Below, one piece after another: positions 1 to 64,000 of a stretch of DNA of 64,000 nt. Position numbers and translations under genes: made by a program. How positions within the stretch are numbered: position 1 is the first letter of the stretch; every line of letters begins with the position of its first letter. Source of the stretch: a virus. Under the pieces are notes generated by a model, which searched no databases, was not told the origin of the DNA, and worked only from the letters and a program-made list of their open reading frames with translations. Location: positions 19,598 through 83,597 of the IMG/VR virus record IMGVR_UViG_3300036829_000104. One strand, given 5' to 3'.

Positions 1-18
1 TGCCGGTCTTGTCGCTCA

Positions 19-261
19 TCACAGAACCCCGTTCGCAAGGTCGTCTTCGATGGCCGCTTCGATCCCGGCTATCTCCGGGTCGTCGGGCAGGTAGTAGGTG
101 CGCGCGGTGGCGCAGAAGATGATCAGATCGCCGGCGGTGAGCGGTGCGCCGGACCCGTCCACCGGGCCGAGCGGCTTCCGCGCCAGGCGCAGGTCGATCC
201 GGCACACCAGGGCGACGAGGGCGCGGCTGAGGATGCCGAGGGCGGTGAATGCGAGGCTCAT
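19..261 (-). CDS. hypothetical protein
   Basis: ORF coupled (ATGA overlap) to the upstream HNH gene. Confidence 0.55.
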   Translation of the reverse strand: MSLAFTALGILSRALVALVCRIDLRLARKPLGPVDGSGAPLTAGDLIIFCATARTYYLPDDPEIAGIEAAIEDDLANGVL

Positions 262-755
262 GCTGCTGCCTCCGGCGGGATCTCGTACGTGCCGTCAGCT
301 GTCAGCAGCATCAGCGCGCCAGCGCCGTGCGCGGACATGACCATGACCGGGACTTCGGCGGGGTCCTGCCACGACCGGACCGTGTAGCCGCGTGCCTCGT
401 CGTGAGGGTCGCGGCGAGAGTCGATCCGCTCGTGGCATCCGGTTGTCCCGGTGCCCAGGACCGTTATCAGGTTCGACGGGCTGTTGCCGCCGCCCTGGGA
501 GCGCCTCTTGCGATGCTGGAGGCTGTACGGCCGGCCTATGACGCTCACGCCGCAGCAGACGCAGCGGTGGTCGTCACGCTCGAGCACGAGCGCCCGGGTC
601 TTCGCGTCCGGGCCCGTGTAGCGCGCCGCCTTCGGCCTCGCCGCGGTACGGACGGTCTCGCCGCCGCGTGCCATCGGCGACGGCCGGGACAGGCCCTTGC
701 CGCGCGCCAGCTCCGTCTTGCGCTGCAGTCCTCCCGAACGCTTCAGCTCAGCCAT
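258..755 (-). CDS. HNH endonuclease
   Basis: RDDHRCVCCG...QHRKRRSQGGGNSPSNLITVLG...GCH motif. Confidence 0.85.
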   Translation of the reverse strand: MAELKRSGGLQRKTELARGKGLSRPSPMARGGETVRTAARPKAARYTGPDAKTRALVLERDDHRCVCCGVSVIGRPYSLQHRKRRSQGGGNSPSNLITVLGTGTTGCHERIDSRRDPHDEARGYTVRSWQDPAEVPVMVMSAHGAGALMLLTADGTYEIPPEAAA

Positions 756-915
756 GGTCGATGACCTCACCCTCCAGGTAGACGACCACGTTGCCGGGGC
801 CCTGGCGGGACGGCTTCTTCGACGACTTGCCGGGGACGTCGAGCACCATCTGCTGACGCCGCACGGCCTCGGCGACCTCGGCGGGCGGGCCGTCGATGCG
901 AATGCGGACGCTCAT
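748..915 (-). CDS. small hypothetical protein
   Basis: MSVRIRIDG... coupled to both neighbours. Confidence 0.6.
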   Translation of the reverse strand: MSVRIRIDGPPAEVAEAVRRQQMVLDVPGKSSKKPSRQGPGNVVVYLEGEVIDHG

Positions 916-1283
916 CACCGCACCCCCGCCGCGTTGTACATCGCCCGGACACTGTTGAGGATCGACTGCCACGCGAACAGTTCCTTGTCCAGCGCGCTCG
1001 CAGTCCGGATCGCATGCTTGTAGGACAACTCCGCGTCTTCGGCCTTCGACCGCTGCTCCAGCGTCTGCAGCGTGGCCTCGGCCTTCCGCAGGTACTCCGG
1101 ACCTTCGGTGCGCTTGATGACGTGAGCCTGCGCGCGGTCGAACTCCAGCTTCGCGGCGTTCATGGCGCGCTCGGCCCCGGTGACGATCGACACCCCGGCG
1201 GCGATGCGGTTCTTCGTTTCCACGATCTTCCGCTCGACGTCCACCGGGTTGTGGATGTCTCCGGAGACGTCGTGGCCGGTCAT
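915..1283 (-). CDS. coiled-coil hypothetical protein
   Basis: Helical ORF in a coupled leftward operon. Confidence 0.7.
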   Translation of the reverse strand: MTGHDVSGDIHNPVDVERKIVETKNRIAAGVSIVTGAERAMNAAKLEFDRAQAHVIKRTEGPEYLRKAEATLQTLEQRSKAEDAELSYKHAIRTASALDKELFAWQSILNSVRAMYNAAGVR

Positions 1284-1885
1284 GACTCGCCGCCTGTCGG
1301 CAGCGCGAGCGCGTCCAGGGCGATGCCCTGCAGATCGCCGCGCTGCCATGCCGCGATCACCTCGTCGCGGGCGTTCTTCGCCGGCCGGTAGCTGAACGCC
1401 CCGGTCGGCTTGACGTCCGCGACCGCGGCGACCTGCTCCTTGTCGCCGCTCTCCTTGTCGACCAGGTAGCCGCCGGTCTCCTCGATCTCCTTCAGCAGCG
1501 CCGTCCGGACCTCGGCCCGGATGCGGGTGCGGACCAGTTCGGGGAACACGGCGCGGATCACGTCGAGGAGTTCGGTGTTCGTCACCGCGGACGGGTCAAG
1601 GTAGTCCTCGAGCCCTTCCGGGTTGTGCTCTTTCAGCCAGCCGGTGAGCGCGTCCTCGGTGACGCCGACGTTCTTGCCGCCGGCCTTGATCGAGATCAGC
1701 CCGATCTCGGTTCCGTTCGGCATCATGACCTTCTGCTGCGGCGTGCCGTCTGCGCGCAGCGGCCCGAATGCCGCCTCGGCGTCCTTCCGCGCGCCCTTGT
1801 AGGCGCCGCTGATCTCCTTGCCGATCACGTCCAGCACGGCGACGCGCAGGGCGTGGTCTCGTGCCGACATGCTCCCGTCCGTCAT
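1280..1885 (-). CDS. hypothetical protein
   Basis: Well-formed ORF with ATGA overlaps at both ends. Confidence 0.75.
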   Translation of the reverse strand: MTDGSMSARDHALRVAVLDVIGKEISGAYKGARKDAEAAFGPLRADGTPQQKVMMPNGTEIGLISIKAGGKNVGVTEDALTGWLKEHNPEGLEDYLDPSAVTNTELLDVIRAVFPELVRTRIRAEVRTALLKEIEETGGYLVDKESGDKEQVAAVADVKPTGAFSYRPAKNARDEVIAAWQRGDLQGIALDALALPTGGES

Positions 1886-2868
1886 GCCGCGCTCCTCAGC
1901 TCGTTCTGGCGGTTCTTCAGCACGTCGCCGAGCTCGTTGGCGATCTCGGGGGTGACGGTCTTGTCCTTGACGGCGCGGGCCAGTTCGAGCTTCAGCCCGC
2001 GGATGTCCTCGTAGCTCCCGGCGCCGCCGGCACGGCCGGTGAAGTCGACAGCCCAGGCGGACTCGCCGTCGCCGGCGTCCTGCGCGGGTTCCGCGCCGTC
2101 CGCGGGCTGCTGCTGCGCCTGCCGTGCCCGGCCGCGCAGTTCCGCGACGCGGGCGTCGATCGCCCGGCGGATCTCGTTAGCGCGCTCCGCCTCGAGCGCG
2201 CCCCGGTCGTAAAGCTGAGTCACCTCGTCCTTGATGGCGATCACGTCGTCCGGTGTGGCGATCTCCGCGACCTTCACGTCCCAGTCGCCGAGGTCTTGGC
2301 CTGCCGGGCGCTTCGGCTCCTGTCGGCGTTCCTGCTGCGATCCGGCACCGTCCGCGGCCTTCTCGCGGGGCTTCCACTGCCGCTGCTGCCCGTTGCCGTC
2401 CGGGCGCGGCCCCGAGGCGTTGTCGAACGCGCTGGATGCCGACTGCTGCCAGCCCTGCTGCGCCGCGCCGGCGTCATCATCCTCGCCGTCCGGGTGGACT
2501 CCCGTGGCCGCACAGAGGCAGTACCGGCGGGCGTAGGTGATCGCGGATCCGACTTCCCGCGGCCCGGTGCTGCGGGGATCGGGCAGCGGGTAGAACCCCT
2601 CGTCAGACTCGCCTGACTCGTGCCGCAGCGTGTACACCAGGACGAAGGCCCCGTCCGCCATGGTCGGCTTGCTGGTGAACGACAGCCCGAACGACCCGAG
2701 CAGCGGTATTACCACCTGGCTGATGTCGGCAAGGTCGGCGTACTTGTAGCTGTAGCCCTGCGCCCCGTTCTTGCCGGGGATCTTCGCGGTCTCGCCCTTG
2801 GTGATCCTGGGCAGCTTCGCCTGCAGTTTCGCCAGCGCCGCGTTCAGTTCCGGTGTTCCGTCGCTCAC
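1882..2868 (-). CDS. ERF-family single-strand annealing protein
   Basis: YSYKYADLADI...GSAITYARRYCL...EDDDA signature; GTG start at 2868. Confidence 0.9.
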   Translation of the reverse strand: MSDGTPELNAALAKLQAKLPRITKGETAKIPGKNGAQGYSYKYADLADISQVVIPLLGSFGLSFTSKPTMADGAFVLVYTLRHESGESDEGFYPLPDPRSTGPREVGSAITYARRYCLCAATGVHPDGEDDDAGAAQQGWQQSASSAFDNASGPRPDGNGQQRQWKPREKAADGAGSQQERRQEPKRPAGQDLGDWDVKVAEIATPDDVIAIKDEVTQLYDRGALEAERANEIRRAIDARVAELRGRARQAQQQPADGAEPAQDAGDGESAWAVDFTGRAGGAGSYEDIRGLKLELARAVKDKTVTPEIANELGDVLKNRQNELRSAA

Positions 2869-3215
2869 AGCGCACTCCCCGATGTCGTGAGGCCGGTAAG
2901 GTCCGCGACGATCCGCCGCTCGGCGTCGTCGGGGGCGGCGTAGGTGATCGCGGCCCAGGTGTCGTCCCGGTCTCCGGCGTCCCGGACGAGCCCGGCGAAT
3001 GCGTTCATATAGATCGCGAATGCGGTGGCGTCGTCCGGAGCCTGCTCGACGCGGCGGAACGCGTCGCCGAGGTTCACCGAGATCTCGTCGCGGAGCGACA
3101 TCTCCTCCGGATCGGCCCCGTCGGCGACGAGCGCCCCGTAGACGGCGGTGTCGATGATGGCCTGCAGCCGCTGGACGAGCGCACTGCGGCGGCGAGGGGC
3201 GGTCGTGACGGTCAT
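2865..3215 (-). CDS. hypothetical protein
   Basis: Coupled ORF starting MTVTTAPRR. Confidence 0.65.
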   Translation of the reverse strand: MTVTTAPRRRSALVQRLQAIIDTAVYGALVADGADPEEMSLRDEISVNLGDAFRRVEQAPDDATAFAIYMNAFAGLVRDAGDRDDTWAAITYAAPDDAERRIVADLTGLTTSGSAL

Positions 3216-3751
3216 GCGGCACCCCCGATCGGCATGGCCCACATGGCGGGCTGCTCGAACCGGCTGGTGGTGCCGGTGATCCGGCCCATGCGGCGCAGCA
3301 GCTCGGCGTAGTCGGCGCCGGTGGCGCTGCCGTCGCATGCCGGGTAGGCGAGCTTCTCGATCCGCGCCCCGGCCGCCTCAGCGCGCCGTTCCCGGACCTG
3401 CGGGGAGGCCATCGGGATCTCGCGGGGCAGCGGCCGGATGCGCGGGCCCGGCGCGTCCTCGCGGACCCGCTGCGTCTCGGTGTGCGCGGGGCCGTCGAAC
3501 GGGTGCTGGCCCTTCAGCGCGGTGCGCAGCCTCGCGAGCACCTCGGGCGTGGCCTTCGCCCACTCCGGGGCGGAGGGTCCGAACACGGCCTGCGCGTCCG
3601 CGAGGCCCGGGATCTCGCCCGTGTCGCGGAGCGGGTCCGGCTGCGGCCCGTCGGGAACATTCCGGAGATCGTCCGCGATCGTGAGCGCGGTGTCCGGGTC
3701 GAACTGGTGGCGGCCGCGCCTGCAGCTGCGGGGCAGGAGCGAGATGGTCAC
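3212..3751 (-). CDS. hypothetical protein
   Basis: Coupled ORF. Confidence 0.6.
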   Translation of the reverse strand: MTISLLPRSCRRGRHQFDPDTALTIADDLRNVPDGPQPDPLRDTGEIPGLADAQAVFGPSAPEWAKATPEVLARLRTALKGQHPFDGPAHTETQRVREDAPGPRIRPLPREIPMASPQVRERRAEAAGARIEKLAYPACDGSATGADYAELLRRMGRITGTTSRFEQPAMWAMPIGGAA

Positions 3752-4119
3752 GCGGCGGCCCTCCGCTCCGTGATGAAGCGCCGCCACTCGGCGGTCAGGG
3801 TGTCATACTCGCCATCGGATCGGCCCCATGTGGCGGCAGCGGCCTGAAATCCGAGATCCGCCGCCCAGGCATCGATCGCATCCTCCTCAAGGAGACCGCT
3901 GATCGCGGCGGCGCGAGCGTGGTAGGGCGCCTGCCCGCAGTCGTGGGCCCCCTCGGCGTCCTCCAGCGGGCAGCGCTGTCCGAGGATGCACATGCCGCCG
4001 TGGCCGAGGTCCAGCGCCTCCAGGTCGATCGCCCGCTCGACGCCGGGCTTCCACCAGTCCGGGTCGTGCTCGTCGAGGAACTGCGCGCCCTTCGCGACGC
4101 GTTCGGCGATGGTGATCAT
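3748..4119 (-). CDS. hypothetical protein
   Basis: Coupled ORF MITIAERVAKGAQFLDEHDPDWW. Confidence 0.75.
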   Translation of the reverse strand: MITIAERVAKGAQFLDEHDPDWWKPGVERAIDLEALDLGHGGMCILGQRCPLEDAEGAHDCGQAPYHARAAAISGLLEEDAIDAWAADLGFQAAAATWGRSDGEYDTLTAEWRRFITERRAAA

Positions 4120-4481
4120 GCCGCCACCGCCGTCTCCGGCCGGATGTTCCCGAGGTAGGACATGACGGCGCTGTGCTCGTCCATCACCTTGCTGCTGACC
4201 GCGGTGGCGGCGTAGGTGACGCCGCCGCCGAAGTGGCGCACCGCCTTGTAGACGCCGCCGGCGCCGGTCGGGTCCAGGGCGGTGACGCCGAGGATGTCCG
4301 CGATCCAGTCGACCTTGGCGCGGTTCTCCTCGTCGGTGCCGTCGTAGACGCGGTAGTCGAACGCGCTGCCGGTCTTGCTGAGCGGCAGGTCCGGGTGCGT
4401 TTCGAGGAACGCGGCGAGGTTTTCCAGGCCGCGGATGGCGTCGGCGTGCCGTATGCCGATGCCGATGGTCGCGAGTGTCAT
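4116..4481 (-). CDS. hypothetical protein
   Basis: RBS (AGGAG) then MTLATIG...; 3' part of ORF 4116..5180. Confidence 0.7.
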   Translation of the reverse strand: MTLATIGIGIRHADAIRGLENLAAFLETHPDLPLSKTGSAFDYRVYDGTDEENRAKVDWIADILGVTALDPTGAGGVYKAVRHFGGGVTYAATAVSSKVMDEHSAVMSYLGNIRPETAVAA

Positions 4482-4585
4482 CGCGGTATCTCTCCTGTCT
4501 CGGTTACCATGTGTGCTGGCGGTATCTCTCCGCCCTGGCCGACTCGTGTCGGCCCCGGCCCCGGTGTTCGCCCACCGGGGCCTAC

Positions 4586-4789
4586 TCATGCCGCCCTGTT
4601 GAGGGCGCGGTCTTGCTTGGCCCGGTACTGCCGCTCGATCGCCTCGGCTGACCCGGCCGGATGGCCCGGCCAGTACGCGGCGCCGGCGACGGCCCGAGCG
4701 CCTTCGGAGCAGGCGAGCGCGTCCCGTTCGGCGGAGGCGTCCCGGAGGATCCTCGCCGCGGCGGTGATGGCCTCGTCCCGGGTGATCAT
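4586..4789 (-). CDS. hypothetical protein
   Basis: Coupled downstream of the Cro-like gene. Confidence 0.55.
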   Translation of the reverse strand: MITRDEAITAAARILRDASAERDALACSEGARAVAGAAYWPGHPAGSAEAIERQYRAKQDRALNRAA

Positions 4790-5109
4790 CAGGCGGCCTC
4801 GGCCTCGGCCGGCTCGGGCTGGTCGTCCTCGGCTGCCTCGCCCTGCGCTGCGCCGAGCTCGCGCATGATCGCGCTGACCGGCACGCGGAGGTTGCGGGCG
4901 ATGGTGTTGAGTGTGGTGACCCGCGCGCTGGAGACCTCGCGCTCGATGAGCGAGAGGGTTCCCTGCCGGATGCCGACCGCCGCGGCGAGGGCCTGCTGAG
5001 ACCAGCCGTCCTTCTCGCGGAGGGCCTTGATCGACGGCCCGTTCTGCCGGGGCGGTCCTGTCCGGCGGAGAGCGGCGCGGGACTTGATGTCCTCTTGTGT
5101 CCCTTCCAT
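4789..5109 (-). CDS. XRE-family HTH regulator (Cro-like)
   Basis: IKALREKDGWSQQALAAAVGIRQGTLSLIERE; divergent from the repressor. Confidence 0.85.
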   Translation of the reverse strand: MEGTQEDIKSRAALRRTGPPRQNGPSIKALREKDGWSQQALAAAVGIRQGTLSLIEREVSSARVTTLNTIARNLRVPVSAIMRELGAAQGEAAEDDQPEPAEAEAA

Positions 5110-5120
5110 AAAGGACACAA
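5095..5120. promoter_or_regulatory. candidate operator of the immunity switch
   Basis: TTGTGTCC-N10-GGACACAA inverted repeat in AT-rich DNA between divergent HTH genes. Confidence 0.5.
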
Positions 5121-5326
5121 TAACCGTATAGGGATCATTAGGCAAGTGCTACCGGGCCACTGAGGGACATGAAGTGCCAAAGCGTATAGCGATCAATGCT
5201 CTACGGCCCTCTGACCTGCGTACGTGCCGCTAGGGGCATTGGTGGTACCGTCGGCATGTCGAAAGTTGACGCGGCGTGAATGCGTCGGTCACGATGAGGA
5301 TCTGAGCGGCCATAGACGGGACCCAA

Positions 5327-5935
5327 ATGGACAGCACGTACCCGCCCGAAGCGTGGCGGCGCCTGGGCAAGGACCTGGAACGCCGCCGCGCACAGCTCGG
5401 CTACGGCTACCGCCAGCGCGAGGACTTCCTCCGCGACCGCGGCGGGCCGCCGCCGTCAGTCAAGACCATCGGCCGGCTAGAGCGCGGAGAGCGCCACGGC
5501 TACCCTGAATCCACGATCACCCTCCTCGAGCAGATGTACAGCGTCGAGCCGGGATCATTCGAGACCGTGCTGCGCGGCGGCAGCCTCGAGCCGCTGTCCG
5601 CCACGGAAAGCACCAGCGACCCGTCCCTGCAGGCCGCCCGTGCCCGCGCGGACACCTCCGACCCGGGCACCGCCCCCGACGTGCTGTTCCCCGGCGACCC
5701 GGTCCGCCAGGACATGTGGCGGGTGATCACCGACCAGGCCATGCCCGCGGACGAGAAGCTTGCCGCCGTCGCCGGCCCTGCGCTGTTCCCCCAGGATCGC
5801 GCCAAGCAGGCCATCGTGGCAGCCGACATCATCGGCCGCGAGAAGCCGGCCGAGATGGCGGCGAAGATCCGGGTCCTGGACCGCATGCGCGACCGGACGC
5901 GGGAGAGGGCCGGGCACAGCGAACAATCCGCGTAA
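5327..5935 (+). CDS. immunity repressor-like HTH protein
   Basis: WRRLGKDLERRRAQLG...SVKTIGRLERGE XRE-like HTH; divergent from the Cro-like gene. Confidence 0.75.
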   Translation: MDSTYPPEAWRRLGKDLERRRAQLGYGYRQREDFLRDRGGPPPSVKTIGRLERGERHGYPESTITLLEQMYSVEPGSFETVLRGGSLEPLSATESTSDPSLQAARARADTSDPGTAPDVLFPGDPVRQDMWRVITDQAMPADEKLAAVAGPALFPQDRAKQAIVAADIIGREKPAEMAAKIRVLDRMRDRTRERAGHSEQSA

Positions 5936-6013
5936 GTCCCCTTGCCCGGACTGTAGCAAACATGTAACCCTATGAAGATCCGGTAAACCCGGACAACCCC
6001 GAACACGTCGCTT

Positions 6014-6400
6014 ATGACGGGGAGTATCGCAGGCAAACTGCCAACCATGACGCCGCCCCGGGACCTCGGCGGCAATCCCGCTACCGCGCACGAGGGGACT
6101 ACCTCCATGCCCTCCGACCCCGCCGATCCCGCACCCCTCGCCGAGCACGTCGCCTTCGCCGGGGCCCTGTACAGCCAGGCCGTCCGGCTGTGCGGCACGA
6201 GTCCCCAGCCGCAGCCCGTCGAGTTCGCCGTCCTGGCCGATGCGATGAGGACCCTCGCCGACGCGCTCCGCGGCGCCATCCCGTCCGCCGAGGCGCTTGC
6301 CGAGTCGTACGCCTCCGGGTGGGACGGCTGCGAGGAGGCGATCGCCGCGCTCGCCGCCGAGGAGGACCCGCCCGGGCGGCACCTGCGCCGCGTCAGCTAG
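6014..6400 (+). CDS. hypothetical protein
   Basis: ORF downstream of the repressor; start uncertain. Confidence 0.5.
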   Translation: MTGSIAGKLPTMTPPRDLGGNPATAHEGTTSMPSDPADPAPLAEHVAFAGALYSQAVRLCGTSPQPQPVEFAVLADAMRTLADALRGAIPSAEALAESYASGWDGCEEAIAALAAEEDPPGRHLRRVS

Positions 6401-7104
6401 AGCCGGGCGATCATCTCGCCGAGCCCGCCGCCCCCCGGCAGGGGCGCGACCTCCGATGACACCACCCGCATCCCGGCCGCCTCCGCCCACCCCTCCACCG
6501 TCTCGGGCGCGTGCCGGCGCATGGTTATCCCCATCCCGGCGAACGCGTCCGTCGCCGCCTGCGGGGCACCTGGCATCGCCGTGCTGGTGACCAGCCACGA
6601 CCCGGGCGGCATCAGCCGTCCGTAGGCGGCGAAGATCTCCGCGCCCTCGTCTGCCGGCCAGAAATGGGCCGCCATCCGGATGTGGCAGCACCATGGCCCC
6701 GGCGAGTCCGCGATCACCGGGTGCGCGAGCAGTTCCCCGGGCCGCGACGCCCACCCCTCGATCGCGTGCACCCGCGGATGGCTGGGCCGCACCGCCTGGC
6801 GGATCAGGACCGCCTGCGGGTTCGGGTCGGCGAACACGTGCGTGCCGTGCAGCACCTTGCCCCGCGTCGTCACGTGCGGTTCCGGGTCGGCGGGCAGTCC
6901 CGCCGGGGCGTGCACCACCGTGCTGGTCCCGTGCCTGAGCGCGCGGACCGTGGCCTGCCGGTGGAACTCGCGGGCATGCCGCACCGCGGCGGCCGTGCCG
7001 GGCGCCATCGCCTCGATCCGGGCGGCGATCTCCCGGTCCTCGGGGTTAGCCCACCTCGAGGCCGCCCACGCGGCGTACAGGCGGCCGCAGTCGGTCGGCT
7101 CCAT
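6397..7104 (-). CDS. actinomycete SAM-dependent methyltransferase-like protein (DUF574/Methyltransf_19), divergent
   Basis: RLY...DRE.A...AP...REF...AGLP...H...D.NP...HF...MPPGSWLV pattern. Confidence 0.7.
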   Translation of the reverse strand: MEPTDCGRLYAAWAASRWANPEDREIAARIEAMAPGTAAAVRHAREFHRQATVRALRHGTSTVVHAPAGLPADPEPHVTTRGKVLHGTHVFADPNPQAVLIRQAVRPSHPRVHAIEGWASRPGELLAHPVIADSPGPWCCHIRMAAHFWPADEGAEIFAAYGRLMPPGSWLVTSTAMPGAPQAATDAFAGMGITMRRHAPETVEGWAEAAGMRVVSSEVAPLPGGGGLGEMIARL

Positions 7105-7442
7105 CGGCGGATTTTCTCCTGTCACAACACTGATATCAGTCAATACAGCGCTGCCGGGGACACTGGTGTCACACGGTCGCCAGCAGCGCACTAGGGCGGC
7201 GGCAACCGTGCCGTGCCTCGCAAAACAACCCTACTGCCGGGTAATCTCTCGTATCACACCGGCCCCGGCCGGGACCGGAACGCACCGGCGCACACGCCTT
7301 ACGCCGCACGGGTTTGGCGAGGATGCGGCGCGAGCTCGGCGTGCTGCAAGACCGGATGGTGCCGTACCCGTTGCAGGGCGGCCAACTGCGTGAGGTCGTG
7401 GCAGGGCTGCGGCGGGGGCGGTAGGCGGCACCCGGGCACAGC

Positions 7443-7477
7443 GAGGGGCCGCGCACCTGCAAGGTGCGCGGCCCCTC
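7443..7477. terminator. hairpin terminator
   Basis: GAGGGGCCGCGCACCT-GCA-AGGTGCGCGGCCCCTC perfect stem just after the 7490 stop. Confidence 0.75.
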
Positions 7478-7489
7478 CGTCGCGTTCGG

Positions 7490-7900
7490 TCAGGCTCGTT
7501 TGACCGGGGCATACAGGGCGTTGTCCGCCACGTCCCACTTGCCGGCGATCTGCCAGCCGTGCTCGCGCAGCACGCGCTCGGCATCGGCCTCTATCACGCC
7601 GAGGACATCCTCGTGGTCGGTACGGATCTCGGTCTCGGCCTGCATGACCGCCGTGTCGGTGAGGTTTCCCTCGGCGTCGTTGATGATGACGGACGCGTCG
7701 CAGAATTCGCCCGCGACCACGTCGGAAGCCGTGCCGATTGCTGCCGTGTAGGTCATTTCCCGCTCCAGTTTCTCCTCGATCGCCTGGCTGATGAACTTGT
7801 TGACCGGCATCTCCGTGCGCTCCAGGTGCGCGGCCAGCCGTTCCCGCACCGCCTCGGGGGGACGGACGCGGAACGGGGGGTGCTTGTGCTGGCTAGGCAT
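7490..7900 (-). CDS. ribbon-helix-helix (Arc-like) domain fused to an acidic domain
   Basis: MPSQHKHPPFRVRPPEAVRERL...VNKFISQAIEEKL; paralogous N-terminus to 10654..11124. Confidence 0.7.
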   Translation of the reverse strand: MPSQHKHPPFRVRPPEAVRERLAAHLERTEMPVNKFISQAIEEKLEREMTYTAAIGTASDVVAGEFCDASVIINDAEGNLTDTAVMQAETEIRTDHEDVLGVIEADAERVLREHGWQIAGKWDVADNALYAPVKRA

Positions 7901-8201
7901 CGGCTGTATGAGCATTGCCGGTGATCGAGACCCTGACGTCCCCGGGGAGCGTCGCCTCCACGGTGCCCTGGGCCAGCCAGTCGGTCCAGGAGAACTCGCC
8001 GCCGATGAGCTCGGCCCAGCGCTGCAGCATAGCCCGCATCTTGTCCTCGAAGTCGTCGTGGCGGTACTGGCCGACGATGACCATCTGGCACGCTGCGGGC
8101 TGCCCGACTTTCCTGCCTGACCATCCGATGTCGTCCGCGCACAGCTCCGGGTCATCCTGCTGGAGGGCTTCCGGCAGGTCCGCCATGGTCATGTTGCTCA
8201 T
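7893..8201 (-). CDS. hypothetical protein
   Basis: First gene behind the operator-bearing promoter. Confidence 0.7.
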   Translation of the reverse strand: MSNMTMADLPEALQQDDPELCADDIGWSGRKVGQPAACQMVIVGQYRHDDFEDKMRAMLQRWAELIGGEFSWTDWLAQGTVEATLPGDVRVSITGNAHTADA

Positions 8202-8219
8202 TTCCCGCCCCGTTCTCTC

Positions 8220-8262
8220 GGTGGTGGGTCCACCATAACAAGGTGGTAGGACCACCGCAAGA
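8220..8262 (-). promoter_or_regulatory. promoter with two GGTGG-N5-CCACC operators
   Basis: Minus strand TTGCGG-N17-TATGGT; palindromes at 8220-8234 and 8242-8256. Confidence 0.7.
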
Positions 8263-8375
8263 GGGAATCCCTCACGGGAGGGAAACAGGCTCCACCGTCA
8301 CCGACGCGCCGGCCGCACCGTCACGCGCACGCCCTTCCCGTCACCGATCGCCCTGCATGATCGCCGCCGCGACAT

Positions 8376-8969
8376 TCATCCCTCCGCCACCCGCAGCCCG
8401 ACGGCCGCGAACCCGGCCGCCGACGTGGACCGGAACTCGTTGTCGTCCGCGCCGCCCCGCGCCCCTTCCATCGGGTACACGTCCGCCCACCAGCGGGACA
8501 GGGCGTCACGGACCGCGTCGTCCTGTCCGGGGGTGAGGCTCCGCAGCCACCGGTCCAGTTCGGCCTCGTCGAGGCCGTACCTTGCGGCGTACGTGTCGTC
8601 CGGGTGGCCTGATGCGCGGGCATCGGATGCCGCCACCGCCCATTCGCCCCACAGGGCGGCCCGGAACGTGCCGTCGGCGTCGACGGCGAAGATGCTGGCG
8701 GAGAGCTGCTCACCGCCGACGACCTCCGTCAGCGCGTCCGCCCACGCGAGCGGGACCGGCAGCATGGCTGCCAGTTCGGCGCCCTGGAGCTCCCGTCGCG
8801 CGGTCAGCTCCAGTTTCGCCTGCACGGACAGGCTGCCGGTACCCACGCGGGCGAGAATCGTGCGTTCCCGGCGGGACGCGAGCCATGCGCCCAGCTCTGG
8901 GCCGCTCCAGAACCGGGCGAGGATGCTGCCCGTGTCGGTGCTCGCGGCGTTTTCGCCAGTGTCAGTCAC
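8376..8969 (-). CDS. hypothetical protein
   Basis: GAGGAG RBS, GTG start, typical codon usage. Confidence 0.65.
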   Translation of the reverse strand: MTDTGENAASTDTGSILARFWSGPELGAWLASRRERTILARVGTGSLSVQAKLELTARRELQGAELAAMLPVPLAWADALTEVVGGEQLSASIFAVDADGTFRAALWGEWAVAASDARASGHPDDTYAARYGLDEAELDRWLRSLTPGQDDAVRDALSRWWADVYPMEGARGGADDNEFRSTSAAGFAAVGLRVAEG

Positions 8970-8981
8970 GGTGAAGTCTCC

Positions 8982-9260
8982 TCAGGCGGCGCGGCCGGTG
9001 ACGGTGGTCCGCGACGTGTCACCGTCGTTGGTCCACTCGCCGACCGTGAAGCCGAGGATGTCCCGGATGGCCTCGGTGGCGCGCTCCATCCCGAGCTCCT
9101 CCTCGCCCCACGGCTCGACCGAGGTGGCGTTGGAGAGGGAGCCGTCGGCGCCGGTAATGAGCTCCCACCGCGCGTCGTTGTCGGTCCAGTCGCCGGTCTC
9201 GACCGCGATTTCGCCGGTGATCACGTTGGCGGTGATCTTGATCTCGAGGCTGGTGTTCAT
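8982..9260 (-). CDS. acidic hypothetical protein
   Basis: AGGAG RBS; AT-rich promoter region upstream. Confidence 0.7.
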   Translation of the reverse strand: MNTSLEIKITANVITGEIAVETGDWTDNDARWELITGADGSLSNATSVEPWGEEELGMERATEAIRDILGFTVGEWTNDGDTSRTTVTGRAA

Positions 9261-9368
9261 GTCCCGCTCCTGATGTCGTTCCGTCCTGACATCTCGACTA
9301 TGGCATACCTGGAACAGTTTGTGCCACAAAAATCGGGGAGCGTGACCTACTCGTTATAAATACCGGGG

Positions 9369-9650
9369 CTACACCGGCTGCACATCGAGCCGCGCCCCCG
9401 GCATTGCCGCCCACTCGCCGCAGGCAGCCAGCCCCAGCACCACGGCCTCCGTCAGCGACGGTGCCCGCACCACCATCCCGACCTCGGCCTTCTCCGCGCT
9501 GAACGCCGCGATCACGCCCTTGCCCTGCGGCGCGTCCCCGGGGCCCAGCGTCTCACCGGCGTGCGGCACTGTCAGCACCACCTCGAACGCCAGCAGCGGG
9601 CGCGGCACGGCAATGTCGGGGAACAGCGGGGCGAGGGTGTCATCAGCCAT
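9369..9650 (-). CDS. hypothetical protein
   Basis: Well-formed ORF. Confidence 0.55.
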   Translation of the reverse strand: MADDTLAPLFPDIAVPRPLLAFEVVLTVPHAGETLGPGDAPQGKGVIAAFSAEKAEVGMVVRAPSLTEAVVLGLAACGEWAAMPGARLDVQPV

Positions 9651-9692
9651 GCCCGCACGGTAGCGCGCACTGCCGACATTCCGGCACCGCCG

Positions 9693-9878
9693 TCATTCTG
9701 AGTCGGGCTGGGTCTTCCGCCGGGGGTCGTCGCCGAGCTCGCGGTCGATGAATTCGAGGAGCGCGCGCCTCACGATCGACGCGAGCGGCACCTCATACCG
9801 CTGCCGCTTCCGGATCGTCTCCAGGTCCTCACGCATGGGCTCGTCGAGGCGCAAATTGAACCCCTTCTTGGGCGGCAT
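9693..9878 (-). CDS. ribbon-helix-helix DNA-binding protein
   Basis: FNLRLDEPMREDLE...LASIVRRALLEFID. Confidence 0.7.
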   Translation of the reverse strand: MPPKKGFNLRLDEPMREDLETIRKRQRYEVPLASIVRRALLEFIDRELGDDPRRKTQPDSE

Positions 9879-10013
9879 GCGGGAACCTTACAGAAGCCCG
9901 CAGTTACCCCCATCGGCGGGTTACGCAGCGTATCACGATGCACCCGGCGTAGTGCGAAAGTTGTGACAACCCGTGATGTTGTGACTACGCCTCGAAGACT
10001 GCCCCCAAACGCA

Positions 10014-10049
10014 GCGCCCCCCGGAAGACCGTCATCTTCCGGGGGGCGC
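10014..10049. terminator. hairpin terminator
   Basis: GCGCCCCCCGGAAGA...TCTTCCGGGGGGCGC followed by GTTTT. Confidence 0.65.
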
Positions 10050-10210
10050 GGTTTTAGCGGTGAGAGGGCCGCCTCCGGGCGCGGCCAAGCATGCGCGCCA
10101 TCATGCGCTCACGCCCCCTTCAACTGGTCCTCAACACGCCACCAGAGCCGCACGGAGGGTGCCCGGCTCCCGCAGATCCCGGAGGCGGTACGCACGCACC
10201 TGCCAGCCCC

Positions 10211-10657
10211 CTATCCTGCCGCCTCGGCCTGCAGGCCACCGTGATCGGTAGCACCCCAGATCCGGTACTGGACGTAGTCGTTACACCACAGGCATGACCA
10301 CGCGAGATTTTCGACGGCATTCAAGCCGCCGCTGACTCGCATAACGAGATGTTCAAGCGAGCCGATTCGCCTGCCGACAGCGTCCCACGGTAGCGGCCGG
10401 CCATCTACGCCAGACGGACGCGGTTCAAGAGCCAGCGAGTTGCAGTAGACACAACGTCCCCGTGCTTTCTCCAGCACGCTCCAGACGTCCCCAGCGGTCA
10501 GCTTGGCAGCCGTCTCCGACGGGGAACGCTTACGGTTGGCCGTCTTTGCCTTCCGGGCACACCACGCCAGACGTTCAGCTTCTGCCGTCCGCTCGAGGTA
10601 GTCGGCCCAGCTGGTGAACCCGCTAGCGGGTGCGCCGTCTGCAAGCGTGAACTTCAC
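10211..10657 (-). CDS. HNH endonuclease
   Basis: CVYC...SLEH...GGLNAVENLAWSCLWCN; visibly lower GC than flanks. Confidence 0.8.
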   Translation of the reverse strand: MKFTLADGAPASGFTSWADYLERTAEAERLAWCARKAKTANRKRSPSETAAKLTAGDVWSVLEKARGRCVYCNSLALEPRPSGVDGRPLPWDAVGRRIGSLEHLVMRVSGGLNAVENLAWSCLWCNDYVQYRIWGATDHGGLQAEAAG

Positions 10658-11124
10658 GGCTCTAGCCCCTCGAACAGGTCCCAGCGGATCAGGCGCTTAG
10701 CCAGCGTCTCGCCCGGGGTCACATGCGCGGCGGCCAGGGCGTCCCGGATGAGCTTGGCGGCGTAGTCCTCGGCCTCACGGGCGCCCGCCGCATCGATGGC
10801 GAGATCGACGGACAGGGCGTGAGCGTCAAGAGTGCTCTGGCCGACCCCCGCACCGGCCTCGGCGGGGAACAGGCCCTCGATGCGGACGCAGAGGTCCGGA
10901 CCGGGGATGTCCACGGTGAGAATGTCAGCCTCGTACTGGAAGGCGGTCATGCCCATCCCCACTCCGGCTTCGCGGTTCTCGTTACGGTCCAAGTAGTCGG
11001 CTAGGGCTTCGGTGATGATGGCGTTCACACGCCGCTCAGTCCGCTCTGCGAAAGCACGAAGCCGCTCGCGCACGTCCTCGGGAGGGCGATACGCGAGCGG
11101 CGGGTGCTTGTGCTTACTGGGCAT
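10654..11124 (-). CDS. ribbon-helix-helix domain fusion protein
   Basis: MPSKHKHPPLAYRPPEDVRERL...VNAIITEALADYL; paralog of 7490..7900. Confidence 0.7.
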   Translation of the reverse strand: MPSKHKHPPLAYRPPEDVRERLRAFAERTERRVNAIITEALADYLDRNENREAGVGMGMTAFQYEADILTVDIPGPDLCVRIEGLFPAEAGAGVGQSTLDAHALSVDLAIDAAGAREAEDYAAKLIRDALAAAHVTPGETLAKRLIRWDLFEGLEP

Positions 11125-11125
11125 C

Positions 11126-11335
11126 TCAGTTCTCGGACTTCCCGTTGCCGAAGGACGCGGGGCGGACGAGCGACCCGGCAGGTGGGTTGACGATGAAGCG
11201 CCCGCTGGTCTCCGCCGAGATGGCGCGGGCGATGTCGCATGCGTTCCCGTAGTCGGGGACCTGCGCGATGGTGACCGGCTCACTCTTGCGGTAGCAGACT
11301 TCGGCGGTGTGCTGGTCGCTGGTGATGGTGAACAT
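11126..11335 (-). CDS. hypothetical protein
   Basis: First gene behind the operator-bearing promoter. Confidence 0.65.
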   Translation of the reverse strand: MFTITSDQHTAEVCYRKSEPVTIAQVPDYGNACDIARAISAETSGRFIVNPPAGSLVRPASFGNGKSEN

Positions 11336-11353
11336 TTCCCGTCCCGTTCTCTT

Positions 11354-11396
11354 GGTGGTAATACCACCTTACTTGGTGGCACTACCACCTGTCAAG
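11354..11396 (-). promoter_or_regulatory. promoter with two GGTGG-N5-CCACC operators
   Basis: Minus strand TTGACA-N18-TAAGGT; palindromes at 11354-11368 and 11375-11389. Confidence 0.75.
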
Positions 11397-11431
11397 CCGG
11401 GGAGTGTCCCTGCCGAAGTTGCGTGATGCAA

Positions 11432-11833
11432 CTAGCGGACGAGAGTCGCATCCACGAAACGCTGCACAGGCTCGAAAAGCCCGTGCGGGACATACTCGGA
11501 CAGCTCGCCGATCCGCACGAACTCCACCCGGTCATGCTCCTCCGGGTCGCCGATGTGCGGCGTCCCCGCGATCACGTCGCACGCCACATAGGACATGTGC
11601 CTCTTTGTGGCGGGGTGAATCCTGGAGCCCAGAAGCTGCCGCGCCTCCACGGTCAGGCCCGTCTCCTCCAGCGTCTCGCGGACCGCGGCCTCCTCGACCG
11701 ATTCGCCCGGCTCGACACCGCCGCCAGGTAGTGCCCAGAGGACCGTCCCCTCCTGCTCCCGCCGCCGGGCCAGCAGCAGCCTGCCGTCCTGCACGATGAC
11801 GGCGGATGCGATCGCGGGCTTGGCTTCAGACAT
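11432..11833 (-). CDS. Nudix hydrolase (Pif-like position)
   Basis: Intact Nudix box GGGVEPGESVEEAAVRETLEETGL. Confidence 0.92.
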   Translation of the reverse strand: MSEAKPAIASAVIVQDGRLLLARRREQEGTVLWALPGGGVEPGESVEEAAVRETLEETGLTVEARQLLGSRIHPATKRHMSYVACDVIAGTPHIGDPEEHDRVEFVRIGELSEYVPHGLFEPVQRFVDATLVR

Positions 11834-12464
11834 GCTGGCCCTCCAGAGCCTCTAGGACCGGCGGGAAGATGCTCCCGCGCGGGATGTGCTGTTCGATCTC
11901 GGCCGCCGGCGCCCACATGACGCCGGCGTTCTCGTCCTCATCCTTGTTGACCGGCTCGCCGCTCACCCATGAGCATGCGAAGTACTCGCACCGGACGCCC
12001 GTGACGGGATGAACCCTGCCGCCCAGGTGCTCCGTTACCGAGCATTCGACGCCCGTCTCTGCGAGCGTCTCCCGGACCGCAGTCACCGCCGGGTCGGCGC
12101 CGGTCTTCACAGTCCCGCAAGGGAAGCCCACCCGGATACCGCTGTTGTCGTCCCTCCGCCGCACCAGCAGCACGTCCGGGCCGCGCGTGACGATCGCCAT
12201 CGCCACCCGGTACATCTGCGGGCCGACCGGGTTCTCCGGGCTGGACAGCTCCCCGAACCGCGACCGCTCCGCCGGCGACGCGGCGGCGTACGCCCGGTCC
12301 AGTGCCCGCTGTTGCGCGGCCCGCGGCCTGGTGCCAGGCTGCTCGGCCCATCCGGCGACGGTACGCGGGGCGACCTGAAGGCGTGCGGCGAAGCCCTCGG
12401 TGGTCACGCGCAGGGCAATGCGCAGGGCCGTCGCGTCCTGTCCAGTCCACGTCCGGCCTGCCAT
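11826..12464 (-). CDS. HTH-Nudix fusion with degenerate Nudix box
   Basis: WTGQDATALRIALRVTTEGFAARLQVAPRTVAGW HTH plus GTVKTGADPAVTAVRETLAETGV. Confidence 0.85.
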   Translation of the reverse strand: MAGRTWTGQDATALRIALRVTTEGFAARLQVAPRTVAGWAEQPGTRPRAAQQRALDRAYAAASPAERSRFGELSSPENPVGPQMYRVAMAIVTRGPDVLLVRRRDDNSGIRVGFPCGTVKTGADPAVTAVRETLAETGVECSVTEHLGGRVHPVTGVRCEYFACSWVSGEPVNKDEDENAGVMWAPAAEIEQHIPRGSIFPPVLEALEGQHV

Positions 12465-12621
12465 CTGGTTACCGCCTCAAACTGCAATGGTTCCGCATGG
12501 TGATCATCGCCGCCGCGCGTTTGACTTAGCGGCATGAGCCCGCAAGAACGCCGACGGCTCGCCGCGGCCCTCGATGTCATCGAGACGCGCCTCGAAGCTG
12601 TTGAGCGCGGCGTTGCCGACC

Positions 12622-12963
12622 TCACTGCCGAGCATGATGCGCCGTCTTCAGTTCGGCAAGCTCCCGCTCGACAGCCAGTAGCCGCTCGCTGAGGTTTTCC
12701 ACTCTCGCGGCGATACCCGCGTCGGACGGGGGCGGCTTGCGCACGAACGTGCCCATGCCGTGAATCGTCTCGGCGATGCCGAGATCCCGCAGCACGCCGA
12801 GCGCCTTGTCGATCGTGCCCTTGGATGCCCCGTAGTGCTTCTCCAGCTCGGCATACGTGGGCATCTGCGCGTCCACGGGCCATTCACCGCCGTCGATGCG
12901 CTTGCGCAGATCGTCGGCGATATGCCGGTACACGGCCGGGTTCCTGCCTCCTCGCTGCACCAT
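12622..12963 (-). CDS. GntR-family regulator (KorA/KorSA/TraR-like)
   Basis: YRHIADDLRKRIDGGEW...MPTYAELEKHYGASKGTIDKAL...GMGTFV; divergent from the transfer operon. Confidence 0.9.
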   Translation of the reverse strand: MVQRGGRNPAVYRHIADDLRKRIDGGEWPVDAQMPTYAELEKHYGASKGTIDKALGVLRDLGIAETIHGMGTFVRKPPPSDAGIAARVENLSERLLAVERELAELKTAHHARQ

Positions 12964-13016
12964 AAGGCACAGCGTAGAGGGCGGAACTTAATTAGGAAAC
13001 CCAGGGGTGAGTTATC

Positions 13017-13062
13017 CCTTGACTCTCCTATGACAGTCATGGCAGACTCAAGACTGTCAAGG
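13017..13062 (+). promoter_or_regulatory. promoter of the transfer operon with overlapping inverted-repeat operator
   Basis: TTGACT-N18-CAGACT; TGACAGTC (13031-38) and GACTGTCA (13052-59) inverted repeat. Confidence 0.6.
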
Positions 13063-13091
13063 CGCTGCGGACGCTACCGCAGCAGGAGAGC

Positions 13092-13373
13092 GTGAGGACG
13101 GTACGCATGCTTGAGACCCCCGTCAGCGAGTGGGTTGACCTCGGCTACATGGCCGACAAGACCGGCTTCGACGAGGTGACGCTGCGGCGCCTGATCGACT
13201 CCGGGGATCTCCCGGCAATGCAGGTCGCAGGCGCGACGCGCACTTCCCACAAGATCCCGCGCCGCCTGGTCGACGAGGCTTACGCCGCGGTGATGGCCGG
13301 CGCACAGGTTGAGCTCCGCGCATTCGCCCGCAAGTGGGCCCAGCGCAACTCCGCATCCAAGGCGGTGGCATAG
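13092..13373 (+). CDS. excisionase-like HTH DNA-binding protein
   Basis: MADKTGFDEVTLRRLIDSGDLPA...KIPR; AGGAG RBS. Confidence 0.7.
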   Translation: MRTVRMLETPVSEWVDLGYMADKTGFDEVTLRRLIDSGDLPAMQVAGATRTSHKIPRRLVDEAYAAVMAGAQVELRAFARKWAQRNSASKAVA

Positions 13374-13523
13374 ATGACCGCCGACCTCGACATCTGCCCG
13401 TCCTGCTGGCGCGAGCACCCGGACTCCGAGCCGTGCACGAGCCTCGCGCAGCGGGCCGCAGACAACACCGCGCTCCTCGCCCGCGAGGCCGCTGAGCGGC
13501 TGACAGCGGAGGCATGTGACTGA
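13374..13523 (+). CDS. small Cys/His protein
   Basis: MTADLDICPSCWREHPDSEPC..., read manually, abuts the upstream stop. Confidence 0.5.
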   Translation: MTADLDICPSCWREHPDSEPCTSLAQRAADNTALLAREAAERLTAEACD

Positions 13524-13741
13524 CATGGCCCGTTCCGCTGCAACCCCCCGAACCGAAGGAGCGCCATGCGCGCTGACCCCAAGCCCCCGGACCCGGAGGA
13601 CTGTGTCCTCTGCAACGTCCGGGGTGCCGGCTGCCCGTTCCACGGGCGCGGCTCCCGCTGACCCGGAAATGACGAACGCCCCGCAGTGGTGGTGCACCCG
13701 GGGCGCTCTGAGCTATCCCAACCGCCTGGAAAGGAACTCTG

Positions 13742-13882
13742 ATGCGCAACCTAGCACGCCTGTCACTCCTGCGCCCCCTGACTCGCCGGCGCGCCGTCCG
13801 GACGCTGACCGCCGAGGCGATCGCCGCCGCGGAGCAATCCGGCTACAACCGGGCGAAGGCCGAGATGGCGTCGTCGTCATGA
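13742..13882 (+). CDS. small hypothetical protein
   Basis: GAAAGGA RBS, MRNLARL..., ATGA overlap with the next gene. Confidence 0.5.
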   Translation: MRNLARLSLLRPLTRRRAVRTLTAEAIAAAEQSGYNRAKAEMASSS

Positions 13883-14055
13883 CACCCGCCTCCGTCACGC
13901 AGATCAACACCAGGCAGGACATGTCCCGCTGGACCCGCGACCACGCCGACAAGCCCGGCATCAACTGGTCCACCGAGGCTGGCCCCGGCGGAACGATGAT
14001 CATCGTCGAGCACGAGGCGGACCGCACGACCGCGGGAACCGGGGTGCCGGCATGA
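13879..14055 (+). CDS. small hypothetical protein
   Basis: Coupled ORF MTPASVTQ. Confidence 0.55.
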   Translation: MTPASVTQINTRQDMSRWTRDHADKPGINWSTEAGPGGTMIIVEHEADRTTAGTGVPA

Positions 14056-14288
14056 GCACGCGCAAGCGCACCAGCGGGCCGGACTTCATGGAGACCATGG
14101 CCCACGGGAACGACATCAACGCGATCCGCATGGCCGCCCTCGACATAGCCCGCGACCTGTACGGGCCGAACGCCCGGCTGGCGATCGAGGACACCGGGAC
14201 CATCCAGAAGGCGGTCGCGACGCACAAGGGCCGCTTCTGTGCCCACGTGACGGTCCGCTGCCTCGACTACCCGGCGGAGGAGCTGTGA
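14052..14288 (+). CDS. hypothetical protein
   Basis: Coupled ORF. Confidence 0.65.
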   Translation: MSTRKRTSGPDFMETMAHGNDINAIRMAALDIARDLYGPNARLAIEDTGTIQKAVATHKGRFCAHVTVRCLDYPAEEL

Positions 14289-14773
14289 GCGCGAACCGCA
14301 CAAGCCTCCAGTTCAGCCCCGGCGCCGCAGGCCCGGTGCTGCGGGAAGACCTGTCGTGGCAGGACGGGGCGGCCTGCCAGTACACCGACCCCGAGATTTT
14401 CTTCATCGAGAAGGGCGGCAGCCCGGCGCCCGCGAAGCGCGTCTGCCGAGGCTGTGACATCCGCGTGACCTGCCTGCAGTGGGCGCTCGACACCCGGGAG
14501 CGGTTCGGGATCCTCGGCGGCATGTCAGAGCAGCAGCGGCGCGGCATTCTCCGGCTCGGCCTCACCGCGGCCGAGGCGATCGCGGAGGACGGCAGCCGGC
14601 GCCTGCGGAATGCGGCGCAGGAAGCCGCACGGCAGGACCAGCGCAATGAACGGGACCGTCAGCAGCGCGCCGGGGCGCGCGCGATGGCCGCCGGCTCGGG
14701 TACCCCGGCGCCTCAGCTCAGAGACGAGGGCGGCCAGTTCCTCGCTCAGGTATCAGCGGCAAAAGCCGCGTAA
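14285..14773 (+). CDS. whiB: WhiB-family Fe-S transcription factor
   Basis: WQDGAAC..TDPEIFF...AKRVCRGCDIRVTCLQWAL...FGILGGMSEQQR. Confidence 0.93.
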   Translation: MSANRTSLQFSPGAAGPVLREDLSWQDGAACQYTDPEIFFIEKGGSPAPAKRVCRGCDIRVTCLQWALDTRERFGILGGMSEQQRRGILRLGLTAAEAIAEDGSRRLRNAAQEAARQDQRNERDRQQRAGARAMAAGSGTPAPQLRDEGGQFLAQVSAAKAA

Positions 14774-14787
14774 CGAAAGGAAACCCT

Positions 14788-14985
14788 GTGAAAACCTTTA
14801 TCGGCGTCGTCGTGATCGTGGTCGACGCCATCGTGGTGAAGGCGCTGATGATCGCCCAGCATGCCCCGCACGCCGGCAACAAGGTGGCGGAAGCCGCAGT
14901 CGTTCTCTTCGTCGCCAACGTGGTGATCTTCTGGCAGCTCAGCAAGGCGAAGAAGGCCACAACCCCGTTCGGCGGTTCCCGGTGA
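14788..14985 (+). CDS. small 2-TM membrane protein (Spd-like)
   Basis: Two hydrophobic stretches; GAAAGGA RBS. Confidence 0.7.
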   Translation: MKTFIGVVVIVVDAIVVKALMIAQHAPHAGNKVAEAAVVLFVANVVIFWQLSKAKKATTPFGGSR

Positions 14986-15203
14986 AGGCGACCGCCCCGC
15001 CGGAGCGCGTGAACTGGCCGTCGGTCGTCGCCGTGTTCGTCGCGCTGCTGATCCTCATCGCGGGGGTCGCGGGGATGGTCGGCTTCGTCCACGCCCATAA
15101 CTGGCTTGGCGTCGCCGACATCATCGGCTCGTGGCTGCTGGCGATCGGCGTGGGATTGGTCGCCGAGCGGATCACGCGCCCCCGCGCGAGGGGGCAGCGG
15201 TGA
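14982..15203 (+). CDS. small 2-TM membrane protein (Spd-like)
   Basis: VVAVFVALLILIAGVAGMVG / IIGSWLLAIGVGLV; GTGA coupling. Confidence 0.7.
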   Translation: MKATAPPERVNWPSVVAVFVALLILIAGVAGMVGFVHAHNWLGVADIIGSWLLAIGVGLVAERITRPRARGQR

Positions 15204-15331
15204 CACGCGAACTCGTGCTCGCCGCCGCGCACACCGCCGCCGCGCACCAGTCGAACATCCCCAGCTGGATCGCCCTCATCGGGGGCGCACTCCTCATCGC
15301 GCTGATCATCCGCGGGAAGAAGAGGAGCTGA
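15200..15331 (+). CDS. small membrane protein
   Basis: WIALIGGALLIALII plus basic tail. Confidence 0.6.
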   Translation: MTRELVLAAAHTAAAHQSNIPSWIALIGGALLIALIIRGKKRS

Positions 15332-15337
15332 CCGCTG

Positions 15338-15886
15338 ATGCGCAGGTACCGCTACCCGTACCGCCGCAGCGACGTCAGCCCGCGGGCGGTTGCCGTGGTG
15401 CTGGGCGCGGTCGTGGTGCTGGCGGCGGTGCACGCGCACTCGCCGGCCGGGACCGGCGGCACGCACGCCGGGAAACGGCATGCGGCCTCCCCGTCCCGGG
15501 AAGCCCGGACCGCGGTCGCCTACGCCGAATCCAAGGTCGGCCGGGTGCCGTACGTGTGGGGCGGCGTCACCAACGCCGGGATGGACTGCTCGGGCCTGAC
15601 GTGGAACGCGTGGGGCGATGCCGGGGTGCACATCGCCCGCACCTCCCAGGACCAGTGGGCGACCGAGCACCGGGTCTCCAGCCCCGCAGCCGGGGACCTG
15701 GTGTTCTTCGCCGGCGTGGACGGAACCGCCGAGGCCCCCGGGCACGTGGGGATCGTCACCAACCCGTCCCGGCACCTGATGATCGACGCCTACGGCGCCG
15801 GAACTTACGTCCGCTCCGACACCTACGGACTCGCGTCCTCGGCACCGGGGCTGTCCGCCGTCATCGGCTACACCAGCCCCGCATAA
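15338..15886 (+). CDS. membrane-anchored NlpC/P60 peptidoglycan endopeptidase
   Basis: PYVWGG...DCSGL...PGHVGI; N-terminal TM helix. Confidence 0.92.
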   Translation: MRRYRYPYRRSDVSPRAVAVVLGAVVVLAAVHAHSPAGTGGTHAGKRHAASPSREARTAVAYAESKVGRVPYVWGGVTNAGMDCSGLTWNAWGDAGVHIARTSQDQWATEHRVSSPAAGDLVFFAGVDGTAEAPGHVGIVTNPSRHLMIDAYGAGTYVRSDTYGLASSAPGLSAVIGYTSPA

Positions 15887-15922
15887 CCCCCATCCGCCAC
15901 CACTCCCGAAGGAGAGCACATC

Positions 15923-16114
15923 ATGTTCCTCGTCAAGGCGGCTGTCATCGTCGCCATCGGCCTGTTCGTCGCGGCCTACGGGGCCGACCACGTCGCCGCC
16001 GCGATGAACATCCCGGTTAACAGCGCCCCGATCACCGTGCTTGCGGTCGCAATCGAGGTCGTGTTCAACGTCGCCGTCTACCTGGTCCTGCGTCGCCGCG
16101 ACGCCAGGTCCTGA
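15923..16114 (+). CDS. small 2-TM membrane protein
   Basis: Hydrophobic; GAAGGAG RBS. Confidence 0.7.
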   Translation: MFLVKAAVIVAIGLFVAAYGADHVAAAMNIPVNSAPITVLAVAIEVVFNVAVYLVLRRRDARS

Positions 16115-16145
16115 CCAGGTTCATCGTGCTGAGGGGCCGCAGCGA

Positions 16146-16433
16146 ATGAGCACCCGCGCCGCGCTGATCTCCGGGACCGTCCTGTCGGTCGCCGTCACCT
16201 GCGCATGGTCGTGGACGGCGGACGCGCTCGCGGGGCCGATTCCGGATCCGCACCTCGGGACTGGGCTGCGCGCGGATTACGCGCAGCTCGCCGACTCGGC
16301 CGCAGGCGGCCCCGGGATCGCGCTGTTCGCCACGATCGCCGCGATCTACACGCTGTGCCTGTTCGTCTCCGGACTGCGGCGGATCCGCCGGGAGCAGGCC
16401 GCGCGGGAGCAGATGGCGGGTGATCGCCGGTGA
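16146..16433 (+). CDS. 2-TM membrane protein
   Basis: Two hydrophobic segments; coupled to the next gene. Confidence 0.65.
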   Translation: MSTRAALISGTVLSVAVTCAWSWTADALAGPIPDPHLGTGLRADYAQLADSAAGGPGIALFATIAAIYTLCLFVSGLRRIRREQAAREQMAGDRR

Positions 16434-16960
16434 GGCGCTACACGACCCATTCCCGGTCGGGCGGCTCGGACTCGGGCGTGACCGCTGTCCTGGTGATCGC
16501 CGGGATCATTGCGGTCGCCGGCGCCGGCAAGGGAGCCGCGGCAGTCGTGACACACCACCACCACTCGGCGCACGTCACCGCCGCCGCGGTCACGTCCGGC
16601 AGCGAGCGGGCGTTCATCCGCGCGGTCCTCGCCGACCTCGGCGCCCCGGTCAACTCGGCGAACACGGCATCGCTGGCCGGATGGTTCACCCGCGAGTTCC
16701 CGGCGTGGCCGCCGTACGCAGCCGAGAACCCTATGTCGTCCACCCAGCGGATGCCCGGCAGCACCACCTACAACAGCGTCGGCGTCCAGAACTACCCGAC
16801 AGCCTCCGAGGGCGCGCATGCAACTGCGATAACCCTCGCGAACGGCTACTACCCGCGCGTCGTCGCCGCCCTGCGCTCTGGCCGGGGCCTGTGCGGCAAC
16901 CCCTCTATCGCCGGCGAACTACTCACCTGGTCCGGCAACGGCTATTCGGAGGTGTGCTGA
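16430..16960 (+). CDS. membrane-anchored lysozyme-like cell-wall hydrolase
   Basis: N-terminal TM; W..RE...NP...T...NSVGVQNY...G..AT..TL.NG.YP lysozyme-like pattern. Confidence 0.65.
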   Translation: MRRYTTHSRSGGSDSGVTAVLVIAGIIAVAGAGKGAAAVVTHHHHSAHVTAAAVTSGSERAFIRAVLADLGAPVNSANTASLAGWFTREFPAWPPYAAENPMSSTQRMPGSTTYNSVGVQNYPTASEGAHATAITLANGYYPRVVAALRSGRGLCGNPSIAGELLTWSGNGYSEVC

Positions 16961-16963
16961 TTT

Positions 16964-18517
16964 ATGACCGTGACACCGTTCCCTGCACGGCAGCACGCCG
17001 ACCGGACGGCTCCGGCGGCGAGTGACTACGCCTCGTACCGAGACCTGTCTGACGACGCGTACCGGGCTCTCCCGGACCACGCCATGCTCAGCGTGTCGGC
17101 CGAGTTCTCCGACGTGCCGCACGCGATCGGCTACGCGGACAGCCCCGCCGGACTGCTGCCTATCATCCGCGGGATCCCGGCCTCGTACCCGGCAGCGACC
17201 GAGGCGGATCTGGCATGGCTGGAAGACGGGATCCAGCACGAGGCGCAGCATGCCGCCGCGGCCACTGTGCTGGGATGCTCCAGCCGCTTCTGCATCACCA
17301 TGACACCGCTCCCGGGCGGCGGCGTGCACGCCAGGCCGTGTTGCTCATGGGTGTCTCGCCGGCCGCTCAGCAAACTCGCCATCGCGTCGATTGCCGCCGC
17401 GCCCTCAGACCCGTCACCGGACGACCTCGCGGACTTGCGCCGCATGGGATACCGCGACGCGGACGACGTGGCCGAGCGCATCCGCAGGTTCAACCGCCGC
17501 GCCCGGTACCCGTTGCCACTGCCGGCCGGCGCGCAAAACGGCTATCGAGGCGGAGCACGCGGCTGGAGGCGCCGAGTTCCTCACCTGATCCGGCGACGAC
17601 TATTCGGAGGTCTAACCATGTCAACCACTGAGAACAGAATCCCTGAGCTGCGGGTGCGCCGCGGGGTAAGCCACGCGGTCACCTCGGCCGGGCTCATCCT
17701 CGGCACGTTCATAGCGGTCCTGGCCATGACGAACGGGCTGCGGCTGCGCCTCGGCGGTATGCCCGAGCTTCCCGGCGTCGTCTTCGGCGCGCTGCTCGTG
17801 TGGGCGCTGTTCGTGGCCGCGGCGTTCCTGCTGGCCGAGATGACCCGCCGCCATCACAAGACGGCGGCCCGGTATGCGGCGCGGCAGGGGAGCCGCGGCG
17901 CGTCCGCTGGCGGCCAGGCCCTCCGCAGGCAGGCGCTGGTGCTCTTTGAGATCGGCGTCGCGTGGGCCGGGCCCCGGTGGCATACCCGGACGACCAGAAC
18001 CCGCAGCGCGCCGGATGATGTCACGCCGGCAGCGCCCGTAAGCCCCTCCGCGGACAACGCGGAGGTCAGTCAACCCGAAGGAGAAGACATGACGACACCA
18101 CTATCCGGACGCGGCCGTGTCAGCCGCATCGCCCCTGACCGGCGGGCGCGGCGCGTCGCATCCCGCACCGGCGGCCCGATCTCGACACTGTGGGCCGCAC
18201 TGGAACGCCGCGCCTTGGACTTCGACCCTGAAGGCGAAGGCGATTACCTCGACTATCTGAATGAGGACACCGTCGGCATCTCCGCCCTAGCGGAGGCAAA
18301 TGTCGAAGTGTACGGAGGCATGACCAACGACAAGGGAGCCGACCCGCAGGCCGTGGCCGCGTTCCACGACTACGCCGACGCCTTGGTGCACGCCGCCGAG
18401 ATGGCCACCGCCGCTAAGAAGGCGTGGACCGAGCGCTACGAACTGCCGCGCGAGTCCGCCGCCGAAGGCGTCCAGATGACGCACGACGGCCGGTTCATCA
18501 CCGGCGAAGGCGACTAG
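16964..18517 (+). CDS. composite ORF: HExxH metallopeptidase-like domain, 2-TM domain (start 17618) and TraA-like helical domain (start 18089)
   Basis: HEAQH motif; internal GGAGG and GAAGGAG RBS before in-frame ATGs; lies directly upstream of traB. Confidence 0.6.
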   Translation: MTVTPFPARQHADRTAPAASDYASYRDLSDDAYRALPDHAMLSVSAEFSDVPHAIGYADSPAGLLPIIRGIPASYPAATEADLAWLEDGIQHEAQHAAAATVLGCSSRFCITMTPLPGGGVHARPCCSWVSRRPLSKLAIASIAAAPSDPSPDDLADLRRMGYRDADDVAERIRRFNRRARYPLPLPAGAQNGYRGGARGWRRRVPHLIRRRLFGGLTMSTTENRIPELRVRRGVSHAVTSAGLILGTFIAVLAMTNGLRLRLGGMPELPGVVFGALLVWALFVAAAFLLAEMTRRHHKTAARYAARQGSRGASAGGQALRRQALVLFEIGVAWAGPRWHTRTTRTRSAPDDVTPAAPVSPSADNAEVSQPEGEDMTTPLSGRGRVSRIAPDRRARRVASRTGGPISTLWAALERRALDFDPEGEGDYLDYLNEDTVGISALAEANVEVYGGMTNDKGADPQAVAAFHDYADALVHAAEMATAAKKAWTERYELPRESAAEGVQMTHDGRFITGEGD

Positions 18518-18591
18518 CCCTCACCCACCGTTCCCCGCCGCCGTGCGCTTGCCCGGCGGCGGGGACCTGACCAGAAGCGGAAGGAAGTCCA

Positions 18592-20853
18592 GTGGCCATA
18601 AAGGCGCCGGAGCGATGGGCACCGGAGCGGCCGTGCCAGATCCCCGGGCACCCGCACGACGACGGAGACGACGCGCGTGTGCTGGTCAGGGAGTCGCCGT
18701 GGCAGCGGATGCTGTCATGGCTCCAGGTCGCGCCCGCCGAGCGGCTGCCGCTGCCCGCATTCGTGACTGCGTGGCCCGTCACGGAGATCATGCACGCAGC
18801 CGGCGTCCCCGGCTACGTCCCGGGCTGCGCGACATGCGCCGCCGCCGTCGCGGCGTGGCTGACCTGGTACCGGCATGGGAAGCGATCAGAGCATCCCCGG
18901 CTCGCCGCCATGGAGGCCGCCGCCGTCGCTGCCGCTGCCGGCGGATGGATCACCGCCGCCGACATATGGGGACCGCTCGGCTGGCCCGTCCACATGCTCA
19001 GCCTCATCTACCTCGCCGGATCCGCCGGCGGGTACTGGTGGCTGCGGAGCCACGAGGCTGTCCGCGCCGCCCGCCAGCGCCGCGACGACGCCGCCGCCGC
19101 GATCGCCGACAGGCGCCGCTGGCATCAGGTCCTGCACCGGGCCGGGCTCGGCGGCTGGCACGTGCAGTGGCGCCGCGACACCAACCTCGGCGAGGAGCGG
19201 CTGATCACCACCAGCCCGGAGAACGCGTCCGCCAAGCAGATCGCCGCGAACAGCAGCAGGATCGCGGAGAAGCTGGAGCACATCCTCGGCCTGCCCTACA
19301 ACCGGGTCGACATCACCACGACCGGCCTTCCGGGCGAGCTGATCATCGGCATCCGCACCGTCGACGTGTCCTCGCGGAGCGCCGCCTACCATCCGTTCAC
19401 GCTGCCGTGGCCTGAGTCTAAGCCGTCACCGTTCGCGGACTGGTTCCCCCAGACCGCCAGTATCCGCGACCCGGCCGTCTGGGGATTCTCGCCCGAGGAC
19501 AGTTCCCCCCTGGCCGCCCAGCTGCTGTCCGACATCGGCGGCCGAGTCGTCGGCGTGTTCGGCATGACCGGCTCCGGCAAGTCGAACCTGCTCAACGACC
19601 TCCGCGAGTTCGTCACCCGCTGCCCTGACGCCCGCATGGTGCAGCTGAACGGCGCGCACATGGGTGACGAGCTGACCTGGCAGCCGCTGTCCGCGCTGAC
19701 GCGATGCGGCTCGGTCCAGACCAACGAGAACGTCCGCAACGACATCGCCGAGATCCTGGAGGCGCTGTGCCTGCTCGTAACCGAGCGGTCAGCCACCCTC
19801 GCGGAGACCGGGCATTCCACGTTCCAGCCCACCCCGGACAACCCGGCCGTCGTCATCTTCATCGACGAGGTCGACGAGATCGTCAAGTATGTTCCCGGCG
19901 CCGGGGAGAAGCTGGAGTTCCTCGCCAGCAAGCAGCGCAAGAGCGCGGTGTGCCTGATTCTCTCGACTCAGCGTGCCGTGATCAAGGCGATCGGCGGCGG
20001 TGCCGTGCGGGCGAACATGAGCGAGGCCATCGTCGGCGTGGTCGCGCGGGGCTCTGAATCCCGCCACGCCACCGGCGCTGAGAGCGAGATGCCGGACATC
20101 CGCGAGTACAGCGGCGGCGCCCCCGGGTATTTCCAGACATTTGACCCGCATTCAAACTCCATCACCGGCCGGGGCCGGACGTTCCTCCTCGGCGTGCCCC
20201 CCGAGGAACTGGCCTATATCAAGCGTCTCGTCGCGGCCCGCCGGGACCTGCGGGACTGGGGCATCCCCGACATGCCGGAGATGGACCTGGATGGCGGTGA
20301 GGCGGTTGGTGAAGCCGCCGCGGGCGAGACGACGCGGGAAGTTACGGGCCTGCGCGAACGGCTCGCCGCCGCCCGCGACAACGCCGCGGCACAGCCCGCG
20401 CCTGCAGCGCCTGCAGCGGCGAAGCCCGAGACTCCTGCGCCTGCTGCCGCGTCCCCGTTCGTTCTAGGCGTTCCCCCCGCTGCCGTGGCGCAGCTCATGC
20501 GGATGATGGGCGACGAAGGGCGGGTGTCTGCCGCGTCAGCCGGGCTCGCCCTCGGAGCGTCGAAGACCGTCGCCTTCGAGTACCTGGCCGCGATGCGCGA
20601 TCGTGGCCTGGTTGAGCTTGACCGGCGCGGCCGGGCATCCGGCTGGCACCTCGCGCGCCCCACCGCTCCGGAACCAGCCAGCAAGGATGCCCCCGCCGAG
20701 GCGGATGACAGCACGCCCGCGGACAGGCCGGACGGATACCAGACCCTGGCGGATCTCGCGAGCGCGGTACGCGACGGGCTCGTAGACGTTGACGACGAGA
20801 CGCGCGAGGTTCTCGCGCGGGCGTGGGCACTCGAACATGGTGACGAGCAATGA
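18592..20853 (+). CDS. traB: TraB-like FtsK/SpoIIIE conjugative dsDNA translocase
   Basis: N-terminal TM helices, Walker A GMTGSGKS, Walker B IFIDE, STQR motif, C-terminal winged helix (GASKTVAFEYLAAMRDRGLV...GW). Confidence 0.88.
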   Translation: MAIKAPERWAPERPCQIPGHPHDDGDDARVLVRESPWQRMLSWLQVAPAERLPLPAFVTAWPVTEIMHAAGVPGYVPGCATCAAAVAAWLTWYRHGKRSEHPRLAAMEAAAVAAAAGGWITAADIWGPLGWPVHMLSLIYLAGSAGGYWWLRSHEAVRAARQRRDDAAAAIADRRRWHQVLHRAGLGGWHVQWRRDTNLGEERLITTSPENASAKQIAANSSRIAEKLEHILGLPYNRVDITTTGLPGELIIGIRTVDVSSRSAAYHPFTLPWPESKPSPFADWFPQTASIRDPAVWGFSPEDSSPLAAQLLSDIGGRVVGVFGMTGSGKSNLLNDLREFVTRCPDARMVQLNGAHMGDELTWQPLSALTRCGSVQTNENVRNDIAEILEALCLLVTERSATLAETGHSTFQPTPDNPAVVIFIDEVDEIVKYVPGAGEKLEFLASKQRKSAVCLILSTQRAVIKAIGGGAVRANMSEAIVGVVARGSESRHATGAESEMPDIREYSGGAPGYFQTFDPHSNSITGRGRTFLLGVPPEELAYIKRLVAARRDLRDWGIPDMPEMDLDGGEAVGEAAAGETTREVTGLRERLAAARDNAAAQPAPAAPAAAKPETPAPAAASPFVLGVPPAAVAQLMRMMGDEGRVSAASAGLALGASKTVAFEYLAAMRDRGLVELDRRGRASGWHLARPTAPEPASKDAPAEADDSTPADRPDGYQTLADLASAVRDGLVDVDDETREVLARAWALEHGDEQ

Positions 20854-20878
20854 GGAGGGGACGCACGCGAGGCGTGTA

Positions 20879-20961
20879 TTCGTTCGCAGACCTTTGTATG
20901 GGCTGGTCAGAACGTTCCCGAACGGTTCGGCGCCGATTCCGCGAACGAACCCGCGAACGAA
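20879..20961. repeat. CGAAC-motif cluster downstream of traB; candidate clt
   Basis: GCGAACGAA twice (20941, 20953), inverted TTCGTTCGC (20879), further GTTC/CGAAC copies at 20909-20930. Confidence 0.5.
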
Positions 20962-20983
20962 ACGCACGTGACAGGAGGGACGC

Positions 20984-22915
20984 ATGATGAGCGGATACGA
21001 AGAGACGCTGTACTCGCGCGCCGAGATGCTGGACGAGACCAGCGACCTCGCCGCCGAGGCCACGGAAGTGCTCGACGGGGCGTCCGGGGCCGGGGTCGAC
21101 CCGGCAGCCGTCACCAGCCTGCGGGCCGCAGTCCAGGCACTCGACCCAGCCGAAGGCGCCCCCGCCTACGACGCAAACCGGCCCGGCATAGGCTACCGCT
21201 CCGACGTCGAGTTCCTCGGGGCGGTCACCGACGCCGAGGACCAGGTCCGCGAGCGGCTCCGCGACGCTGGCACGCTCCGGGGCGACGCCGGCGAGGCGAT
21301 GGACAAGGCCCAGGATGACCTGGGACGATCCCGCCGCGACCTGCAAAACGCCCAGATGGCCCTCGCCGCCGCCTGCGCACTGCCCACCAAGGACCCGTGC
21401 GAGGGCTGCCATTCCGCCAAGGCCGCCGCGATCATGCAGGCCGAACAGGAGGTCGCCGACGCCGAGCAGGCCATCGCGGACGCCAGCCGGCGCATCAGCA
21501 CCCTCGGCGGCGCCCTGGAGATCCTCGACGCGCTCATCCTCAGGCTCACCGCCGCCGCGCAGGCACTCCGCCAGGTGCCCGCCGACCTGGGCGAAACCTA
21601 CGAGCTGATTGCCAACCTCATCCGCGACGGCGGCCAGATGACCCACGACGGCCGGTTCGTCACCGGCGAAGGCGACATGCCAGTCGGTGGCCGCCGCCCA
21701 AAAGACCAGCGGCGGCTGCGGAACACCCGAAGCGATCACGATGACAGGAGCAGCATGAACGGCACGCCGCCGGCCAGCGGCACGCAACTGCCGGCCGGAC
21801 CGGAGGCTGCCGCCGGCGGTTCGTCACCGGAGCCCGCCCGCAGGCTACTCGCCGTCCCGCGGCTGACGACAGGTCAGCGGTGGCTCGCAGGCGGAGTGGT
21901 CGCCCTCGGCCTCACGCTCACCCCGATCGCCTTCGGTGTCATGTACGTGAACGTGACCGGGTTGCTGCGGCCCGACCTGCACGGCGGCGCGTGGGCGGTC
22001 CCGGTCGGCACCGAAGTGGGATTCACTGGGCTGTTCCTCGCCGAACTGCTGCTGGAGTGGATCGGTAAGCCGCTGCGCTGGCTGCCCGTCCTTGAGTACC
22101 TTCTCGCCGCCGCGTCCATCGTCCTCAACGCCATCCCCGGCTGGGGAACCATCGCCGGGGTACTCGGCCACGAAGCTCTGCCGATCGTGTTCTTCGGCTA
22201 CCTGATCGTCGGGAAGGCGACAGTCCGCCGGCTCGCGGTCAGCGACGAGGCGAAACGACACGAGGTCGCCCTCGCTGACGCGCAGGCCCACGCCCGCGAC
22301 ATGCTCCGCTCGGCGCTCGGCATCAGATGGCGGATGAAGGCCCCGCTGATGCTGCGTCGCCAGCTCCGCTCCGGACGCCTCCCGGCGCGCGTGCTCGAGG
22401 CCGTGGAGACCGGCTCGGCGACCGAATGGGAGGATGCCGTAGAGACGTGGATCGCCGCCGCCGTGACCCTCCCGGAGCGCACTCGCGAGGTACTCCGCGC
22501 GGCCCGCGCCGAAGCCTCCGCGCGCCCCCTCCCGGACCCCTCGGAGAGCCCCTCCGCAGGCACCCCCGAGACCCCCTCCGGTACCCCCTCGGAAGACGCC
22601 TCCGCGAGTACCTCTGACGCCCCCTCGGCGACCCCTCCGGCGGCACCCTCGCGGACCGCTCCGAAGGCACCTCCGAAGGCACCTCCGAAGCCCCGCCGGC
22701 TGATCCCCTCGAAGGCGTCCGACGACGACCTCGCGGAGCTCATCATCCCGCTGCTGGCCGACGGTGAAGTGTCGCCGACCAAGGCGGTGAAGGTGATCCG
22801 GGAAGCAGCCGGAGGCAAGGCAAGCATCGGCCACGACCGGGCTAAGACGGTCATCGCGCTCGCGCAGGAACAGGCCAATCGCGTCGTCCCGATAGGGGAG
22901 CGGCGGCAGGCGTGA
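20984..22915 (+). CDS. coiled-coil protein read in frame with a DUF2637 (SpdB2/SpdA-like) membrane protein, the latter probably starting at 21755
   Basis: Four TM segments, Pro/Ser linker, C-terminal HTH-like IGHDRAK; AGGAG RBS before ATG 21755. Confidence 0.75.
   Translation: MMSGYEETLYSRAEMLDETSDLAAEATEVLDGASGAGVDPAAVTSLRAAVQALDPAEGAPAYDANRPGIGYRSDVEFLGAVTDAEDQVRERLRDAGTLRGDAGEAMDKAQDDLGRSRRDLQNAQMALAAACALPTKDPCEGCHSAKAAAIMQAEQEVADAEQAIADASRRISTLGGALEILDALILRLTAAAQALRQVPADLGETYELIANLIRDGGQMTHDGRFVTGEGDMPVGGRRPKDQRRLRNTRSDHDDRSSMNGTPPASGTQLPAGPEAAAGGSSPEPARRLLAVPRLTTGQRWLAGGVVALGLTLTPIAFGVMYVNVTGLLRPDLHGGAWAVPVGTEVGFTGLFLAELLLEWIGKPLRWLPVLEYLLAAASIVLNAIPGWGTIAGVLGHEALPIVFFGYLIVGKATVRRLAVSDEAKRHEVALADAQAHARDMLRSALGIRWRMKAPLMLRRQLRSGRLPARVLEAVETGSATEWEDAVETWIAAAVTLPERTREVLRAARAEASARPLPDPSESPSAGTPETPSGTPSEDASASTSDAPSATPPAAPSRTAPKAPPKAPPKPRRLIPSKASDDDLAELIIPLLADGEVSPTKAVKVIREAAGGKASIGHDRAKTVIALAQEQANRVVPIGERRQA
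22513..22695 (+). repeat. degenerate 12-bp-period repeats (CCCCTC(C/G)G core)
   Basis: Recurring ...ACCCCCTCCGG / ACCCCCTCGGA..., ending in CTCCGAAGGCAC tandem copies. Confidence 0.7.
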
Positions 22916-22981
22916 CTGCCACAGGTAGGGCGGTAGGAACGAGTGAAGCGGCGCGGGTGCCGCAGGTGAGAGGATGAGGGG

Positions 22982-23317
22982 ATGGATAACCTGATCGCGT
23001 TCATCGCGGCGCGGCTGGACGAGGACGAGGCAATCGCGCGGAAAGCGGCCAGCCTGCAAGCCGACCCCGAGAACGGGTGGGGCATTGACGGGCGCGCGAT
23101 CACTCCGCACATCGGCGTCATCCACGAGGACGAATCCCGCATCCACATCGCCCGCCACAACCCGGCCCGCGTGCTCCGCGACGTCGAGGCCAAGCGGGCG
23201 ATCCTCAACGGCCGGTGGGGCGGCCCGGACCATGCAGACATGTGGGAGTCTTGCGTCCAGAACCTTGCCGCCGTCTGGAGCGACCACCCGGACTACCGCG
23301 CCGAATGGAAGCCGTAG
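22982..23317 (+). CDS. DUF6221-family protein
   Basis: LIAFIAARLDEDE...HIARHNPARVLRDVEAKRAIL...DHPDYRAEW. Confidence 0.8.
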   Translation: MDNLIAFIAARLDEDEAIARKAASLQADPENGWGIDGRAITPHIGVIHEDESRIHIARHNPARVLRDVEAKRAILNGRWGGPDHADMWESCVQNLAAVWSDHPDYRAEWKP

Positions 23318-23455
23318 CCGCAGCCAGTAGAGCCGGCAGAGACGAGTGAAGCGGGGGCCGCTGCGCCCCCGCTTTCGCTATCTGGTACCCGTCGCCCGGT
23401 CCCCTTATCTCGCGTTACGTTGGCACCACTCGCCCCCATCGGTGATGATGTGCCC

Positions 23456-24427
23456 ATGTCCCTCGGTGTCCCTTCCGCGTTTGATCCTGACAGCCAGCGC
23501 GAATGCGCCCGCGGCACCTGGTGTGCCGCCTCGACTCGCGATCCCGAGGGGGAGTGGCATCCGGCGCTGACGTATCAGCCGTTCTGCCCGGCCTGTACCG
23601 ACGCGATCGTGCGGGCAGCCGCCGACCTGCCCCGCGCCTACCGCATGCTCGCCGCCCGCGTCACCGACCCGGTAGCGTCCGGTTCCCGCTCCGGCATCCG
23701 GATGCCGCCCGGCTCCCGCGTCCTCATCGACGCCACCGCCGAGGCGCTCATGCAGACCGCGGCCGTCACCGCCGGGGGATGGGCGGCACGCGTCCGCGCC
23801 GTCCCGCAGCTGGCCCTCGCCCGCCACGGCTTCGCACATGCCACCCCCGAAGCCGTCGCCGCCGACTGCGGGGTGCTCGCCCGCTTCCCGGGCCCGCTGC
23901 TCGCCCTCCAGCACGGCTACATGACCCGCGAATGGACATGGGCACCGGGGAACCCGATGCCCGACGACCTCGCCGACGACCTCGCCGACCTGGAAATCAG
24001 CCGCATCGGCGACGGCTGGGTCAACGCGGTCACGTACCTGTCAGGCGAAGACGCAGGCCACGAGATCCTCGCACTGTCCCGCCGCATCATCCGGCATCTC
24101 GGCGAGACCCCGGCACCCCCGGCGATGCTGGACGGCATCCCGTGCCGCACCTGCGAGGAGATGGCGCTCGCAGTCGCCGAGCTGCCCGTCGCGGAACGCG
24201 GCGACGGCGACCCGGAACCTCCCTACTCACGCTGCCTGCGCTGCCGCGCCGAACTGTCCCGCGCCGACCACGACGCCTGGGTGCGCATGTACGAGTCCTG
24301 GGCGAAAGGCGCCGGCATCCTGGTCTGCAAGCGCTGCGAGAACGGCGACTGCGGAGACTGCCAATGGGACTCGTGCGAATGCCGCGCGCACGGGCACGAC
24401 ACGCGGCGACTCGCCGACGCGGCCTGA
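23456..24427 (+). CDS. Cys-rich (zinc-ribbon) phage protein
   Basis: Several CxxC pairs; precedes the HTH gene. Confidence 0.75.
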   Translation: MSLGVPSAFDPDSQRECARGTWCAASTRDPEGEWHPALTYQPFCPACTDAIVRAAADLPRAYRMLAARVTDPVASGSRSGIRMPPGSRVLIDATAEALMQTAAVTAGGWAARVRAVPQLALARHGFAHATPEAVAADCGVLARFPGPLLALQHGYMTREWTWAPGNPMPDDLADDLADLEISRIGDGWVNAVTYLSGEDAGHEILALSRRIIRHLGETPAPPAMLDGIPCRTCEEMALAVAELPVAERGDGDPEPPYSRCLRCRAELSRADHDAWVRMYESWAKGAGILVCKRCENGDCGDCQWDSCECRAHGHDTRRLADAA

Positions 24428-24533
24428 GTGGCAGCACCCCATAAAGGGGTATAACATGTGGCTCGGTAGGAACAGTTGTCTTCACACGCCCCCGAGCCTC
24501 GCGGCCGGGGGCGTTTCGTGCTTTACGGGGGCG

Positions 24534-24809
24534 GTGGTCGCACTGCCGCGCCCGGACGGTTTCCTCACCACCCGCGAATCGGCGGCCCTCGTCGGCGTCA
24601 AGCCCCCAACCATCCGCGCATGGCGCGCATCCGGGCTGCTTGCCGTACAGGGCCTCGACGAGCGCGGGTTCCCGCTCCACACCGCCGAGGCCGTCCGCGC
24701 CGCTGAGCGCAAGGCTCGCGAGAGCGGGCGCGCCAGAGGCGGCTACGACCCGCGAAGGCTCCGCGGACACGAGGAATGGGAGCGCGGGAGACCCGCTCAG
24801 GCAGCCTGA
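24534..24809 (+). CDS. MerR-like HTH protein, possible late-gene regulator
   Basis: LTTRESAALVGVKPPTIRAWRASGLL. Confidence 0.75.
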   Translation: MVALPRPDGFLTTRESAALVGVKPPTIRAWRASGLLAVQGLDERGFPLHTAEAVRAAERKARESGRARGGYDPRRLRGHEEWERGRPAQAA

Positions 24810-25046
24810 AAACACGGGTGATCCGGTACAATACAAGTGAGCGAATTTACCGCTCTCACCTGCTACTTCTCCCCGGATCGGGTTGTCTCGTGCTGCATGC
24901 TCTCGCCATCGCCGCTGTCTTGCTCGCCGGTCCCGGCTGGCTCGGCCTCGTCGTCGCCATCCGCAACTGCGCGGCCCGCGATGCTGAGCAGGCCAGCCCG
25001 GAGCGAGATACGGCACGCGACATGAGGCTCGCAGCCTGACCGGGAG

Positions 25047-25388
25047 GTGCCCGTGACCGCCGCGCCCGCGCGCAAGCATCCCCGCACCGTCCTCGCCGTC
25101 ACTGGCACAGCCTGGACCCTCCTTTGGGTGACGCTCGGCAGTCTCTCCGACTGGGGCGCCTACTGGATCGCCTGGATCGCCTGCGGTTTTTTGGTCCCCG
25201 AGCTTTACGGGCTCGCCACGAACACGGCCCGCACCCTGTCCCGCAACACCTGGGCGCTGGAACACCTCGACTTCGGGCACCCGCTCGACTTTGCCGAATG
25301 GAACTGGATCCACTGGGCAGTCGCGATCATCGTCTGGGGACTCGCCGTGTGGCTCAGCGGACACCTGCCGTTCGGCGTCTGGCGATAG
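25047..25388 (+). CDS. membrane protein
   Basis: Trp-rich TM segments; GGGAGG RBS. Confidence 0.7.
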   Translation: MPVTAAPARKHPRTVLAVTGTAWTLLWVTLGSLSDWGAYWIAWIACGFLVPELYGLATNTARTLSRNTWALEHLDFGHPLDFAEWNWIHWAVAIIVWGLAVWLSGHLPFGVWR

Positions 25389-25398
25389 GAACAGGACC

Positions 25399-25572
25399 GT
25401 GAACGGCCTGTGCGAGTACGACGTGGCCGACACCGGCAGGCTCACCAGCGACGAACGCAAGGCACTGCTGAACGACATGGCCGCCGACGGCTGGCAACTG
25501 GACCACGTCGACGGCGTCCGCTACATCCTCAAGCGGCCGAGGCATGATCCCCGCGATCCGCGGGAACCCTAG
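25399..25572 (+). CDS. small DUF4177-like protein
   Basis: LLNDMAADGWQL...YILKRP. Confidence 0.5.
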   Translation: MNGLCEYDVADTGRLTSDERKALLNDMAADGWQLDHVDGVRYILKRPRHDPRDPREP

Positions 25573-25838
25573 TTGTCTCCGCCCTTCCGGCGCGGCTTCG
25601 GCCGGCCTGCCGCACCCTGACCGGGCAGGATCGCCTTCCACTCACGCCATTCCTGCTCCCGCTCAGGGAGCCAGCCCCGGTCGGGGATGCCGTTGCGGCC
25701 GGGCGCAAGCTCAATGTCGGGCTGCGGCCAGTTGTCGTAGCGCGCGAGCCATTTGGTGACGGTCTGAGGCTTGACGTCGAACAATGCCGCTATCCCGGCG
25801 ACGCCGAGGTGCCGAACCGGTTTCCGGTTGGTGCTCAT
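25569..25838 (-). CDS. HTH DNA-binding protein; candidate regulator of the TGTC-N10-GACA regulon
   Basis: GVAGIAALFDVKPQTVTKWLARY...PQPD; operator copy directly upstream. Confidence 0.75.
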   Translation of the reverse strand: MSTNRKPVRHLGVAGIAALFDVKPQTVTKWLARYDNWPQPDIELAPGRNGIPDRGWLPEREQEWREWKAILPGQGAAGRPKPRRKGGDN

Positions 25839-25927
25839 AATCCCTTCCCCGATGCTCCCGATCTGTCCGCTTACACGGACGAATCTATCACCCGCCCCCG
25901 GCCGCATCGGGGTTTATCGTTCCCTCT

Positions 25928-27595
25928 TCAGAACAGGGTTGGGGCCGGTTCTTCCGCCTCCACCGCCGGCGCGGCTGGTGCCGGGACCCCGACGGGCGCC
26001 ACGCTGACAGGGATAACGGCCATCACGGTCCGGACGCTGGCCCCGGATGCCTTGAACGAGTCGTCGGGCAGCCGCTCGATCCAGCCACCATGGTCGGCGA
26101 CCAGCTTGCGGAACTCCTCGGCGGTCTTGTCCTGCCGGAACTCAACGCCGCCCGACATGATCGCGACGACCATTCCTCCGGGCTTGACGAAGCCGAGCGC
26201 GTGGGTGACGTGCCGGATGTCGGCCTGCCTGCCGAACGGCGGGTTCATCAGGACCCGGTCGTACGCCAGTAGCGGGGTCGGCTGAACCTCGAGGAAGTCC
26301 GCGCACCGCACGTCACCGACCTCCGGGGACCAGGTAGCGCGCAGTCGGCCGGCCAGTTGCCCGTTCAGTTCGATGCAGTCAACCGAGGCGACCAGCGGCG
26401 CCACCTTCGAGGCGATCGCGCCCAGGCCGGCTGACGGTTCAAGCACCGTCATATCGGCCTCAAGTTCGGCAGCGTCGATCATCCGCTCAGTCACGGCGGC
26501 CGGGGTCGGGAAATACTCGGTTGACCCGTCCACGACCACCGCCGCCTCACGCTCAGGCGGCCGCTCGACCGTGACCGGCGCGGGCTTCGGCCGGGCCTCC
26601 CGCTTCGGTGCCGTGACGGTGGTCGTGGTGCCCTGGTGCGGGCACTCGACTGACTTGATCGTCTCGTATGGCAGTTTGTCAGTCCACGTGTACTGGGTTT
26701 CGACGCTTACGGTCTTGGCGTTGACCCGGACCACCTTCGCGGGCTTGTCGTACCAGTGCGTTGATGTCACCGTGTCGCCGACGTGAACGTTTTCGCGGGA
26801 CAGCCGCACGTACCCGTTGGCCTCATGCTCAGCCAAGGCGGCCTTGTCGGCGGCCAGCTGGTGCTCCAGGAACGTCTTTCGCGCCTGCTGCGACTCCAGC
26901 CACGCACCCTCAGCGGGTTTCGCCTCGGGGGCGTAGTAGGCGCCGCGCCAGTCGTTCGCCGGCCGGGTGCCGTTGATCCGGTGGTTCACCTGGCGTAGGT
27001 CCGCTTCGGTCTTCGCGATCCTGCGGATGATCACTGCCGGGCGCTCCCGGTAGGCGTCGGCGTCGCCGACCACGGCGGCGGCTGCGGCGGCACGCTCAGC
27101 CTTGCCGTACGCGACGTGCGCCGCCCGGTCGTTCTGCTCGATCCGCTTCTGATCGGCGCGGGCACCGCGCTCGGAGTGATGGCCTACCAGGATCGGCTGC
27201 CCGCCCGCGAATCGCTCGGCGATCTGATTGGCGCGTGCCATGCGCGCCCCGGCCTCCGCCGTGTTCCTGGCCGCTTTAGCAGTCAGCCGGTCGTAGCGGG
27301 CGTCTAGGCGGTCCGCCCGGTCAGCCTTGACCTCGCCCACATTGCGGGGCGTGTCGTCAATCTCGACTGTGACCTCGTGTCCGGCCGCCTCCAGCGCCTT
27401 GCGTGCCTGGTCGATCTGCCACCGCTTGGCGAGATGGTCACGGGACTGCGGGATGCCGATCATCTTGATCGACGGGAAGTAGCGGAACCGGGCGGCGGTC
27501 CGCGGGCCGATGAGTTCGTACACCCCGTCGCCCTTGCTGGTGCCGTAGACGAGCGTTCCGTCCTCGTGCGTGTGCTTGATGGTGATCTCTGCCAC
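25928..27595 (-). CDS. DUF3560 domain fused to an N6-adenine DNA methyltransferase
   Basis: GQPILVGHHSE (DUF3560); YFPTP, VLEPSAGLG and MNPPF methyltransferase motifs. Confidence 0.88.
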   Translation of the reverse strand: MAEITIKHTHEDGTLVYGTSKGDGVYELIGPRTAARFRYFPSIKMIGIPQSRDHLAKRWQIDQARKALEAAGHEVTVEIDDTPRNVGEVKADRADRLDARYDRLTAKAARNTAEAGARMARANQIAERFAGGQPILVGHHSERGARADQKRIEQNDRAAHVAYGKAERAAAAAAVVGDADAYRERPAVIIRRIAKTEADLRQVNHRINGTRPANDWRGAYYAPEAKPAEGAWLESQQARKTFLEHQLAADKAALAEHEANGYVRLSRENVHVGDTVTSTHWYDKPAKVVRVNAKTVSVETQYTWTDKLPYETIKSVECPHQGTTTTVTAPKREARPKPAPVTVERPPEREAAVVVDGSTEYFPTPAAVTERMIDAAELEADMTVLEPSAGLGAIASKVAPLVASVDCIELNGQLAGRLRATWSPEVGDVRCADFLEVQPTPLLAYDRVLMNPPFGRQADIRHVTHALGFVKPGGMVVAIMSGGVEFRQDKTAEEFRKLVADHGGWIERLPDDSFKASGASVRTVMAVIPVSVAPVGVPAPAAPAVEAEEPAPTLF

Positions 27596-27675
27596 CGTTA
27601 CAGCTCCTCTCGTAACCGGCCGGATGGCCGCGGCACGCGGCGCAGCGGGAGGCGCCGGGCACCGCGGCCAGCCGG

Positions 27676-28245
27676 TCAGCGTCCCGGCTGAAGACGCGCC
27701 TTGGCGTCCTCGTAGCGGGCCCACGCGGCCATGAACTGCTCGGGGCTGCCGCCGCGGTCGGGGTGGACGGCAGCCGCCTCGTTCCTCAGCCGCTTCACTT
27801 CTTCGAGCAGCACCGGGTCAGCGTCCGGGGCGTCGTCGGTGAAGTCACCGATCGGGTCGGTCTGCGCGAAGTCGAACAGCGCCATCCACGACGCGCCGTA
27901 GAACACTTCACCGTTCGGGTTCTCCGGGGTCATCCGGTCCTCGTCGCGACCGGTTCGGGGATGCATGAGCAGGATCGCGGTTTCACCCTTGCGGACCTGC
28001 CGGCCCAGTTTCCGCCAGGTCTCGTACTTGTGCAGGCAGGTTGCGCGCGGGTACTGGACCCACAGGCGGCGCAGGTTGTTCTCGTTGTACCGGTCACCCC
28101 AGCGGGCGAGGAACGCCGCAACGTCCGGGTCGCTGTCGTCGACCGCCTCGCCGGCCAGTTCGATCTCAGCCTTGCGGGCGTCAAGCTGCTCTTTGCGCTC
28201 GGCTGACATCTTCCGGGCCGGCCTGCGGGTCTTGGTCGCCGCCAT
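27676..28245 (-). CDS. ArdC-like ssDNA-binding domain with C-terminal J-domain-like HPD motif
   Basis: YNENN...Q.P.AT...YETWRKLGRQVRKGE...FDFAQT; HPDRGGSPEQF. Confidence 0.75.
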   Translation of the reverse strand: MAATKTRRPARKMSAERKEQLDARKAEIELAGEAVDDSDPDVAAFLARWGDRYNENNLRRLWVQYPRATCLHKYETWRKLGRQVRKGETAILLMHPRTGRDEDRMTPENPNGEVFYGASWMALFDFAQTDPIGDFTDDAPDADPVLLEEVKRLRNEAAAVHPDRGGSPEQFMAAWARYEDAKARLQPGR

Positions 28246-28395
28246 GGGTTCCTCCTGAACAAGTGGTTTGTCCGCTTACAAGACAATCGTCTTCCGCCGG
28301 TCCGTAGAACGTCAAGTTAAACGGACGACATTAGTGGGCAGCGGAAAGGACCCGGAGCCTTGAGGCCGCGGGTCCTTTCGGGGGGGCTTCGGGGG

Positions 28396-28569
28396 TTACT
28401 CGGCGACGCGGGTGAGGACCGGGAAGTTCGGGCGGGCCAGGTTGATCTCGGTGACCTTGTAATCGGTGCCCTCGACGTTCACGACCTGGCCGATCTGGAC
28501 GACGCCCGGGACGAAGACCTTGGTGAGCTGCTTGGCGGTCTTGCTGGTCTTGGCGGTCTTGGTGGCCAT
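28396..28569 (-). CDS. small protein, paralog of 30836..30991
   Basis: Manual translation ...GQVVNVEGTDYKVTEINLARPNFPVL; own promoter and terminator. Confidence 0.75.
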   Translation of the reverse strand: MATKTAKTSKTAKQLTKVFVPGVVQIGQVVNVEGTDYKVTEINLARPNFPVLTRVAE

Positions 28570-28674
28570 CTCGTTTACCCCTGACTGGTGTGTTGTCTGC
28601 TTACAAAGACAACATTACAAGCTGGCGCAACGGAAGACAACCGAGGAAGCCAGATTTTTACGCATAGGAGTTCG

Positions 28675-29457
28675 ATGCCAGCCAAGTGGATCGCCACCCG
28701 GGAACTGCCGCTCGCGGACCTCGAGCGGTTCCCCGGCAACGCCCGCCGCGGCGACGTCGACGAGATCCGCAAGAGCATCGCCCGCCACGGCCAGTACCGC
28801 GCCATCGTCGTCCGCCAGCACGATGACCGCTACACGGTCCTTGCGGGGAACCACACCGCCGACGCGCTCGAGGCCGAGGGCAGCAGCACCGCCCGCTGCG
28901 AGCTGATCGAGTGCAGCGACGACGAGGCCGTCCGTATCAACCTCGCCGACAACCGCACCGCCGAGCTAGGCGGCTACGACAACGAGGCTCTCGCCGCGCT
29001 CCTGTCCACGCTGGATAACGACTACGACGGCACCGGCTGGGCCGAGGAAGACATCACCGCCATCCTCGAAGAGTCCGACGGTGTCTTCGGCGGCGACGGC
29101 GAATGGGACGGCGGCGACGGGGAGCCTGCCCCGAACCGCGGGGAGCTGCTCGCGCTCGCCGGCGTCACCATCGGGGAACCCCGGCACAAGGTCGAAACCG
29201 GCCAGGTCTGGGCGCTCGGCGACCACCGCCTCGTCATCGCGGACCTGTTCACCGGCTGGGAAGCATGGGCGCCGCTGCTCGACGGAGAGGTCACGTTCCT
29301 GCCGTACCCGACACCGCTCGCCCCGCACGCCCCCGGCTACGGCCCGCTCATCATGGTGCAGCCCGAGGAGTTCCTCGCCGGCCACCTGCTCGACAAGTGG
29401 CAGGACATCACCGGCGGGGCACCCGTCGTCGTCAACGCCGAGGTGGCCGCGGCGTGA
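28675..29457 (+). CDS. ParB/Srx N-terminal domain protein heading the modification cluster
   Basis: GNARRGDVDEIRKSIARHGQYRAIVV...VLAGNHT; GQVWALGDHRL. Confidence 0.85.
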   Translation: MPAKWIATRELPLADLERFPGNARRGDVDEIRKSIARHGQYRAIVVRQHDDRYTVLAGNHTADALEAEGSSTARCELIECSDDEAVRINLADNRTAELGGYDNEALAALLSTLDNDYDGTGWAEEDITAILEESDGVFGGDGEWDGGDGEPAPNRGELLALAGVTIGEPRHKVETGQVWALGDHRLVIADLFTGWEAWAPLLDGEVTFLPYPTPLAPHAPGYGPLIMVQPEEFLAGHLLDKWQDITGGAPVVVNAEVAAA

Positions 29458-30242
29458 CGGTCAAGAACACTGGCGGCGGCACGTTCGACCCGTCCGCGAG
29501 GCCCCTGTACTTCGCTGCAGGCACGAACTGGACCGGCAACGCGGTCAGATGGCCCCGCCACGTCCTCGTCGCGGTCAACGACATCCTCAACCCCGCCGAC
29601 GAGCAGAAACTCCTCGTTCAGCACCTGGACGATGGCCGTATCGTCCTCCTGGACTCGGGCATCTTCTGGCTCACGAACCAGCACAAGCGCGCCCACGGCG
29701 TCACGATGGACGAGGCGCTCGCCCTCCCGCCCGAGGAGATCGACGGGTTCGACGAGCTGTTCACCCGGTATGTGCAGGTCGTCAAGCGGTACGGGGACCG
29801 CCTGTGGGGCTGGACCGAGCTGGACCAGGGCGGCGCGGTGAACAAGCGCCGCACCCGCGCCCGCCTCGAGGCCGAGGGAATCACCCCCATCCCCGTCTAC
29901 CACCCGCTGAACGACGGCTGGGACTACTTCGACGAGCTCGCCGCCGGCTATGACCGGATGTGCTTCGGGAACATCGTCCAGGCATCCCGCCCGTCCCGGG
30001 TCCGGCTGCTGCACACCATGTGGGAGCGGCACCGCGCCTACCCGGACCTGTGGATCCACATCCTCGGCCTGACCGCCAACGAGTGGTGCATGTCCGTCCC
30101 GCCGGACTCCTGTGACTCCTCGACCTGGCTGTCCCCGCTGCGCTGGCCCGCGGTCCGCACCGAGACCGCGATGCTCCGCAAGACCCGCGACCTCGGCGCG
30201 CGGTTCTCCTACGACATCGACAACCCGGACACCCCGGCATGA
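29454..30242 (+). CDS. dpdA: DpdA-like DNA guanine transglycosylase (TGT fold)
   Basis: LLDSG, ELD, IPVYH, IHILG and DSSTW motifs; next to queD/queE/folE. Confidence 0.75.
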   Translation: MTVKNTGGGTFDPSARPLYFAAGTNWTGNAVRWPRHVLVAVNDILNPADEQKLLVQHLDDGRIVLLDSGIFWLTNQHKRAHGVTMDEALALPPEEIDGFDELFTRYVQVVKRYGDRLWGWTELDQGGAVNKRRTRARLEAEGITPIPVYHPLNDGWDYFDELAAGYDRMCFGNIVQASRPSRVRLLHTMWERHRAYPDLWIHILGLTANEWCMSVPPDSCDSSTWLSPLRWPAVRTETAMLRKTRDLGARFSYDIDNPDTPA

Positions 30243-30388
30243 CACGGGCCGACTCGTTCGGCATGTGCTCCGACGCGGTGACAGCGATCAACCTGGTGTG
30301 GAGGCACGCCGGCGCCCGGACAGCCGAACTGCTCGGCCAGCCCGCCCATCCCGCGCACGTCATGAACGAGAGGCCAGCAGCCAAATGA
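30239..30388 (+). CDS. 49-aa ORF, or frameshifted C-terminus of DpdA
   Basis: Fills the gap with ATGA overlaps at both ends. Confidence 0.4.
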   Translation: MTRADSFGMCSDAVTAINLVWRHAGARTAELLGQPAHPAHVMNERPAAK

Positions 30389-30741
30389 CCAGCCCCGGCA
30401 CCGTAACCGTGTGGGCGACCGCGCAGCTGCCCGGCTTCCACCGCTGGCCGGACGCACCGCCGTCCCGCGGCTACCTGTGCGACAGGCACCGGCACGTGTT
30501 CCACGTCAAGGCAACCGCCGCGGTGAGCCACGACGACCGGGACATCGAGTTCCACGACCTGTCCGACATGATCCGGACGTGGTGGGGACCTGGTGCCCGG
30601 GAGTGCGGGAGCGCGTCGTGCGAGTCGCTGGCGAGGGAGCTTGCCGGGTACCTGGGGGATCAGGGGGTCGTCGTGGCGTCGGTGGAGGTGTCGGAGGACG
30701 GCGAGTCGGGGGCGGTGCTCACGCTCCCGCCGGACGTCTGA
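30385..30741 (+). CDS. QueD-paralog T-fold protein, DpdL-like (putative CDG decarboxylase)
   Basis: GFHRWPDAP, LxxxHRHxF, DRDIEF, SCE, VSEDGESGA. Confidence 0.7.
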   Translation: MTSPGTVTVWATAQLPGFHRWPDAPPSRGYLCDRHRHVFHVKATAAVSHDDRDIEFHDLSDMIRTWWGPGARECGSASCESLARELAGYLGDQGVVVASVEVSEDGESGAVLTLPPDV

Positions 30742-30835
30742 AATGTTGTCCCGCTTCCTTTTCCGGGCTTGTCTTCTGCCGGTCTCATCGGTGAGTATTG
30801 TCTTTGTAAGCGGACAACACTTCAGGAGGCACCCG

Positions 30836-30991
30836 ATGACCAGCACCACGACCACCCCGGCCCAGATCACCGCCCACGTCCCCGCCGCCCGGTACGGTCA
30901 GGTCGTCACGATCGACGGCACGGACTACAAGGTCATCGAGATCAACCTGGCCCGCCCGAACCACCCGGTCCTCGCCCCGATCAGCAAGTAA
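30836..30991 (+). CDS. small protein, paralog of 28396..28569
   Basis: GQVVTIDGTDYKVIEINLARPNHPVL; AGGAGG RBS; hairpin at about 31008-31040. Confidence 0.75.
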   Translation: MTSTTTTPAQITAHVPAARYGQVVTIDGTDYKVIEINLARPNHPVLAPISK

Positions 30992-31094
30992 CACCAGCCA
31001 GGCCCCGGCCCCGGCACCCCGCAGCGGAGTGCCGGGGTTTCCGCTTGCCCGCACCCGAGCCTTCACGGCCTCCAACCCTGCAGAGGTAGTCCCC

Positions 31095-31517
31095 TTGCAC
31101 GAAGTCACCGTGCGCCACAACTTCGAGACCGCTCACCGGCTGCCGCACCTTCCCGGCAAATGCCAGTCCCTCCACGGCCACTCGTGGTGGGCGCACGTCA
31201 CCGTCTCCGCCCCCGAGGTCGCCGCCGGGGTGCTGGTCGAGTTCGGCCCGTTCAAGGCCGCGCTCCGCGCGTGGATCGACACCCACCTAGACCACGGGTC
31301 GATGCTGGGCCCCGACGACCCGCTCGTCCCGCTGCTGCGCGCCGAGGGCTGCAAAGTCCACGAGGTGCCCGGCTGGCCGACCGTGGAGAACGTCGCCGCC
31401 ATGCTCGCGGAGGTCGCCGCGGCCGAGCTGGAGAACCTGGTCCGCGCACCGCACGCCACGGTGACCGGCGTGCGGGTCACCGAAACCCACGTGAACGAGG
31501 CCGCATGGCTGGCCTGA
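31095..31517 (+). CDS. queD: 6-carboxytetrahydropterin synthase
   Basis: FETAHRL...CQSLHGHSW...LDH...PTVEN...ET. Confidence 0.92.
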   Translation: MHEVTVRHNFETAHRLPHLPGKCQSLHGHSWWAHVTVSAPEVAAGVLVEFGPFKAALRAWIDTHLDHGSMLGPDDPLVPLLRAEGCKVHEVPGWPTVENVAAMLAEVAAAELENLVRAPHATVTGVRVTETHVNEAAWLA

Positions 31518-32227
31518 CCGTGACCGCGGACACCCTCGTCGTCGCGGAGGCGTTCGGCCCCACGGTGCAGGGCGAGGGCCCATCGGCCGGCCGGCAGGCG
31601 TCGTTCATTCGCCTCGGCGGCTGCGACCTGCACTGCACATGGTGCGACTCGGGGTTCACCTGGGACGCTCAGCGGTTCGACCTGCGCGCCGAACTGGTCC
31701 GCCGTGACGTCGACAGCATGCTCGCCGAGGTGCTGGGGTACGGGACGCCGCTCGTGGTGATCACCGGCGGGGAGCCGCTGCTGCACCAGAACCAGCCCGG
31801 ATGGGACCGGCTCCTGACCGGTCTTGCGGCCGCGGACCGCGACATCGAGGTCGAGACGAACGGCACCCGCGCGCCGGGCGAGACCACGGCCCGCCTCGTC
31901 ACCAGGTTCAACGTGTCGCCGAAGCTGAGCGGCGCCGGAGACCCGGAGTCCGCGCGCATCCGCCCGGACGCGCTGGCCGCGCTCGCCGCGACCGGCCGGG
32001 CGGTGTTCAAGTTCGTATGCGCCAGCCGCGCCGACCTCGACGAGGCAGCCCGCGTGGCGGCGCTCGCGGGCATCCCGCCCCGGCTGGTGTGGATCATGCC
32101 GGAAGGCACCGACCCGGCAACGCTCACCGCCCGGCTGCGGGAGCTCGCGGATCCCGCCGTCGCCGCGGGCTTCAACCTGACCACGCGGCTCCACGTGCTC
32201 GCGTGGGGAGATGAACGAGGACGATGA
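31505..32227 (+). CDS. queE: 7-carboxy-7-deazaguanine synthase (radical SAM)
   Basis: TVQGEG...FIRLGGCDLHCTWCDS...TGGEP...ETNG...VSPK. Confidence 0.95.
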   Translation: MAGLTVTADTLVVAEAFGPTVQGEGPSAGRQASFIRLGGCDLHCTWCDSGFTWDAQRFDLRAELVRRDVDSMLAEVLGYGTPLVVITGGEPLLHQNQPGWDRLLTGLAAADRDIEVETNGTRAPGETTARLVTRFNVSPKLSGAGDPESARIRPDALAALAATGRAVFKFVCASRADLDEAARVAALAGIPPRLVWIMPEGTDPATLTARLRELADPAVAAGFNLTTRLHVLAWGDERGR

Positions 32228-32799
32228 CCCACCAGCACGAAACCCACCCGGCCACGGCCCACGCCCGCGCGATGCTGACCGCCCTCGGCGTGGACTGCAC
32301 GGGGGAGGACACCGCCGACACGCCGGCCCGCCTGGTCGGCGCACTCGCCGAGCTGACCGCGGGCCTCGAGCTCGACCCGGGCAGGCACCTCGCGGTGACC
32401 TTCCCGCCGCCGTCAGCTGACCCACCGATGGTGGTCGTGCCCGGCATCCCGATCTCCTCGGTGTGTGAGCATCACGTGCTGCCGTTCACCGGCACGGCCA
32501 CGATCGCGTACCTGCCAGCCGGGCGGATCGTCGGCCTGTCGAAGCTCGCCCGGGTGGCACAGGAGTTCGCGGCCCGCCCGCAGGTGCAGGAGCGCCTCGG
32601 GGACCAGATCGTCACCGCGATCGACAAGCACCTCGACACGCGCGGCGCCGCGTGCATGATCACCGCCGTCCACTCGTGCATGACGCTGCGCGGCGCGAAG
32701 GCGGCCGGCGCGAAGATGGTCACCTCGCACCTGACCGGGCTGTTCCGGGAAGACGCCGCAGCGCGGGCCGAGTTCATCCAACTCGCCCGCACCGCCTGA
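32224..32799 (+). CDS. folE: GTP cyclohydrolase I
   Basis: DTPAR, SVCEHHVLPF, GLSKLAR, QVQERL, HSCMTLRG. Confidence 0.96.
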   Translation: MTHQHETHPATAHARAMLTALGVDCTGEDTADTPARLVGALAELTAGLELDPGRHLAVTFPPPSADPPMVVVPGIPISSVCEHHVLPFTGTATIAYLPAGRIVGLSKLARVAQEFAARPQVQERLGDQIVTAIDKHLDTRGAACMITAVHSCMTLRGAKAAGAKMVTSHLTGLFREDAAARAEFIQLARTA

Positions 32800-32803
32800 C
32801 AGG

Positions 32804-33025
32804 CTACCGGCCAGGATCGTCCAGCACCTTGTCGCCGATACCCGGCTGGTAGAGGTGCAGGCGTTCGGGGCTGATCCACACCGTGAACACGGAGCGCGCG
32901 ACCTCGGCGTCACGGCTGCTACGGCCGGCCACCGCCTCCGCCTCAGCCGCCGACTCGTACCCGCTCCAGCGCGAGCCGTCGTTCCACTCGATCGCAAAGG
33001 TCTCGTAACTCCGTTCGATCACCAT
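32804..33025 (-). CDS. hypothetical protein
   Basis: GAGGAGGAG RBS. Confidence 0.6.
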   Translation of the reverse strand: MVIERSYETFAIEWNDGSRWSGYESAAEAEAVAGRSSRDAEVARSVFTVWISPERLHLYQPGIGDKVLDDPGR

Positions 33026-33115
33026 CGTGTGCTCCTCCTCGGGATTGCAGTTGGGACGGCCGGGTGCAGCGCGGGCCGGGTTTACGGACCTAGCCCGCGC
33101 CGCGTAGGTGCTGGG

Positions 33116-33358
33116 TCATATGACGGCCAGCATGCTGGTGTGGACTTTGACCGTTCCGGTGCCGCCGTCGCGGGACAGCGTCGCGATCGAGTCGCGGATG
33201 CTGGCGACGGTCCACTCGGTGCCGGCGAGGTGCCATTCCCGGCCCATGTAGCGAACCCGGCGGCCGGCCCACGGGTGCTGGTTCTCGGGGACGATCCACA
33301 TGGCGGGGTCGCTGTAGTCGATGTCAGCGGCCGGGTTCTGGGTGCCGGTGGTGGTCAT
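33116..33358 (-). CDS. hypothetical protein
   Basis: GAGGAGG RBS, downstream of an operator copy. Confidence 0.7.
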   Translation of the reverse strand: MTTTGTQNPAADIDYSDPAMWIVPENQHPWAGRRVRYMGREWHLAGTEWTVASIRDSIATLSRDGGTGTVKVHTSMLAVI

Positions 33359-33470
33359 CGGGTCCTCCTCAAGTGTTGTCTCCTTACAAGGACAATAATC
33401 ATCGATGGGCCGGGCAGAAGACAAGCGAAGCGCGGACCGGATTCAACCCGGCCCGCGCCCCGCACCCAGG

Positions 33471-34367
33471 TCACGCCGCCTCGCTGGCCGCCCGCTTCGC
33501 GTCAGCCCGGTCCAGCGCCTTCGCAACCTTCCCGGCGAACCGGTCGCTGATCGCCGCAGCGGTCTTCGCGACCTGCTCGCGGGTCATCTCGCCGGCCACG
33601 TACCCCGCGGTCAGCTTCTTCGCGTACCGCGAGTCGTGACCCCGCACGAACGTCCGGGACGCCGCCTCACCGCAGCACGGGCAGGTGCCGGTACCGGGCC
33701 TGCTCTCCTCGTCCGCCTGCGCGAGGGACTTCACGAGCTTGCCGTGGAACCGCTCGCTCACCTTGCCAGCAGCTTCGATGACCTGCTCGCGGGTCATCTC
33801 GCCTGCCTTGTACGCGGCACGCAGCTTCGATGCGAACCGCGAGTCGTGACCGCGGGCGAACACCCGCGCGGTCAGCTCACCGCACCCGCAGGCGCACTGC
33901 TTGTCGGCCGGCTTCGGCTTGTAGGTGCCCTTCGCCTTCGGCGCCTTGACCTCAGCGGGCTCGTCCGCAGTCTCGGCCTCCGGCTCGCCGGCCTCGTCCT
34001 CGGGCTCGATGACCTCGGAGGCGTCTGCAGCTTCCTGCTGCGCGAGCCAGACGTCGGCGTCGATCATCGTGCCGTTGTCCAGCCCGCGCTGAATCGCGGC
34101 AGCCAGTTCCTCATCGGTCGGGTTGGCAGGGTCGGCCACAAACGGGGACACAGCCTCGCCGGTCTGCGGCGCCTCCTCCTGCACGGTCTCACCCTCGGCG
34201 GCGACCTGCGCGAGCCGCGCCTCGTGCCGCTTCGCCCGGCCGATCACGGTGGTGCGGGGAACGCCGAGCACCTTCGCTGCCTCGGTGGCGCTGCCGTCGG
34301 CTGCCTGCAAGGCGGCGTACGCCTGCACCTCGAGCTCAACCTTGCTGGTGGCGGTGGTGGTGGTCAT
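33471..34367 (-). CDS. Fis-like HTH, acidic linker and two CxCxCG...FxRGHD repeats
   Basis: AAKVLGVPRTTV; CACGCGE...FARGHDSRF and CPCCGE...FVRGHDSRY. Confidence 0.8.
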   Translation of the reverse strand: MTTTTATSKVELEVQAYAALQAADGSATEAAKVLGVPRTTVIGRAKRHEARLAQVAAEGETVQEEAPQTGEAVSPFVADPANPTDEELAAAIQRGLDNGTMIDADVWLAQQEAADASEVIEPEDEAGEPEAETADEPAEVKAPKAKGTYKPKPADKQCACGCGELTARVFARGHDSRFASKLRAAYKAGEMTREQVIEAAGKVSERFHGKLVKSLAQADEESRPGTGTCPCCGEAASRTFVRGHDSRYAKKLTAGYVAGEMTREQVAKTAAAISDRFAGKVAKALDRADAKRAASEAA

Positions 34368-34516
34368 GGCTGGAGCCTCCCAAAGTGTTGTCCGTTTACA
34401 TGGATAAGACTACCGGCGGACCTTCGGATAGGACAAGCCAGAAGACACGATTCGAACTCCCACTCGCTCACCACCGACCACCCATCCGCCAGCCGCGCGA
34501 ACGCTGAGGGAGGGCC

Positions 34517-34849
34517 ATGACCACCCCCGGCAGCACAACCGCCCGGGGATACGGCAACAGCCATCAGCGCGAGAGAGCACGCTGGGAACCGGTCGTCGCC
34601 GCAGGCGAAGCATTCTGCAGCGAAACCATTTGCGTCATGCCCGCCCGCTGGATCAAGCCCGGCACTCAGTGGCACCTGGCTCACACGCCAGATCGCACGG
34701 GCTGGCTAGGACCAGCGCACGCCCGCTGCAACCTCGCCGAGCGCAACCGCCGCGTGAACGGAAGCCGCAGGAAATCCGGAAGCCGAAGCCGCGCCATCCG
34801 CAAACCCGGCCCCAAGACACTGCCGTGGCGCACCTCACGCCAGTGGTAG
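34517..34849 (+). CDS. terminase-associated HNH-like endonuclease
   Basis: RGYG..HQR...C...C...WHLAH...AHARCN; upstream of terminase. Confidence 0.75.
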   Translation: MTTPGSTTARGYGNSHQRERARWEPVVAAGEAFCSETICVMPARWIKPGTQWHLAHTPDRTGWLGPAHARCNLAERNRRVNGSRRKSGSRSRAIRKPGPKTLPWRTSRQW

Positions 34850-35099
34850 CCAGCCACCGCCTCACCCGGCCAGCGATGCCAGTCACCCCCGCACGTGCAC
34901 CGCAGTACATCTGTCACCGCTACGTACCGTCGTCGAGCCCGGCGGCAGGAGCGTGCCGCACCTCAGGGCCTGACGCTGCGAAAGCGCAAGCAGGAAAGCA
35001 GAAGCGGAGCGCAAGCACGAAAGCGCCCAGCGGCATCCCGGTCAGACCGGAAGTAATCACCGACCGTGACGGTTGCCGTCGCGGACAGTAGCGCACCGC

Positions 35100-35195
35100 C
35101 GCGACCGTGGGGGGGCGGGGTCGAAACGGGCAAAACGGGCGCCGCTGACCCCCCCGAGTCAAACTTTTTATCTCCCCCGGCGTGAGGGGGGCTTG
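35100..35195. other. probable cos/packaging region
   Basis: Non-coding GGGGGGG...CCCCCCC...TTTTTATCTCCCCC between HNH and terminase; strand composition flips from C/A-rich to G-rich. Confidence 0.5.
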
Positions 35196-35219
35196 TGACT
35201 GGCGAGGAGGTGACTGCGA

Positions 35220-35894
35220 GTGTCCCGGTCGCGTCCCAGTACTGAGGAAGTCACCGCACGCCGCAGCCGGGTCCTCCAGCTGCGCGCGGCGGGCCTGTCT
35301 TACCAGGAGATCGCGCGGCAGACCGGTCACAAAACCGCCGCCGCGGCGGCGCAGGACGCTACGCGGGCGTTGCGTGACCGGCAGGCGGTAGGGGAGCCGG
35401 CGGGCCTGTTCGGCACGCTTGAGCTCGAGCGGATCGACTCGCTTGAGCGGGCGATGCAGACGGTGCTGCGGACGGCGGCGGGCAAAGGTGACCATGAGAC
35501 GGTCCTGAAGTCGGTTGACCGGCTGACGCGCCTGTCGGAGCGCCGCTCGCGGCTCCTCGGCGACGGCGGCGGGAACGCGGGCGGCGGCCATTCGGACGAG
35601 ACGCCCGGCCGGTATACCGCGTCGAAGCCCGGCCCCGTGGAGCAGCGGGTGCGTGCCGATATCGGCGCGCTGATGACGAGTCATCCGATGGGCGAGGCGC
35701 TGACCGAGATGTGTCACACGCTGGCGCGGAACCTGGACAACGGCGCCGGGCTCGCGACGGCGGCGGTGAACCGCGAGCTGCGGGCGAACCTGGCGGAGCT
35801 GAGCAGGCTGGCGGTTGATGACGGCGATGAGCTTGCGGACGAGCTATCCGTCCCTGAGCTGCCCTCCCCGGTTCGGGACTCCGCGGAGTCCTGA
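35220..35894 (+). CDS. terminase small subunit-like HTH protein
   Basis: LRAAGLSYQEIARQTG; overlaps the large subunit. Confidence 0.7.
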   Translation: MSRSRPSTEEVTARRSRVLQLRAAGLSYQEIARQTGHKTAAAAAQDATRALRDRQAVGEPAGLFGTLELERIDSLERAMQTVLRTAAGKGDHETVLKSVDRLTRLSERRSRLLGDGGGNAGGGHSDETPGRYTASKPGPVEQRVRADIGALMTSHPMGEALTEMCHTLARNLDNGAGLATAAVNRELRANLAELSRLAVDDGDELADELSVPELPSPVRDSAES

Positions 35895-37326
35895 CCGCCC
35901 GACGCTGGGCGGGCAGGTCGCGAACGTCGCGGCGAAGCTGGGCAAGCCGTTCATGCCGTGGCAGCGGTATGTCGCCGACGTGGTGATGGAGATCGACCCG
36001 GCGACCGGGCAGCTCGCGTACTCGGAGATGGGACTGACGGTCCCGCGGCAGTCGGGGAAGTCGACGTGGGTGCTGGCCAAGGCCGTGCACCGGGCGTCGG
36101 CCACGAAGTTTTTCGGGGCGCGGCAGCACCTGGTGTATACGGCGCAGACCCGGCTGAAGGCGCGGGAGAAGTGGGAAGAGGACTTCCTCACCGAGCTTGA
36201 GGCGTCGAGCGCGTTCAGGCACCGGTTCAAGCCGCACCTGGCGAACGGCACCGAGCATCTGCGGTTCGTGAACGGTTCCCGGTTCGGCCTCGAGGCGGGG
36301 ACGGAGAAGGCCGGGCACGGCGGGACGCTGGACGAGGCCTACATCGACGAGGCGTTCGCGCAGTCTGACTGGCGGCTGGAGCAGGCGTTCGGCCCGGCGA
36401 TGATCACGCGGGCGAACAAGCTGCTGGCGTGGATCTCGACGGCGGGATGGCTCGGCGGCTCGCAGTACCTGGCGGACAAGGTTGAGATCGGCCGGGCAGC
36501 GGTCGAGGAGGGCCGGACACGCGGCCTGGCGTACTTCGAGTGGTCGGCGGCGGATAGCGCGGACCCGGGGGACCCGGCAACCTGGTATGCGTGCATGCCG
36601 GCGCTCGGCTACACGATCAGCGAGGACGCGATCCGCGCCGAGTACGAGAAGGCGCGCGACGCCGGGAAGCTCAACGAGTTCGAGCGCGCCTACCTGAACC
36701 GGTGGGTGCCGAAGCAGGTGCAGGCGTCCCGTTCGGCGCTGGACCTGGCCGGGTGGGAGCGGAACGCGGACCCGGCGTCGGAGATCACCTCCCGGGTCGC
36801 GATCGGGTTCTCGATCGCACCGGACTTGTCGTCGGCGGCGATCGGGGTTGCGGGGCGGCGGGCAGACGGCCTCGGCCACCTCGAGCTGACGGATCACCGC
36901 GAGGGCACGGCGTGGGTGACGGACCGGCTGCTGGAGATGGCGAAGCGGTGGGGCCCGTGCGCGATCGTGCTGAACCCGTCGTCGGCCGCCGCAGCGATCG
37001 AGAAGGACCTGATCGAGCGCGGCGTGAAGCCGAAGCCCGGCCCGGGCGAGTACCTGCTGCACGTGGTGGGCGGCCGGGAGTGGGCGCAGGCGTGCGTTGC
37101 GCTCGCGCGGGACGTGACCGGCGACCGGCTGCGGGTCCTGCCGGCGCCGCCGCTGGACGACGCGGCACGGGACGCGGTGCGGCGGAAGCTCGGGGATTCG
37201 TGGGCGTTCGCGGAGAGGCCTGACGGCGCGGACATCCGCCCGCTCGAGGCCGTGACGCTCGCGAGGCACGGGTTCATGACCCACGGCCTCGCGGAGCCGG
37301 CGGACCCGTTCGTGATCTTCGGATAG
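35815..37326 (+). CDS. terL: terminase large subunit
   Basis: MPWQ, VPRQSGKS Walker A, YIDEAF Walker B, STAG, MPALG. Confidence 0.95.
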   Translation: MMTAMSLRTSYPSLSCPPRFGTPRSPDRPTLGGQVANVAAKLGKPFMPWQRYVADVVMEIDPATGQLAYSEMGLTVPRQSGKSTWVLAKAVHRASATKFFGARQHLVYTAQTRLKAREKWEEDFLTELEASSAFRHRFKPHLANGTEHLRFVNGSRFGLEAGTEKAGHGGTLDEAYIDEAFAQSDWRLEQAFGPAMITRANKLLAWISTAGWLGGSQYLADKVEIGRAAVEEGRTRGLAYFEWSAADSADPGDPATWYACMPALGYTISEDAIRAEYEKARDAGKLNEFERAYLNRWVPKQVQASRSALDLAGWERNADPASEITSRVAIGFSIAPDLSSAAIGVAGRRADGLGHLELTDHREGTAWVTDRLLEMAKRWGPCAIVLNPSSAAAAIEKDLIERGVKPKPGPGEYLLHVVGGREWAQACVALARDVTGDRLRVLPAPPLDDAARDAVRRKLGDSWAFAERPDGADIRPLEAVTLARHGFMTHGLAEPADPFVIFG

Positions 37327-37333
37327 GAGGAGC

Positions 37334-37579
37334 GTGACTGGCATGCCGGCGGTCATCACGGCTGAGGCGTTCGCGAGGGCGCTGGCCGGGGCAGGCGTCA
37401 TCCACGATATCCATCGCGTGCGCCGCGTCGTGGTCGACGCCGAGGCCGGATCCGCGGTCCGCGTCTATGTCGAGCGGTACGGCGACGAGCGGCTGCTGAA
37501 CGTCGTCCCGACGCTCAACGGCATTGAGATCATCGGCGTCCCGGCGGGCCCGGCCAACGACGAACGCAGGGAGCGGTGA
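37334..37579 (+). CDS. hypothetical protein
   Basis: GGAGGAG RBS. Confidence 0.65.
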   Translation: MTGMPAVITAEAFARALAGAGVIHDIHRVRRVVVDAEAGSAVRVYVERYGDERLLNVVPTLNGIEIIGVPAGPANDERRER

Positions 37580-37815
37580 TGACGGTTCTCGATCACGTCC
37601 CGGTAGAGCGAATCAGCGAGCGGGCCTCGTCGGTGCGGTTCTCCCGGGTCCTCGTCGCGGTGGTCGCCGGCGTCCTGTTCGGGCTCGGCTGGGTCGCGTA
37701 CAAGACCCTCGCAGTCGTGTGGTTCGCCGCGGTCTGGTGCGCGATGGCTGTTGCAGAGGGATGGGCTGATGCACGCAGGGGACAGGTGACACGTGGGCCT
37801 GCCCGAGCGGGTTAA
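37576..37815 (+). CDS. small membrane protein
   Basis: Hydrophobic ORF preceding the portal gene. Confidence 0.65.
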   Translation: MMTVLDHVPVERISERASSVRFSRVLVAVVAGVLFGLGWVAYKTLAVVWFAAVWCAMAVAEGWADARRGQVTRGPARAG

Positions 37816-39841
37816 CGCCCGCGCGTCCCGAGCCCTGTCGCGGCGAACGGGCGGCGCCCTGTCGTGGGACGAGTACCAGTCGTATTTCGACTTCGGCGGC
37901 CCCGGTGCGCCGCTCCTGCAGACGACGATGGGGTCGCTGGACCGGGAGAAAGTCGCCGCCTCCGCGGTCGCCGCCTACAAGGCGTCGGGGCCGGTGTTCG
38001 CGCTGGTGATGGCCCGGATGCAGGTGTTCTCCCAGGTGCGGTTCCAGTGGACCCGGTTCTCCGGCAGCCTGCCCGGTGACCTGTTCGGCACGCCAGAGCT
38101 CGGGGTGCTGGAGAAGCCGTGGCCGAACGGGACGACCGCGGACCTGCTGGCCCGCATGGAGATGCACAACTCCCTCGCCGGGAACGCGTACGTGCGGCGC
38201 ACCCGAGTCGACCAGCTGAACGTGCTGCGGCCGGACCTGGTGACGATCATCCTCGGCTCGCAGGAGAACGAGGCGGACCCGGCGCTGGCCGCCGACACCG
38301 AGGTCGCCGGCTACTTCTACACGCCGGCCGGGGGCAGGCCGCAGATCTTCCTGCCTGACGAGATCGCGCACTTCGCGCCGGTCCCGGACCCGTGGTTCCA
38401 CTTCCTCGGCCAGTCGTGGATCACGCCGGTGCTGCGGGAACTACAGGGCGACATGGCCGCCACCGAGCACAAGTGGGCGTTCTTCCAGAACTCCGCAACA
38501 CCTAACCTCGCGGTCAAGTTCGACCCCGCGCTGACGATCGACAAGGTGCGGGCCTTCAAGGAACTGATGGAGGAGGAGCACCGGGGAGTCCGCAACGCGT
38601 TCCGCACGCTCTACCTCGGCGGCGGCGCGGACCCGACGACGGTCGGGTCCAGTTTCAAGGACATGGATTACGCGGTGATCCAGGGCCGCGCCGAGTCCCG
38701 GCTCGCCTCCGCAGCGGGCGTGCCGCCGTCCTGGGTCGGGTTCGCTGAGGGCCTCCAGGGCTCCAGCCTCAACGCCGGGAACTTCGACTCGGCTCGCAGG
38801 CGGTTCGCTGACGGAACACTTGTTCACCTTTGGACCAACGCGGCCGCGTCGCTGGGGTCGATCCTCACGCCCCCGGACCAGTTCTCGCAGCTGTGGTATG
38901 ACTCGCGTGTCCCGTTCATGCGGGAAGACGCCGGGGACCTCGCGAAGATCCAGGCGCAGCAGGCGCAGACGATCGCGGCGCTGGTGCGGGAAGGGTTCAC
39001 CCCGGAGTCGGTAAAGCTGGCGGTCGCGAACAACGACATGAACCTGCTCGAGCACACCGGGATGCTGAGCGTGCAGCTGTGGGAGCCGGGCGCGGAGAGT
39101 TCCGCTCACCCGGAGCCGGGCGCGGAGTCGCCGTCAGTACCGGCGGGCGTTCCCGCAGGACCGCCGGCGCCTGCCGGGCAGCCCGCCGTGGTGAACGGCG
39201 CGGCGAACGGCGCGACTCCGGCGCTGCATGCGGGCGGCGCGGCGAACGGCAAGCCGGTCTCATCCGCGAACGGGAAGGCCGTCCCGGCGCGTAGCATCCG
39301 CGCGATGAACGGCTACCCGGACGGAGAGCAGTCCCCGCAACCGGGCATGATCTCGCTCGACCTGCCCGACGGGACGATCGACCCGCTGCCCGGCGGCGTC
39401 ACCGACCATCACGTGACCGTCGTCTACCTCGGCCCCGACGTCGACGACACGGCGTTCACGCAGGCATGCGCACGCGCGCTCCAGGCCGCCACCGACGCGC
39501 CCGGGCCGCTCGCCGGGACGGTCGACGGGCTCGGCACGTTCCCGCCGTCGGATGCCAGCGACGGGAAGACGCCCGTGTACGCGGACGCGGACCTGCCGGG
39601 CGCGCAGGCGCTCCGCGACGCCCTCGCCGACCTGTCGCAAAGCGAGTTCACCGACTGGGTGCCGCACGTCACCTTGTGCTATGCGGGACCGGATGACGAG
39701 CTTCCGCCGCCGGTGCCCTCAACCCCGGTCACGGTCTCGCACCTGTCGGTCCACCGCGGTGATGACGTGATGCGGTTCCCGCTCGGCGGCGCCGCCGCGG
39801 CGTCCGGCGCGAACGGCAAGGTCCCGGCACACGCCGGCTGA
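37793..39841 (+). CDS. portal protein with C-terminal 2H phosphodiesterase domain
   Basis: HK97-like portal (GNAYV, LRPD, FFQNSATP, GVPP); HVTVVY and HVTLCY 2H motifs after an Ala/Pro linker. Confidence 0.9.
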   Translation: MGLPERVNARASRALSRRTGGALSWDEYQSYFDFGGPGAPLLQTTMGSLDREKVAASAVAAYKASGPVFALVMARMQVFSQVRFQWTRFSGSLPGDLFGTPELGVLEKPWPNGTTADLLARMEMHNSLAGNAYVRRTRVDQLNVLRPDLVTIILGSQENEADPALAADTEVAGYFYTPAGGRPQIFLPDEIAHFAPVPDPWFHFLGQSWITPVLRELQGDMAATEHKWAFFQNSATPNLAVKFDPALTIDKVRAFKELMEEEHRGVRNAFRTLYLGGGADPTTVGSSFKDMDYAVIQGRAESRLASAAGVPPSWVGFAEGLQGSSLNAGNFDSARRRFADGTLVHLWTNAAASLGSILTPPDQFSQLWYDSRVPFMREDAGDLAKIQAQQAQTIAALVREGFTPESVKLAVANNDMNLLEHTGMLSVQLWEPGAESSAHPEPGAESPSVPAGVPAGPPAPAGQPAVVNGAANGATPALHAGGAANGKPVSSANGKAVPARSIRAMNGYPDGEQSPQPGMISLDLPDGTIDPLPGGVTDHHVTVVYLGPDVDDTAFTQACARALQAATDAPGPLAGTVDGLGTFPPSDASDGKTPVYADADLPGAQALRDALADLSQSEFTDWVPHVTLCYAGPDDELPPPVPSTPVTVSHLSVHRGDDVMRFPLGGAAAASGANGKVPAHAG

Positions 39842-39930
39842 CCCCATCACATCCCTTTCAGCGGGCCTCCCCGTGCGGGCCCGTTTCTGACGCTGCCCAG
39901 CCATCGACAAAGGAGAGGCGGCCGCTGTTC

Positions 39931-42900
39931 ATGACGGAAACCGATCGCAGGGTGCGCCGCGCGCTGGACGGCGAGGGCGACGGGCTGCGTTCCCGCGTCC
40001 TGCCGCTGGACGACATCGAGATCCTGTCCCGCTCCAAGGGCGGCGACCCGGACGGGCGCACCGTTGTCGCCTACGCCGCAGCGTTCGGCAAGCCCACCGA
40101 GATCTGGGACCAGGACGGCCACTACACCGAGGAGAACCATCCGCACTCGTTCAACAAGACGGTCGCCGACCGCGGTGTGCGGTTCGGGGCGTTCTACCAC
40201 CACGGCCGCACCCTGCAAGGTACCCCGTCGGAGCGCGGGTCGGTGCCGATCGGCCGGCCGGCCCTCGTCCAGCCGGACGGCAAGGGCCTGCTGACCCACA
40301 CCGTCTACAACCGGACCCAGCTTGCCGACGACGTGCTGGACAGCATCCGCAACGGCGACCCGATGGGCATGTCGTACACCGGCGCCTACCTGCAGTCCGA
40401 CCCGGGGAACGGCCCCTTCCGGGCACGCAGCGACGGCTCCTTGCCGCACGTGGTGCGCAAGGAAATCGCCTTGATCGAGTTTGGGCCCACCCCCACGCCG
40501 GCCTACGAGGACGCGGAGATCCTCGGCGTGCGTGCCGCGCAGCTGCGTGAGGCGGCCCGTGCCGCCCGGGCGTCCGGGGCGGAGCCGTACCAGCGTCACG
40601 CCGGCGAAGACGTGCAGTGCCCTGACTGCGGCTGCTTCAACGAGGCGGACGCCAACTACTGCGACCAGTGCGGCATCCAGCTGCCTGATTCAGCGTTCCC
40701 GGACGGGCGGCAGCCCTACCAGCGGGATCCGGGCGAAGACGTGCAGTGCCCCGCCTGCGAGCGGTACGACATGCCGGACGCGATCTTCTGCGACCAGTGC
40801 GGGGCGCAACTCCCCGCCTCGGCGTACGAGGGCAGCCCGGCGCCGCCCGGCGGGACAGACTCGATGACCGCGGCGGACGGCCCGGTGGCGGACACGACCG
40901 CGGGACGCGCGGCGTCGACCGCGCGGCACGAGCCGGTCAACGGCAGCCACTCCCACCCGCACCCGGCATACGGGGCGCAGGGCGGCGACGCCACCCACAG
41001 CCACGAGCACGCCCACGACGGCGACGCGAACCACCAGCACTCCCACGACCAGCCGGACCCCGGCGACGAGCCGGCGGGCGGAGACATGCCAGGCCGCAGC
41101 AGCGACCCGGCCACGGTCCTGTCCGCGCACTTCGGCTGGACACCGGAACAGGTCGAGGCGCTCGACGAGCAGGAGCGGTCGCTGCTGCTCGCCAGCATCA
41201 GCGCTGCCCACGGTGGCGGCCCGCACGAGCGCGCCGACGTCGATAACAGCACGTGGGACGGCAACGCCGCGATGGCCGCGTGCAAGACCGCCTCTGATTA
41301 CCGGGCGATCTGCGCCGGCGAGAAGACCACCGGCACGCCGGACGAGCGGCAGCACTGGGCTCTCCCGCACCACTCGAAGCCCGATGCTCCGCCGAACGCC
41401 AACGGGGTCCGCAACAGCCTGTCGCGGCTGCCGCAGACCCAGGACCTCGCGAACAAGCAGGCCGCCGAGGCGCATCTGCAGGCCCACATGAGGACGATCA
41501 GCCCCGGCGGAGACTCCGGCGGGGATGACTCGGGCACTTCCGGCAGAAGCGAGACCACCCCGGCCGCCGCAAGCGGCACCGGGGCCGGAACCGCACCGGA
41601 AGCCGCACCCGCAGTAAGGACCGTGAAGCCGCATGAGCACTCCACGGGTGACACCGAAACCGGAAGTGAAAGGAAAGATGCCGTGGAAGGCATGACGATC
41701 GAGCAGCGGGTCGCCCGGCGAGGGGAAATCGACTCGCGGATCCTCGCGATCAGCGAGGAGCACGGCGAGCGGGCGTTCCCGCCCGAGGTGCAGACCGAGT
41801 GGGACACGCTCAACACCGAGCTGGACGAGCACTCCCGCGCAATCGACGAGCACGAGCGCGCCCTGACCGCGCGCCGGGAGCGAGTCGCGGCGATCGCCGC
41901 CCGGCAGAACCCGGGCACCGGCGGCACCGCGCCGGGGGAGCGGGTCGACGGCACGGCCACCGGCTACAACGCCCCGTCCGGCACGGGTGAGCGCGGCGCT
42001 CCGGCGCTGCTGCCCGGCCGTACCAGCGACGACATTTACGACGTGACCGCGATCCGGTCCCGTGCTTCCAGCCCCGAGCATCTCGCGGGCCTGTACCGGG
42101 ACAACGCGCTGCGCGCGATCGAGCGGGGCACCTTCCCCGGCTCGGACTCCCGGGAGCGCTCGCAGGGCACCGTGGAGCGCCTGCTGCACCGCTGCGACAA
42201 CGAGGAAGGCGTCCTCGCCCGCCGCATCCTGGTCACAGGCAACCCGGTTTACATGCGGGCGTACGCGAAGTACGTGGCCCGTCTCGGCGGGGGCGGGCTG
42301 AGCCAGGAGGAGGCGCAGGCGCTCGAGCGCGGCCGGGCGATGGCGGTCGGCACGGGCGCGGACGGCGGTTTCGCGGTCCCCTTCCAGCTCGACCCGACGG
42401 TCATCCTCACTTCCGACGGGGCGATCAACCCGCTGCGGCAGATCTCCCGCGTGGAGCAGATCGTGGGCAAGGAGTTCGACCTTGTCACCTCCACCGGGGT
42501 GACGGTGACCCGGTCCAATGAGGCGACGCCGATGCCGGACAACTCGCCGACCCTCGCGCAGCCGACGATCAGGGCGGAGCGGCTGACAGGCTTCATCCCG
42601 TTCTCGATGGAAATCGAGCAGGACTGGTCGGCGCTGCAGTCGCAGATGATGATGCTGCTGGCCGACGCGAAGGACGTCGAGGAAGCAGAGTCGTTCACCA
42701 ACGGCAACGGCACCGCGCCGAACGCCGGCGGTATCGTCGCCACCCTGGCCGCGTCCAGCATCATCACGGGCACCGGCACCACCGGGACCCTCGCCGAAGG
42801 CGACCTGTACGCGCTCGAGGACGACATGGCGCCCCGGTTCCGCTCCCGGGCGGTGTGGATGGCGTCCAAGACGTCGTTCAACGCCTACCGGCAGCTGTTC

Positions 42901-43218
42901 ACGCAGACTGCCAGCGCGGCCGGGGACCCGTGGGTGCGTCCCAGCGCCGGCACCCCGCCGGAGCTGCTCGGCTATGGGGCGTACGAGAACTCGGCGATGG
43001 CCTCCACGCACGCCACCGGCGACAAGCCCATCGTCCTGGGTGACTTCAGCCGCGGCTTCCTGATCATCGACCGCTTGGGCATGAGCACTGAAATCGCCCC
43101 GATGCTGTTCGACCCGACGACGGGCCGGCCGACCGGCCAGCGCGGTCTGGTCATGTTCTGGCGGAACAACTCCCGGGTCATCGTGGACAACGCGTTCCGG
43201 ATGATCACCGTCCCGTAA
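39931..43218 (+). CDS. HK97-type prohead protease, accessory domains and major capsid protein in one frame
   Basis: Protease (AYAAAFG, YHHG, GMSY, LIEFGP..PAY); MCP (GGFAVP, LLGY, GDFSRG); strong internal RBS at about 41668. Confidence 0.9.
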   Translation: MTETDRRVRRALDGEGDGLRSRVLPLDDIEILSRSKGGDPDGRTVVAYAAAFGKPTEIWDQDGHYTEENHPHSFNKTVADRGVRFGAFYHHGRTLQGTPSERGSVPIGRPALVQPDGKGLLTHTVYNRTQLADDVLDSIRNGDPMGMSYTGAYLQSDPGNGPFRARSDGSLPHVVRKEIALIEFGPTPTPAYEDAEILGVRAAQLREAARAARASGAEPYQRHAGEDVQCPDCGCFNEADANYCDQCGIQLPDSAFPDGRQPYQRDPGEDVQCPACERYDMPDAIFCDQCGAQLPASAYEGSPAPPGGTDSMTAADGPVADTTAGRAASTARHEPVNGSHSHPHPAYGAQGGDATHSHEHAHDGDANHQHSHDQPDPGDEPAGGDMPGRSSDPATVLSAHFGWTPEQVEALDEQERSLLLASISAAHGGGPHERADVDNSTWDGNAAMAACKTASDYRAICAGEKTTGTPDERQHWALPHHSKPDAPPNANGVRNSLSRLPQTQDLANKQAAEAHLQAHMRTISPGGDSGGDDSGTSGRSETTPAAASGTGAGTAPEAAPAVRTVKPHEHSTGDTETGSERKDAVEGMTIEQRVARRGEIDSRILAISEEHGERAFPPEVQTEWDTLNTELDEHSRAIDEHERALTARRERVAAIAARQNPGTGGTAPGERVDGTATGYNAPSGTGERGAPALLPGRTSDDIYDVTAIRSRASSPEHLAGLYRDNALRAIERGTFPGSDSRERSQGTVERLLHRCDNEEGVLARRILVTGNPVYMRAYAKYVARLGGGGLSQEEAQALERGRAMAVGTGADGGFAVPFQLDPTVILTSDGAINPLRQISRVEQIVGKEFDLVTSTGVTVTRSNEATPMPDNSPTLAQPTIRAERLTGFIPFSMEIEQDWSALQSQMMMLLADAKDVEEAESFTNGNGTAPNAGGIVATLAASSIITGTGTTGTLAEGDLYALEDDMAPRFRSRAVWMASKTSFNAYRQLFTQTASAAGDPWVRPSAGTPPELLGYGAYENSAMASTHATGDKPIVLGDFSRGFLIIDRLGMSTEIAPMLFDPTTGRPTGQRGLVMFWRNNSRVIVDNAFRMITVP

Positions 43219-43300
43219 CAACCCGCCATACCGCAGGTCAGCGTCCGCCGTGCCGCACGGCAGACGCTGCCTGGGCGGCAATCCGCGCGAGGAGGCGCAC

Positions 43301-43564
43301 ATGGCTGATGGTGCCATCCTGGTGGCCACGAAGAACGTCCTGACCGACTTCGATGGGCGGCGGGTCATCCTCCGGCGCGGTGTCACCACCGTCCGGGAGG
43401 GTCATCCGCTCCTGAAGGGCCGGGAGTCTCTGTTCGAGCCACTGGTACCCGAGTTCGAGCTCGGGAAGTCCGAGGCCAAGGCCCCGGCGCAGCCGCGCCA
43501 GTCGCAGGGCAGGCCCGGCACCCGGCAGTCCCGGCCAGCGGGGCAGGGCAGCGGGAGTGAGTGA
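43301..43564 (+). CDS. small head-associated protein
   Basis: GAGGAGG RBS; directly after the capsid gene. Confidence 0.7.
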   Translation: MADGAILVATKNVLTDFDGRRVILRRGVTTVREGHPLLKGRESLFEPLVPEFELGKSEAKAPAQPRQSQGRPGTRQSRPAGQGSGSE

Positions 43565-43736
43565 CGCCGGCGAAGCGGCGGGGGACGACGGCAGCACGCC
43601 CGCCGACCCCGCCGCAGCGCCGGACGCCGGGGACGAGCAGCAGATCCCGCCGGGACTGCTGGTATCCGTGGACTCCAGAGGCGGTTATGCGGTGCCCCGC
43701 CAGCTTGACGGGCACCGGGGGAGGGGAACGCGGTGA
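43557..43736 (+). CDS. 59-aa acidic protein with a capsid-like GGYAVPRQLD motif
   Basis: Manual translation; overlaps both neighbours. Confidence 0.45.
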   Translation: MSDAGEAAGDDGSTPADPAAAPDAGDEQQIPPGLLVSVDSRGGYAVPRQLDGHRGRGTR

Positions 43737-44551
43737 TCGACCTCGGCGCTCCCGTCCCGCTCGCCTTCCCCGTCCTCGACGACGCCGGCAACCCGGCGAA
43801 CGCGGACACGGTGACGCTGACGGTCACGCTCCCGGATGGGACCGCCGACCAGCCCGCCGTCACGAACCCGCCCGCCTTGCCCGGCCAGTACCGCTACTCG
43901 TATGTGCCCGCGCAGCCGGGGCGGCATGTCGTCCGGTGGGTCGCGGCCAGCCCGGCGGCCGCGTACACGGACATGTTCGACGTCGCCCCCGCGAATGTGC
44001 CGTCGATCGTGTCGCTGGCCGACGCGAAGCAGTTCCTCGGCATCGACCCCGACGACACCAGCGAGAACGACGAGCTGCGGGCGTGGCTCGCGGGCGTCAC
44101 TTCGGTCATCGAGCGGGAGAAGAACGAGGTCATCGCCCGCCGCCAGATCACCGACACGGACTGGAACGAGCATCCGCGCAGCGTCCGGCTGTGGCATGTG
44201 CCGGTGATATCCCTCGATTCCCTCGCGTCCGCGGACGGCACGAGGACGTGGGACGTCACTGCCGACGTGCGGGTCAATCCTGAGACCGGGCTGGTGCGGC
44301 TGGTGAACGGGCGGCAGTCGCTGTACGGCGACATCACCGCCGTCTACACGGCCGGATACCAGGTGATCCCGTACCACCTCATGCAGGCGTCGCTGGTGCT
44401 GCTGCAGCACGTGTGGGAGACGCAGCGAGGCCCGGCGTCGGTCGGCGGCGGTGTCATCGGCCCGGAGGAGACAGCCGACTACAAGCAGGCGTTCATGCTC
44501 CCGCGCAAGGTGCGGGAGTGGCTGGGCGAGCCGCGGCCCTCGGTGATCTGA
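43733..44551 (+). CDS. head-tail adaptor
   Basis: IVSLADAKQFL...YTAGY..IP..L.QA.L. Confidence 0.85.
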   Translation: MIDLGAPVPLAFPVLDDAGNPANADTVTLTVTLPDGTADQPAVTNPPALPGQYRYSYVPAQPGRHVVRWVAASPAAAYTDMFDVAPANVPSIVSLADAKQFLGIDPDDTSENDELRAWLAGVTSVIEREKNEVIARRQITDTDWNEHPRSVRLWHVPVISLDSLASADGTRTWDVTADVRVNPETGLVRLVNGRQSLYGDITAVYTAGYQVIPYHLMQASLVLLQHVWETQRGPASVGGGVIGPEETADYKQAFMLPRKVREWLGEPRPSVI

Positions 44552-45042
44552 TGCCTGCGTCGAAGCCGACTGTTCCCGCGGCGCTCGCCGGTCTGGTCAC
44601 CATGTTCCGTGACGCTCCCGGCCTGGAGGGCGCCGTGATCTTCGACGGGCCGGTCGTCAGCGAGTCGAAAGCACCTGCGGCGATCGCGGTCGGGTTCACC
44701 GGGGAGCGCATGTCCCGCACCGGCGCCTACCCTGAGCCCGGCACCCCGGCCGTCGACTACGACGCCGCAGTCGACGGGCTGGTGACGGCGCCGCAGGCCG
44801 AGACGTACACGATCCGGAACCTGCTGGCGGTCCTGAACGGGTCCGGGAACGCCGCCGCGGCACGGGAACGCGCCTACGAACTGCTCGCCGAATGCGGGCA
44901 GGTGATCGCCGGGGACAAGACCCTCGGCGGGGCGGTCGCAATGGCGCACATGGGAACCCACACGCTCGACCAGGAGCAGGGTCCGCGGGGTGCGGTCGCC
45001 ACGATCGTGTTCGAGGTGGCGGTCAGCGGCTGGACTCGCTGA
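44551..45042 (+). CDS. tail terminator/completion protein
   Basis: Synteny; DKTLGG motif. Confidence 0.65.
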   Translation: MPASKPTVPAALAGLVTMFRDAPGLEGAVIFDGPVVSESKAPAAIAVGFTGERMSRTGAYPEPGTPAVDYDAAVDGLVTAPQAETYTIRNLLAVLNGSGNAAAARERAYELLAECGQVIAGDKTLGGAVAMAHMGTHTLDQEQGPRGAVATIVFEVAVSGWTR

Positions 45043-45289
45043 CCCGGCGCATGTCGGACGCGAGCCGTCCCAGCATCTCCTGACGCTCCCGCAGATGCCG
45101 CCGCGCCCGGCGCTTGACCATTCCGCGGACCGCCAGGATCACCACGGTCGCCACGGCGCCGAGGATCCCCGCGAGAGCCGCGCTCAGCACGCCCGTCCGC
45201 GCCAGCCAGTACGCCGCGCAGGCGTCCGCGATGACCAGCACTATCCAGCCGCTGAGCCTGTCGCCGCCGTCCGATCTGCCGCTGCCCAT
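45023..45289 (-). CDS. antisense 2-TM membrane protein (moron)
   Basis: GGAAGGA RBS; fills a gap in the tail operon. Confidence 0.6.
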   Translation of the reverse strand: MGSGRSDGGDRLSGWIVLVIADACAAYWLARTGVLSAALAGILGAVATVVILAVRGMVKRRARRHLRERQEMLGRLASDMRRVSESSR

Positions 45290-45393
45290 GATCCGTCCTT
45301 CCGTCCGCTTTTGTGCGAGTGCTCCCAGTCTCTGACGCGCAGGAGCGGCTCGCGGTTCACCGCGCCGGCTAAACCACCCCGAAAGGAACGCGC

Positions 45394-45732
45394 ATGGCAA
45401 CCCTGCCAGTGAAGGTGATCCCGCACGGCGGCCTCTCGCTGGCCGCCGCGGACTATGCCGCGGCGACCGCGTCTGGCGGCGACAAGGCCCCGACCGGCTC
45501 CGGCGTCGTGCTGCTGGTGAAGAACGGCGACTCGGCGGCGCACACGGTGACGCTGGCCGTGCCGGAGACGGTCGACGGCCTGACGGTGAACTCGCGGCCG
45601 GTCTCGGTGCCGGCGGGCGATACGGGCTTCATCCCGCTGCTGGACCTGTACAAGTCGCCGTCGGACGGCCTGGCGACGTTCACCTACGACAACACGACGA
45701 GCGTGACCGTCGCCGTGATCAGGGCCGCCTGA
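45394..45732 (+). CDS. virion structural protein
   Basis: GAAAGGA RBS; beta-rich. Confidence 0.75.
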   Translation: MATLPVKVIPHGGLSLAAADYAAATASGGDKAPTGSGVVLLVKNGDSAAHTVTLAVPETVDGLTVNSRPVSVPAGDTGFIPLLDLYKSPSDGLATFTYDNTTSVTVAVIRAA

Positions 45733-45950
45733 TGGAGTGGACCTGGATCGAGCACCCGGTGACCGGCCTGACGGCACGCATCGCCCGCCCGGCGCTCGCC
45801 CACCACCTGCGCTGCGGCTGGGTCGAGACGGCCGCGCCGGAGGCCGCGCCCGCGCCGGTACCCGCGAAGCCCGAACCTGACGAGACGCCGGACGCCGCGT
45901 CACCCGAGGATGTCCCGCCGCCGGGCGGGCCAGACAAGACAGGAGAGTGA
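45732..45950 (+). CDS. hypothetical protein
   Basis: Coupled ORF. Confidence 0.6.
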   Translation: MEWTWIEHPVTGLTARIARPALAHHLRCGWVETAAPEAAPAPVPAKPEPDETPDAASPEDVPPPGGPDKTGE

Positions 45951-45953
45951 GCC

Positions 45954-46439
45954 GTGGTAGCCACGCCTATCGCCGCGAGCACCCGCTACTACCCGCCCGG
46001 TACGCGCGAGGTGTACTGGGTGCCCGCGATCGCGAACACGAACGCGCCCACCCGGGCCGAGCTGGACGCGGGAACCAACCTGACCGGCGAGATCTCGGCC
46101 ATGGCCGGGTTCTCCGTCGCGTCGGCGACGGTCAGCGTCCCGGACCTGGCCAACCGGTTCGCACCGGACATCCCCGGCCAGATCACGTCGGCCAGCTCGT
46201 CGATCACCATGTACACGTCCGAGGACAGCCAGGACGTGCGGCAGCTCATGCCGCGCGACACGGCGGGCTTCGTCGTGGTGCTGTGGGAGGGCGACACGCC
46301 CGGCCGGCTGATGGACGTGTTCCCGGTGACGGTTACGTCCGCCCCGAAGGACGTCACCACGACCAACGCCGGGACCTTGACGATCGACTTCGCGGTCACG
46401 TCGGTGCCGGTCGAGAACGCGGTCATCCCCGCGTCGTGA
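45954..46439 (+). CDS. major tail (tube) protein
   Basis: APTRAELDAGTNLT...MDVFPVTV; synteny. Confidence 0.85.
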   Translation: MVATPIAASTRYYPPGTREVYWVPAIANTNAPTRAELDAGTNLTGEISAMAGFSVASATVSVPDLANRFAPDIPGQITSASSSITMYTSEDSQDVRQLMPRDTAGFVVVLWEGDTPGRLMDVFPVTVTSAPKDVTTTNAGTLTIDFAVTSVPVENAVIPAS

Positions 46440-46912
46440 GCATCAGCGTCCGCGCGTCCGGCCAGGACCTGGCGGAGGTGTCGCGCAAGCTGCGGAAGGC
46501 CGGGAACAAGGGGGCCGCGCGCCAGTTCCGCACGGAGCTGCGCGCCGCGGCTGCCCCGTTCGTCCCGGCCGTCCGCGCCTCCATCGCCGCGATCCCGGTC
46601 AAGGGCACGTCCGGGTCGACCGGGCTCCGCAAGAGCCTCCAGAAAGCCGTCACGCTGCGGGTCCGCACCACCGGCAAGAACGCCCAGGTGTCGATCCTCA
46701 TGTCCACCGCGAAGATGGCGGATGGGCACAAGGCGCTGCCCGCGATGATGGAAGGCACCAAGCGCTGGCGCCATCCCGTGTTCGGCAACGAGGACGTGTG
46801 GGTGTCGCAGGAGTCCCACCCGTACTTCTTCCCGGTGGTGCGCAAGGCTGGCCCGGCGGCGAAGGTGGCCGTGAACAAGGTCGTCGGCAACATCACCCGC
46901 GAGATCACCTAG
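46436..46912 (+). CDS. HK97 gp10-like neck protein
   Basis: Basic; WRHPVFGN..WVSQ..PYF. Confidence 0.75.
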   Translation: MSISVRASGQDLAEVSRKLRKAGNKGAARQFRTELRAAAAPFVPAVRASIAAIPVKGTSGSTGLRKSLQKAVTLRVRTTGKNAQVSILMSTAKMADGHKALPAMMEGTKRWRHPVFGNEDVWVSQESHPYFFPVVRKAGPAAKVAVNKVVGNITREIT

Positions 46913-47031
46913 CCCCCGCCAGGGCGGCATGCCGCGATCCGGCCGCGGGACCGGCGAGCGGCGGGGCGCTGCCCTGGCGGGTTCCATTTCCCGCGTTCCC
47001 GCAACCCATCCCGCATGCAAAGGAATCATCC

Positions 47032-47433
47032 ATGGCAAAGCCACTGCTGTCCCGCGCCGCGATCCTCAACGCCGACGACCTGGAGTCCGAGAACCTGGAG
47101 ATCCCCGAGTGGGGCGGCACCGTCCGCGTCCGTGCCCTGACCGGCGCCGAGCGCGACGCCTACGAGGCGTCGATGCGCCAGCAGCGCGGCCGGGAGTTCG
47201 TCGCGAACCTGGCCAACGTCCGCGCCAAGCTCGTGGTCCGCAGCGTCGTCGACCAGGCCGGCGATCGGATCTTCACCGACCAGGACGCGAACGCGCTGGG
47301 GAAGAAGTCGGCAGCGGCGCTGGACCGGATCTTCGAGTGCGCGGCGAAGCTGTCGCGACTGTCAGACGAGGACGTGGATGAGCTGGCGGGAAAATCCGGG
47401 AGCGACCAGAACGGCGATTCTACTTCCAGCTAG
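47032..47433 (+). CDS. tail assembly chaperone
   Basis: IPEWGGTVRVRALTGAERD; precedes the tape measure gene. Confidence 0.88.
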   Translation: MAKPLLSRAAILNADDLESENLEIPEWGGTVRVRALTGAERDAYEASMRQQRGREFVANLANVRAKLVVRSVVDQAGDRIFTDQDANALGKKSAAALDRIFECAAKLSRLSDEDVDELAGKSGSDQNGDSTSS

Positions 47434-47582
47434 CCGAGCGGCTCGGCTGCACCGTCCGCGAGCTGCTGCAGCGCATCGACTCTGCCGAGATCACGGAGTG
47501 GATGGCCTTCTATCGCGTGAAGGCCGAGGACGAGGAAAGCGACCGGGACGGCGGCACCGCCTGGTCGCCCGAATTTGAGTAG
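47388..47582 (+). CDS. -1 frameshift extension of the tail assembly chaperone
   Basis: Slippery GGGAAAA at 47388-47394; -1 frame reads RFYFQLAERLGCTVRELL...EITEWMAFY to TAG 47582. Confidence 0.85.
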   Translation, partial: GKIRERPERRFYFQLAERLGCTVRELLQRIDSAEITEWMAFYRVKAEDEESDRDGGTAWSPEFE

Positions 47583-47602
47583 CGGAGGGGAGGTCCCCGG
47601 CC

Positions 47603-50600
47603 ATGTCGACTGTCAGCGTCATCTATGACCTCGTCGGCCGCGACAACGTCAGCGGCACGTTCAAGAAGGCCGGGGACTCCGCCGATGGCCTGCGCGGCAC
47701 GCTCGGGACGCTCGGCAAGGCGGCCGTCGCGGCGGGCGCTGCGATCGCCGCTGGCGCGGTCGCGATCGGCGCCGAGTCCGTCAAGGCCGCGGTCCAGTTC
47801 CAGTCCAGCATGGAGAAGATCCACACGCAGGCGGGCGCCAGCCAGGGCGCGGTTGACTCGCTGACGAAAAGCGTCCTCCAGCTCGCCCCGTCCACGCAGC
47901 AAGGACCCGAGCAGCTCGCCGACTCCCTCTATCACCTGAAGTCCGTCGGCATGGACAACGCCGACGCGATGAAAGCGCTGAAGACCGCGTCCGACCTGGC
48001 GGCCGTCGGCGGCGCGAACCTGGAGGACACCACCAACGCGCTCGCCGGGGCGTGGCGGTCGGGGATCCGCGGCGCAACGGACTTCGGCAGCGCGGCCAGC
48101 ACAGTCAACGCCATCATCGGCGCGGGCAACATGCGGATGAGCGACTTTGTCGAGGCCATCGGCACCGGCATCCTTCCCTCGGCGAAGACGTTCGGGCTGT
48201 CGCTGTCGCAGGTGGGCTCCGCGCTCGCGCTGATGACGGACGAGGGCGTGCCCGCCGTCGACGCCGCGACACGGCTGCGGATGTCGTTCTCGCTGCTCGG
48301 CGCCCCGTCCGCCGCAGCGGACAAGGTGCTGAAGTCGATCGGCCTGTCCGGGCTCCAGCTGGCCAACGCGATGCGCGGACCGCAGGGCCTCATCGGCGCG
48401 ATCAGCCTGCTGAAGGACCACCTCGACGCTAGCGGCATGTCCGCGTCGAAGCAGGCGCAGATCATCAGCGCCGCGTTCGGCGGCGGCCGGTCCAGCTCGG
48501 CGATCATGACGATGCTGAACAACCTGGACGTGCTGGAGAAAAAACAGCAGCAGATCAACGACACGACCGGGAAGTACGGGTCAGCGGTCGCGGCGCAGAG
48601 ACAGACAGCGCAGGCCCAGTTCGCCATCCTGCGGTCGTCGATCGACACGCTGGGGATCCAGCTCGGCCTGGACCTGCTGCCACCGGTGACGGCGTTCGTG
48701 AAATACCTCGCGAAGACGGCGGTCCCGGCGGTCGCGAACTTCGCGCACACGCTCAAGTCCATCATCCCTGTCGATGCGATCAAGAGCGACTTCGACAAGG
48801 CGATGTCGTGGATCGACAAGCTGTTCGGCATCGACCAGAAGCCGAAGCCGGTCACGGTGCCGGTGAAGCTCGGGCCCGTGGTGGGCGGCATGAAGGCCCA
48901 GATCTTCAACGCGCCGGTTACGGTCCCGGCAAAGCTCGGCCCGGTCGTCGGCGGCACGAGCGCGCTGTACAACCTGCCCGCGACCACAGTCCAGGCCCGG
49001 CTGGGGCCGAAGATCGGCGGGACAGAGCAGATCTTCAACGCGCTGCCCGGCCAGGCGAAGAAGTCCGCGAGCAACTTCGCGGACACCCTGACCAGCGCGG
49101 TCAAGAAGGTCAACTGGGGCACGGTGTTCGCCGACGTGCTCCGCGGGGCAGTGAGCGGCGCGCAGCAGATCGGTGCGGCGTTCGTCGACTTGCTCGGGAA
49201 GATCAACTGGACGCAGGTGGGCGGAGCGGCTGCGAAGGTCATGGTCGGCCTCGTCGTCGGGATCTTCAACGGCCTCCTCCCGGCGATCCTGGACGAGGCG
49301 ATACATCACCCGCTCGACATGCTCCAGTTCGTCCTGGCGCTGATCCCGATCGGGCGGGCCGCCGGGATCCTCATCGACGTGCTCGACAAGGTCCCGTTCA
49401 TCGGCCCGCTGGCGAAGTTCTTCCTCGGCCCGGTCGCGAAGGTCGGGGACATGGTCGAGTCCGCGCTCGGGTCGATGCTTAAGAAGGTATTCGGCCCGGT
49501 CGCTGACCGGATCGGCGGATTTTTCAAGGGCGTCGGCTCGTGGCTGGCCGGCAAGGGCGAGTCCATCATCCTCGGCCTCTGGTACGGCGCGGAGGACGCC
49601 TGGGGAACCGTCGCCCGGTGGCTCGGCAAGTTCGGGGATTTCATCCTCGCCCCGTTCAAGGCGGCCGGGAAGTGGCTGCTCGAGAAGGGCTCGGACATCC
49701 TGTCCGGCCTGTGGGACGGCCTGAAGATCGCCTGGAACTGGGTCATCGGGTGGGTCGGGAAAATCGGCGGCTGGCTGCTCAGGCCCTACGCCAAGGCCGG
49801 AACATGGCTCCTCAGCAAGGGGCGGGACATCATCTCGGGCCTGTGGGACGGGCTGAAGGCGGCCTGGAACTGGCTCTGGTCGTGGATCACGAAGATCGGC
49901 GGCTGGATCGGCGGCGTCTTCGCCAAGGCCGGGAGCTGGCTGCTGGGTCACGGCCGTGACATCATCTCCGGGCTCTGGAACGGGCTGAAGGGCCAGTGGT
50001 CCGCCGCGTGGTCGTGGATCACGAAGATCGGCGGCTGGATCGGCGGCGTCTTCGCCAAGGCGGGCTCGTGGCTCGTCGGGCACGGCGGCGACATCATCTC
50101 CGGCCTGAAGAACGGCATGTTCAATGCCATGAAGGACATCGGCGGCTGGATCAAGACGTATGTGGTCGACCCGGTAGTGAACGCGGTCAAGCACTTCTTC
50201 GGCATCAAGAGCCCGTCCACCGTCATGGCCGGTCTCGGCGGCCACCTGATGAGCGGTCTGTTCAAGGGGATGATGGGCGCCGACCTGACCGGCATGATCC
50301 AGCAGATCTTCGGATCGATGCCGGACGCGCTCGGCGCCATCGTCCAGAAGGGCCTCGTGTCCATCACGAGCCTGCCGTCGAAGGCGCTGGATGCGATCGG
50401 CGGACTGGCAGGCAAGGGCGCCTCGTGGCTCAGCGGCCTGCTCGGCATCGGCGGCGGCGGCGGAGGCGGCAACGCCGGAAACCAGGCGATCGGCAAGGCG
50501 ATGGCCGCGGCGATGGGCTGGACCGGCGGCCAGTGGACCGCGCTGCAGGCGCTGTGGAACCGGGAGTCCGGCTGGAACGCGCTCGCCAAGAACCCGTCCA

Positions 50601-51025
50601 GCGGCGCGTACGGCATCCCTCAGTCCCTGCCCGCGTCGAAGATGGCCAGCGCCGGGGCGGACTGGCTGACGAACGCGGCCACTCAGATCAAGTGGGGCCT
50701 CGGCTACATCGCGGCGACGTACGGGTCGCCCGCGGCTGCGTGGGCGCACGAGACGGCCGCGGGCTGGTACGGGCACGGCGGCAAGTTCGCCGCGGGGCAG
50801 CTGATCGGCGTCGGGGACCGCGGGCGCGAGCTGGTCAGCTTCGACCAGCCCGGCACCGTCCTGTCGCCGGAGCAGTCCGCGGCACTGGCGGCCAAGGGCC
50901 GGAGCGGCGATGGTCCGCTCGTCGGCACGCTGAACGTCAACCATGTGCCCGGTTTCACCACCACGAAGGACATCGAGAACGCGCTGACCATGGCCTCGCG
51001 CCAGGTGCGCCTTGGCCGGCGGTAG
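47603..51025 (+). CDS. tape measure protein with C-terminal lytic transglycosylase domain
   Basis: 1140 aa, Trp-periodic repeats; RESGWN...SGAYGIPQ...QIKWGLGYI...YG. Confidence 0.95.
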   Translation: MSTVSVIYDLVGRDNVSGTFKKAGDSADGLRGTLGTLGKAAVAAGAAIAAGAVAIGAESVKAAVQFQSSMEKIHTQAGASQGAVDSLTKSVLQLAPSTQQGPEQLADSLYHLKSVGMDNADAMKALKTASDLAAVGGANLEDTTNALAGAWRSGIRGATDFGSAASTVNAIIGAGNMRMSDFVEAIGTGILPSAKTFGLSLSQVGSALALMTDEGVPAVDAATRLRMSFSLLGAPSAAADKVLKSIGLSGLQLANAMRGPQGLIGAISLLKDHLDASGMSASKQAQIISAAFGGGRSSSAIMTMLNNLDVLEKKQQQINDTTGKYGSAVAAQRQTAQAQFAILRSSIDTLGIQLGLDLLPPVTAFVKYLAKTAVPAVANFAHTLKSIIPVDAIKSDFDKAMSWIDKLFGIDQKPKPVTVPVKLGPVVGGMKAQIFNAPVTVPAKLGPVVGGTSALYNLPATTVQARLGPKIGGTEQIFNALPGQAKKSASNFADTLTSAVKKVNWGTVFADVLRGAVSGAQQIGAAFVDLLGKINWTQVGGAAAKVMVGLVVGIFNGLLPAILDEAIHHPLDMLQFVLALIPIGRAAGILIDVLDKVPFIGPLAKFFLGPVAKVGDMVESALGSMLKKVFGPVADRIGGFFKGVGSWLAGKGESIILGLWYGAEDAWGTVARWLGKFGDFILAPFKAAGKWLLEKGSDILSGLWDGLKIAWNWVIGWVGKIGGWLLRPYAKAGTWLLSKGRDIISGLWDGLKAAWNWLWSWITKIGGWIGGVFAKAGSWLLGHGRDIISGLWNGLKGQWSAAWSWITKIGGWIGGVFAKAGSWLVGHGGDIISGLKNGMFNAMKDIGGWIKTYVVDPVVNAVKHFFGIKSPSTVMAGLGGHLMSGLFKGMMGADLTGMIQQIFGSMPDALGAIVQKGLVSITSLPSKALDAIGGLAGKGASWLSGLLGIGGGGGGGNAGNQAIGKAMAAAMGWTGGQWTALQALWNRESGWNALAKNPSSGAYGIPQSLPASKMASAGADWLTNAATQIKWGLGYIAATYGSPAAAWAHETAAGWYGHGGKFAAGQLIGVGDRGRELVSFDQPGTVLSPEQSAALAAKGRSGDGPLVGTLNVNHVPGFTTTKDIENALTMASRQVRLGRR

Positions 51026-51955
51026 GTGACGGTGACGAGTCCGTGGGCATCCAAGAGCATCACCTGGACGTCAGCGGCCGGGGTGACGATCGGCCTGACC
51101 GACAGCGCGGGCGGCTACGTCAGCACGACGGGCCGCGCCGGGTTCGGCCCGGTGGACGCGCAGATCGTCTCCGACCAGATGTGGGACGGGTCCACGCTGG
51201 TGCGCACGCATCGCGTTCAGCCGCGCCTTATGTCAGTGCCGCTGTACGTGATGGGGCCGGATGCGGACACCTACCTCGCCCGGCTCCGTGCCCTCCAGGC
51301 GACGTTCCGCCACCCGGTGGACCCGTCGACCGGACTGCCGGTGCCCGGCCGGATCACGGTGCAGCTGCCGGACGGGTCGGCGCGGTCGATCGGCGCCTAC
51401 TATCAGGGCGGCGGCGCGCCGACGGAGAGCGACGTCGATGACGTGGCGGCCGGGTGGGTGCCGCTGCCTAACCTGCAGTTTTACGCGCCGGTCCCGACGT
51501 GGGAGGGCGACACGTCCAGCCGGACGTGGCAGCTCGCTCCGTCGTCGTCCGGGGTGCCCCCGATGCCGCCGGTGCTGCTCGGCTCCGGCGCGGTCATCGG
51601 GTCGACGACGGTCACGAACCCGGGCGACACGGACGCCTACCCCATCTGGACGATCACCGGCCCGGGGACGGTGACGATCGAGAACGCCGACAGCGGCCAG
51701 TCGTACTCGTTCAAGCAGGCGATCCCCGCGGGCACGACCGTGACCGTGGACTGCCGGCCGGTGGAGCTCGCCCCGTCGACGGGGCTCACGGCTACCGACC
51801 AGACGGGCGCGGACTGGTGGCCGAACCTCGCGGATTACCCGGACTTCTGGCCGCTGCCGCCGGGTGACACGAACCTGTCCATCACGGTTACCGGCGCCAC
51901 GGCGGCGAGTGCGGTGACGGTGGAGTTCGCGCCGAGGTATCTCGGCGCATGGTGA
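51026..51955 (+). CDS. distal tail protein
   Basis: NPGD...P.WTITGPG; FWPLPPG.T; follows the tape measure gene. Confidence 0.85.
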   Translation: MTVTSPWASKSITWTSAAGVTIGLTDSAGGYVSTTGRAGFGPVDAQIVSDQMWDGSTLVRTHRVQPRLMSVPLYVMGPDADTYLARLRALQATFRHPVDPSTGLPVPGRITVQLPDGSARSIGAYYQGGGAPTESDVDDVAAGWVPLPNLQFYAPVPTWEGDTSSRTWQLAPSSSGVPPMPPVLLGSGAVIGSTTVTNPGDTDAYPIWTITGPGTVTIENADSGQSYSFKQAIPAGTTVTVDCRPVELAPSTGLTATDQTGADWWPNLADYPDFWPLPPGDTNLSITVTGATAASAVTVEFAPRYLGAW

Positions 51956-53142
51956 GCCAGGAGTGGCAGGTCATCGCCCGCGACCCGGACCTGAACCGCC
52001 GCGGCTACCTGCCGTGGAAGACGCTCACCCTGGACCACCGGCACGCCGACGTGTCGAGCTGGACGCTAACGCTGCCCGCGATCCCGTCGGTGCTGTCCAA
52101 GATCGATCCGGGCTGGGGCGTGATCCTGCTGCGCTACGGGCAGGAGCTGCTGTCAGGCCCGCTCGAGGACGACGGCCCGCGCTCGTGGACGGCCGCTGAT
52201 GACGGCGGCCCGGGGACGCTGACCGTCACCGGCGCCGACGACCTCGCCATCGTCGCGAACGAGCTCGCCTACCCGGACCCGGCGAAGAACGCGGCCGGGC
52301 AGCTGAACGGCACCTACCAGGACACGCAGACATCGCTGGCCGCCGAGACAGTCATCAAGCACTACGTGTCCGCGAACGTCGGCAGCACGCGCGCGACGGC
52401 CCGCGGGGACGCGTCCGCGCCGCAGGCCCGCACGGTCACCGTGGCGACGGACCAGGCGCGCGGCGACATCGTCAGCTTCTCGGCCCGGTTCAACGGGCTG
52501 CTGGACATCATCCAGACCATCAGCCAGGCCGGGTCGAACCTCGGCGCCGAGGTGCTGCAGTCCGGCAGCTCGCTCGTGTTCGACGTGTACGAGCCGCGTG
52601 ACCTGTCGGCCCGGATGCGGTTCTCCCGCGAGTCCGGGACGCTGATCTCCGCGTCCACCACCGTCAGCATGCCGACGCTCACGCACGCCGTGGTGCTCGG
52701 CTCCGGCAGCGACAACGCGCAGGTGGTCACCGAGGTCGATGACTCCGCCTCGGCGCAGTCGTGGCGGATGATCGTCCGGCAGACAGTGGACTCCTCGAGC
52801 ACGTCGGACGCGACGCAGCTGACGCAGGCCGGGCAGGCGGCGCTCACCGCGGGGGCGAGGCAGTACGCGCGGGACTGCACGATCGTGGAGACGCCGCAGG
52901 TCCGCTACCCGGCGACGGTGCGCCGCGGCGACATCGTGACGATCGTCGACCCGACACGGCCGGGCACGGTGATCACCGACGTGATCTCCAGCGTGCATAT
53001 CGAGGCGGACGCCAGCGCCGGGACGCGGCTGATCCAGTTCAACGTGGGCACCAGCACGCAGACCGCGACCGGCAACGACCTGACCAACCAGCTGACCATC
53101 GTGAAGCGCAAGGTCAACGAGCTTCAGAAGAGGACCCCCTGA
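51949..53142 (+). CDS. baseplate hub / Gp37-like minor tail protein
   Basis: Synteny; FDVYEPRDLS, GDIVT. Confidence 0.8.
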   Translation: MVSQEWQVIARDPDLNRRGYLPWKTLTLDHRHADVSSWTLTLPAIPSVLSKIDPGWGVILLRYGQELLSGPLEDDGPRSWTAADDGGPGTLTVTGADDLAIVANELAYPDPAKNAAGQLNGTYQDTQTSLAAETVIKHYVSANVGSTRATARGDASAPQARTVTVATDQARGDIVSFSARFNGLLDIIQTISQAGSNLGAEVLQSGSSLVFDVYEPRDLSARMRFSRESGTLISASTTVSMPTLTHAVVLGSGSDNAQVVTEVDDSASAQSWRMIVRQTVDSSSTSDATQLTQAGQAALTAGARQYARDCTIVETPQVRYPATVRRGDIVTIVDPTRPGTVITDVISSVHIEADASAGTRLIQFNVGTSTQTATGNDLTNQLTIVKRKVNELQKRTP

Positions 53143-54122
53143 TGGCCACCGATGATGCGTATCCGCTCCCCGGCCAGTCCGCGATGTCGACGATCGGCCA
53201 GTGGGAGGAGTTTTTCCATCCCGCGTTCGGGTCCGGCATTATCAGCGGCGAGGGCTCGGAGATGGCGCCGAGCCTGGATTCGTCCGGCCGCAATATCGTG
53301 ATCCAGGCGGGCGGAGCGATCGTCCGGGCGTTCTACAAGCCGGTCTCGGCGGCGACCTTTACGCCGATCCCGGCGGCGTCGTCGCAGAACCGGATCGACC
53401 GCCTGGTGCTGCGGCTGAACCGGGCCTCGTCCACCACGGCCGGGTTCATCGTCCCGACGGTCATCACGGGCACCCCGTCATCCAGTCCGCAGGTCCCGGC
53501 GGTCACGCAGACGAGCGGCGGCCTGTGGGACCTGCCGATCGCCCACTGGACCAGCGCGTCCAACGGGTCGCTGTCCGGCCTCGTCGACGAGCGGATGAAG
53601 ATCTCCAGCCCGATGGCGGTCATGAACTCGACGGCGGGCACGCCGGCCCTGGACCGGGCGGCGCTGCTCATCCAGCCGGACACCGGCGACCTGCTCGTGT
53701 CGTCCACGCCCGGCGGGGCATGGAAAACCGTCTGGGTGGACGACGACTGGCAGGAAGGCGGCAACGGGCTGAACGGCTGGACAGCCCAGGCGCACCCCAC
53801 GAACTACTTCATCTACAAGTTCGCCGCCCCGGGCCTGGTCGTCGCCGAGTTCAACCTGGGCGCCCCCGGCGGCACCTCCGGCAACGACGACGGAACGCAG
53901 GTCCTCGCCAGCCCGCTGCACGCGGATTACTGGCCGACGCAAGACCGGGTGCTGCCCGCCCACACCGACTACCAGCGGAACCTGCCCACCAGCCAGTTCA
54001 GCAACAACGAGTCGTCATGCCTGCGGGTCAGTGCCGCCGGAATCGTGAGCTGCTTCGGGTTCGCGACCGCCGCGACCTTCGCCTTTGGCGGCGGCGTCTA
54101 CTCGGTCGGCTCGCCCTACTAA
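53142..54122 (+). CDS. minor tail protein
   Basis: NRIDRLVLRL...GTP...WDLPIA. Confidence 0.8.
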   Translation: MATDDAYPLPGQSAMSTIGQWEEFFHPAFGSGIISGEGSEMAPSLDSSGRNIVIQAGGAIVRAFYKPVSAATFTPIPAASSQNRIDRLVLRLNRASSTTAGFIVPTVITGTPSSSPQVPAVTQTSGGLWDLPIAHWTSASNGSLSGLVDERMKISSPMAVMNSTAGTPALDRAALLIQPDTGDLLVSSTPGGAWKTVWVDDDWQEGGNGLNGWTAQAHPTNYFIYKFAAPGLVVAEFNLGAPGGTSGNDDGTQVLASPLHADYWPTQDRVLPAHTDYQRNLPTSQFSNNESSCLRVSAAGIVSCFGFATAATFAFGGGVYSVGSPY

Positions 54123-54136
54123 AGGAGACAGCAAGG

Positions 54137-56611
54137 ATGCCCTTCCCCACGGACCTGACCATCATCACGGTGACCGCCACCTACGAGGCGATCGACGGCA
54201 GCCTGGCATCCGGCGGGACGGTCACGTTCGACCCCGGCGGCGTCATCGCCGACAACATCGGGAAGGCGATCTTCGACAGGCCCGCCACTGCCACCGTCCA
54301 GAACGGGACGATCAGCGTGCAGTTGCCGGCCACCGACAACGCGAACCTGAACCCGACCGGGTTCAGCTACGCGGTGACGGAAAAGATCAACGGCACGACC
54401 TCCCGCGCGTACACGATCCAGCTTCCGTCCAGCCTCGGCACCACCGTAGACCTGGCCCAGCTCACGCCCGTCGCCCAGCCGCCGGCGCCCACCGCGCAGG
54501 CAGGCGGCGACCTGTCCGGTGCCTACCCCAACCCGACCGTGACCGGCACCCACCTGGCCGCGCCGCTGCCACCTGTGCAGGGCGGCACGGGCCTGGCCGC
54601 CGCGGGCAGCAACGGCGAAGTCCTCACCGCTGACGGGACCGGCGGAATTTCGTGGCAGCCTGCCGGGACCAGCGCCGTCGGCGGCGACCTGACGGGCAGT
54701 CTCCCGTCCCCGGAAGTTGCCGCCACCCACCTCGCTGAGCCGCTCCCCGTTGACCAGGGCGGCACGGGCATAGCGGCGGCCGGGGCCACGGGAACCGTCC
54801 TCACCGCTGACGGGACCGGCGGAATGTCATTCCAGCCTGTCTCCGGTGCCCTGATGCCCGCCGCCGTGCAGACGGCCGCCTACAACGCGGAACCCGGCGA
54901 CCTCGTCCCGTGCGACATCTCCGGCGGATCACTCACCGTCACCCTGCCGCAGGCCCCGCCCGCGGGGACCACGGTCGCGGTCATGATCACCGCGGCATCC
55001 GGCGGTCACATGCTCACCGTCGCCGCCCAGGGCGCAGACACGTTCAACACTGCGGGCAGCCCCGCCGCGGTCACGCTGTCGGCACCGCACCAGGCCGCCG
55101 CCTTCCGGTACTCCAGCGGATTCTGGTACACGGCCAGCGCCGGGCCGGACTGGCTGAACGTGAGGGCGTACGGGGCGAAGGGCGACGGCGTCACCGACGA
55201 CACCGCCGCGATCACCGCCGCGATCACCGCGGCGGTACCCGGACAGGTCGTATACCTGCCTGCGGGCACATACCTCCTGGGCGGTGCCGGCGGCATCACC
55301 CTGGCGGCAGTTGGAACACGACTGACCGGGGACGGCCCGAACGCCACCGTCATCAAGATCGGCTCGCCGTTCACCGGCACCGCGGCTATCACCCTGGACG
55401 CGGAGGCATGCGCCGCCGAGAACCTGACGGTCGCCGGCCCCTCCTCGTCTACCGCATCAAACCCGGCCGCAGACGCCATCTACCTGAACGGCCGCCGGTT
55501 CTGCCGTGTCCGCAACGTCGAGTTCGAATACATCAACGGCTGGTGCGTCAACTCCATCGCCACCGCTACGCACGCCGGCAACGCCACCATGCTCGACAGC
55601 CTCTCCTCGTACAAGAACTGCGCCGGCGGCATTCACATCCAGTCCGTCTCCGGTGTCACCTGGGCCGCCCAGCACTTCATGTCCAACCTGAACTTCCAGG
55701 GCGTAGGCGTCGGCTCCGGCTCGAAGGCGAACCTGGACGTGTTCTGCTTCGAGGACTGCTGGGACATCGTGGCGTCCAACTTCAACGCGTCAGTGTCCAA
55801 TGCGTCGTCCGGCTCGACGCTGCACGTCAAGGGCAACTGCGCCACCTGCTACTTCTCGAACATGGACATCGGCACCTACCCGAACGGTGCCAGCGAGACA
55901 TGTGACGTGATCCGGATCGATTCGTCGGCCAACGGGTCGCCGTCCGACATCCGCTTCACCCAAGGTGCCGCCCAGCAGGGCCGGTACGGGCTGAACCTGT
56001 CCGCCGGGAAGAAGATCTACTTCTGCAGCTACCGGTTCTTCAACAACTACTCGCACGGGGCTGTCGTCTCGGCCGCGGGCGGGCAGGAAATCGAGTTCCT
56101 GCGGTGCGGGTTCAACCTCAACGGGCAAGGCGCGTCCGGCACCAACTACGACCTCGAATGGACCGGCAGCAATATCGGTGACGTGACCGCCTGCATGTTT
56201 TCGTCCCCGCTCGTCGCCTCCGGCACCGCCGGCGTGCAGGCGGCAATGGACTTCACGGGGGCCGGGCACGTCACCGTCGGCGGCGGCAGCTCCTCCGGAG
56301 GCGGAGCGACCGCGTCCAACACGTTCGCGACCGCCCCGTGGCGGTCCCGGAACTTCGCGCCGTACAACCCGCGCGGCGCGGTAACCGTCTCCGTGCCCGC
56401 GTCCGGGTCGGCGACCGCCGCTTCCCCCTCGGATGCCTACTACTACATCACGGCCGGGTCCGGCGGGTGCACGTGCAAGGTCTCCGGTGCCGCGGCCAGC
56501 GGGAACATCGTCATCCCCGCATCCGGCATGGGGACCGTGTTCGTGCCGGCCGGGCAGACCCTCACCGTCACCTATACGACCGCTCCCACATGGGTGGTGT
56601 ACGGCAACTAG
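54137..56611 (+). CDS. tail fibre/spike with pectate-lyase-like beta-helix
   Basis: Two GGDL.G..P.P.V repeats; NVRAYGAKGDGVTDDTAAI...VYLPAGTY. Confidence 0.85.
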   Translation: MPFPTDLTIITVTATYEAIDGSLASGGTVTFDPGGVIADNIGKAIFDRPATATVQNGTISVQLPATDNANLNPTGFSYAVTEKINGTTSRAYTIQLPSSLGTTVDLAQLTPVAQPPAPTAQAGGDLSGAYPNPTVTGTHLAAPLPPVQGGTGLAAAGSNGEVLTADGTGGISWQPAGTSAVGGDLTGSLPSPEVAATHLAEPLPVDQGGTGIAAAGATGTVLTADGTGGMSFQPVSGALMPAAVQTAAYNAEPGDLVPCDISGGSLTVTLPQAPPAGTTVAVMITAASGGHMLTVAAQGADTFNTAGSPAAVTLSAPHQAAAFRYSSGFWYTASAGPDWLNVRAYGAKGDGVTDDTAAITAAITAAVPGQVVYLPAGTYLLGGAGGITLAAVGTRLTGDGPNATVIKIGSPFTGTAAITLDAEACAAENLTVAGPSSSTASNPAADAIYLNGRRFCRVRNVEFEYINGWCVNSIATATHAGNATMLDSLSSYKNCAGGIHIQSVSGVTWAAQHFMSNLNFQGVGVGSGSKANLDVFCFEDCWDIVASNFNASVSNASSGSTLHVKGNCATCYFSNMDIGTYPNGASETCDVIRIDSSANGSPSDIRFTQGAAQQGRYGLNLSAGKKIYFCSYRFFNNYSHGAVVSAAGGQEIEFLRCGFNLNGQGASGTNYDLEWTGSNIGDVTACMFSSPLVASGTAGVQAAMDFTGAGHVTVGGGSSSGGGATASNTFATAPWRSRNFAPYNPRGAVTVSVPASGSATAASPSDAYYYITAGSGGCTCKVSGAAASGNIVIPASGMGTVFVPAGQTLTVTYTTAPTWVVYGN

Positions 56612-56643
56612 GCCGCACCCGTTTCCAGCACCGGGGGGTGTTC

Positions 56644-56985
56644 GTGGCCGATGAGCCATCCAACGCCGAGCTTGCGTGGCGCCTCGAGCGAATACAGGAC
56701 ATGCTCGGCGGGGTCGTCGGCAGGCCGGAGTACATCTCCGACAAGGCCGGATTCGACTACCGGCTCCAGAAAAACGAGCGCACCATCGCAGAAGCGCGCC
56801 GCGAGCTCGGCCAGGCGATCAAGGACGTGAAAGACCAGATCACCAAGCACGAGAACAAGCACGAGGAACGCGCTGACGAGAACCGGATCAACTGGCGGAG
56901 CCTGCTGCTGACCGGCGTGCTCCCGGCGGTGGTGGCGCTTCTCGGCGTGCTGGCCACCCTGTACGTCAAGCAGCACGGAGGCTAG
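56644..56985 (+). CDS. coiled-coil protein with C-terminal TM (lysis-region membrane protein)
   Basis: VADEPSNAELAWRL...LLLTGVLPAVVALLGVL. Confidence 0.7.
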   Translation: MADEPSNAELAWRLERIQDMLGGVVGRPEYISDKAGFDYRLQKNERTIAEARRELGQAIKDVKDQITKHENKHEERADENRINWRSLLLTGVLPAVVALLGVLATLYVKQHGG

Positions 56986-57480
56986 ATGCAAGTGCGTTCG
57001 CTCGCACAGAAGGCCCTGCCGTCCGTCCTCGCGGGAGCGATCGCGGTCGGCGGGACGCTCGCCGTGGGCGCGGTCGACAACGGGTTCGGGGGGCTGACGC
57101 CGTCTGCGGCGCCCCGCCCGCACGCCACCGTGACCCGGCCGGCGACGCCGGCCCCGTCACCGTCCCGGCCCTCGCCCGGAGCGTCCCTGTCGCCCGTCAG
57201 GGCGTCGCCTGCGCCGTCCGGCACTGCGCCGTCCGGCACCGCACCGGCCCCGCCGGCGGTTCTCGCCGCCGCGGGAAGCAGCCCGGCCGGAGGCGGGTCA
57301 TCCGGCGGCAGCGGGACAGGAAGCACGGGCGGCGGCAGCGGGACAGCGCCATCGTCCCCGCGCCCGTCTAGTCCAGCCCCGTCCACGCCGGCACCCGGCC
57401 CGAGGCCGACGCAGTGCCTCATCGGCCTGCACGTCGCCTCTGCCCTCAGCGTGTGCGCCGTGGCGCAGAACGGAGGGTGA
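56986..57480 (+). CDS. secreted/anchored Pro-Ser-Gly-rich protein
   Basis: Signal-like N-terminus, low complexity. Confidence 0.6.
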   Translation: MQVRSLAQKALPSVLAGAIAVGGTLAVGAVDNGFGGLTPSAAPRPHATVTRPATPAPSPSRPSPGASLSPVRASPAPSGTAPSGTAPAPPAVLAAAGSSPAGGGSSGGSGTGSTGGGSGTAPSSPRPSSPAPSTPAPGPRPTQCLIGLHVASALSVCAVAQNGG

Positions 57481-57927
57481 GTGGAACACGTCGTCCCCGC
57501 CCACGAGCAGGTGCACTCCAGCCGGTACCAGGTGCACTTCCCGGAGCACGGCACCCGCGAAGGCGACCCCAACTACGTCGACTTCCGCCACTACCACGAG
57601 CACACCCGCCACGACCCGGACATCTACCAGTGCACCGTCGGCAAGCGCCGCGGCGACTTCACCGACTGCACCCTCGACAAGCCGCTAGAGCTGCACCACG
57701 CGCATATTGAGTGGGCTCTCCAGAACGGCATCGACCTGGCCATGCTCGAGCACCAGTACCCGGGCGTGTCCGACCGGGAGGAGGTGGGGGCGTGGGTGGA
57801 GTCAGCCGAGAATCTCGAATGGCTCTGCCAGAGACCCCAGTTCCATCACCGGGGCCACGGGGGTGCGCACGTCGCAAGCGCGAGCGACTTTGAGGGGCAG
57901 CATTTCGTCAAGGGGCTGATCTTTTGA
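57481..57927 (+). CDS. His-rich HNH-like protein
   Basis: C...C...LELHH...NLEWLC...HHRG. Confidence 0.6.
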   Translation: MEHVVPAHEQVHSSRYQVHFPEHGTREGDPNYVDFRHYHEHTRHDPDIYQCTVGKRRGDFTDCTLDKPLELHHAHIEWALQNGIDLAMLEHQYPGVSDREEVGAWVESAENLEWLCQRPQFHHRGHGGAHVASASDFEGQHFVKGLIF

Positions 57928-58337
57928 GCACGAAGCCCCGAACGGACCTGCTGACGACGACGGAGATGTACCACTTGGACCAGGCGTGCGAGCTCATCAG
58001 TAAGGCGTTCGGCGATGAGTGCCCGTACCTCGTCGGGAGCGCGGGGATCGGCAACGACAGCGGCTCGCCTCGCGATGTCGACGTCCGCCTCATGCTCGAT
58101 GACGACGAGTTCGCCGCAGCCTGCCCGACACGGGAACGCTGGGAACTGCTATGCCTGGCGATCAGCACGTACCTGCGCGACCGCACGGGATTGCCCATCG
58201 ATTTCCAGATTCAGCGGACTCGCGAAGCGAACGAGCGCCACGGCGGCAGCCCGCGCAACCCTCTCGGCATCGGCGGGGCGGCGGCTCGCTCCTTCGCCGG
58301 CGGCGGCGACGCCACGCCTGACTGGGGTGGCGCATGA
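57924..58337 (+). CDS. minimal nucleotidyltransferase-fold protein
   Basis: YLVGS...RDVDVRL...IDFQIQ. Confidence 0.7.
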   Translation: MSTKPRTDLLTTTEMYHLDQACELISKAFGDECPYLVGSAGIGNDSGSPRDVDVRLMLDDDEFAAACPTRERWELLCLAISTYLRDRTGLPIDFQIQRTREANERHGGSPRNPLGIGGAAARSFAGGGDATPDWGGA

Positions 58338-58774
58338 AGCAGGACCTCGCCCGCCCGGCGATCGTCGGCGCGTTCGACGGGACCGCGAGCCTGCTCGGCG
58401 TGACCGTGTTCCTGCTCATCTCGCACCCATCGCTGATCTTCCCGACTGCGCTGTCCGGCGCGATCTCGGCCGCCCTGTCGATGGCCGCCGGATGGTGGCT
58501 GTCCGACGGCAACCGCGACGGTCTCGCCGGGTCCTCGGTGATGGGAGTCGCCACCCTCGCCGGCGCGCTGCTGCCCGCGCTGCCGTTCGCGTTCAGCACG
58601 AGGCCTGTCGCCGTCGCGGAGTGCGCGATCATCTGCGTGTGCATCGGCATCGCCGTGGCGATGCTGCGCGCGAAGCGGAGCCTGCCGCTGGCGCTGACTG
58701 AGACGTTCGGGCTGCTGCTGGTGATCGCGGGCGTCACTGCCGCCTGCGCGCTGGCCTGGGGGAGCGGTGGGTGA
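58334..58774 (+). CDS. VIT1/CCC1-like membrane transporter (short)
   Basis: IVGAFDG...GAISAALSMAAG.WLS...GALLPALPF. Confidence 0.7.
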   Translation: MKQDLARPAIVGAFDGTASLLGVTVFLLISHPSLIFPTALSGAISAALSMAAGWWLSDGNRDGLAGSSVMGVATLAGALLPALPFAFSTRPVAVAECAIICVCIGIAVAMLRAKRSLPLALTETFGLLLVIAGVTAACALAWGSGG

Positions 58775-58815
58775 TGTGGCACTGGCTGCTGCGAACAGAA
58801 GCGGAGAGAAGCAGC

Positions 58816-59664
58816 ATGAGCAACCTTACTTGCGCTGATTCCATCTATCCGGACAACCTTCCGTCCGGGTACGACGCGTATCTCGGGTACGTCGATGGTG
58901 CCTGGCCTACTGCCGCGCTGCTGCCCGCGAAGTTCCCCGGCCACCACATCCTGACCATCACAGTGCGAGGCGGGTCAACGGTCGCTGACGGGTGCGACGT
59001 AGAGGCCGGGGACCTGACCCCGGCGCACGGCGCCCAGTGGGCGCAGCACCGGATCGCCGCCGGTGCTCACCGGCCGGTGATCTACGCGTCCGCGTCGGCG
59101 ATGAGCCAGGTGCTGTCCGAGCTCGCCGCAGTGAAGGTGCCCCGCTCGTCGGTGCGGCTCCTGTCCGCCCACTACGGTCACGGCGAGCACATCTGCGGAC
59201 CGTCGACCTGCCGGCTGGTGAGCGTGGCGATGGACGGCACCCAGTGGACCGACCAGGCGCCGGGAAGCCGCGGGACGCGCATCGACGTGTCACTGCTCGC
59301 CGCGGACTTCTTCGGCACCGCCCCGCAGCCCGCCCCGAAACCAGCCCCCGCACCCGCACCCTTGGAGGATGACATGGCTGTAGAGATCCCGCCCGGCAGC
59401 AAGAGCCCCGACGTCGGCGTGAGCTTCAACGGCGCCCCGTACACCACGGTCGGGTTCCTCGCCGACCCGTCCCGCGTCGGCACCGCACAGACCGCGGTCC
59501 GCTGCGCGTTCCACAACGGGAAGGGTGCGGTATTCGCCGTGGTGACGGCGACCATGACGAAAGCCTCGCCGAAGGTCGTCGTGAAGGTCCCGGCCAACGC
59601 GGACGGCGTTTCGTTCCACCGGCTGGACGACGCTCCGATCACCCTCTACCCGAACTTCGCCTGA
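58816..59664 (+). CDS. endolysin (GH25-like muramidase domain plus C-terminal domain)
   Basis: GYVDG, DVEAGD, PVIYAS, QWTD, DVS; Pro-rich linker. Confidence 0.75.
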   Translation: MSNLTCADSIYPDNLPSGYDAYLGYVDGAWPTAALLPAKFPGHHILTITVRGGSTVADGCDVEAGDLTPAHGAQWAQHRIAAGAHRPVIYASASAMSQVLSELAAVKVPRSSVRLLSAHYGHGEHICGPSTCRLVSVAMDGTQWTDQAPGSRGTRIDVSLLAADFFGTAPQPAPKPAPAPAPLEDDMAVEIPPGSKSPDVGVSFNGAPYTTVGFLADPSRVGTAQTAVRCAFHNGKGAVFAVVTATMTKASPKVVVKVPANADGVSFHRLDDAPITLYPNFA

Positions 59665-59724
59665 GCCCGTCTCTTGAGCCCCGGTCATCCGGCCGGGGCT
59701 TTCTCGTATGCCCACGGAGGCTAA

Positions 59725-60546
59725 GTGAGCCGCTACGGCCGTATTCAGTCGCCGGCACCGATGCAGCTTCACCGGCTGCACGTCCCCGCCCACCCGGGCA
59801 CGCTGAGGGAAGTCCGGCACGAGGTACCGATCCCGGTCCTCGACCAGCAGGACCTGAAGTCGCAGGGCGTTGACGTGACCGCGCTGGTCCCCGGCGCGCA
59901 GGCCACCGACGCACTCGGCAGCTGCACGTGCAACGCCGGGACCGCGCACATCGCCGAGCGCTGGGTCGCGGCGGGCAAAGACCTCGGCGACCTCGAGCTG
60001 TTCGGCCTGACCTTGTCGGCAACGGACGCCGTGCAGGACGAGAAGGCCGCGATCCTGCTCTACCACAACGTCACCGACCAGACCGGCGACCCGGCCAGCG
60101 AGTGGCCGCCGCAGGACGTGGGCTCGTCCGGCTACTACGTGGCCGCCGAGCTGGAGCGGCTGAAGCTCGCCAGCACCTACAAGTCCGCCAGCAACGTCAC
60201 CGGCGCCCTGTCCCTGCTCCAGGCGGGCACCGTCATGATCGGCTCGGTGTTCTTCAACTCGTGGGAGGAGCCGGACAGCGGCGGCTTCGTCGACGGGGAC
60301 GGCAGCGTGGACGCCCTCATGGCCGCGCTCGACTCCGGCGTCGCCGGCGGCCACGAGACGCTCATAACCGGCATCGAGCAGCTCGCCGTCACCGGCGGCA
60401 GCGTCGACCTGGCGAACACCGTGCTCCGCGTTCGCAATAGCTGGTCGGCCGACTGGAACCCGGTCCTGTCGGGCGACTACCTGATCCACGCCAGCACCCT
60501 CGACACGCTCGCGCAATACGTGGACTACAAGGCCATCGCGATCTGA
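59725..60546 (+). CDS. papain-like (C1) cysteine peptidase
   Basis: LGSCTCNA, GGHE, RNSW catalytic motifs. Confidence 0.8.
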   Translation: MSRYGRIQSPAPMQLHRLHVPAHPGTLREVRHEVPIPVLDQQDLKSQGVDVTALVPGAQATDALGSCTCNAGTAHIAERWVAAGKDLGDLELFGLTLSATDAVQDEKAAILLYHNVTDQTGDPASEWPPQDVGSSGYYVAAELERLKLASTYKSASNVTGALSLLQAGTVMIGSVFFNSWEEPDSGGFVDGDGSVDALMAALDSGVAGGHETLITGIEQLAVTGGSVDLANTVLRVRNSWSADWNPVLSGDYLIHASTLDTLAQYVDYKAIAI

Positions 60547-60609
60547 CGCGACCCCCAATTGGCCCCGGTATCGGCCGGGGCTTTTCTTCGTTCACCCCTG
60601 GAGGCAGTC

Positions 60610-61038
60610 TTGGGAAAGTTCATCAACGTCATGAAGACAGAGCCGGCCCTGATAACGGGTGCCGCGCAGGTGATCCTGGCCCTGCTGTCGGCGACGGTCG
60701 TCAGCCTCACCGCCGAGCAGACCGGTGCGGTCCTCGCCGTCACCACGGCGGTGCTGGCGCTGATCGCGGCGATTGCAACCCGGCCGTTTCAGGTGCAGGG
60801 GCTCACCGGGTTCGTCACCGCGGCGGTGACGCTGCTGATCACGTTCGGTGTGCCGCACGTCGACCCGGGCATCGTGGCGACGGTGAACGCGGCCATCGTT
60901 GCCATCGCGCCGTTGATCGTGCGGTTCCACGTGACCCCGGTCGCGACGCTCAACGCCGCGAAGCGCAAGCCCGTTCCTGCTCCGGCCTCGCCCGCGACCG
61001 CCCCGGTCCCTCCGTCGCCCGCGGCTCCCGCCGCGTGA
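60610..61038 (+). CDS. holin-like membrane protein
   Basis: Four TM segments, EPAL...R..VTPV; after the lysin. Confidence 0.75.
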   Translation: MGKFINVMKTEPALITGAAQVILALLSATVVSLTAEQTGAVLAVTTAVLALIAAIATRPFQVQGLTGFVTAAVTLLITFGVPHVDPGIVATVNAAIVAIAPLIVRFHVTPVATLNAAKRKPVPAPASPATAPVPPSPAAPAA

Positions 61039-61189
61039 GACGGCTCTGGCGCCTCCTCGTCGCAGCGGCCGCCTGGCTGTACGCAGCGCTGCTCAGGTTC
61101 GCGTGGCGGGACCACGACGACCCGCCAGAACGGTACGCTGATCACCAGCACGAGCGCAGGTCCACCGGGTAGACGCAAGCGCACGCCAT

Positions 61190-61233
61190 AAAGGGGCCTC
61201 GATCCAGTCTCCGGACTGGATCGAGGCCCCTTT
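61190..61233. terminator. bidirectional terminator
   Basis: AAAGGGGCCTCGATCCAGTC...GACTGGATCGAGGCCCCTTT between convergent operons. Confidence 0.85.
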
Positions 61234-61258
61234 CGCATGCCCGCAGACCTGAAGCCCG

Positions 61259-61444
61259 TCAGGCGCCCCTGTCCGTCTGCCGCCGGGGCGGGTTCCCGCG
61301 CAACGCGCGCACGAACCACACCGGAGCCCACAGGCCGCAGGTGAAGACGGTAAGCAGCAGGTGGAGGATGTGCTGGTTAGCCGTGAGCGGCGTGCGCTGC
61401 GGCTTCGGCGGCATGCCGGCCCCGGCGACCCGCCCGTCCATCAT
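61259..61444 (-). CDS. small membrane protein
   Basis: HILHLLLTVFTCGLWAPVW. Confidence 0.65.
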   Translation of the reverse strand: MMDGRVAGAGMPPKPQRTPLTANQHILHLLLTVFTCGLWAPVWFVRALRGNPPRRQTDRGA

Positions 61445-61690
61445 CCTGTCCACCCACTGCCGGTATCGGCTGATAATCATTGGTCACTCCTGGATCGCCC
61501 CGTAATACCTGCGCCGTCTTGTTGGACGGCGCAGGGCCGTTTTGCGTTTACAGTGACGCTTACTTCGCGTTCCCGGTGTTATCGACCCGTTGCAGCCGCG
61601 AGATCCGGATCAGGGCGGCGATGCCCTCCAGTTGCTGCTCCTCGCCGGCGTCGCCCTCGCCGTCGGCGTTGGTGACGGCGCACGCGGGCA

Positions 61691-61927
61691 TCAGTCCTCC
61701 ACGCCTAGAGCGGCGCGGGCACGGTCGATGTAGCCCTGGTGACTCCACCTCTCCCGGAAGTACTCGGGCACGTATCCGACCATGTCTTCCATGCCTTCCA
61801 GCGCGTCGCGCAGCGCCGCCTCCAGCTCGGTGACGCGGGCGGCGTGCTGGCCGGGTGTCGGCGCGGTGTTGTCGGTCACGTACTGCTCCTGATGGTTAGG
61901 CGGGGCGATTCGGATGAGAGGCGTCAT
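61691..61927 (-). CDS. hypothetical protein
   Basis: Coupled to the upstream HNH-like gene. Confidence 0.55.
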   Translation of the reverse strand: MTPLIRIAPPNHQEQYVTDNTAPTPGQHAARVTELEAALRDALEGMEDMVGYVPEYFRERWSHQGYIDRARAALGVED

Positions 61928-62496
61928 GACGCCTGTTGCTTCTGCTTGGCCTCCCAGTAGAGGAAGAACTCCCTCACCGTTTCCACCGCGCCGCCGGTCG
62001 CTACCCAGGCGATGGCTTCGGCGGCGTGCTCGGCGTCGAAGATCGGCATGAAGCGGTTGCAGATCCTGCATAGCGGCACGATGTTCTGGACCTGGTCGAG
62101 GCCGTCACGTGCCCAGTTCACAAGGTGGCCGCGCTCCAGCCACCAGCCCGAGGAGTACCACCTTTCCTCCAGGTCATCAGTGTCAGGCAAGTCAGCGGTA
62201 ACTCGGCAGCCGAAGCAGTGAGGGTCGTCGAGGTTGACCTGGAACAAGCCCTCGTGGTTCGCCCGCTTGTCGCGTTCCGCCCAGTAGGACGCGATCGTCC
62301 ACAAGGACGGGAGCGGCTTGCGGACGTGAGGCGCGACCCAGTCGGAGGCGAACATGACCCGGCGCGTCGCTTCGTCGTACGCCTCTGGGGTCATGTTTGC
62401 CCGGCGCCGCTTCAGCGCGGCGATTTCACGGGCCCGTGCCGTCTTAGTGAGCTCCAGCCAGACGTCGCCCTCGCGGACGCGCTTCGCTCGCGCCAT
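61924..62496 (-). CDS. HNH-like endonuclease
   Basis: CFGC...LERGHL...G.D..QNIVPLCRICN. Confidence 0.7.
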   Translation of the reverse strand: MARAKRVREGDVWLELTKTARAREIAALKRRRANMTPEAYDEATRRVMFASDWVAPHVRKPLPSLWTIASYWAERDKRANHEGLFQVNLDDPHCFGCRVTADLPDTDDLEERWYSSGWWLERGHLVNWARDGLDQVQNIVPLCRICNRFMPIFDAEHAAEAIAWVATGGAVETVREFFLYWEAKQKQQAS

Positions 62497-62533
62497 GCGC
62501 CCCCATCCCTCCCTTAAACCGCACGTCAGAACA

Positions 62534-62581
62534 ACAATCATTTAAAGTGGTCCTGCAATCAGGACCATTCTAAATCATTGT
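62534..62581. other. candidate attP site of the serine integrase
   Basis: ACAATCATTTAAAGTGGTCCTG-CAAT-CAGGACCATTCTAAATCATTGT: 48 bp, AT-rich, 22-bp imperfect arms, overlapping the integrase 3' end. Confidence 0.75.
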
Positions 62582-64000
62582 CGGTCTCCCAGGGGTCCGG
62601 TTGCCATGCCGGATGGATCACGATCCGCACCGGCATCGGCAGCCAGTGCCCCTTCGCGTCCCGGACACGCTCCCCGTCCCGGTGCACCACGATCCGGCGT
62701 GCCAACTTCCGCAGGATCTCGTTCAGCGCCCCGGGCGGCAGCGTGTCCCAGTCGGCCAGCAGGGACGGCAGCAGGCGCGGCACGTCCCGCGATGCCTCCA
62801 TCTGCCGTTCGCGCGTCCGCAGCGCCTCTATGTCGGCTGCCGCCGCGTCGCGTTCCGCCCTCGCCTCGGCCGCGGCCGCTTTCCATGCGTCGTCCGGGAT
62901 GTCGCCGGCGCCGCGGGCACGCTCCCGTGCGAGCCGCACCAGTTCCCGCTCCGCTTCCCGGAGCTTCTTCTCGGCCAGCGCCGCGGCGGTAGGCGCGGGG
63001 CCGCGGGCCTGCTGCCGGATCGCTGCCTCGCGGGCCACCCGGTCGATGTCGGTGGCCAGCTCCGCCGCATACTCGCGTGCCGCCTCCACGAGGCGCGTCA
63101 CGGTCACCGACGGACGGCCCTCGCAGTCGGCGTACTTGCGGTGACGCAGGCATTTGAACACCGGCGCGCCTCCCGCGCCGTCCCCGGTGGCGGCCATCGC
63201 ACCCTGGCAGTGCCCGCACCGCACCATCCCCGACACGGGGAACACCGGGACGCGGGCCCGCGGCGGCAGTTCCCGTGTCGCGTTCCTGCGATCCTGGTAC
63301 GCCTGCCACTCCTGCCCGGTAATGACCGGCTCGTGGGCGCCGCGGACATGCCGCTTCCGGCGGCATTTCGACTTGCGGTTGCACCGGCAGGCGGAGTCGT
63401 GCAGCAGCAGGAACCCGGCACCGAACCCGGAGTCGAGCACATCCCGCACCGCGTCGGCACGCCACGGGTTGCCGTAGGAGGTGCGCCAGCCGTCGTCGGT
63501 CAGGCGCCGCCCGATCGCCGTGAACCCGGTGCCGCCGATGTAATCCCGGTACATGGCGGCGAGAACATCCCCGGTGTCCGGGTCCGGCTCGTAACGCTCA
63601 TCCTCGCCCTTCACGTGGCGGGTGCGCTTCGGGTTCTTCTCGTCAGGGACGCGCCCGGCCTGGCGGTAGCCGAACCTCGGCTTCCCGTGGGTGGGCAGTC
63701 CTCTGCGCGCCCGGTACTCATAGACTTCCGCCCAGATCTCCCCGGCCCGGTCGGACTCGTATACGCCGAACTCCAGCAGCATGGAGCGGCTGAACTTCCC
63801 CGTCGCGGTCCACGTATCGATGTCCTCAGTCGCGGATACGAGCCGTCCGCCCGCCTTCTCCAGCTCGTCCAGGTACTTGGCATTGCCGGCCCGGTCGCGC
63901 CCGAACCGGCTGAACTTCCAGACGATGATCTCCTCGGCCTCGCCAGCCGCAACCCGGTTAATCGCGTTCGTGATCTTGCGCTTGTTGAAGCTGCGGCCTG
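62559..64000 (-). CDS. int: large serine recombinase (integrase), 5' end outside the window
   Basis: VWKFSRFGR resolvase motif, FGY, HEPVIT, CGHC...C zinc ribbon, coiled coil. Confidence 0.93.
   Translation of the reverse strand, partial: GRSFNKRKITNAINRVAAGEAEEIIVWKFSRFGRDRAGNAKYLDELEKAGGRLVSATEDIDTWTATGKFSRSMLLEFGVYESDRAGEIWAEVYEYRARRGLPTHGKPRFGYRQAGRVPDEKNPKRTRHVKGEDERYEPDPDTGDVLAAMYRDYIGGTGFTAIGRRLTDDGWRTSYGNPWRADAVRDVLDSGFGAGFLLLHDSACRCNRKSKCRRKRHVRGAHEPVITGQEWQAYQDRRNATRELPPRARVPVFPVSGMVRCGHCQGAMAATGDGAGGAPVFKCLRHRKYADCEGRPSVTVTRLVEAAREYAAELATDIDRVAREAAIRQQARGPAPTAAALAEKKLREAERELVRLARERARGAGDIPDDAWKAAAAEARAERDAAAADIEALRTRERQMEASRDVPRLLPSLLADWDTLPPGALNEILRKLARRIVVHRDGERVRDAKGHWLPMPVRIVIHPAWQPDPWETDNDLEWS

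Follow-up and report, generated by a model that had tools for sequence, protein, structure and literature searches.

A candidate TraB-type DNA transfer and spreading module in the genome of a tailed actinomycete phage

Known transfer systems and the phage locus

The closest described system is the plasmid-phage pZL12 (phage ZL12, GQ919031), whose conjugal transfer, according to the accounts of Zhong et al. (2010) given in PMC3583192 and PMC4487206, requires tra and two adjacent genes. Further models are the tra-spd-kor systems of pIJ101 (Tra/KorA/SpdA/SpdB/KilB), pSVH1 (TraB/TraR/SpdB2/clt) and the AICE pSAM2 (KorSA, Pif, TraSA, Spd). In Streptomyces plasmids, clt sites consist of direct 8-bp repeats that are bound by TraB (PMC4447253).

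The window analysed here, 64,000 nucleotides in length, is the last 64 kb of an 83,479-bp circular virus record. An exact overlap of 118 bp between the contig ends, located inside a serine recombinase gene, closes the contig on itself; IMG/VR classes the record under direct terminal repeats, and CheckV estimates its completeness at 100%. At 83.5 kb the element is a complete tailed phage, whose host is an uncultured soil actinomycete of high GC content; the record includes DnaB, ERF and two recombinases besides an entire virion module. The large serine recombinase is cut at the window end and runs on across the circular junction (N-terminal piece at contig positions 3-287); in addition, contig positions 656-1732 encode a tyrosine recombinase. 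Among cultured phages the nearest are Gordonia phages for the portal (43% identity), while TerL reaches 32%. The original prediction had described an integrative phage with a serine integrase and apparently intact virion genes. Indeed, Pfam identified TerL, portal, protease-capsid and tape measure as well as the large serine recombinase, whereas integration can only be inferred from the recombinases, because the contig is circular and without host flanks.

We consider it probable, at roughly 60%, that the region of about 11.4-25.6 kb is a dsDNA transfer and spreading module of the Streptomyces-plasmid/AICE type, native in this temperate actinomycete tailed phage. The likeness to pZL12, cited as a precedent in the original prediction, is borne out in layout: pZL12, too, is the genome of a tailed phage, of comparable size at 90 kb, and its GntR gene is divergent from an operon with Nudix, membrane-protein and FtsK-like Tra genes beside the late genes. 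The first Nudix protein of the phage is 39% identical (E 6e-11) to pZL12.76c, the product of the Nudix gene in the pZL12 tra operon, and the ATPase family profile aligns at 98% probability with pZL12.71c, encoded by the FtsK-like gene of that tra region. The arrangement is less unusual than had been supposed, however, and PLSDB contains about six plasmids that resemble pZL12 (88-102 kb). pZL12 differs in being maintained as a plasmid with ParA/ParB, whereas the phage has large serine and tyrosine recombinases and no ParA; the virion genes of the two are unrelated, the ATPases are about 22% identical over 200 residues only, and in pZL12 we detected no counterpart of the phage's tail-motif pair or of its NlpC/P60 protein.

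With the tra-spd-kor systems the phage shares a divergent GntR gene, Nudix and small membrane proteins, and one FtsK-like translocase that ends in a winged helix and has 8-bp repeats near its gene. A further shared trait is a protein with coiled coil and TM segments that resembles the layout of SpdB2 (PMC4447253, PMC2440964). In contrast to those systems, the ATPase of the phage fails PF01580 and has no plasmid relative by tblastn at 1e-5, its regulator is devoid of UTRA, its core genes include those for a dedicated NlpC/P60 hydrolase and a pair of tail-motif partners, and the carrier is a phage, with no integrase/Rep pair in the module. Chromosomal FtsK/SpoIIIE proteins have the same motor fold and catalytic motifs, but the phage ATPase differs in its N-terminal region and linker, is much shorter, gives no match to the 4TM FtsK domain, and is encoded on a mobile element with a repeat array of its own.

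Genes of the module

Table 1. Features of the module and of the surrounding phage genome (window coordinates).
Feature	Position	Strand	Basis
Nudix hydrolase, 133 aa, candidate Pif-like transfer-immunity factor	11432..11833	-	Pfam NUDIX 3.7e-24
HTH + Nudix fusion, 212 aa, paralog of the preceding gene	11826..12464	-	NUDIX 6.8e-16, residues 84-192
Short GntR regulator, 113 aa, candidate Kor/TraR-like repressor	12622..12963	-	Pfam GntR 7.3e-12
Divergent intergenic region with palindromes	12964..13091	.	Read from sequence
Small HTH_17-like (excisionase/MerR-like) protein, gene 1 of the rightward operon	13092..13373	+	HTH_17 7.5e-4, below cut-off
WhiB-like transcription factor	14285..14773	+	Pfam Whib 5.2e-21
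Two small 2-TM proteins, 65 and 73 aa	14788..15203	+	Hydropathy
Membrane-anchored NlpC/P60 peptidoglycan endopeptidase	15338..15886	+	Pfam NLPC_P60 7.8e-17
Two small membrane proteins, 63 and 95 aa	15923..16433	+	Hydropathy
Anchored or secreted protein, originally predicted as second hydrolase	16430..16960	+	Sequence
Extra coding segment with HEAQH motif, in frame with next gene	16964..17617	+	GC3 0.83-0.93
Core 2-TM protein, about 299 aa	17618..18517	+	Matched in 8/8 loci, L001-L008
TraB-like dsDNA translocase candidate, 753 aa	18592..20853	+	Motifs, fold, family profile
clt-like array of 8-bp repeats, CGAACGAA and relatives, direct and inverted	20860..20970	.	Directly after ATPase stop codon
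Fusion: coiled-coil N-domain, 4-TM DUF2637/SpdB-like domain (lead), C-terminal domain	20984..22915	+	ESM Atlas
Trailing genes: DUF6221; Cys-rich 272-aa; 3-TM; 57-aa protein	22982..25572	+	DUF6221 8.6e-27
Virion module: TerL, portal-2H fusion, protease-capsid fusion, tape measure	35953..51025	+	Pfam
Large serine recombinase	62559..63998	-	Pfam Resolvase, Recombinase, Zn_ribbon_recom

The features are collected in Table 1 and were compared with loci L001-L008, of which L001 is an independent IMG/VR contig from a related phage. Pfam confirmed the Nudix genes and the GntR gene divergent from a long operon that had been read from the sequence. The two Nudix proteins are 34% identical to each other, and by analogy with pSAM2 the first may play a Pif-like role (PMC2440964). 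The GntR protein is a winged helix alone; its top NCBIfam matches are HutC-type, and it is 29% identical (E 2e-5) to the HTH of pIJ101 KorA. KorA and TraR possess an effector domain that the phage regulator does not have, and L005 carries a full GntR+UTRA gene in the equivalent divergent position. The palindromes TGACAGTCA / GACTGTCA in the intergenic region are a possible operator. The first gene of the rightward operon has a homolog at the equivalent place in L001, and WhiB is kept upstream of the module in L001, L002, L007 and L008.

Four small proteins with one or two TM segments, as expected from the original prediction, were recognised by hydropathy (14788-14985, 14982-15203, 15923-16114 and 16146-16433). 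The first two, with L001 counterparts that are 78% and 55% identical, are candidate Spd-like proteins by size and topology, and the 95-aa protein is a core gene matched in L001-L004, L006 and L007. Of the two anchored wall hydrolases that had been proposed, the NlpC/P60 protein stands: it has an N-terminal anchor (TM at residues 11-38 by hydropathy) and is a conserved core gene, present in L001-L005, L007 and L008 and absent from L006. The second, in contrast, gave no match in Pfam, PHROG or NCBIfam searches and is conserved in L001 only; L003-L005 and G407/L044 have at or beside its position a different domain, which resembles tape-measure residues 960-1056.

The ORF at 16964-18517, formerly called TraA-like, has no family match. 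Its initial segment is an extra one that is missing in L001, matches of homologs begin at about residue 220, and a 42-nt duplicated junction bounds the segment (direct repeat D6, 16912-16953 / 17570-17611, 83% identical). The remainder, the core 2-TM protein, ends in the tail motif YELPRE..G.QMTHDGRFITGEGD, and a common form of this tail (YEL..GG.M.HDGRW.TGEG) is found in the coiled-coil protein after the ATPase gene. In the phage this coiled-coil domain (residues 1-230) is part of a fusion; elsewhere it is a separate core protein of about 235 aa that ends in the same motif. Residues 1-228 of the fusion are matched in L001-L005, L007 and L008, and its full length in L001 only. The DUF2637 assignment made earlier did not gain a Pfam match, hmmscan returning nothing even at E<=5, and BLASTP against pIJ101 SpdB likewise returned nothing; DUF2637/SpdB is thus a lead from embedding and structure (ESM Atlas: DUF2637 clusters 0.92, SpdB_N 0.89; structure TM 0.55/0.71). 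In the phage lineage the trailing genes accompany the module, with homologs behind it in L001, G407 (L028/L044) and L008.

The ATPase and the adjoining repeat array

The 753-aa protein contains the motifs Walker A (GMTGSGKS), Walker B (IFIDEVDE) and TQR, all of which are invariant across 36 relatives. The original prediction of an FtsK ATPase with TM N-terminus and winged helix held for the fold, with the FtsK motor 6t8b as the top Foldseek match (E 8e-12), followed by TcpA and EccC. It also held for the C-terminal domain, where a winged helix is supported by the helix/strand, winged-helix-like secondary structure of the model and by wHTH Pfam families matched by relatives. However, the score against Pfam FtsK_SpoIIIE (PF01580) was 16.2 bits, under the cut-off of 24, and the four N-terminal helices, modelled at low confidence, are moderately hydrophobic (Kyte-Doolittle 1.06-1.39), below the strict TM cut-off.

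No match to the ATPase was found by tblastn among 72,556 plasmids (at 1e-5) or among 50,697 phages. In hhalign comparisons the family profile aligned with pZL12.71c (98.1%, E 1.4e-13, 340 columns), pIJ101 Tra (97.8%, E 1e-12, 309 columns) and E. coli FtsK (97.2%, E 3.8e-11, 197 columns), and the Tra alignments, which span the last hydrophobic helix through the motor, were longer than that with FtsK. By these profiles two plasmid Tra proteins are homologs of the ATPase, which diverges from canonical TraB, so the proposed TraB identity is upheld in a non-canonical form. Because the FtsK E-value lies within 1-3 orders of magnitude of the Tra values, a TraB-specific ancestry is not proven.

Exact CGAACGAA occurs three times in the 64 kb, and all three copies lie at 20879-20961, within 83 bp after the ATPase stop. 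Arrays are found at the equivalent position in five other elements, the repeated word varying between them: G002 and G003 have four direct and two inverted copies of related 8-mers, while the words repeated in G004 and G005 are different ones, again with four direct and two inverted copies in G004. We saw no clear link between the recognition-helix sequence and the repeat word. The array is a candidate clt-like site, although it could also be an operator of the downstream gene.

If the module acts in transfer, the short GntR protein would repress the rightward operon in a Kil-Kor-like arrangement. Upon derepression, the TraB-like ATPase would form an FtsK-type ring at the membrane, its winged helix would dock on the 8-bp array acting as clt, and the motor would drive the phage genome, as an unprocessed circle, into an adjacent cell or compartment of a hypha. 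The anchored NlpC/P60 endopeptidase would open the wall; an envelope-spanning complex might be built from the small TM proteins together with the SpdB/DUF2637-like protein and the pair of tail-motif partners; and Pif-like Nudix proteins might block futile transfer where donor and recipient both have the element already. Transfer of the phage genome would then be capsid-free. That such conjugation is hyphal was an assumption of the original prediction, given an uncultured actinomycete as host.

Relatives of the module and alternative readings

The linkage of the module to phage genes recurs in L001, which has the left-flank gene, module, trailing genes, portal and protease-capsid in the same order, including both module junctions; gene order and content are kept although the portals are only 63% identical. 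The core (NlpC/P60, 95-aa TM protein, 2-TM protein, ATPase and coiled-coil protein) also recurs on actinomycete MAG chromosomes in island-like settings that lack portal or capsid genes. The G003 island measures about 12-16 kb and has glycogen genes on one side and an AMP-binding gene on the other, ProRS following at a greater distance; in G002, tyrosine recombinases and a relaxase-domain gene lie near the core. As judged from sequence, the module is a native, captured AICE-type module of the phage genome and not a nested element or chimera, because the core exists as phage-free islands and holds the same position in a second phage contig.

The alternative that survives best, although we consider it unlikely, is that the module is a DNA pump for the phage's own infection cycle and not for conjugation to new cells; it might move replicating phage DNA across septal cross-walls inside an infected mycelium to give a larger productive zone, or act together with WhiB on host chromosome segregation or development. 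The presence of WhiB in the same operon, and its retention upstream of the module in several loci, would suit such a role, as would the Spd proteins of pSVH1, whose task is spreading within the mycelium and not primary transfer (PMC4447253), and lytic Streptomyces phages that have FtsK-like and WhiB-like genes in no conjugation context (PMC13587820). But a lytic-cycle role would be senseless in the small phage-free islands, and partners of the GntR and Nudix kinds typically belong to transfer control and immunity (PMC2440964). Neither function excludes the other.

Conservation argues against a further reading, improbable in our view, by which the phage carries the module as passive cargo: part of a captured AICE, with integrase and replication genes lost, that the phage does not use and keeps by chance or for the benefit of a single gene, such as Nudix- or hydrolase-based exclusion. 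All ORFs are open with a strong GC3 signal, the catalytic motifs of the ATPase are intact, the repeat array is preserved, gene order has outlasted the divergence of the portals noted above, and dN/dS of the ATPase and NlpC/P60 genes does not exceed that of the portal (NG86, unreliable at this GC content). Such decay would nevertheless fit the lack of int and rep, the regulator cut down to its HTH, the insertion at 16964-17617, the fusion at 20984-22915 of what is split elsewhere, a dN/dS near 1 for the 2-TM partner (by the same NG86 estimate, with the same unreliability), and module-less portal relatives among the assembled fragments.

We regard it as very unlikely that the protein is a secretion or coupling ATPase (EccC/EssC- or TcpA-like) that exports the two flanking tail-motif proteins and not DNA. 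EccC, EssC and TcpA are among its fold matches, and the common tail of its neighbours resembles C-terminal secretion-signal logic; yet it has one ATPase domain versus three in EccC and a predicted DNA-binding winged helix, a DNA repeat array adjoins its gene, it matches FtsK and plasmid Tra proteins best in fold and profile, and WXG100-type genes were not seen. Insertion of an independent AICE into the phage genome, or a chimeric phage/conjugative-element assembly, is scarcely credible even with metagenomic data and a core that occurs alone on MAG chromosomes, since the junctions recur in L001, GC content is even across the block, the contig closes on itself, and around the block neither integrase nor Rep, as originally predicted, nor any flanking att-like direct repeats were found.

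The transfer and spreading module thus remains our preferred reading. To our knowledge, spread without virus particles has so far been shown for the plasmid-phage pZL12 alone. Because the genome described here carries a divergent putative DNA pump, candidate docking repeats and membrane helpers, this phage, too, may also spread without virus particles.

Module genes and the translocase ATPase

Genes were called by third-position GC and scanned against Pfam, PHROGs and NCBIfam. Most of the gene list in the original prediction stood up to Pfam and hydropathy analysis, namely the two Nudix genes, a GntR regulator divergent from the operon, WhiB, the small membrane proteins and an NlpC/P60 endopeptidase. 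The regulatory set of AICEs and plasmids is present in the form of a HutC-type GntR repressor divergent from tra together with two Nudix genes; the GntR regulator lacks a UTRA domain, and its counterpart in L005, another locus carrying the module, is of the full GntR-UTRA form. In the spacer between the GntR gene and the operon, TGACAGTCA and GACTGTCA palindromes flank a TTGACT-like box and constitute a candidate operator. Three further labels were not recovered. The ORFs proposed as a second wall hydrolase and as TraA-like had no family match in Pfam, PHROGs or NCBIfam, and paralogy of the former to the hydrolase-like domain of the tape measure was looked for and not found. For the proposed DUF2637 protein, hmmscan returned nothing at E ≤ 5 and BLASTP against pIJ101 SpdB gave no match; its residues 285-500 lie near the DUF2637 (0.92) and SpdB_N (0.89) clusters of the ESM Atlas (structure TM 0.55 and 0.71), which is a lead and not a test.

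Features of the phage record, in window positions unless stated otherwise
Feature	Position	Strand	Basis or remark
Nudix	11432-11833	-	Pfam
HTH-Nudix paralog	11826-12464	-	Pfam
GntR winged-helix protein, 113 aa	12622-12963	-	Pfam, 7.3e-12; divergent from + strand operon
GntR/operon spacer, candidate operator	12964-13091
WhiB	14285-14773	+	Pfam
Four small membrane proteins	+ strand operon	+	Hydropathy
Anchored NlpC/P60 endopeptidase	15338-15886	+	Pfam
ORF proposed as second wall hydrolase	16430-16960
Duplicated 42-nt junction	16912-16953 and 17570-17611
Segment with HEAQH motif, 218 codons	16964-17617
ORF proposed as TraA-like	16964-18517
2-TM protein	17618-18517
Common tail of the partner proteins	18401-18517 and 21563-21681
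Translocase ATPase, 753 aa	18592-20853	+
Repeat array, candidate clt	20860-20970
Protein with N-terminal coiled coil, proposed as DUF2637	20984-22915
Tape measure, 1140 aa	47603-51025		Pfam
TerL	in window		Pfam
Portal fused to 2H phosphoesterase domain	in window		Pfam
Prohead protease-capsid fusion (HK97-type capsid)	in window		Pfam
Large serine recombinase	gene runs across contig junction		Pfam
XerC/D-like tyrosine recombinase (L027)	contig 656-1732, outside window		Adjoins serine recombinase
DnaB helicase	same replicon
ERF recombinase	same replicon

The FtsK/SpoIIIE-like motor fold expected of the ATPase was borne out by a Foldseek search against PDB, which returned the FtsK motor 6t8b at the top (E 8e-12), followed by the conjugation coupling protein TcpA and by EccC/EssC, though the PF01580 score of 16.2 bits stayed below the cut-off of 24. 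The sole Pfam match, to AAA_22, was below threshold, the FtsK-like PHROG match was weak, NCBIfam matched neither the ATPase nor its partners, and phmmer against PDB sequences found FtsK only, at E 0.05. With 18 homologs as input, AlphaFold2 gave a model (mean pLDDT 65) that is of high confidence at residues 170-470 and 620-690. Its N-terminus has four moderately hydrophobic helices at residues 54-143 (Kyte-Doolittle means 1.06-1.39; pLDDT <50 there), and its C-terminus a winged helix with the order H-H-H-E-E at residues 629-687 (pLDDT 73-89), the region where relatives match the winged-helix Pfam families HTH_IclR, MarR_2, HTH_24 and HTH_20. Walker A (GSGK; GSGKS in the ATPase itself), Walker B (DE) and a TQR motif show no variation across the family.

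When the family alignment was compared by hhalign with known translocases, it matched pIJ101 Tra with a probability of 97.8% (E 1e-12, 309 columns), pZL12.71c, which is the FtsK-like gene in the tra region of pZL12, with 98.1% (E 1.4e-13, 340 columns), and the E. coli FtsK motor with 97.2% (E 3.8e-11, 197 columns). The Tra alignments begin at the last hydrophobic helix and span the pre-motor region, and the FtsK alignment covers the motor only; the Tra alignments are thus longer, but their scores are not clearly better, and identities within the comparison set of TraB, FtsK and EccC are about 20%. Because the family aligns with Tra proteins through the pre-motor region, we infer for the ATPase a TraB architecture and homology to the Tra proteins of plasmids.

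The family itself is large (>331 proteins in one search, 1061 representatives in another), nearly all of its members are without a name, and they come mostly from soil metagenomes; one homolog, P0005, is 81% identical and lies on an 84.8-kb contig. Of 36 diverse members, no more than 3 have any match to PF01580, and many match C-terminal winged-helix families. In 401 sampled genomes of the phylum the family was found only in the query MAG, and tblastn at 1e-5 detected no relative of the ATPase among 50,697 INPHARED phage or 72,556 PLSDB plasmid records. Judged by these searches, the family appears to be a separate, divergent branch, with no phage or plasmid relative by tblastn.

Some members are longer, with 1070-1280 aa: those at L005:9640-12864 and L008:5233-8532 and the proteins P0128, P0136, P0141, P0143, P0174, P0211, P0231 and P0241. 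Their extra length includes an insertion of about 350 aa in or close to Walker A (profile position ~300-330), suggestive of a P-loop intein.

The repeat array and the partner proteins

In the 130-bp spacer that follows the ATPase stop codon, CGAACGAA occurs twice in direct and once in inverted orientation, along with degenerate copies, and the three exact copies found in the whole 64 kb are all inside this array. Five relatives have similar arrays in the corresponding position. Those of G002 and G003, two genomes carrying module homologs, have four direct and two inverted (A/T)TCGTTCG-type words, and G004 shares this layout with AATCGCCCGG-type words; the array of L001, a second related phage contig, is made of CGAACGG-type words, and that of G005 of three to four direct AGGTCGG-type words with no clear inverted pair. 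Streptomyces plasmids have a clt made up of direct 8-bp repeats, which the plasmid's own TraB recognises (PMC4447253). As clustered 8-bp repeats on the same replicon, the array is clt-like and a candidate clt of the ATPase. It could alternatively be an operator. For the candidate clt, no clear covariation emerged between the winged-helix recognition helix and the repeat word; the G004 copy seems to carry a frameshift. In L001 an extra ORF (L001:12301-12975) lies between the array and the coiled-coil gene; it combines a GIY-YIG/T5orf172-like N-terminus with a second winged-helix segment like the C-terminus of the ATPase (second match, G001 38042-38467).

The ATPase is flanked by the 2-TM protein and by a coiled-coil domain that forms the start of the downstream protein, both of which end in a common tail of about 40 aa, YEL..GG.M(T/P)HDGRW(I/V)TGEG. 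This motif is kept in all elements in which both flanking proteins are readable (G000, the record under study, L001 and G002-G005). In G002-G005 the coiled-coil domain stands alone as a protein of about 235 aa, and in G000 and L001 it is fused to a 4-TM SpdB/DUF2637-like domain; by this fusion to the downstream membrane protein the tail becomes internal. The tail motif may serve the motor as a docking peptide.

Upstream of the 2-TM protein, the HEAQH segment is in frame with the next gene and is missing from L001. It is bracketed by a duplicated junction with a ribosome-binding site, the two copies of which are 83% identical, and it looks like a gene inserted via the junction duplication that now reads into the next gene. 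A further observation concerns the tape measure, of which residues 960-1056, a segment matching no Pfam family, are 48-67% identical to a small separate protein adjoining NlpC/P60 in L003, L004, L005 and G407. A wall-acting domain therefore seems to be common to the tail and the transfer module.

The carrier phage and other settings of the module

The window (G000:C1:19598-83597) is the last 64 kb of a single 83,597-bp record. The ends of this record share an exact 118-bp overlap, and it is classed in IMG/VR as a virus with direct terminal repeats, with a CheckV completeness estimate of 100%; it is therefore taken as a closed 83,479-bp molecule without host flanks. GC is about 70% across the window, with no shift at the module block. 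A complete Caudoviricetes temperate set, comprising TerL, portal, protease and HK97-type capsid, tape measure and recombinase, is found on this one replicon, and with a tyrosine recombinase next to the serine one the phage has two recombinases. Among cultured phages even the nearest are distant (portal 43% identical to Gordonia phages, TerL 32%). In G002 and G004, homologs of the tyrosine recombinase at 30-40% identity are located roughly 11-21 kb from the module.

Three IMG/VR contigs carry the core of the module (NlpC/P60, a 95-aa TM protein, the 2-TM protein, the ATPase and the coiled-coil protein), and so do MAG contigs of uncultured Actinomycetota. In G003 it lies in a stretch of about 12-16 kb, with glycogen-metabolism genes, an IS66 transposase and a NACHT gene on one side and an AMP-binding enzyme and, further on, ProRS on the other. 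In G002 two tyrosine recombinases flank it, with AbiTii and a relaxase-domain protein nearby, and in L005 the regulator is divergent from the module, with host purC and parA-like genes as neighbours. Neither Phage_capsid nor Phage_portal matched anywhere in the genomes of G002, G003 and L005, and these genomes gave no homologs of the G000 portal or TerL. Judged by these island settings without phage genes, the module is a self-contained unit that is normally found in small island-like elements. One more copy (L006, 8591-9613) is situated at 1-19.6 kb of a Gemmatimonadaceae-binned 430-kb contig, with an ATPase that is 42% identical and has one in-frame TGA; this copy would represent either mis-binning or transfer outside Actinomycetota.

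A linkage of phage and transfer genes in related phage contigs, which the original prediction had proposed to look for, is seen in L001, a 52.6-kb contig from another sample, which repeats the order of G000, module and then portal and protease-capsid, and shares the left-flank gene (90%), the operon (ATPase 78%), the trailing genes and the portal (63%). The closest portal relative, G407, has the hydrolases and trailing genes in common and, where its contig ends, a fragment of a distant ATPase, and no module was found in the other portal relatives, all of which are incomplete.

Three other origins of the block were considered. With regard to a decaying remnant, dN/dS between G000 and L001 is 0.49 for the ATPase and 0.35 for NlpC/P60, neither exceeding the 0.54 of the portal, values obtained by NG86 and read only relative to the portal, as strong GC3 bias distorts dS and the method is crude at this GC. 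An independent AICE nested in the phage would have an integrase or Rep of its own and bounding att-like repeats, as the original prediction had pointed out. Neither integrase nor Rep was detected between 9.9 and 25.6 kb with Pfam, PHROGs and NCBIfam, the search for att-like direct repeats flanking the block gave none that was convincing, and the recombinases of G000 adjoin one another about 30 kb away; L001 repeats the arrangement. The same phage-module order in L001 speaks against a chimeric assembly. Together, the synteny with L001, the dN/dS values and the lack of integrase, Rep or att-like repeats around the block argue against all three.

Relation to known systems and biological meaning

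Streptomyces plasmids and AICEs (PMC2440964, PMC4447253) have a GntR gene divergent from tra, Nudix, one FtsK-like translocase, clt repeats and Spd-type proteins, and the regulatory and transfer set of G000 is alike; the layout of the G000/L001 fusion protein resembles that of SpdB2, with its coiled-coil N-domain, membrane part and C-domain (PMC4447253). A phage carrying such a transfer set is already known in pZL12 (phage ZL12, GQ919031, 90.4 kb), in which the GntR gene pZL12.80 is divergent from an operon beside the late genes that holds Nudix gene 76c, membrane protein gene 73c, gene 72c and the FtsK-like gene 71c. According to PMC3583192, which cites Zhong et al. 2010, pZL12 depends for its conjugal transfer on the major tra gene together with two adjacent ones. 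A relative with syntenic genes is pSLE1 (PMC4487206), and PLSDB holds six plasmids of ~88-102 kb with Tra 77-90% identical to that of pZL12. The conjugation module originally predicted on this phage is thus supported in outline by the Tra homology, the array and L001, but with pZL12 as precedent it is less exceptional than was proposed. The only matches between pZL12 and G000 are Nudix, at 39% identity, and the ATPase, which is weakly similar (22% over 202 residues). What is new here is the divergent translocase family, the partner set with its common tail motif and dedicated NlpC/P60, the home of the module in uncultured Actinomycetota, and a carrier with integrases where pZL12 has a partition system.

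That the function of the module is a capsid-free transfer route is reasoned from these comparisons, and we see the chances for and against it as about even. The fuller reading is that a hitherto unrecognised translocase family, PF01580-negative, absent from cultured phages and plasmids, and having two tail-motif partners and an element-specific 8-bp docking array, would define a class of dsDNA conjugation modules of its own in uncultured soil Actinomycetota, by which a chromosomally integrating phage with 7-deazaguanine-modified DNA would move its whole genome from cell to cell without virions; we give this a probability of roughly one in three. If it is true, the phage would be a true conjugative prophage outside Streptomyces.

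As the divergent ATPase family shows, TraB-type conjugation in uncultured Actinomycetota is undercounted by surveys keyed to FtsK_SpoIIIE profiles. The element-specific arrays beside the translocase genes offer a simple protein-DNA recognition system open to testing, and the C-terminal tail of the two partners a new handle on transfer-complex assembly. A working module would give temperate actinomycete phages a second, capsid-independent route of spread, which, if real, would evade receptor-based resistance and neutralisation outside the cell; the boundary between phage, plasmid and ICE would be blurred, with a bearing on estimates of gene flow in soil.
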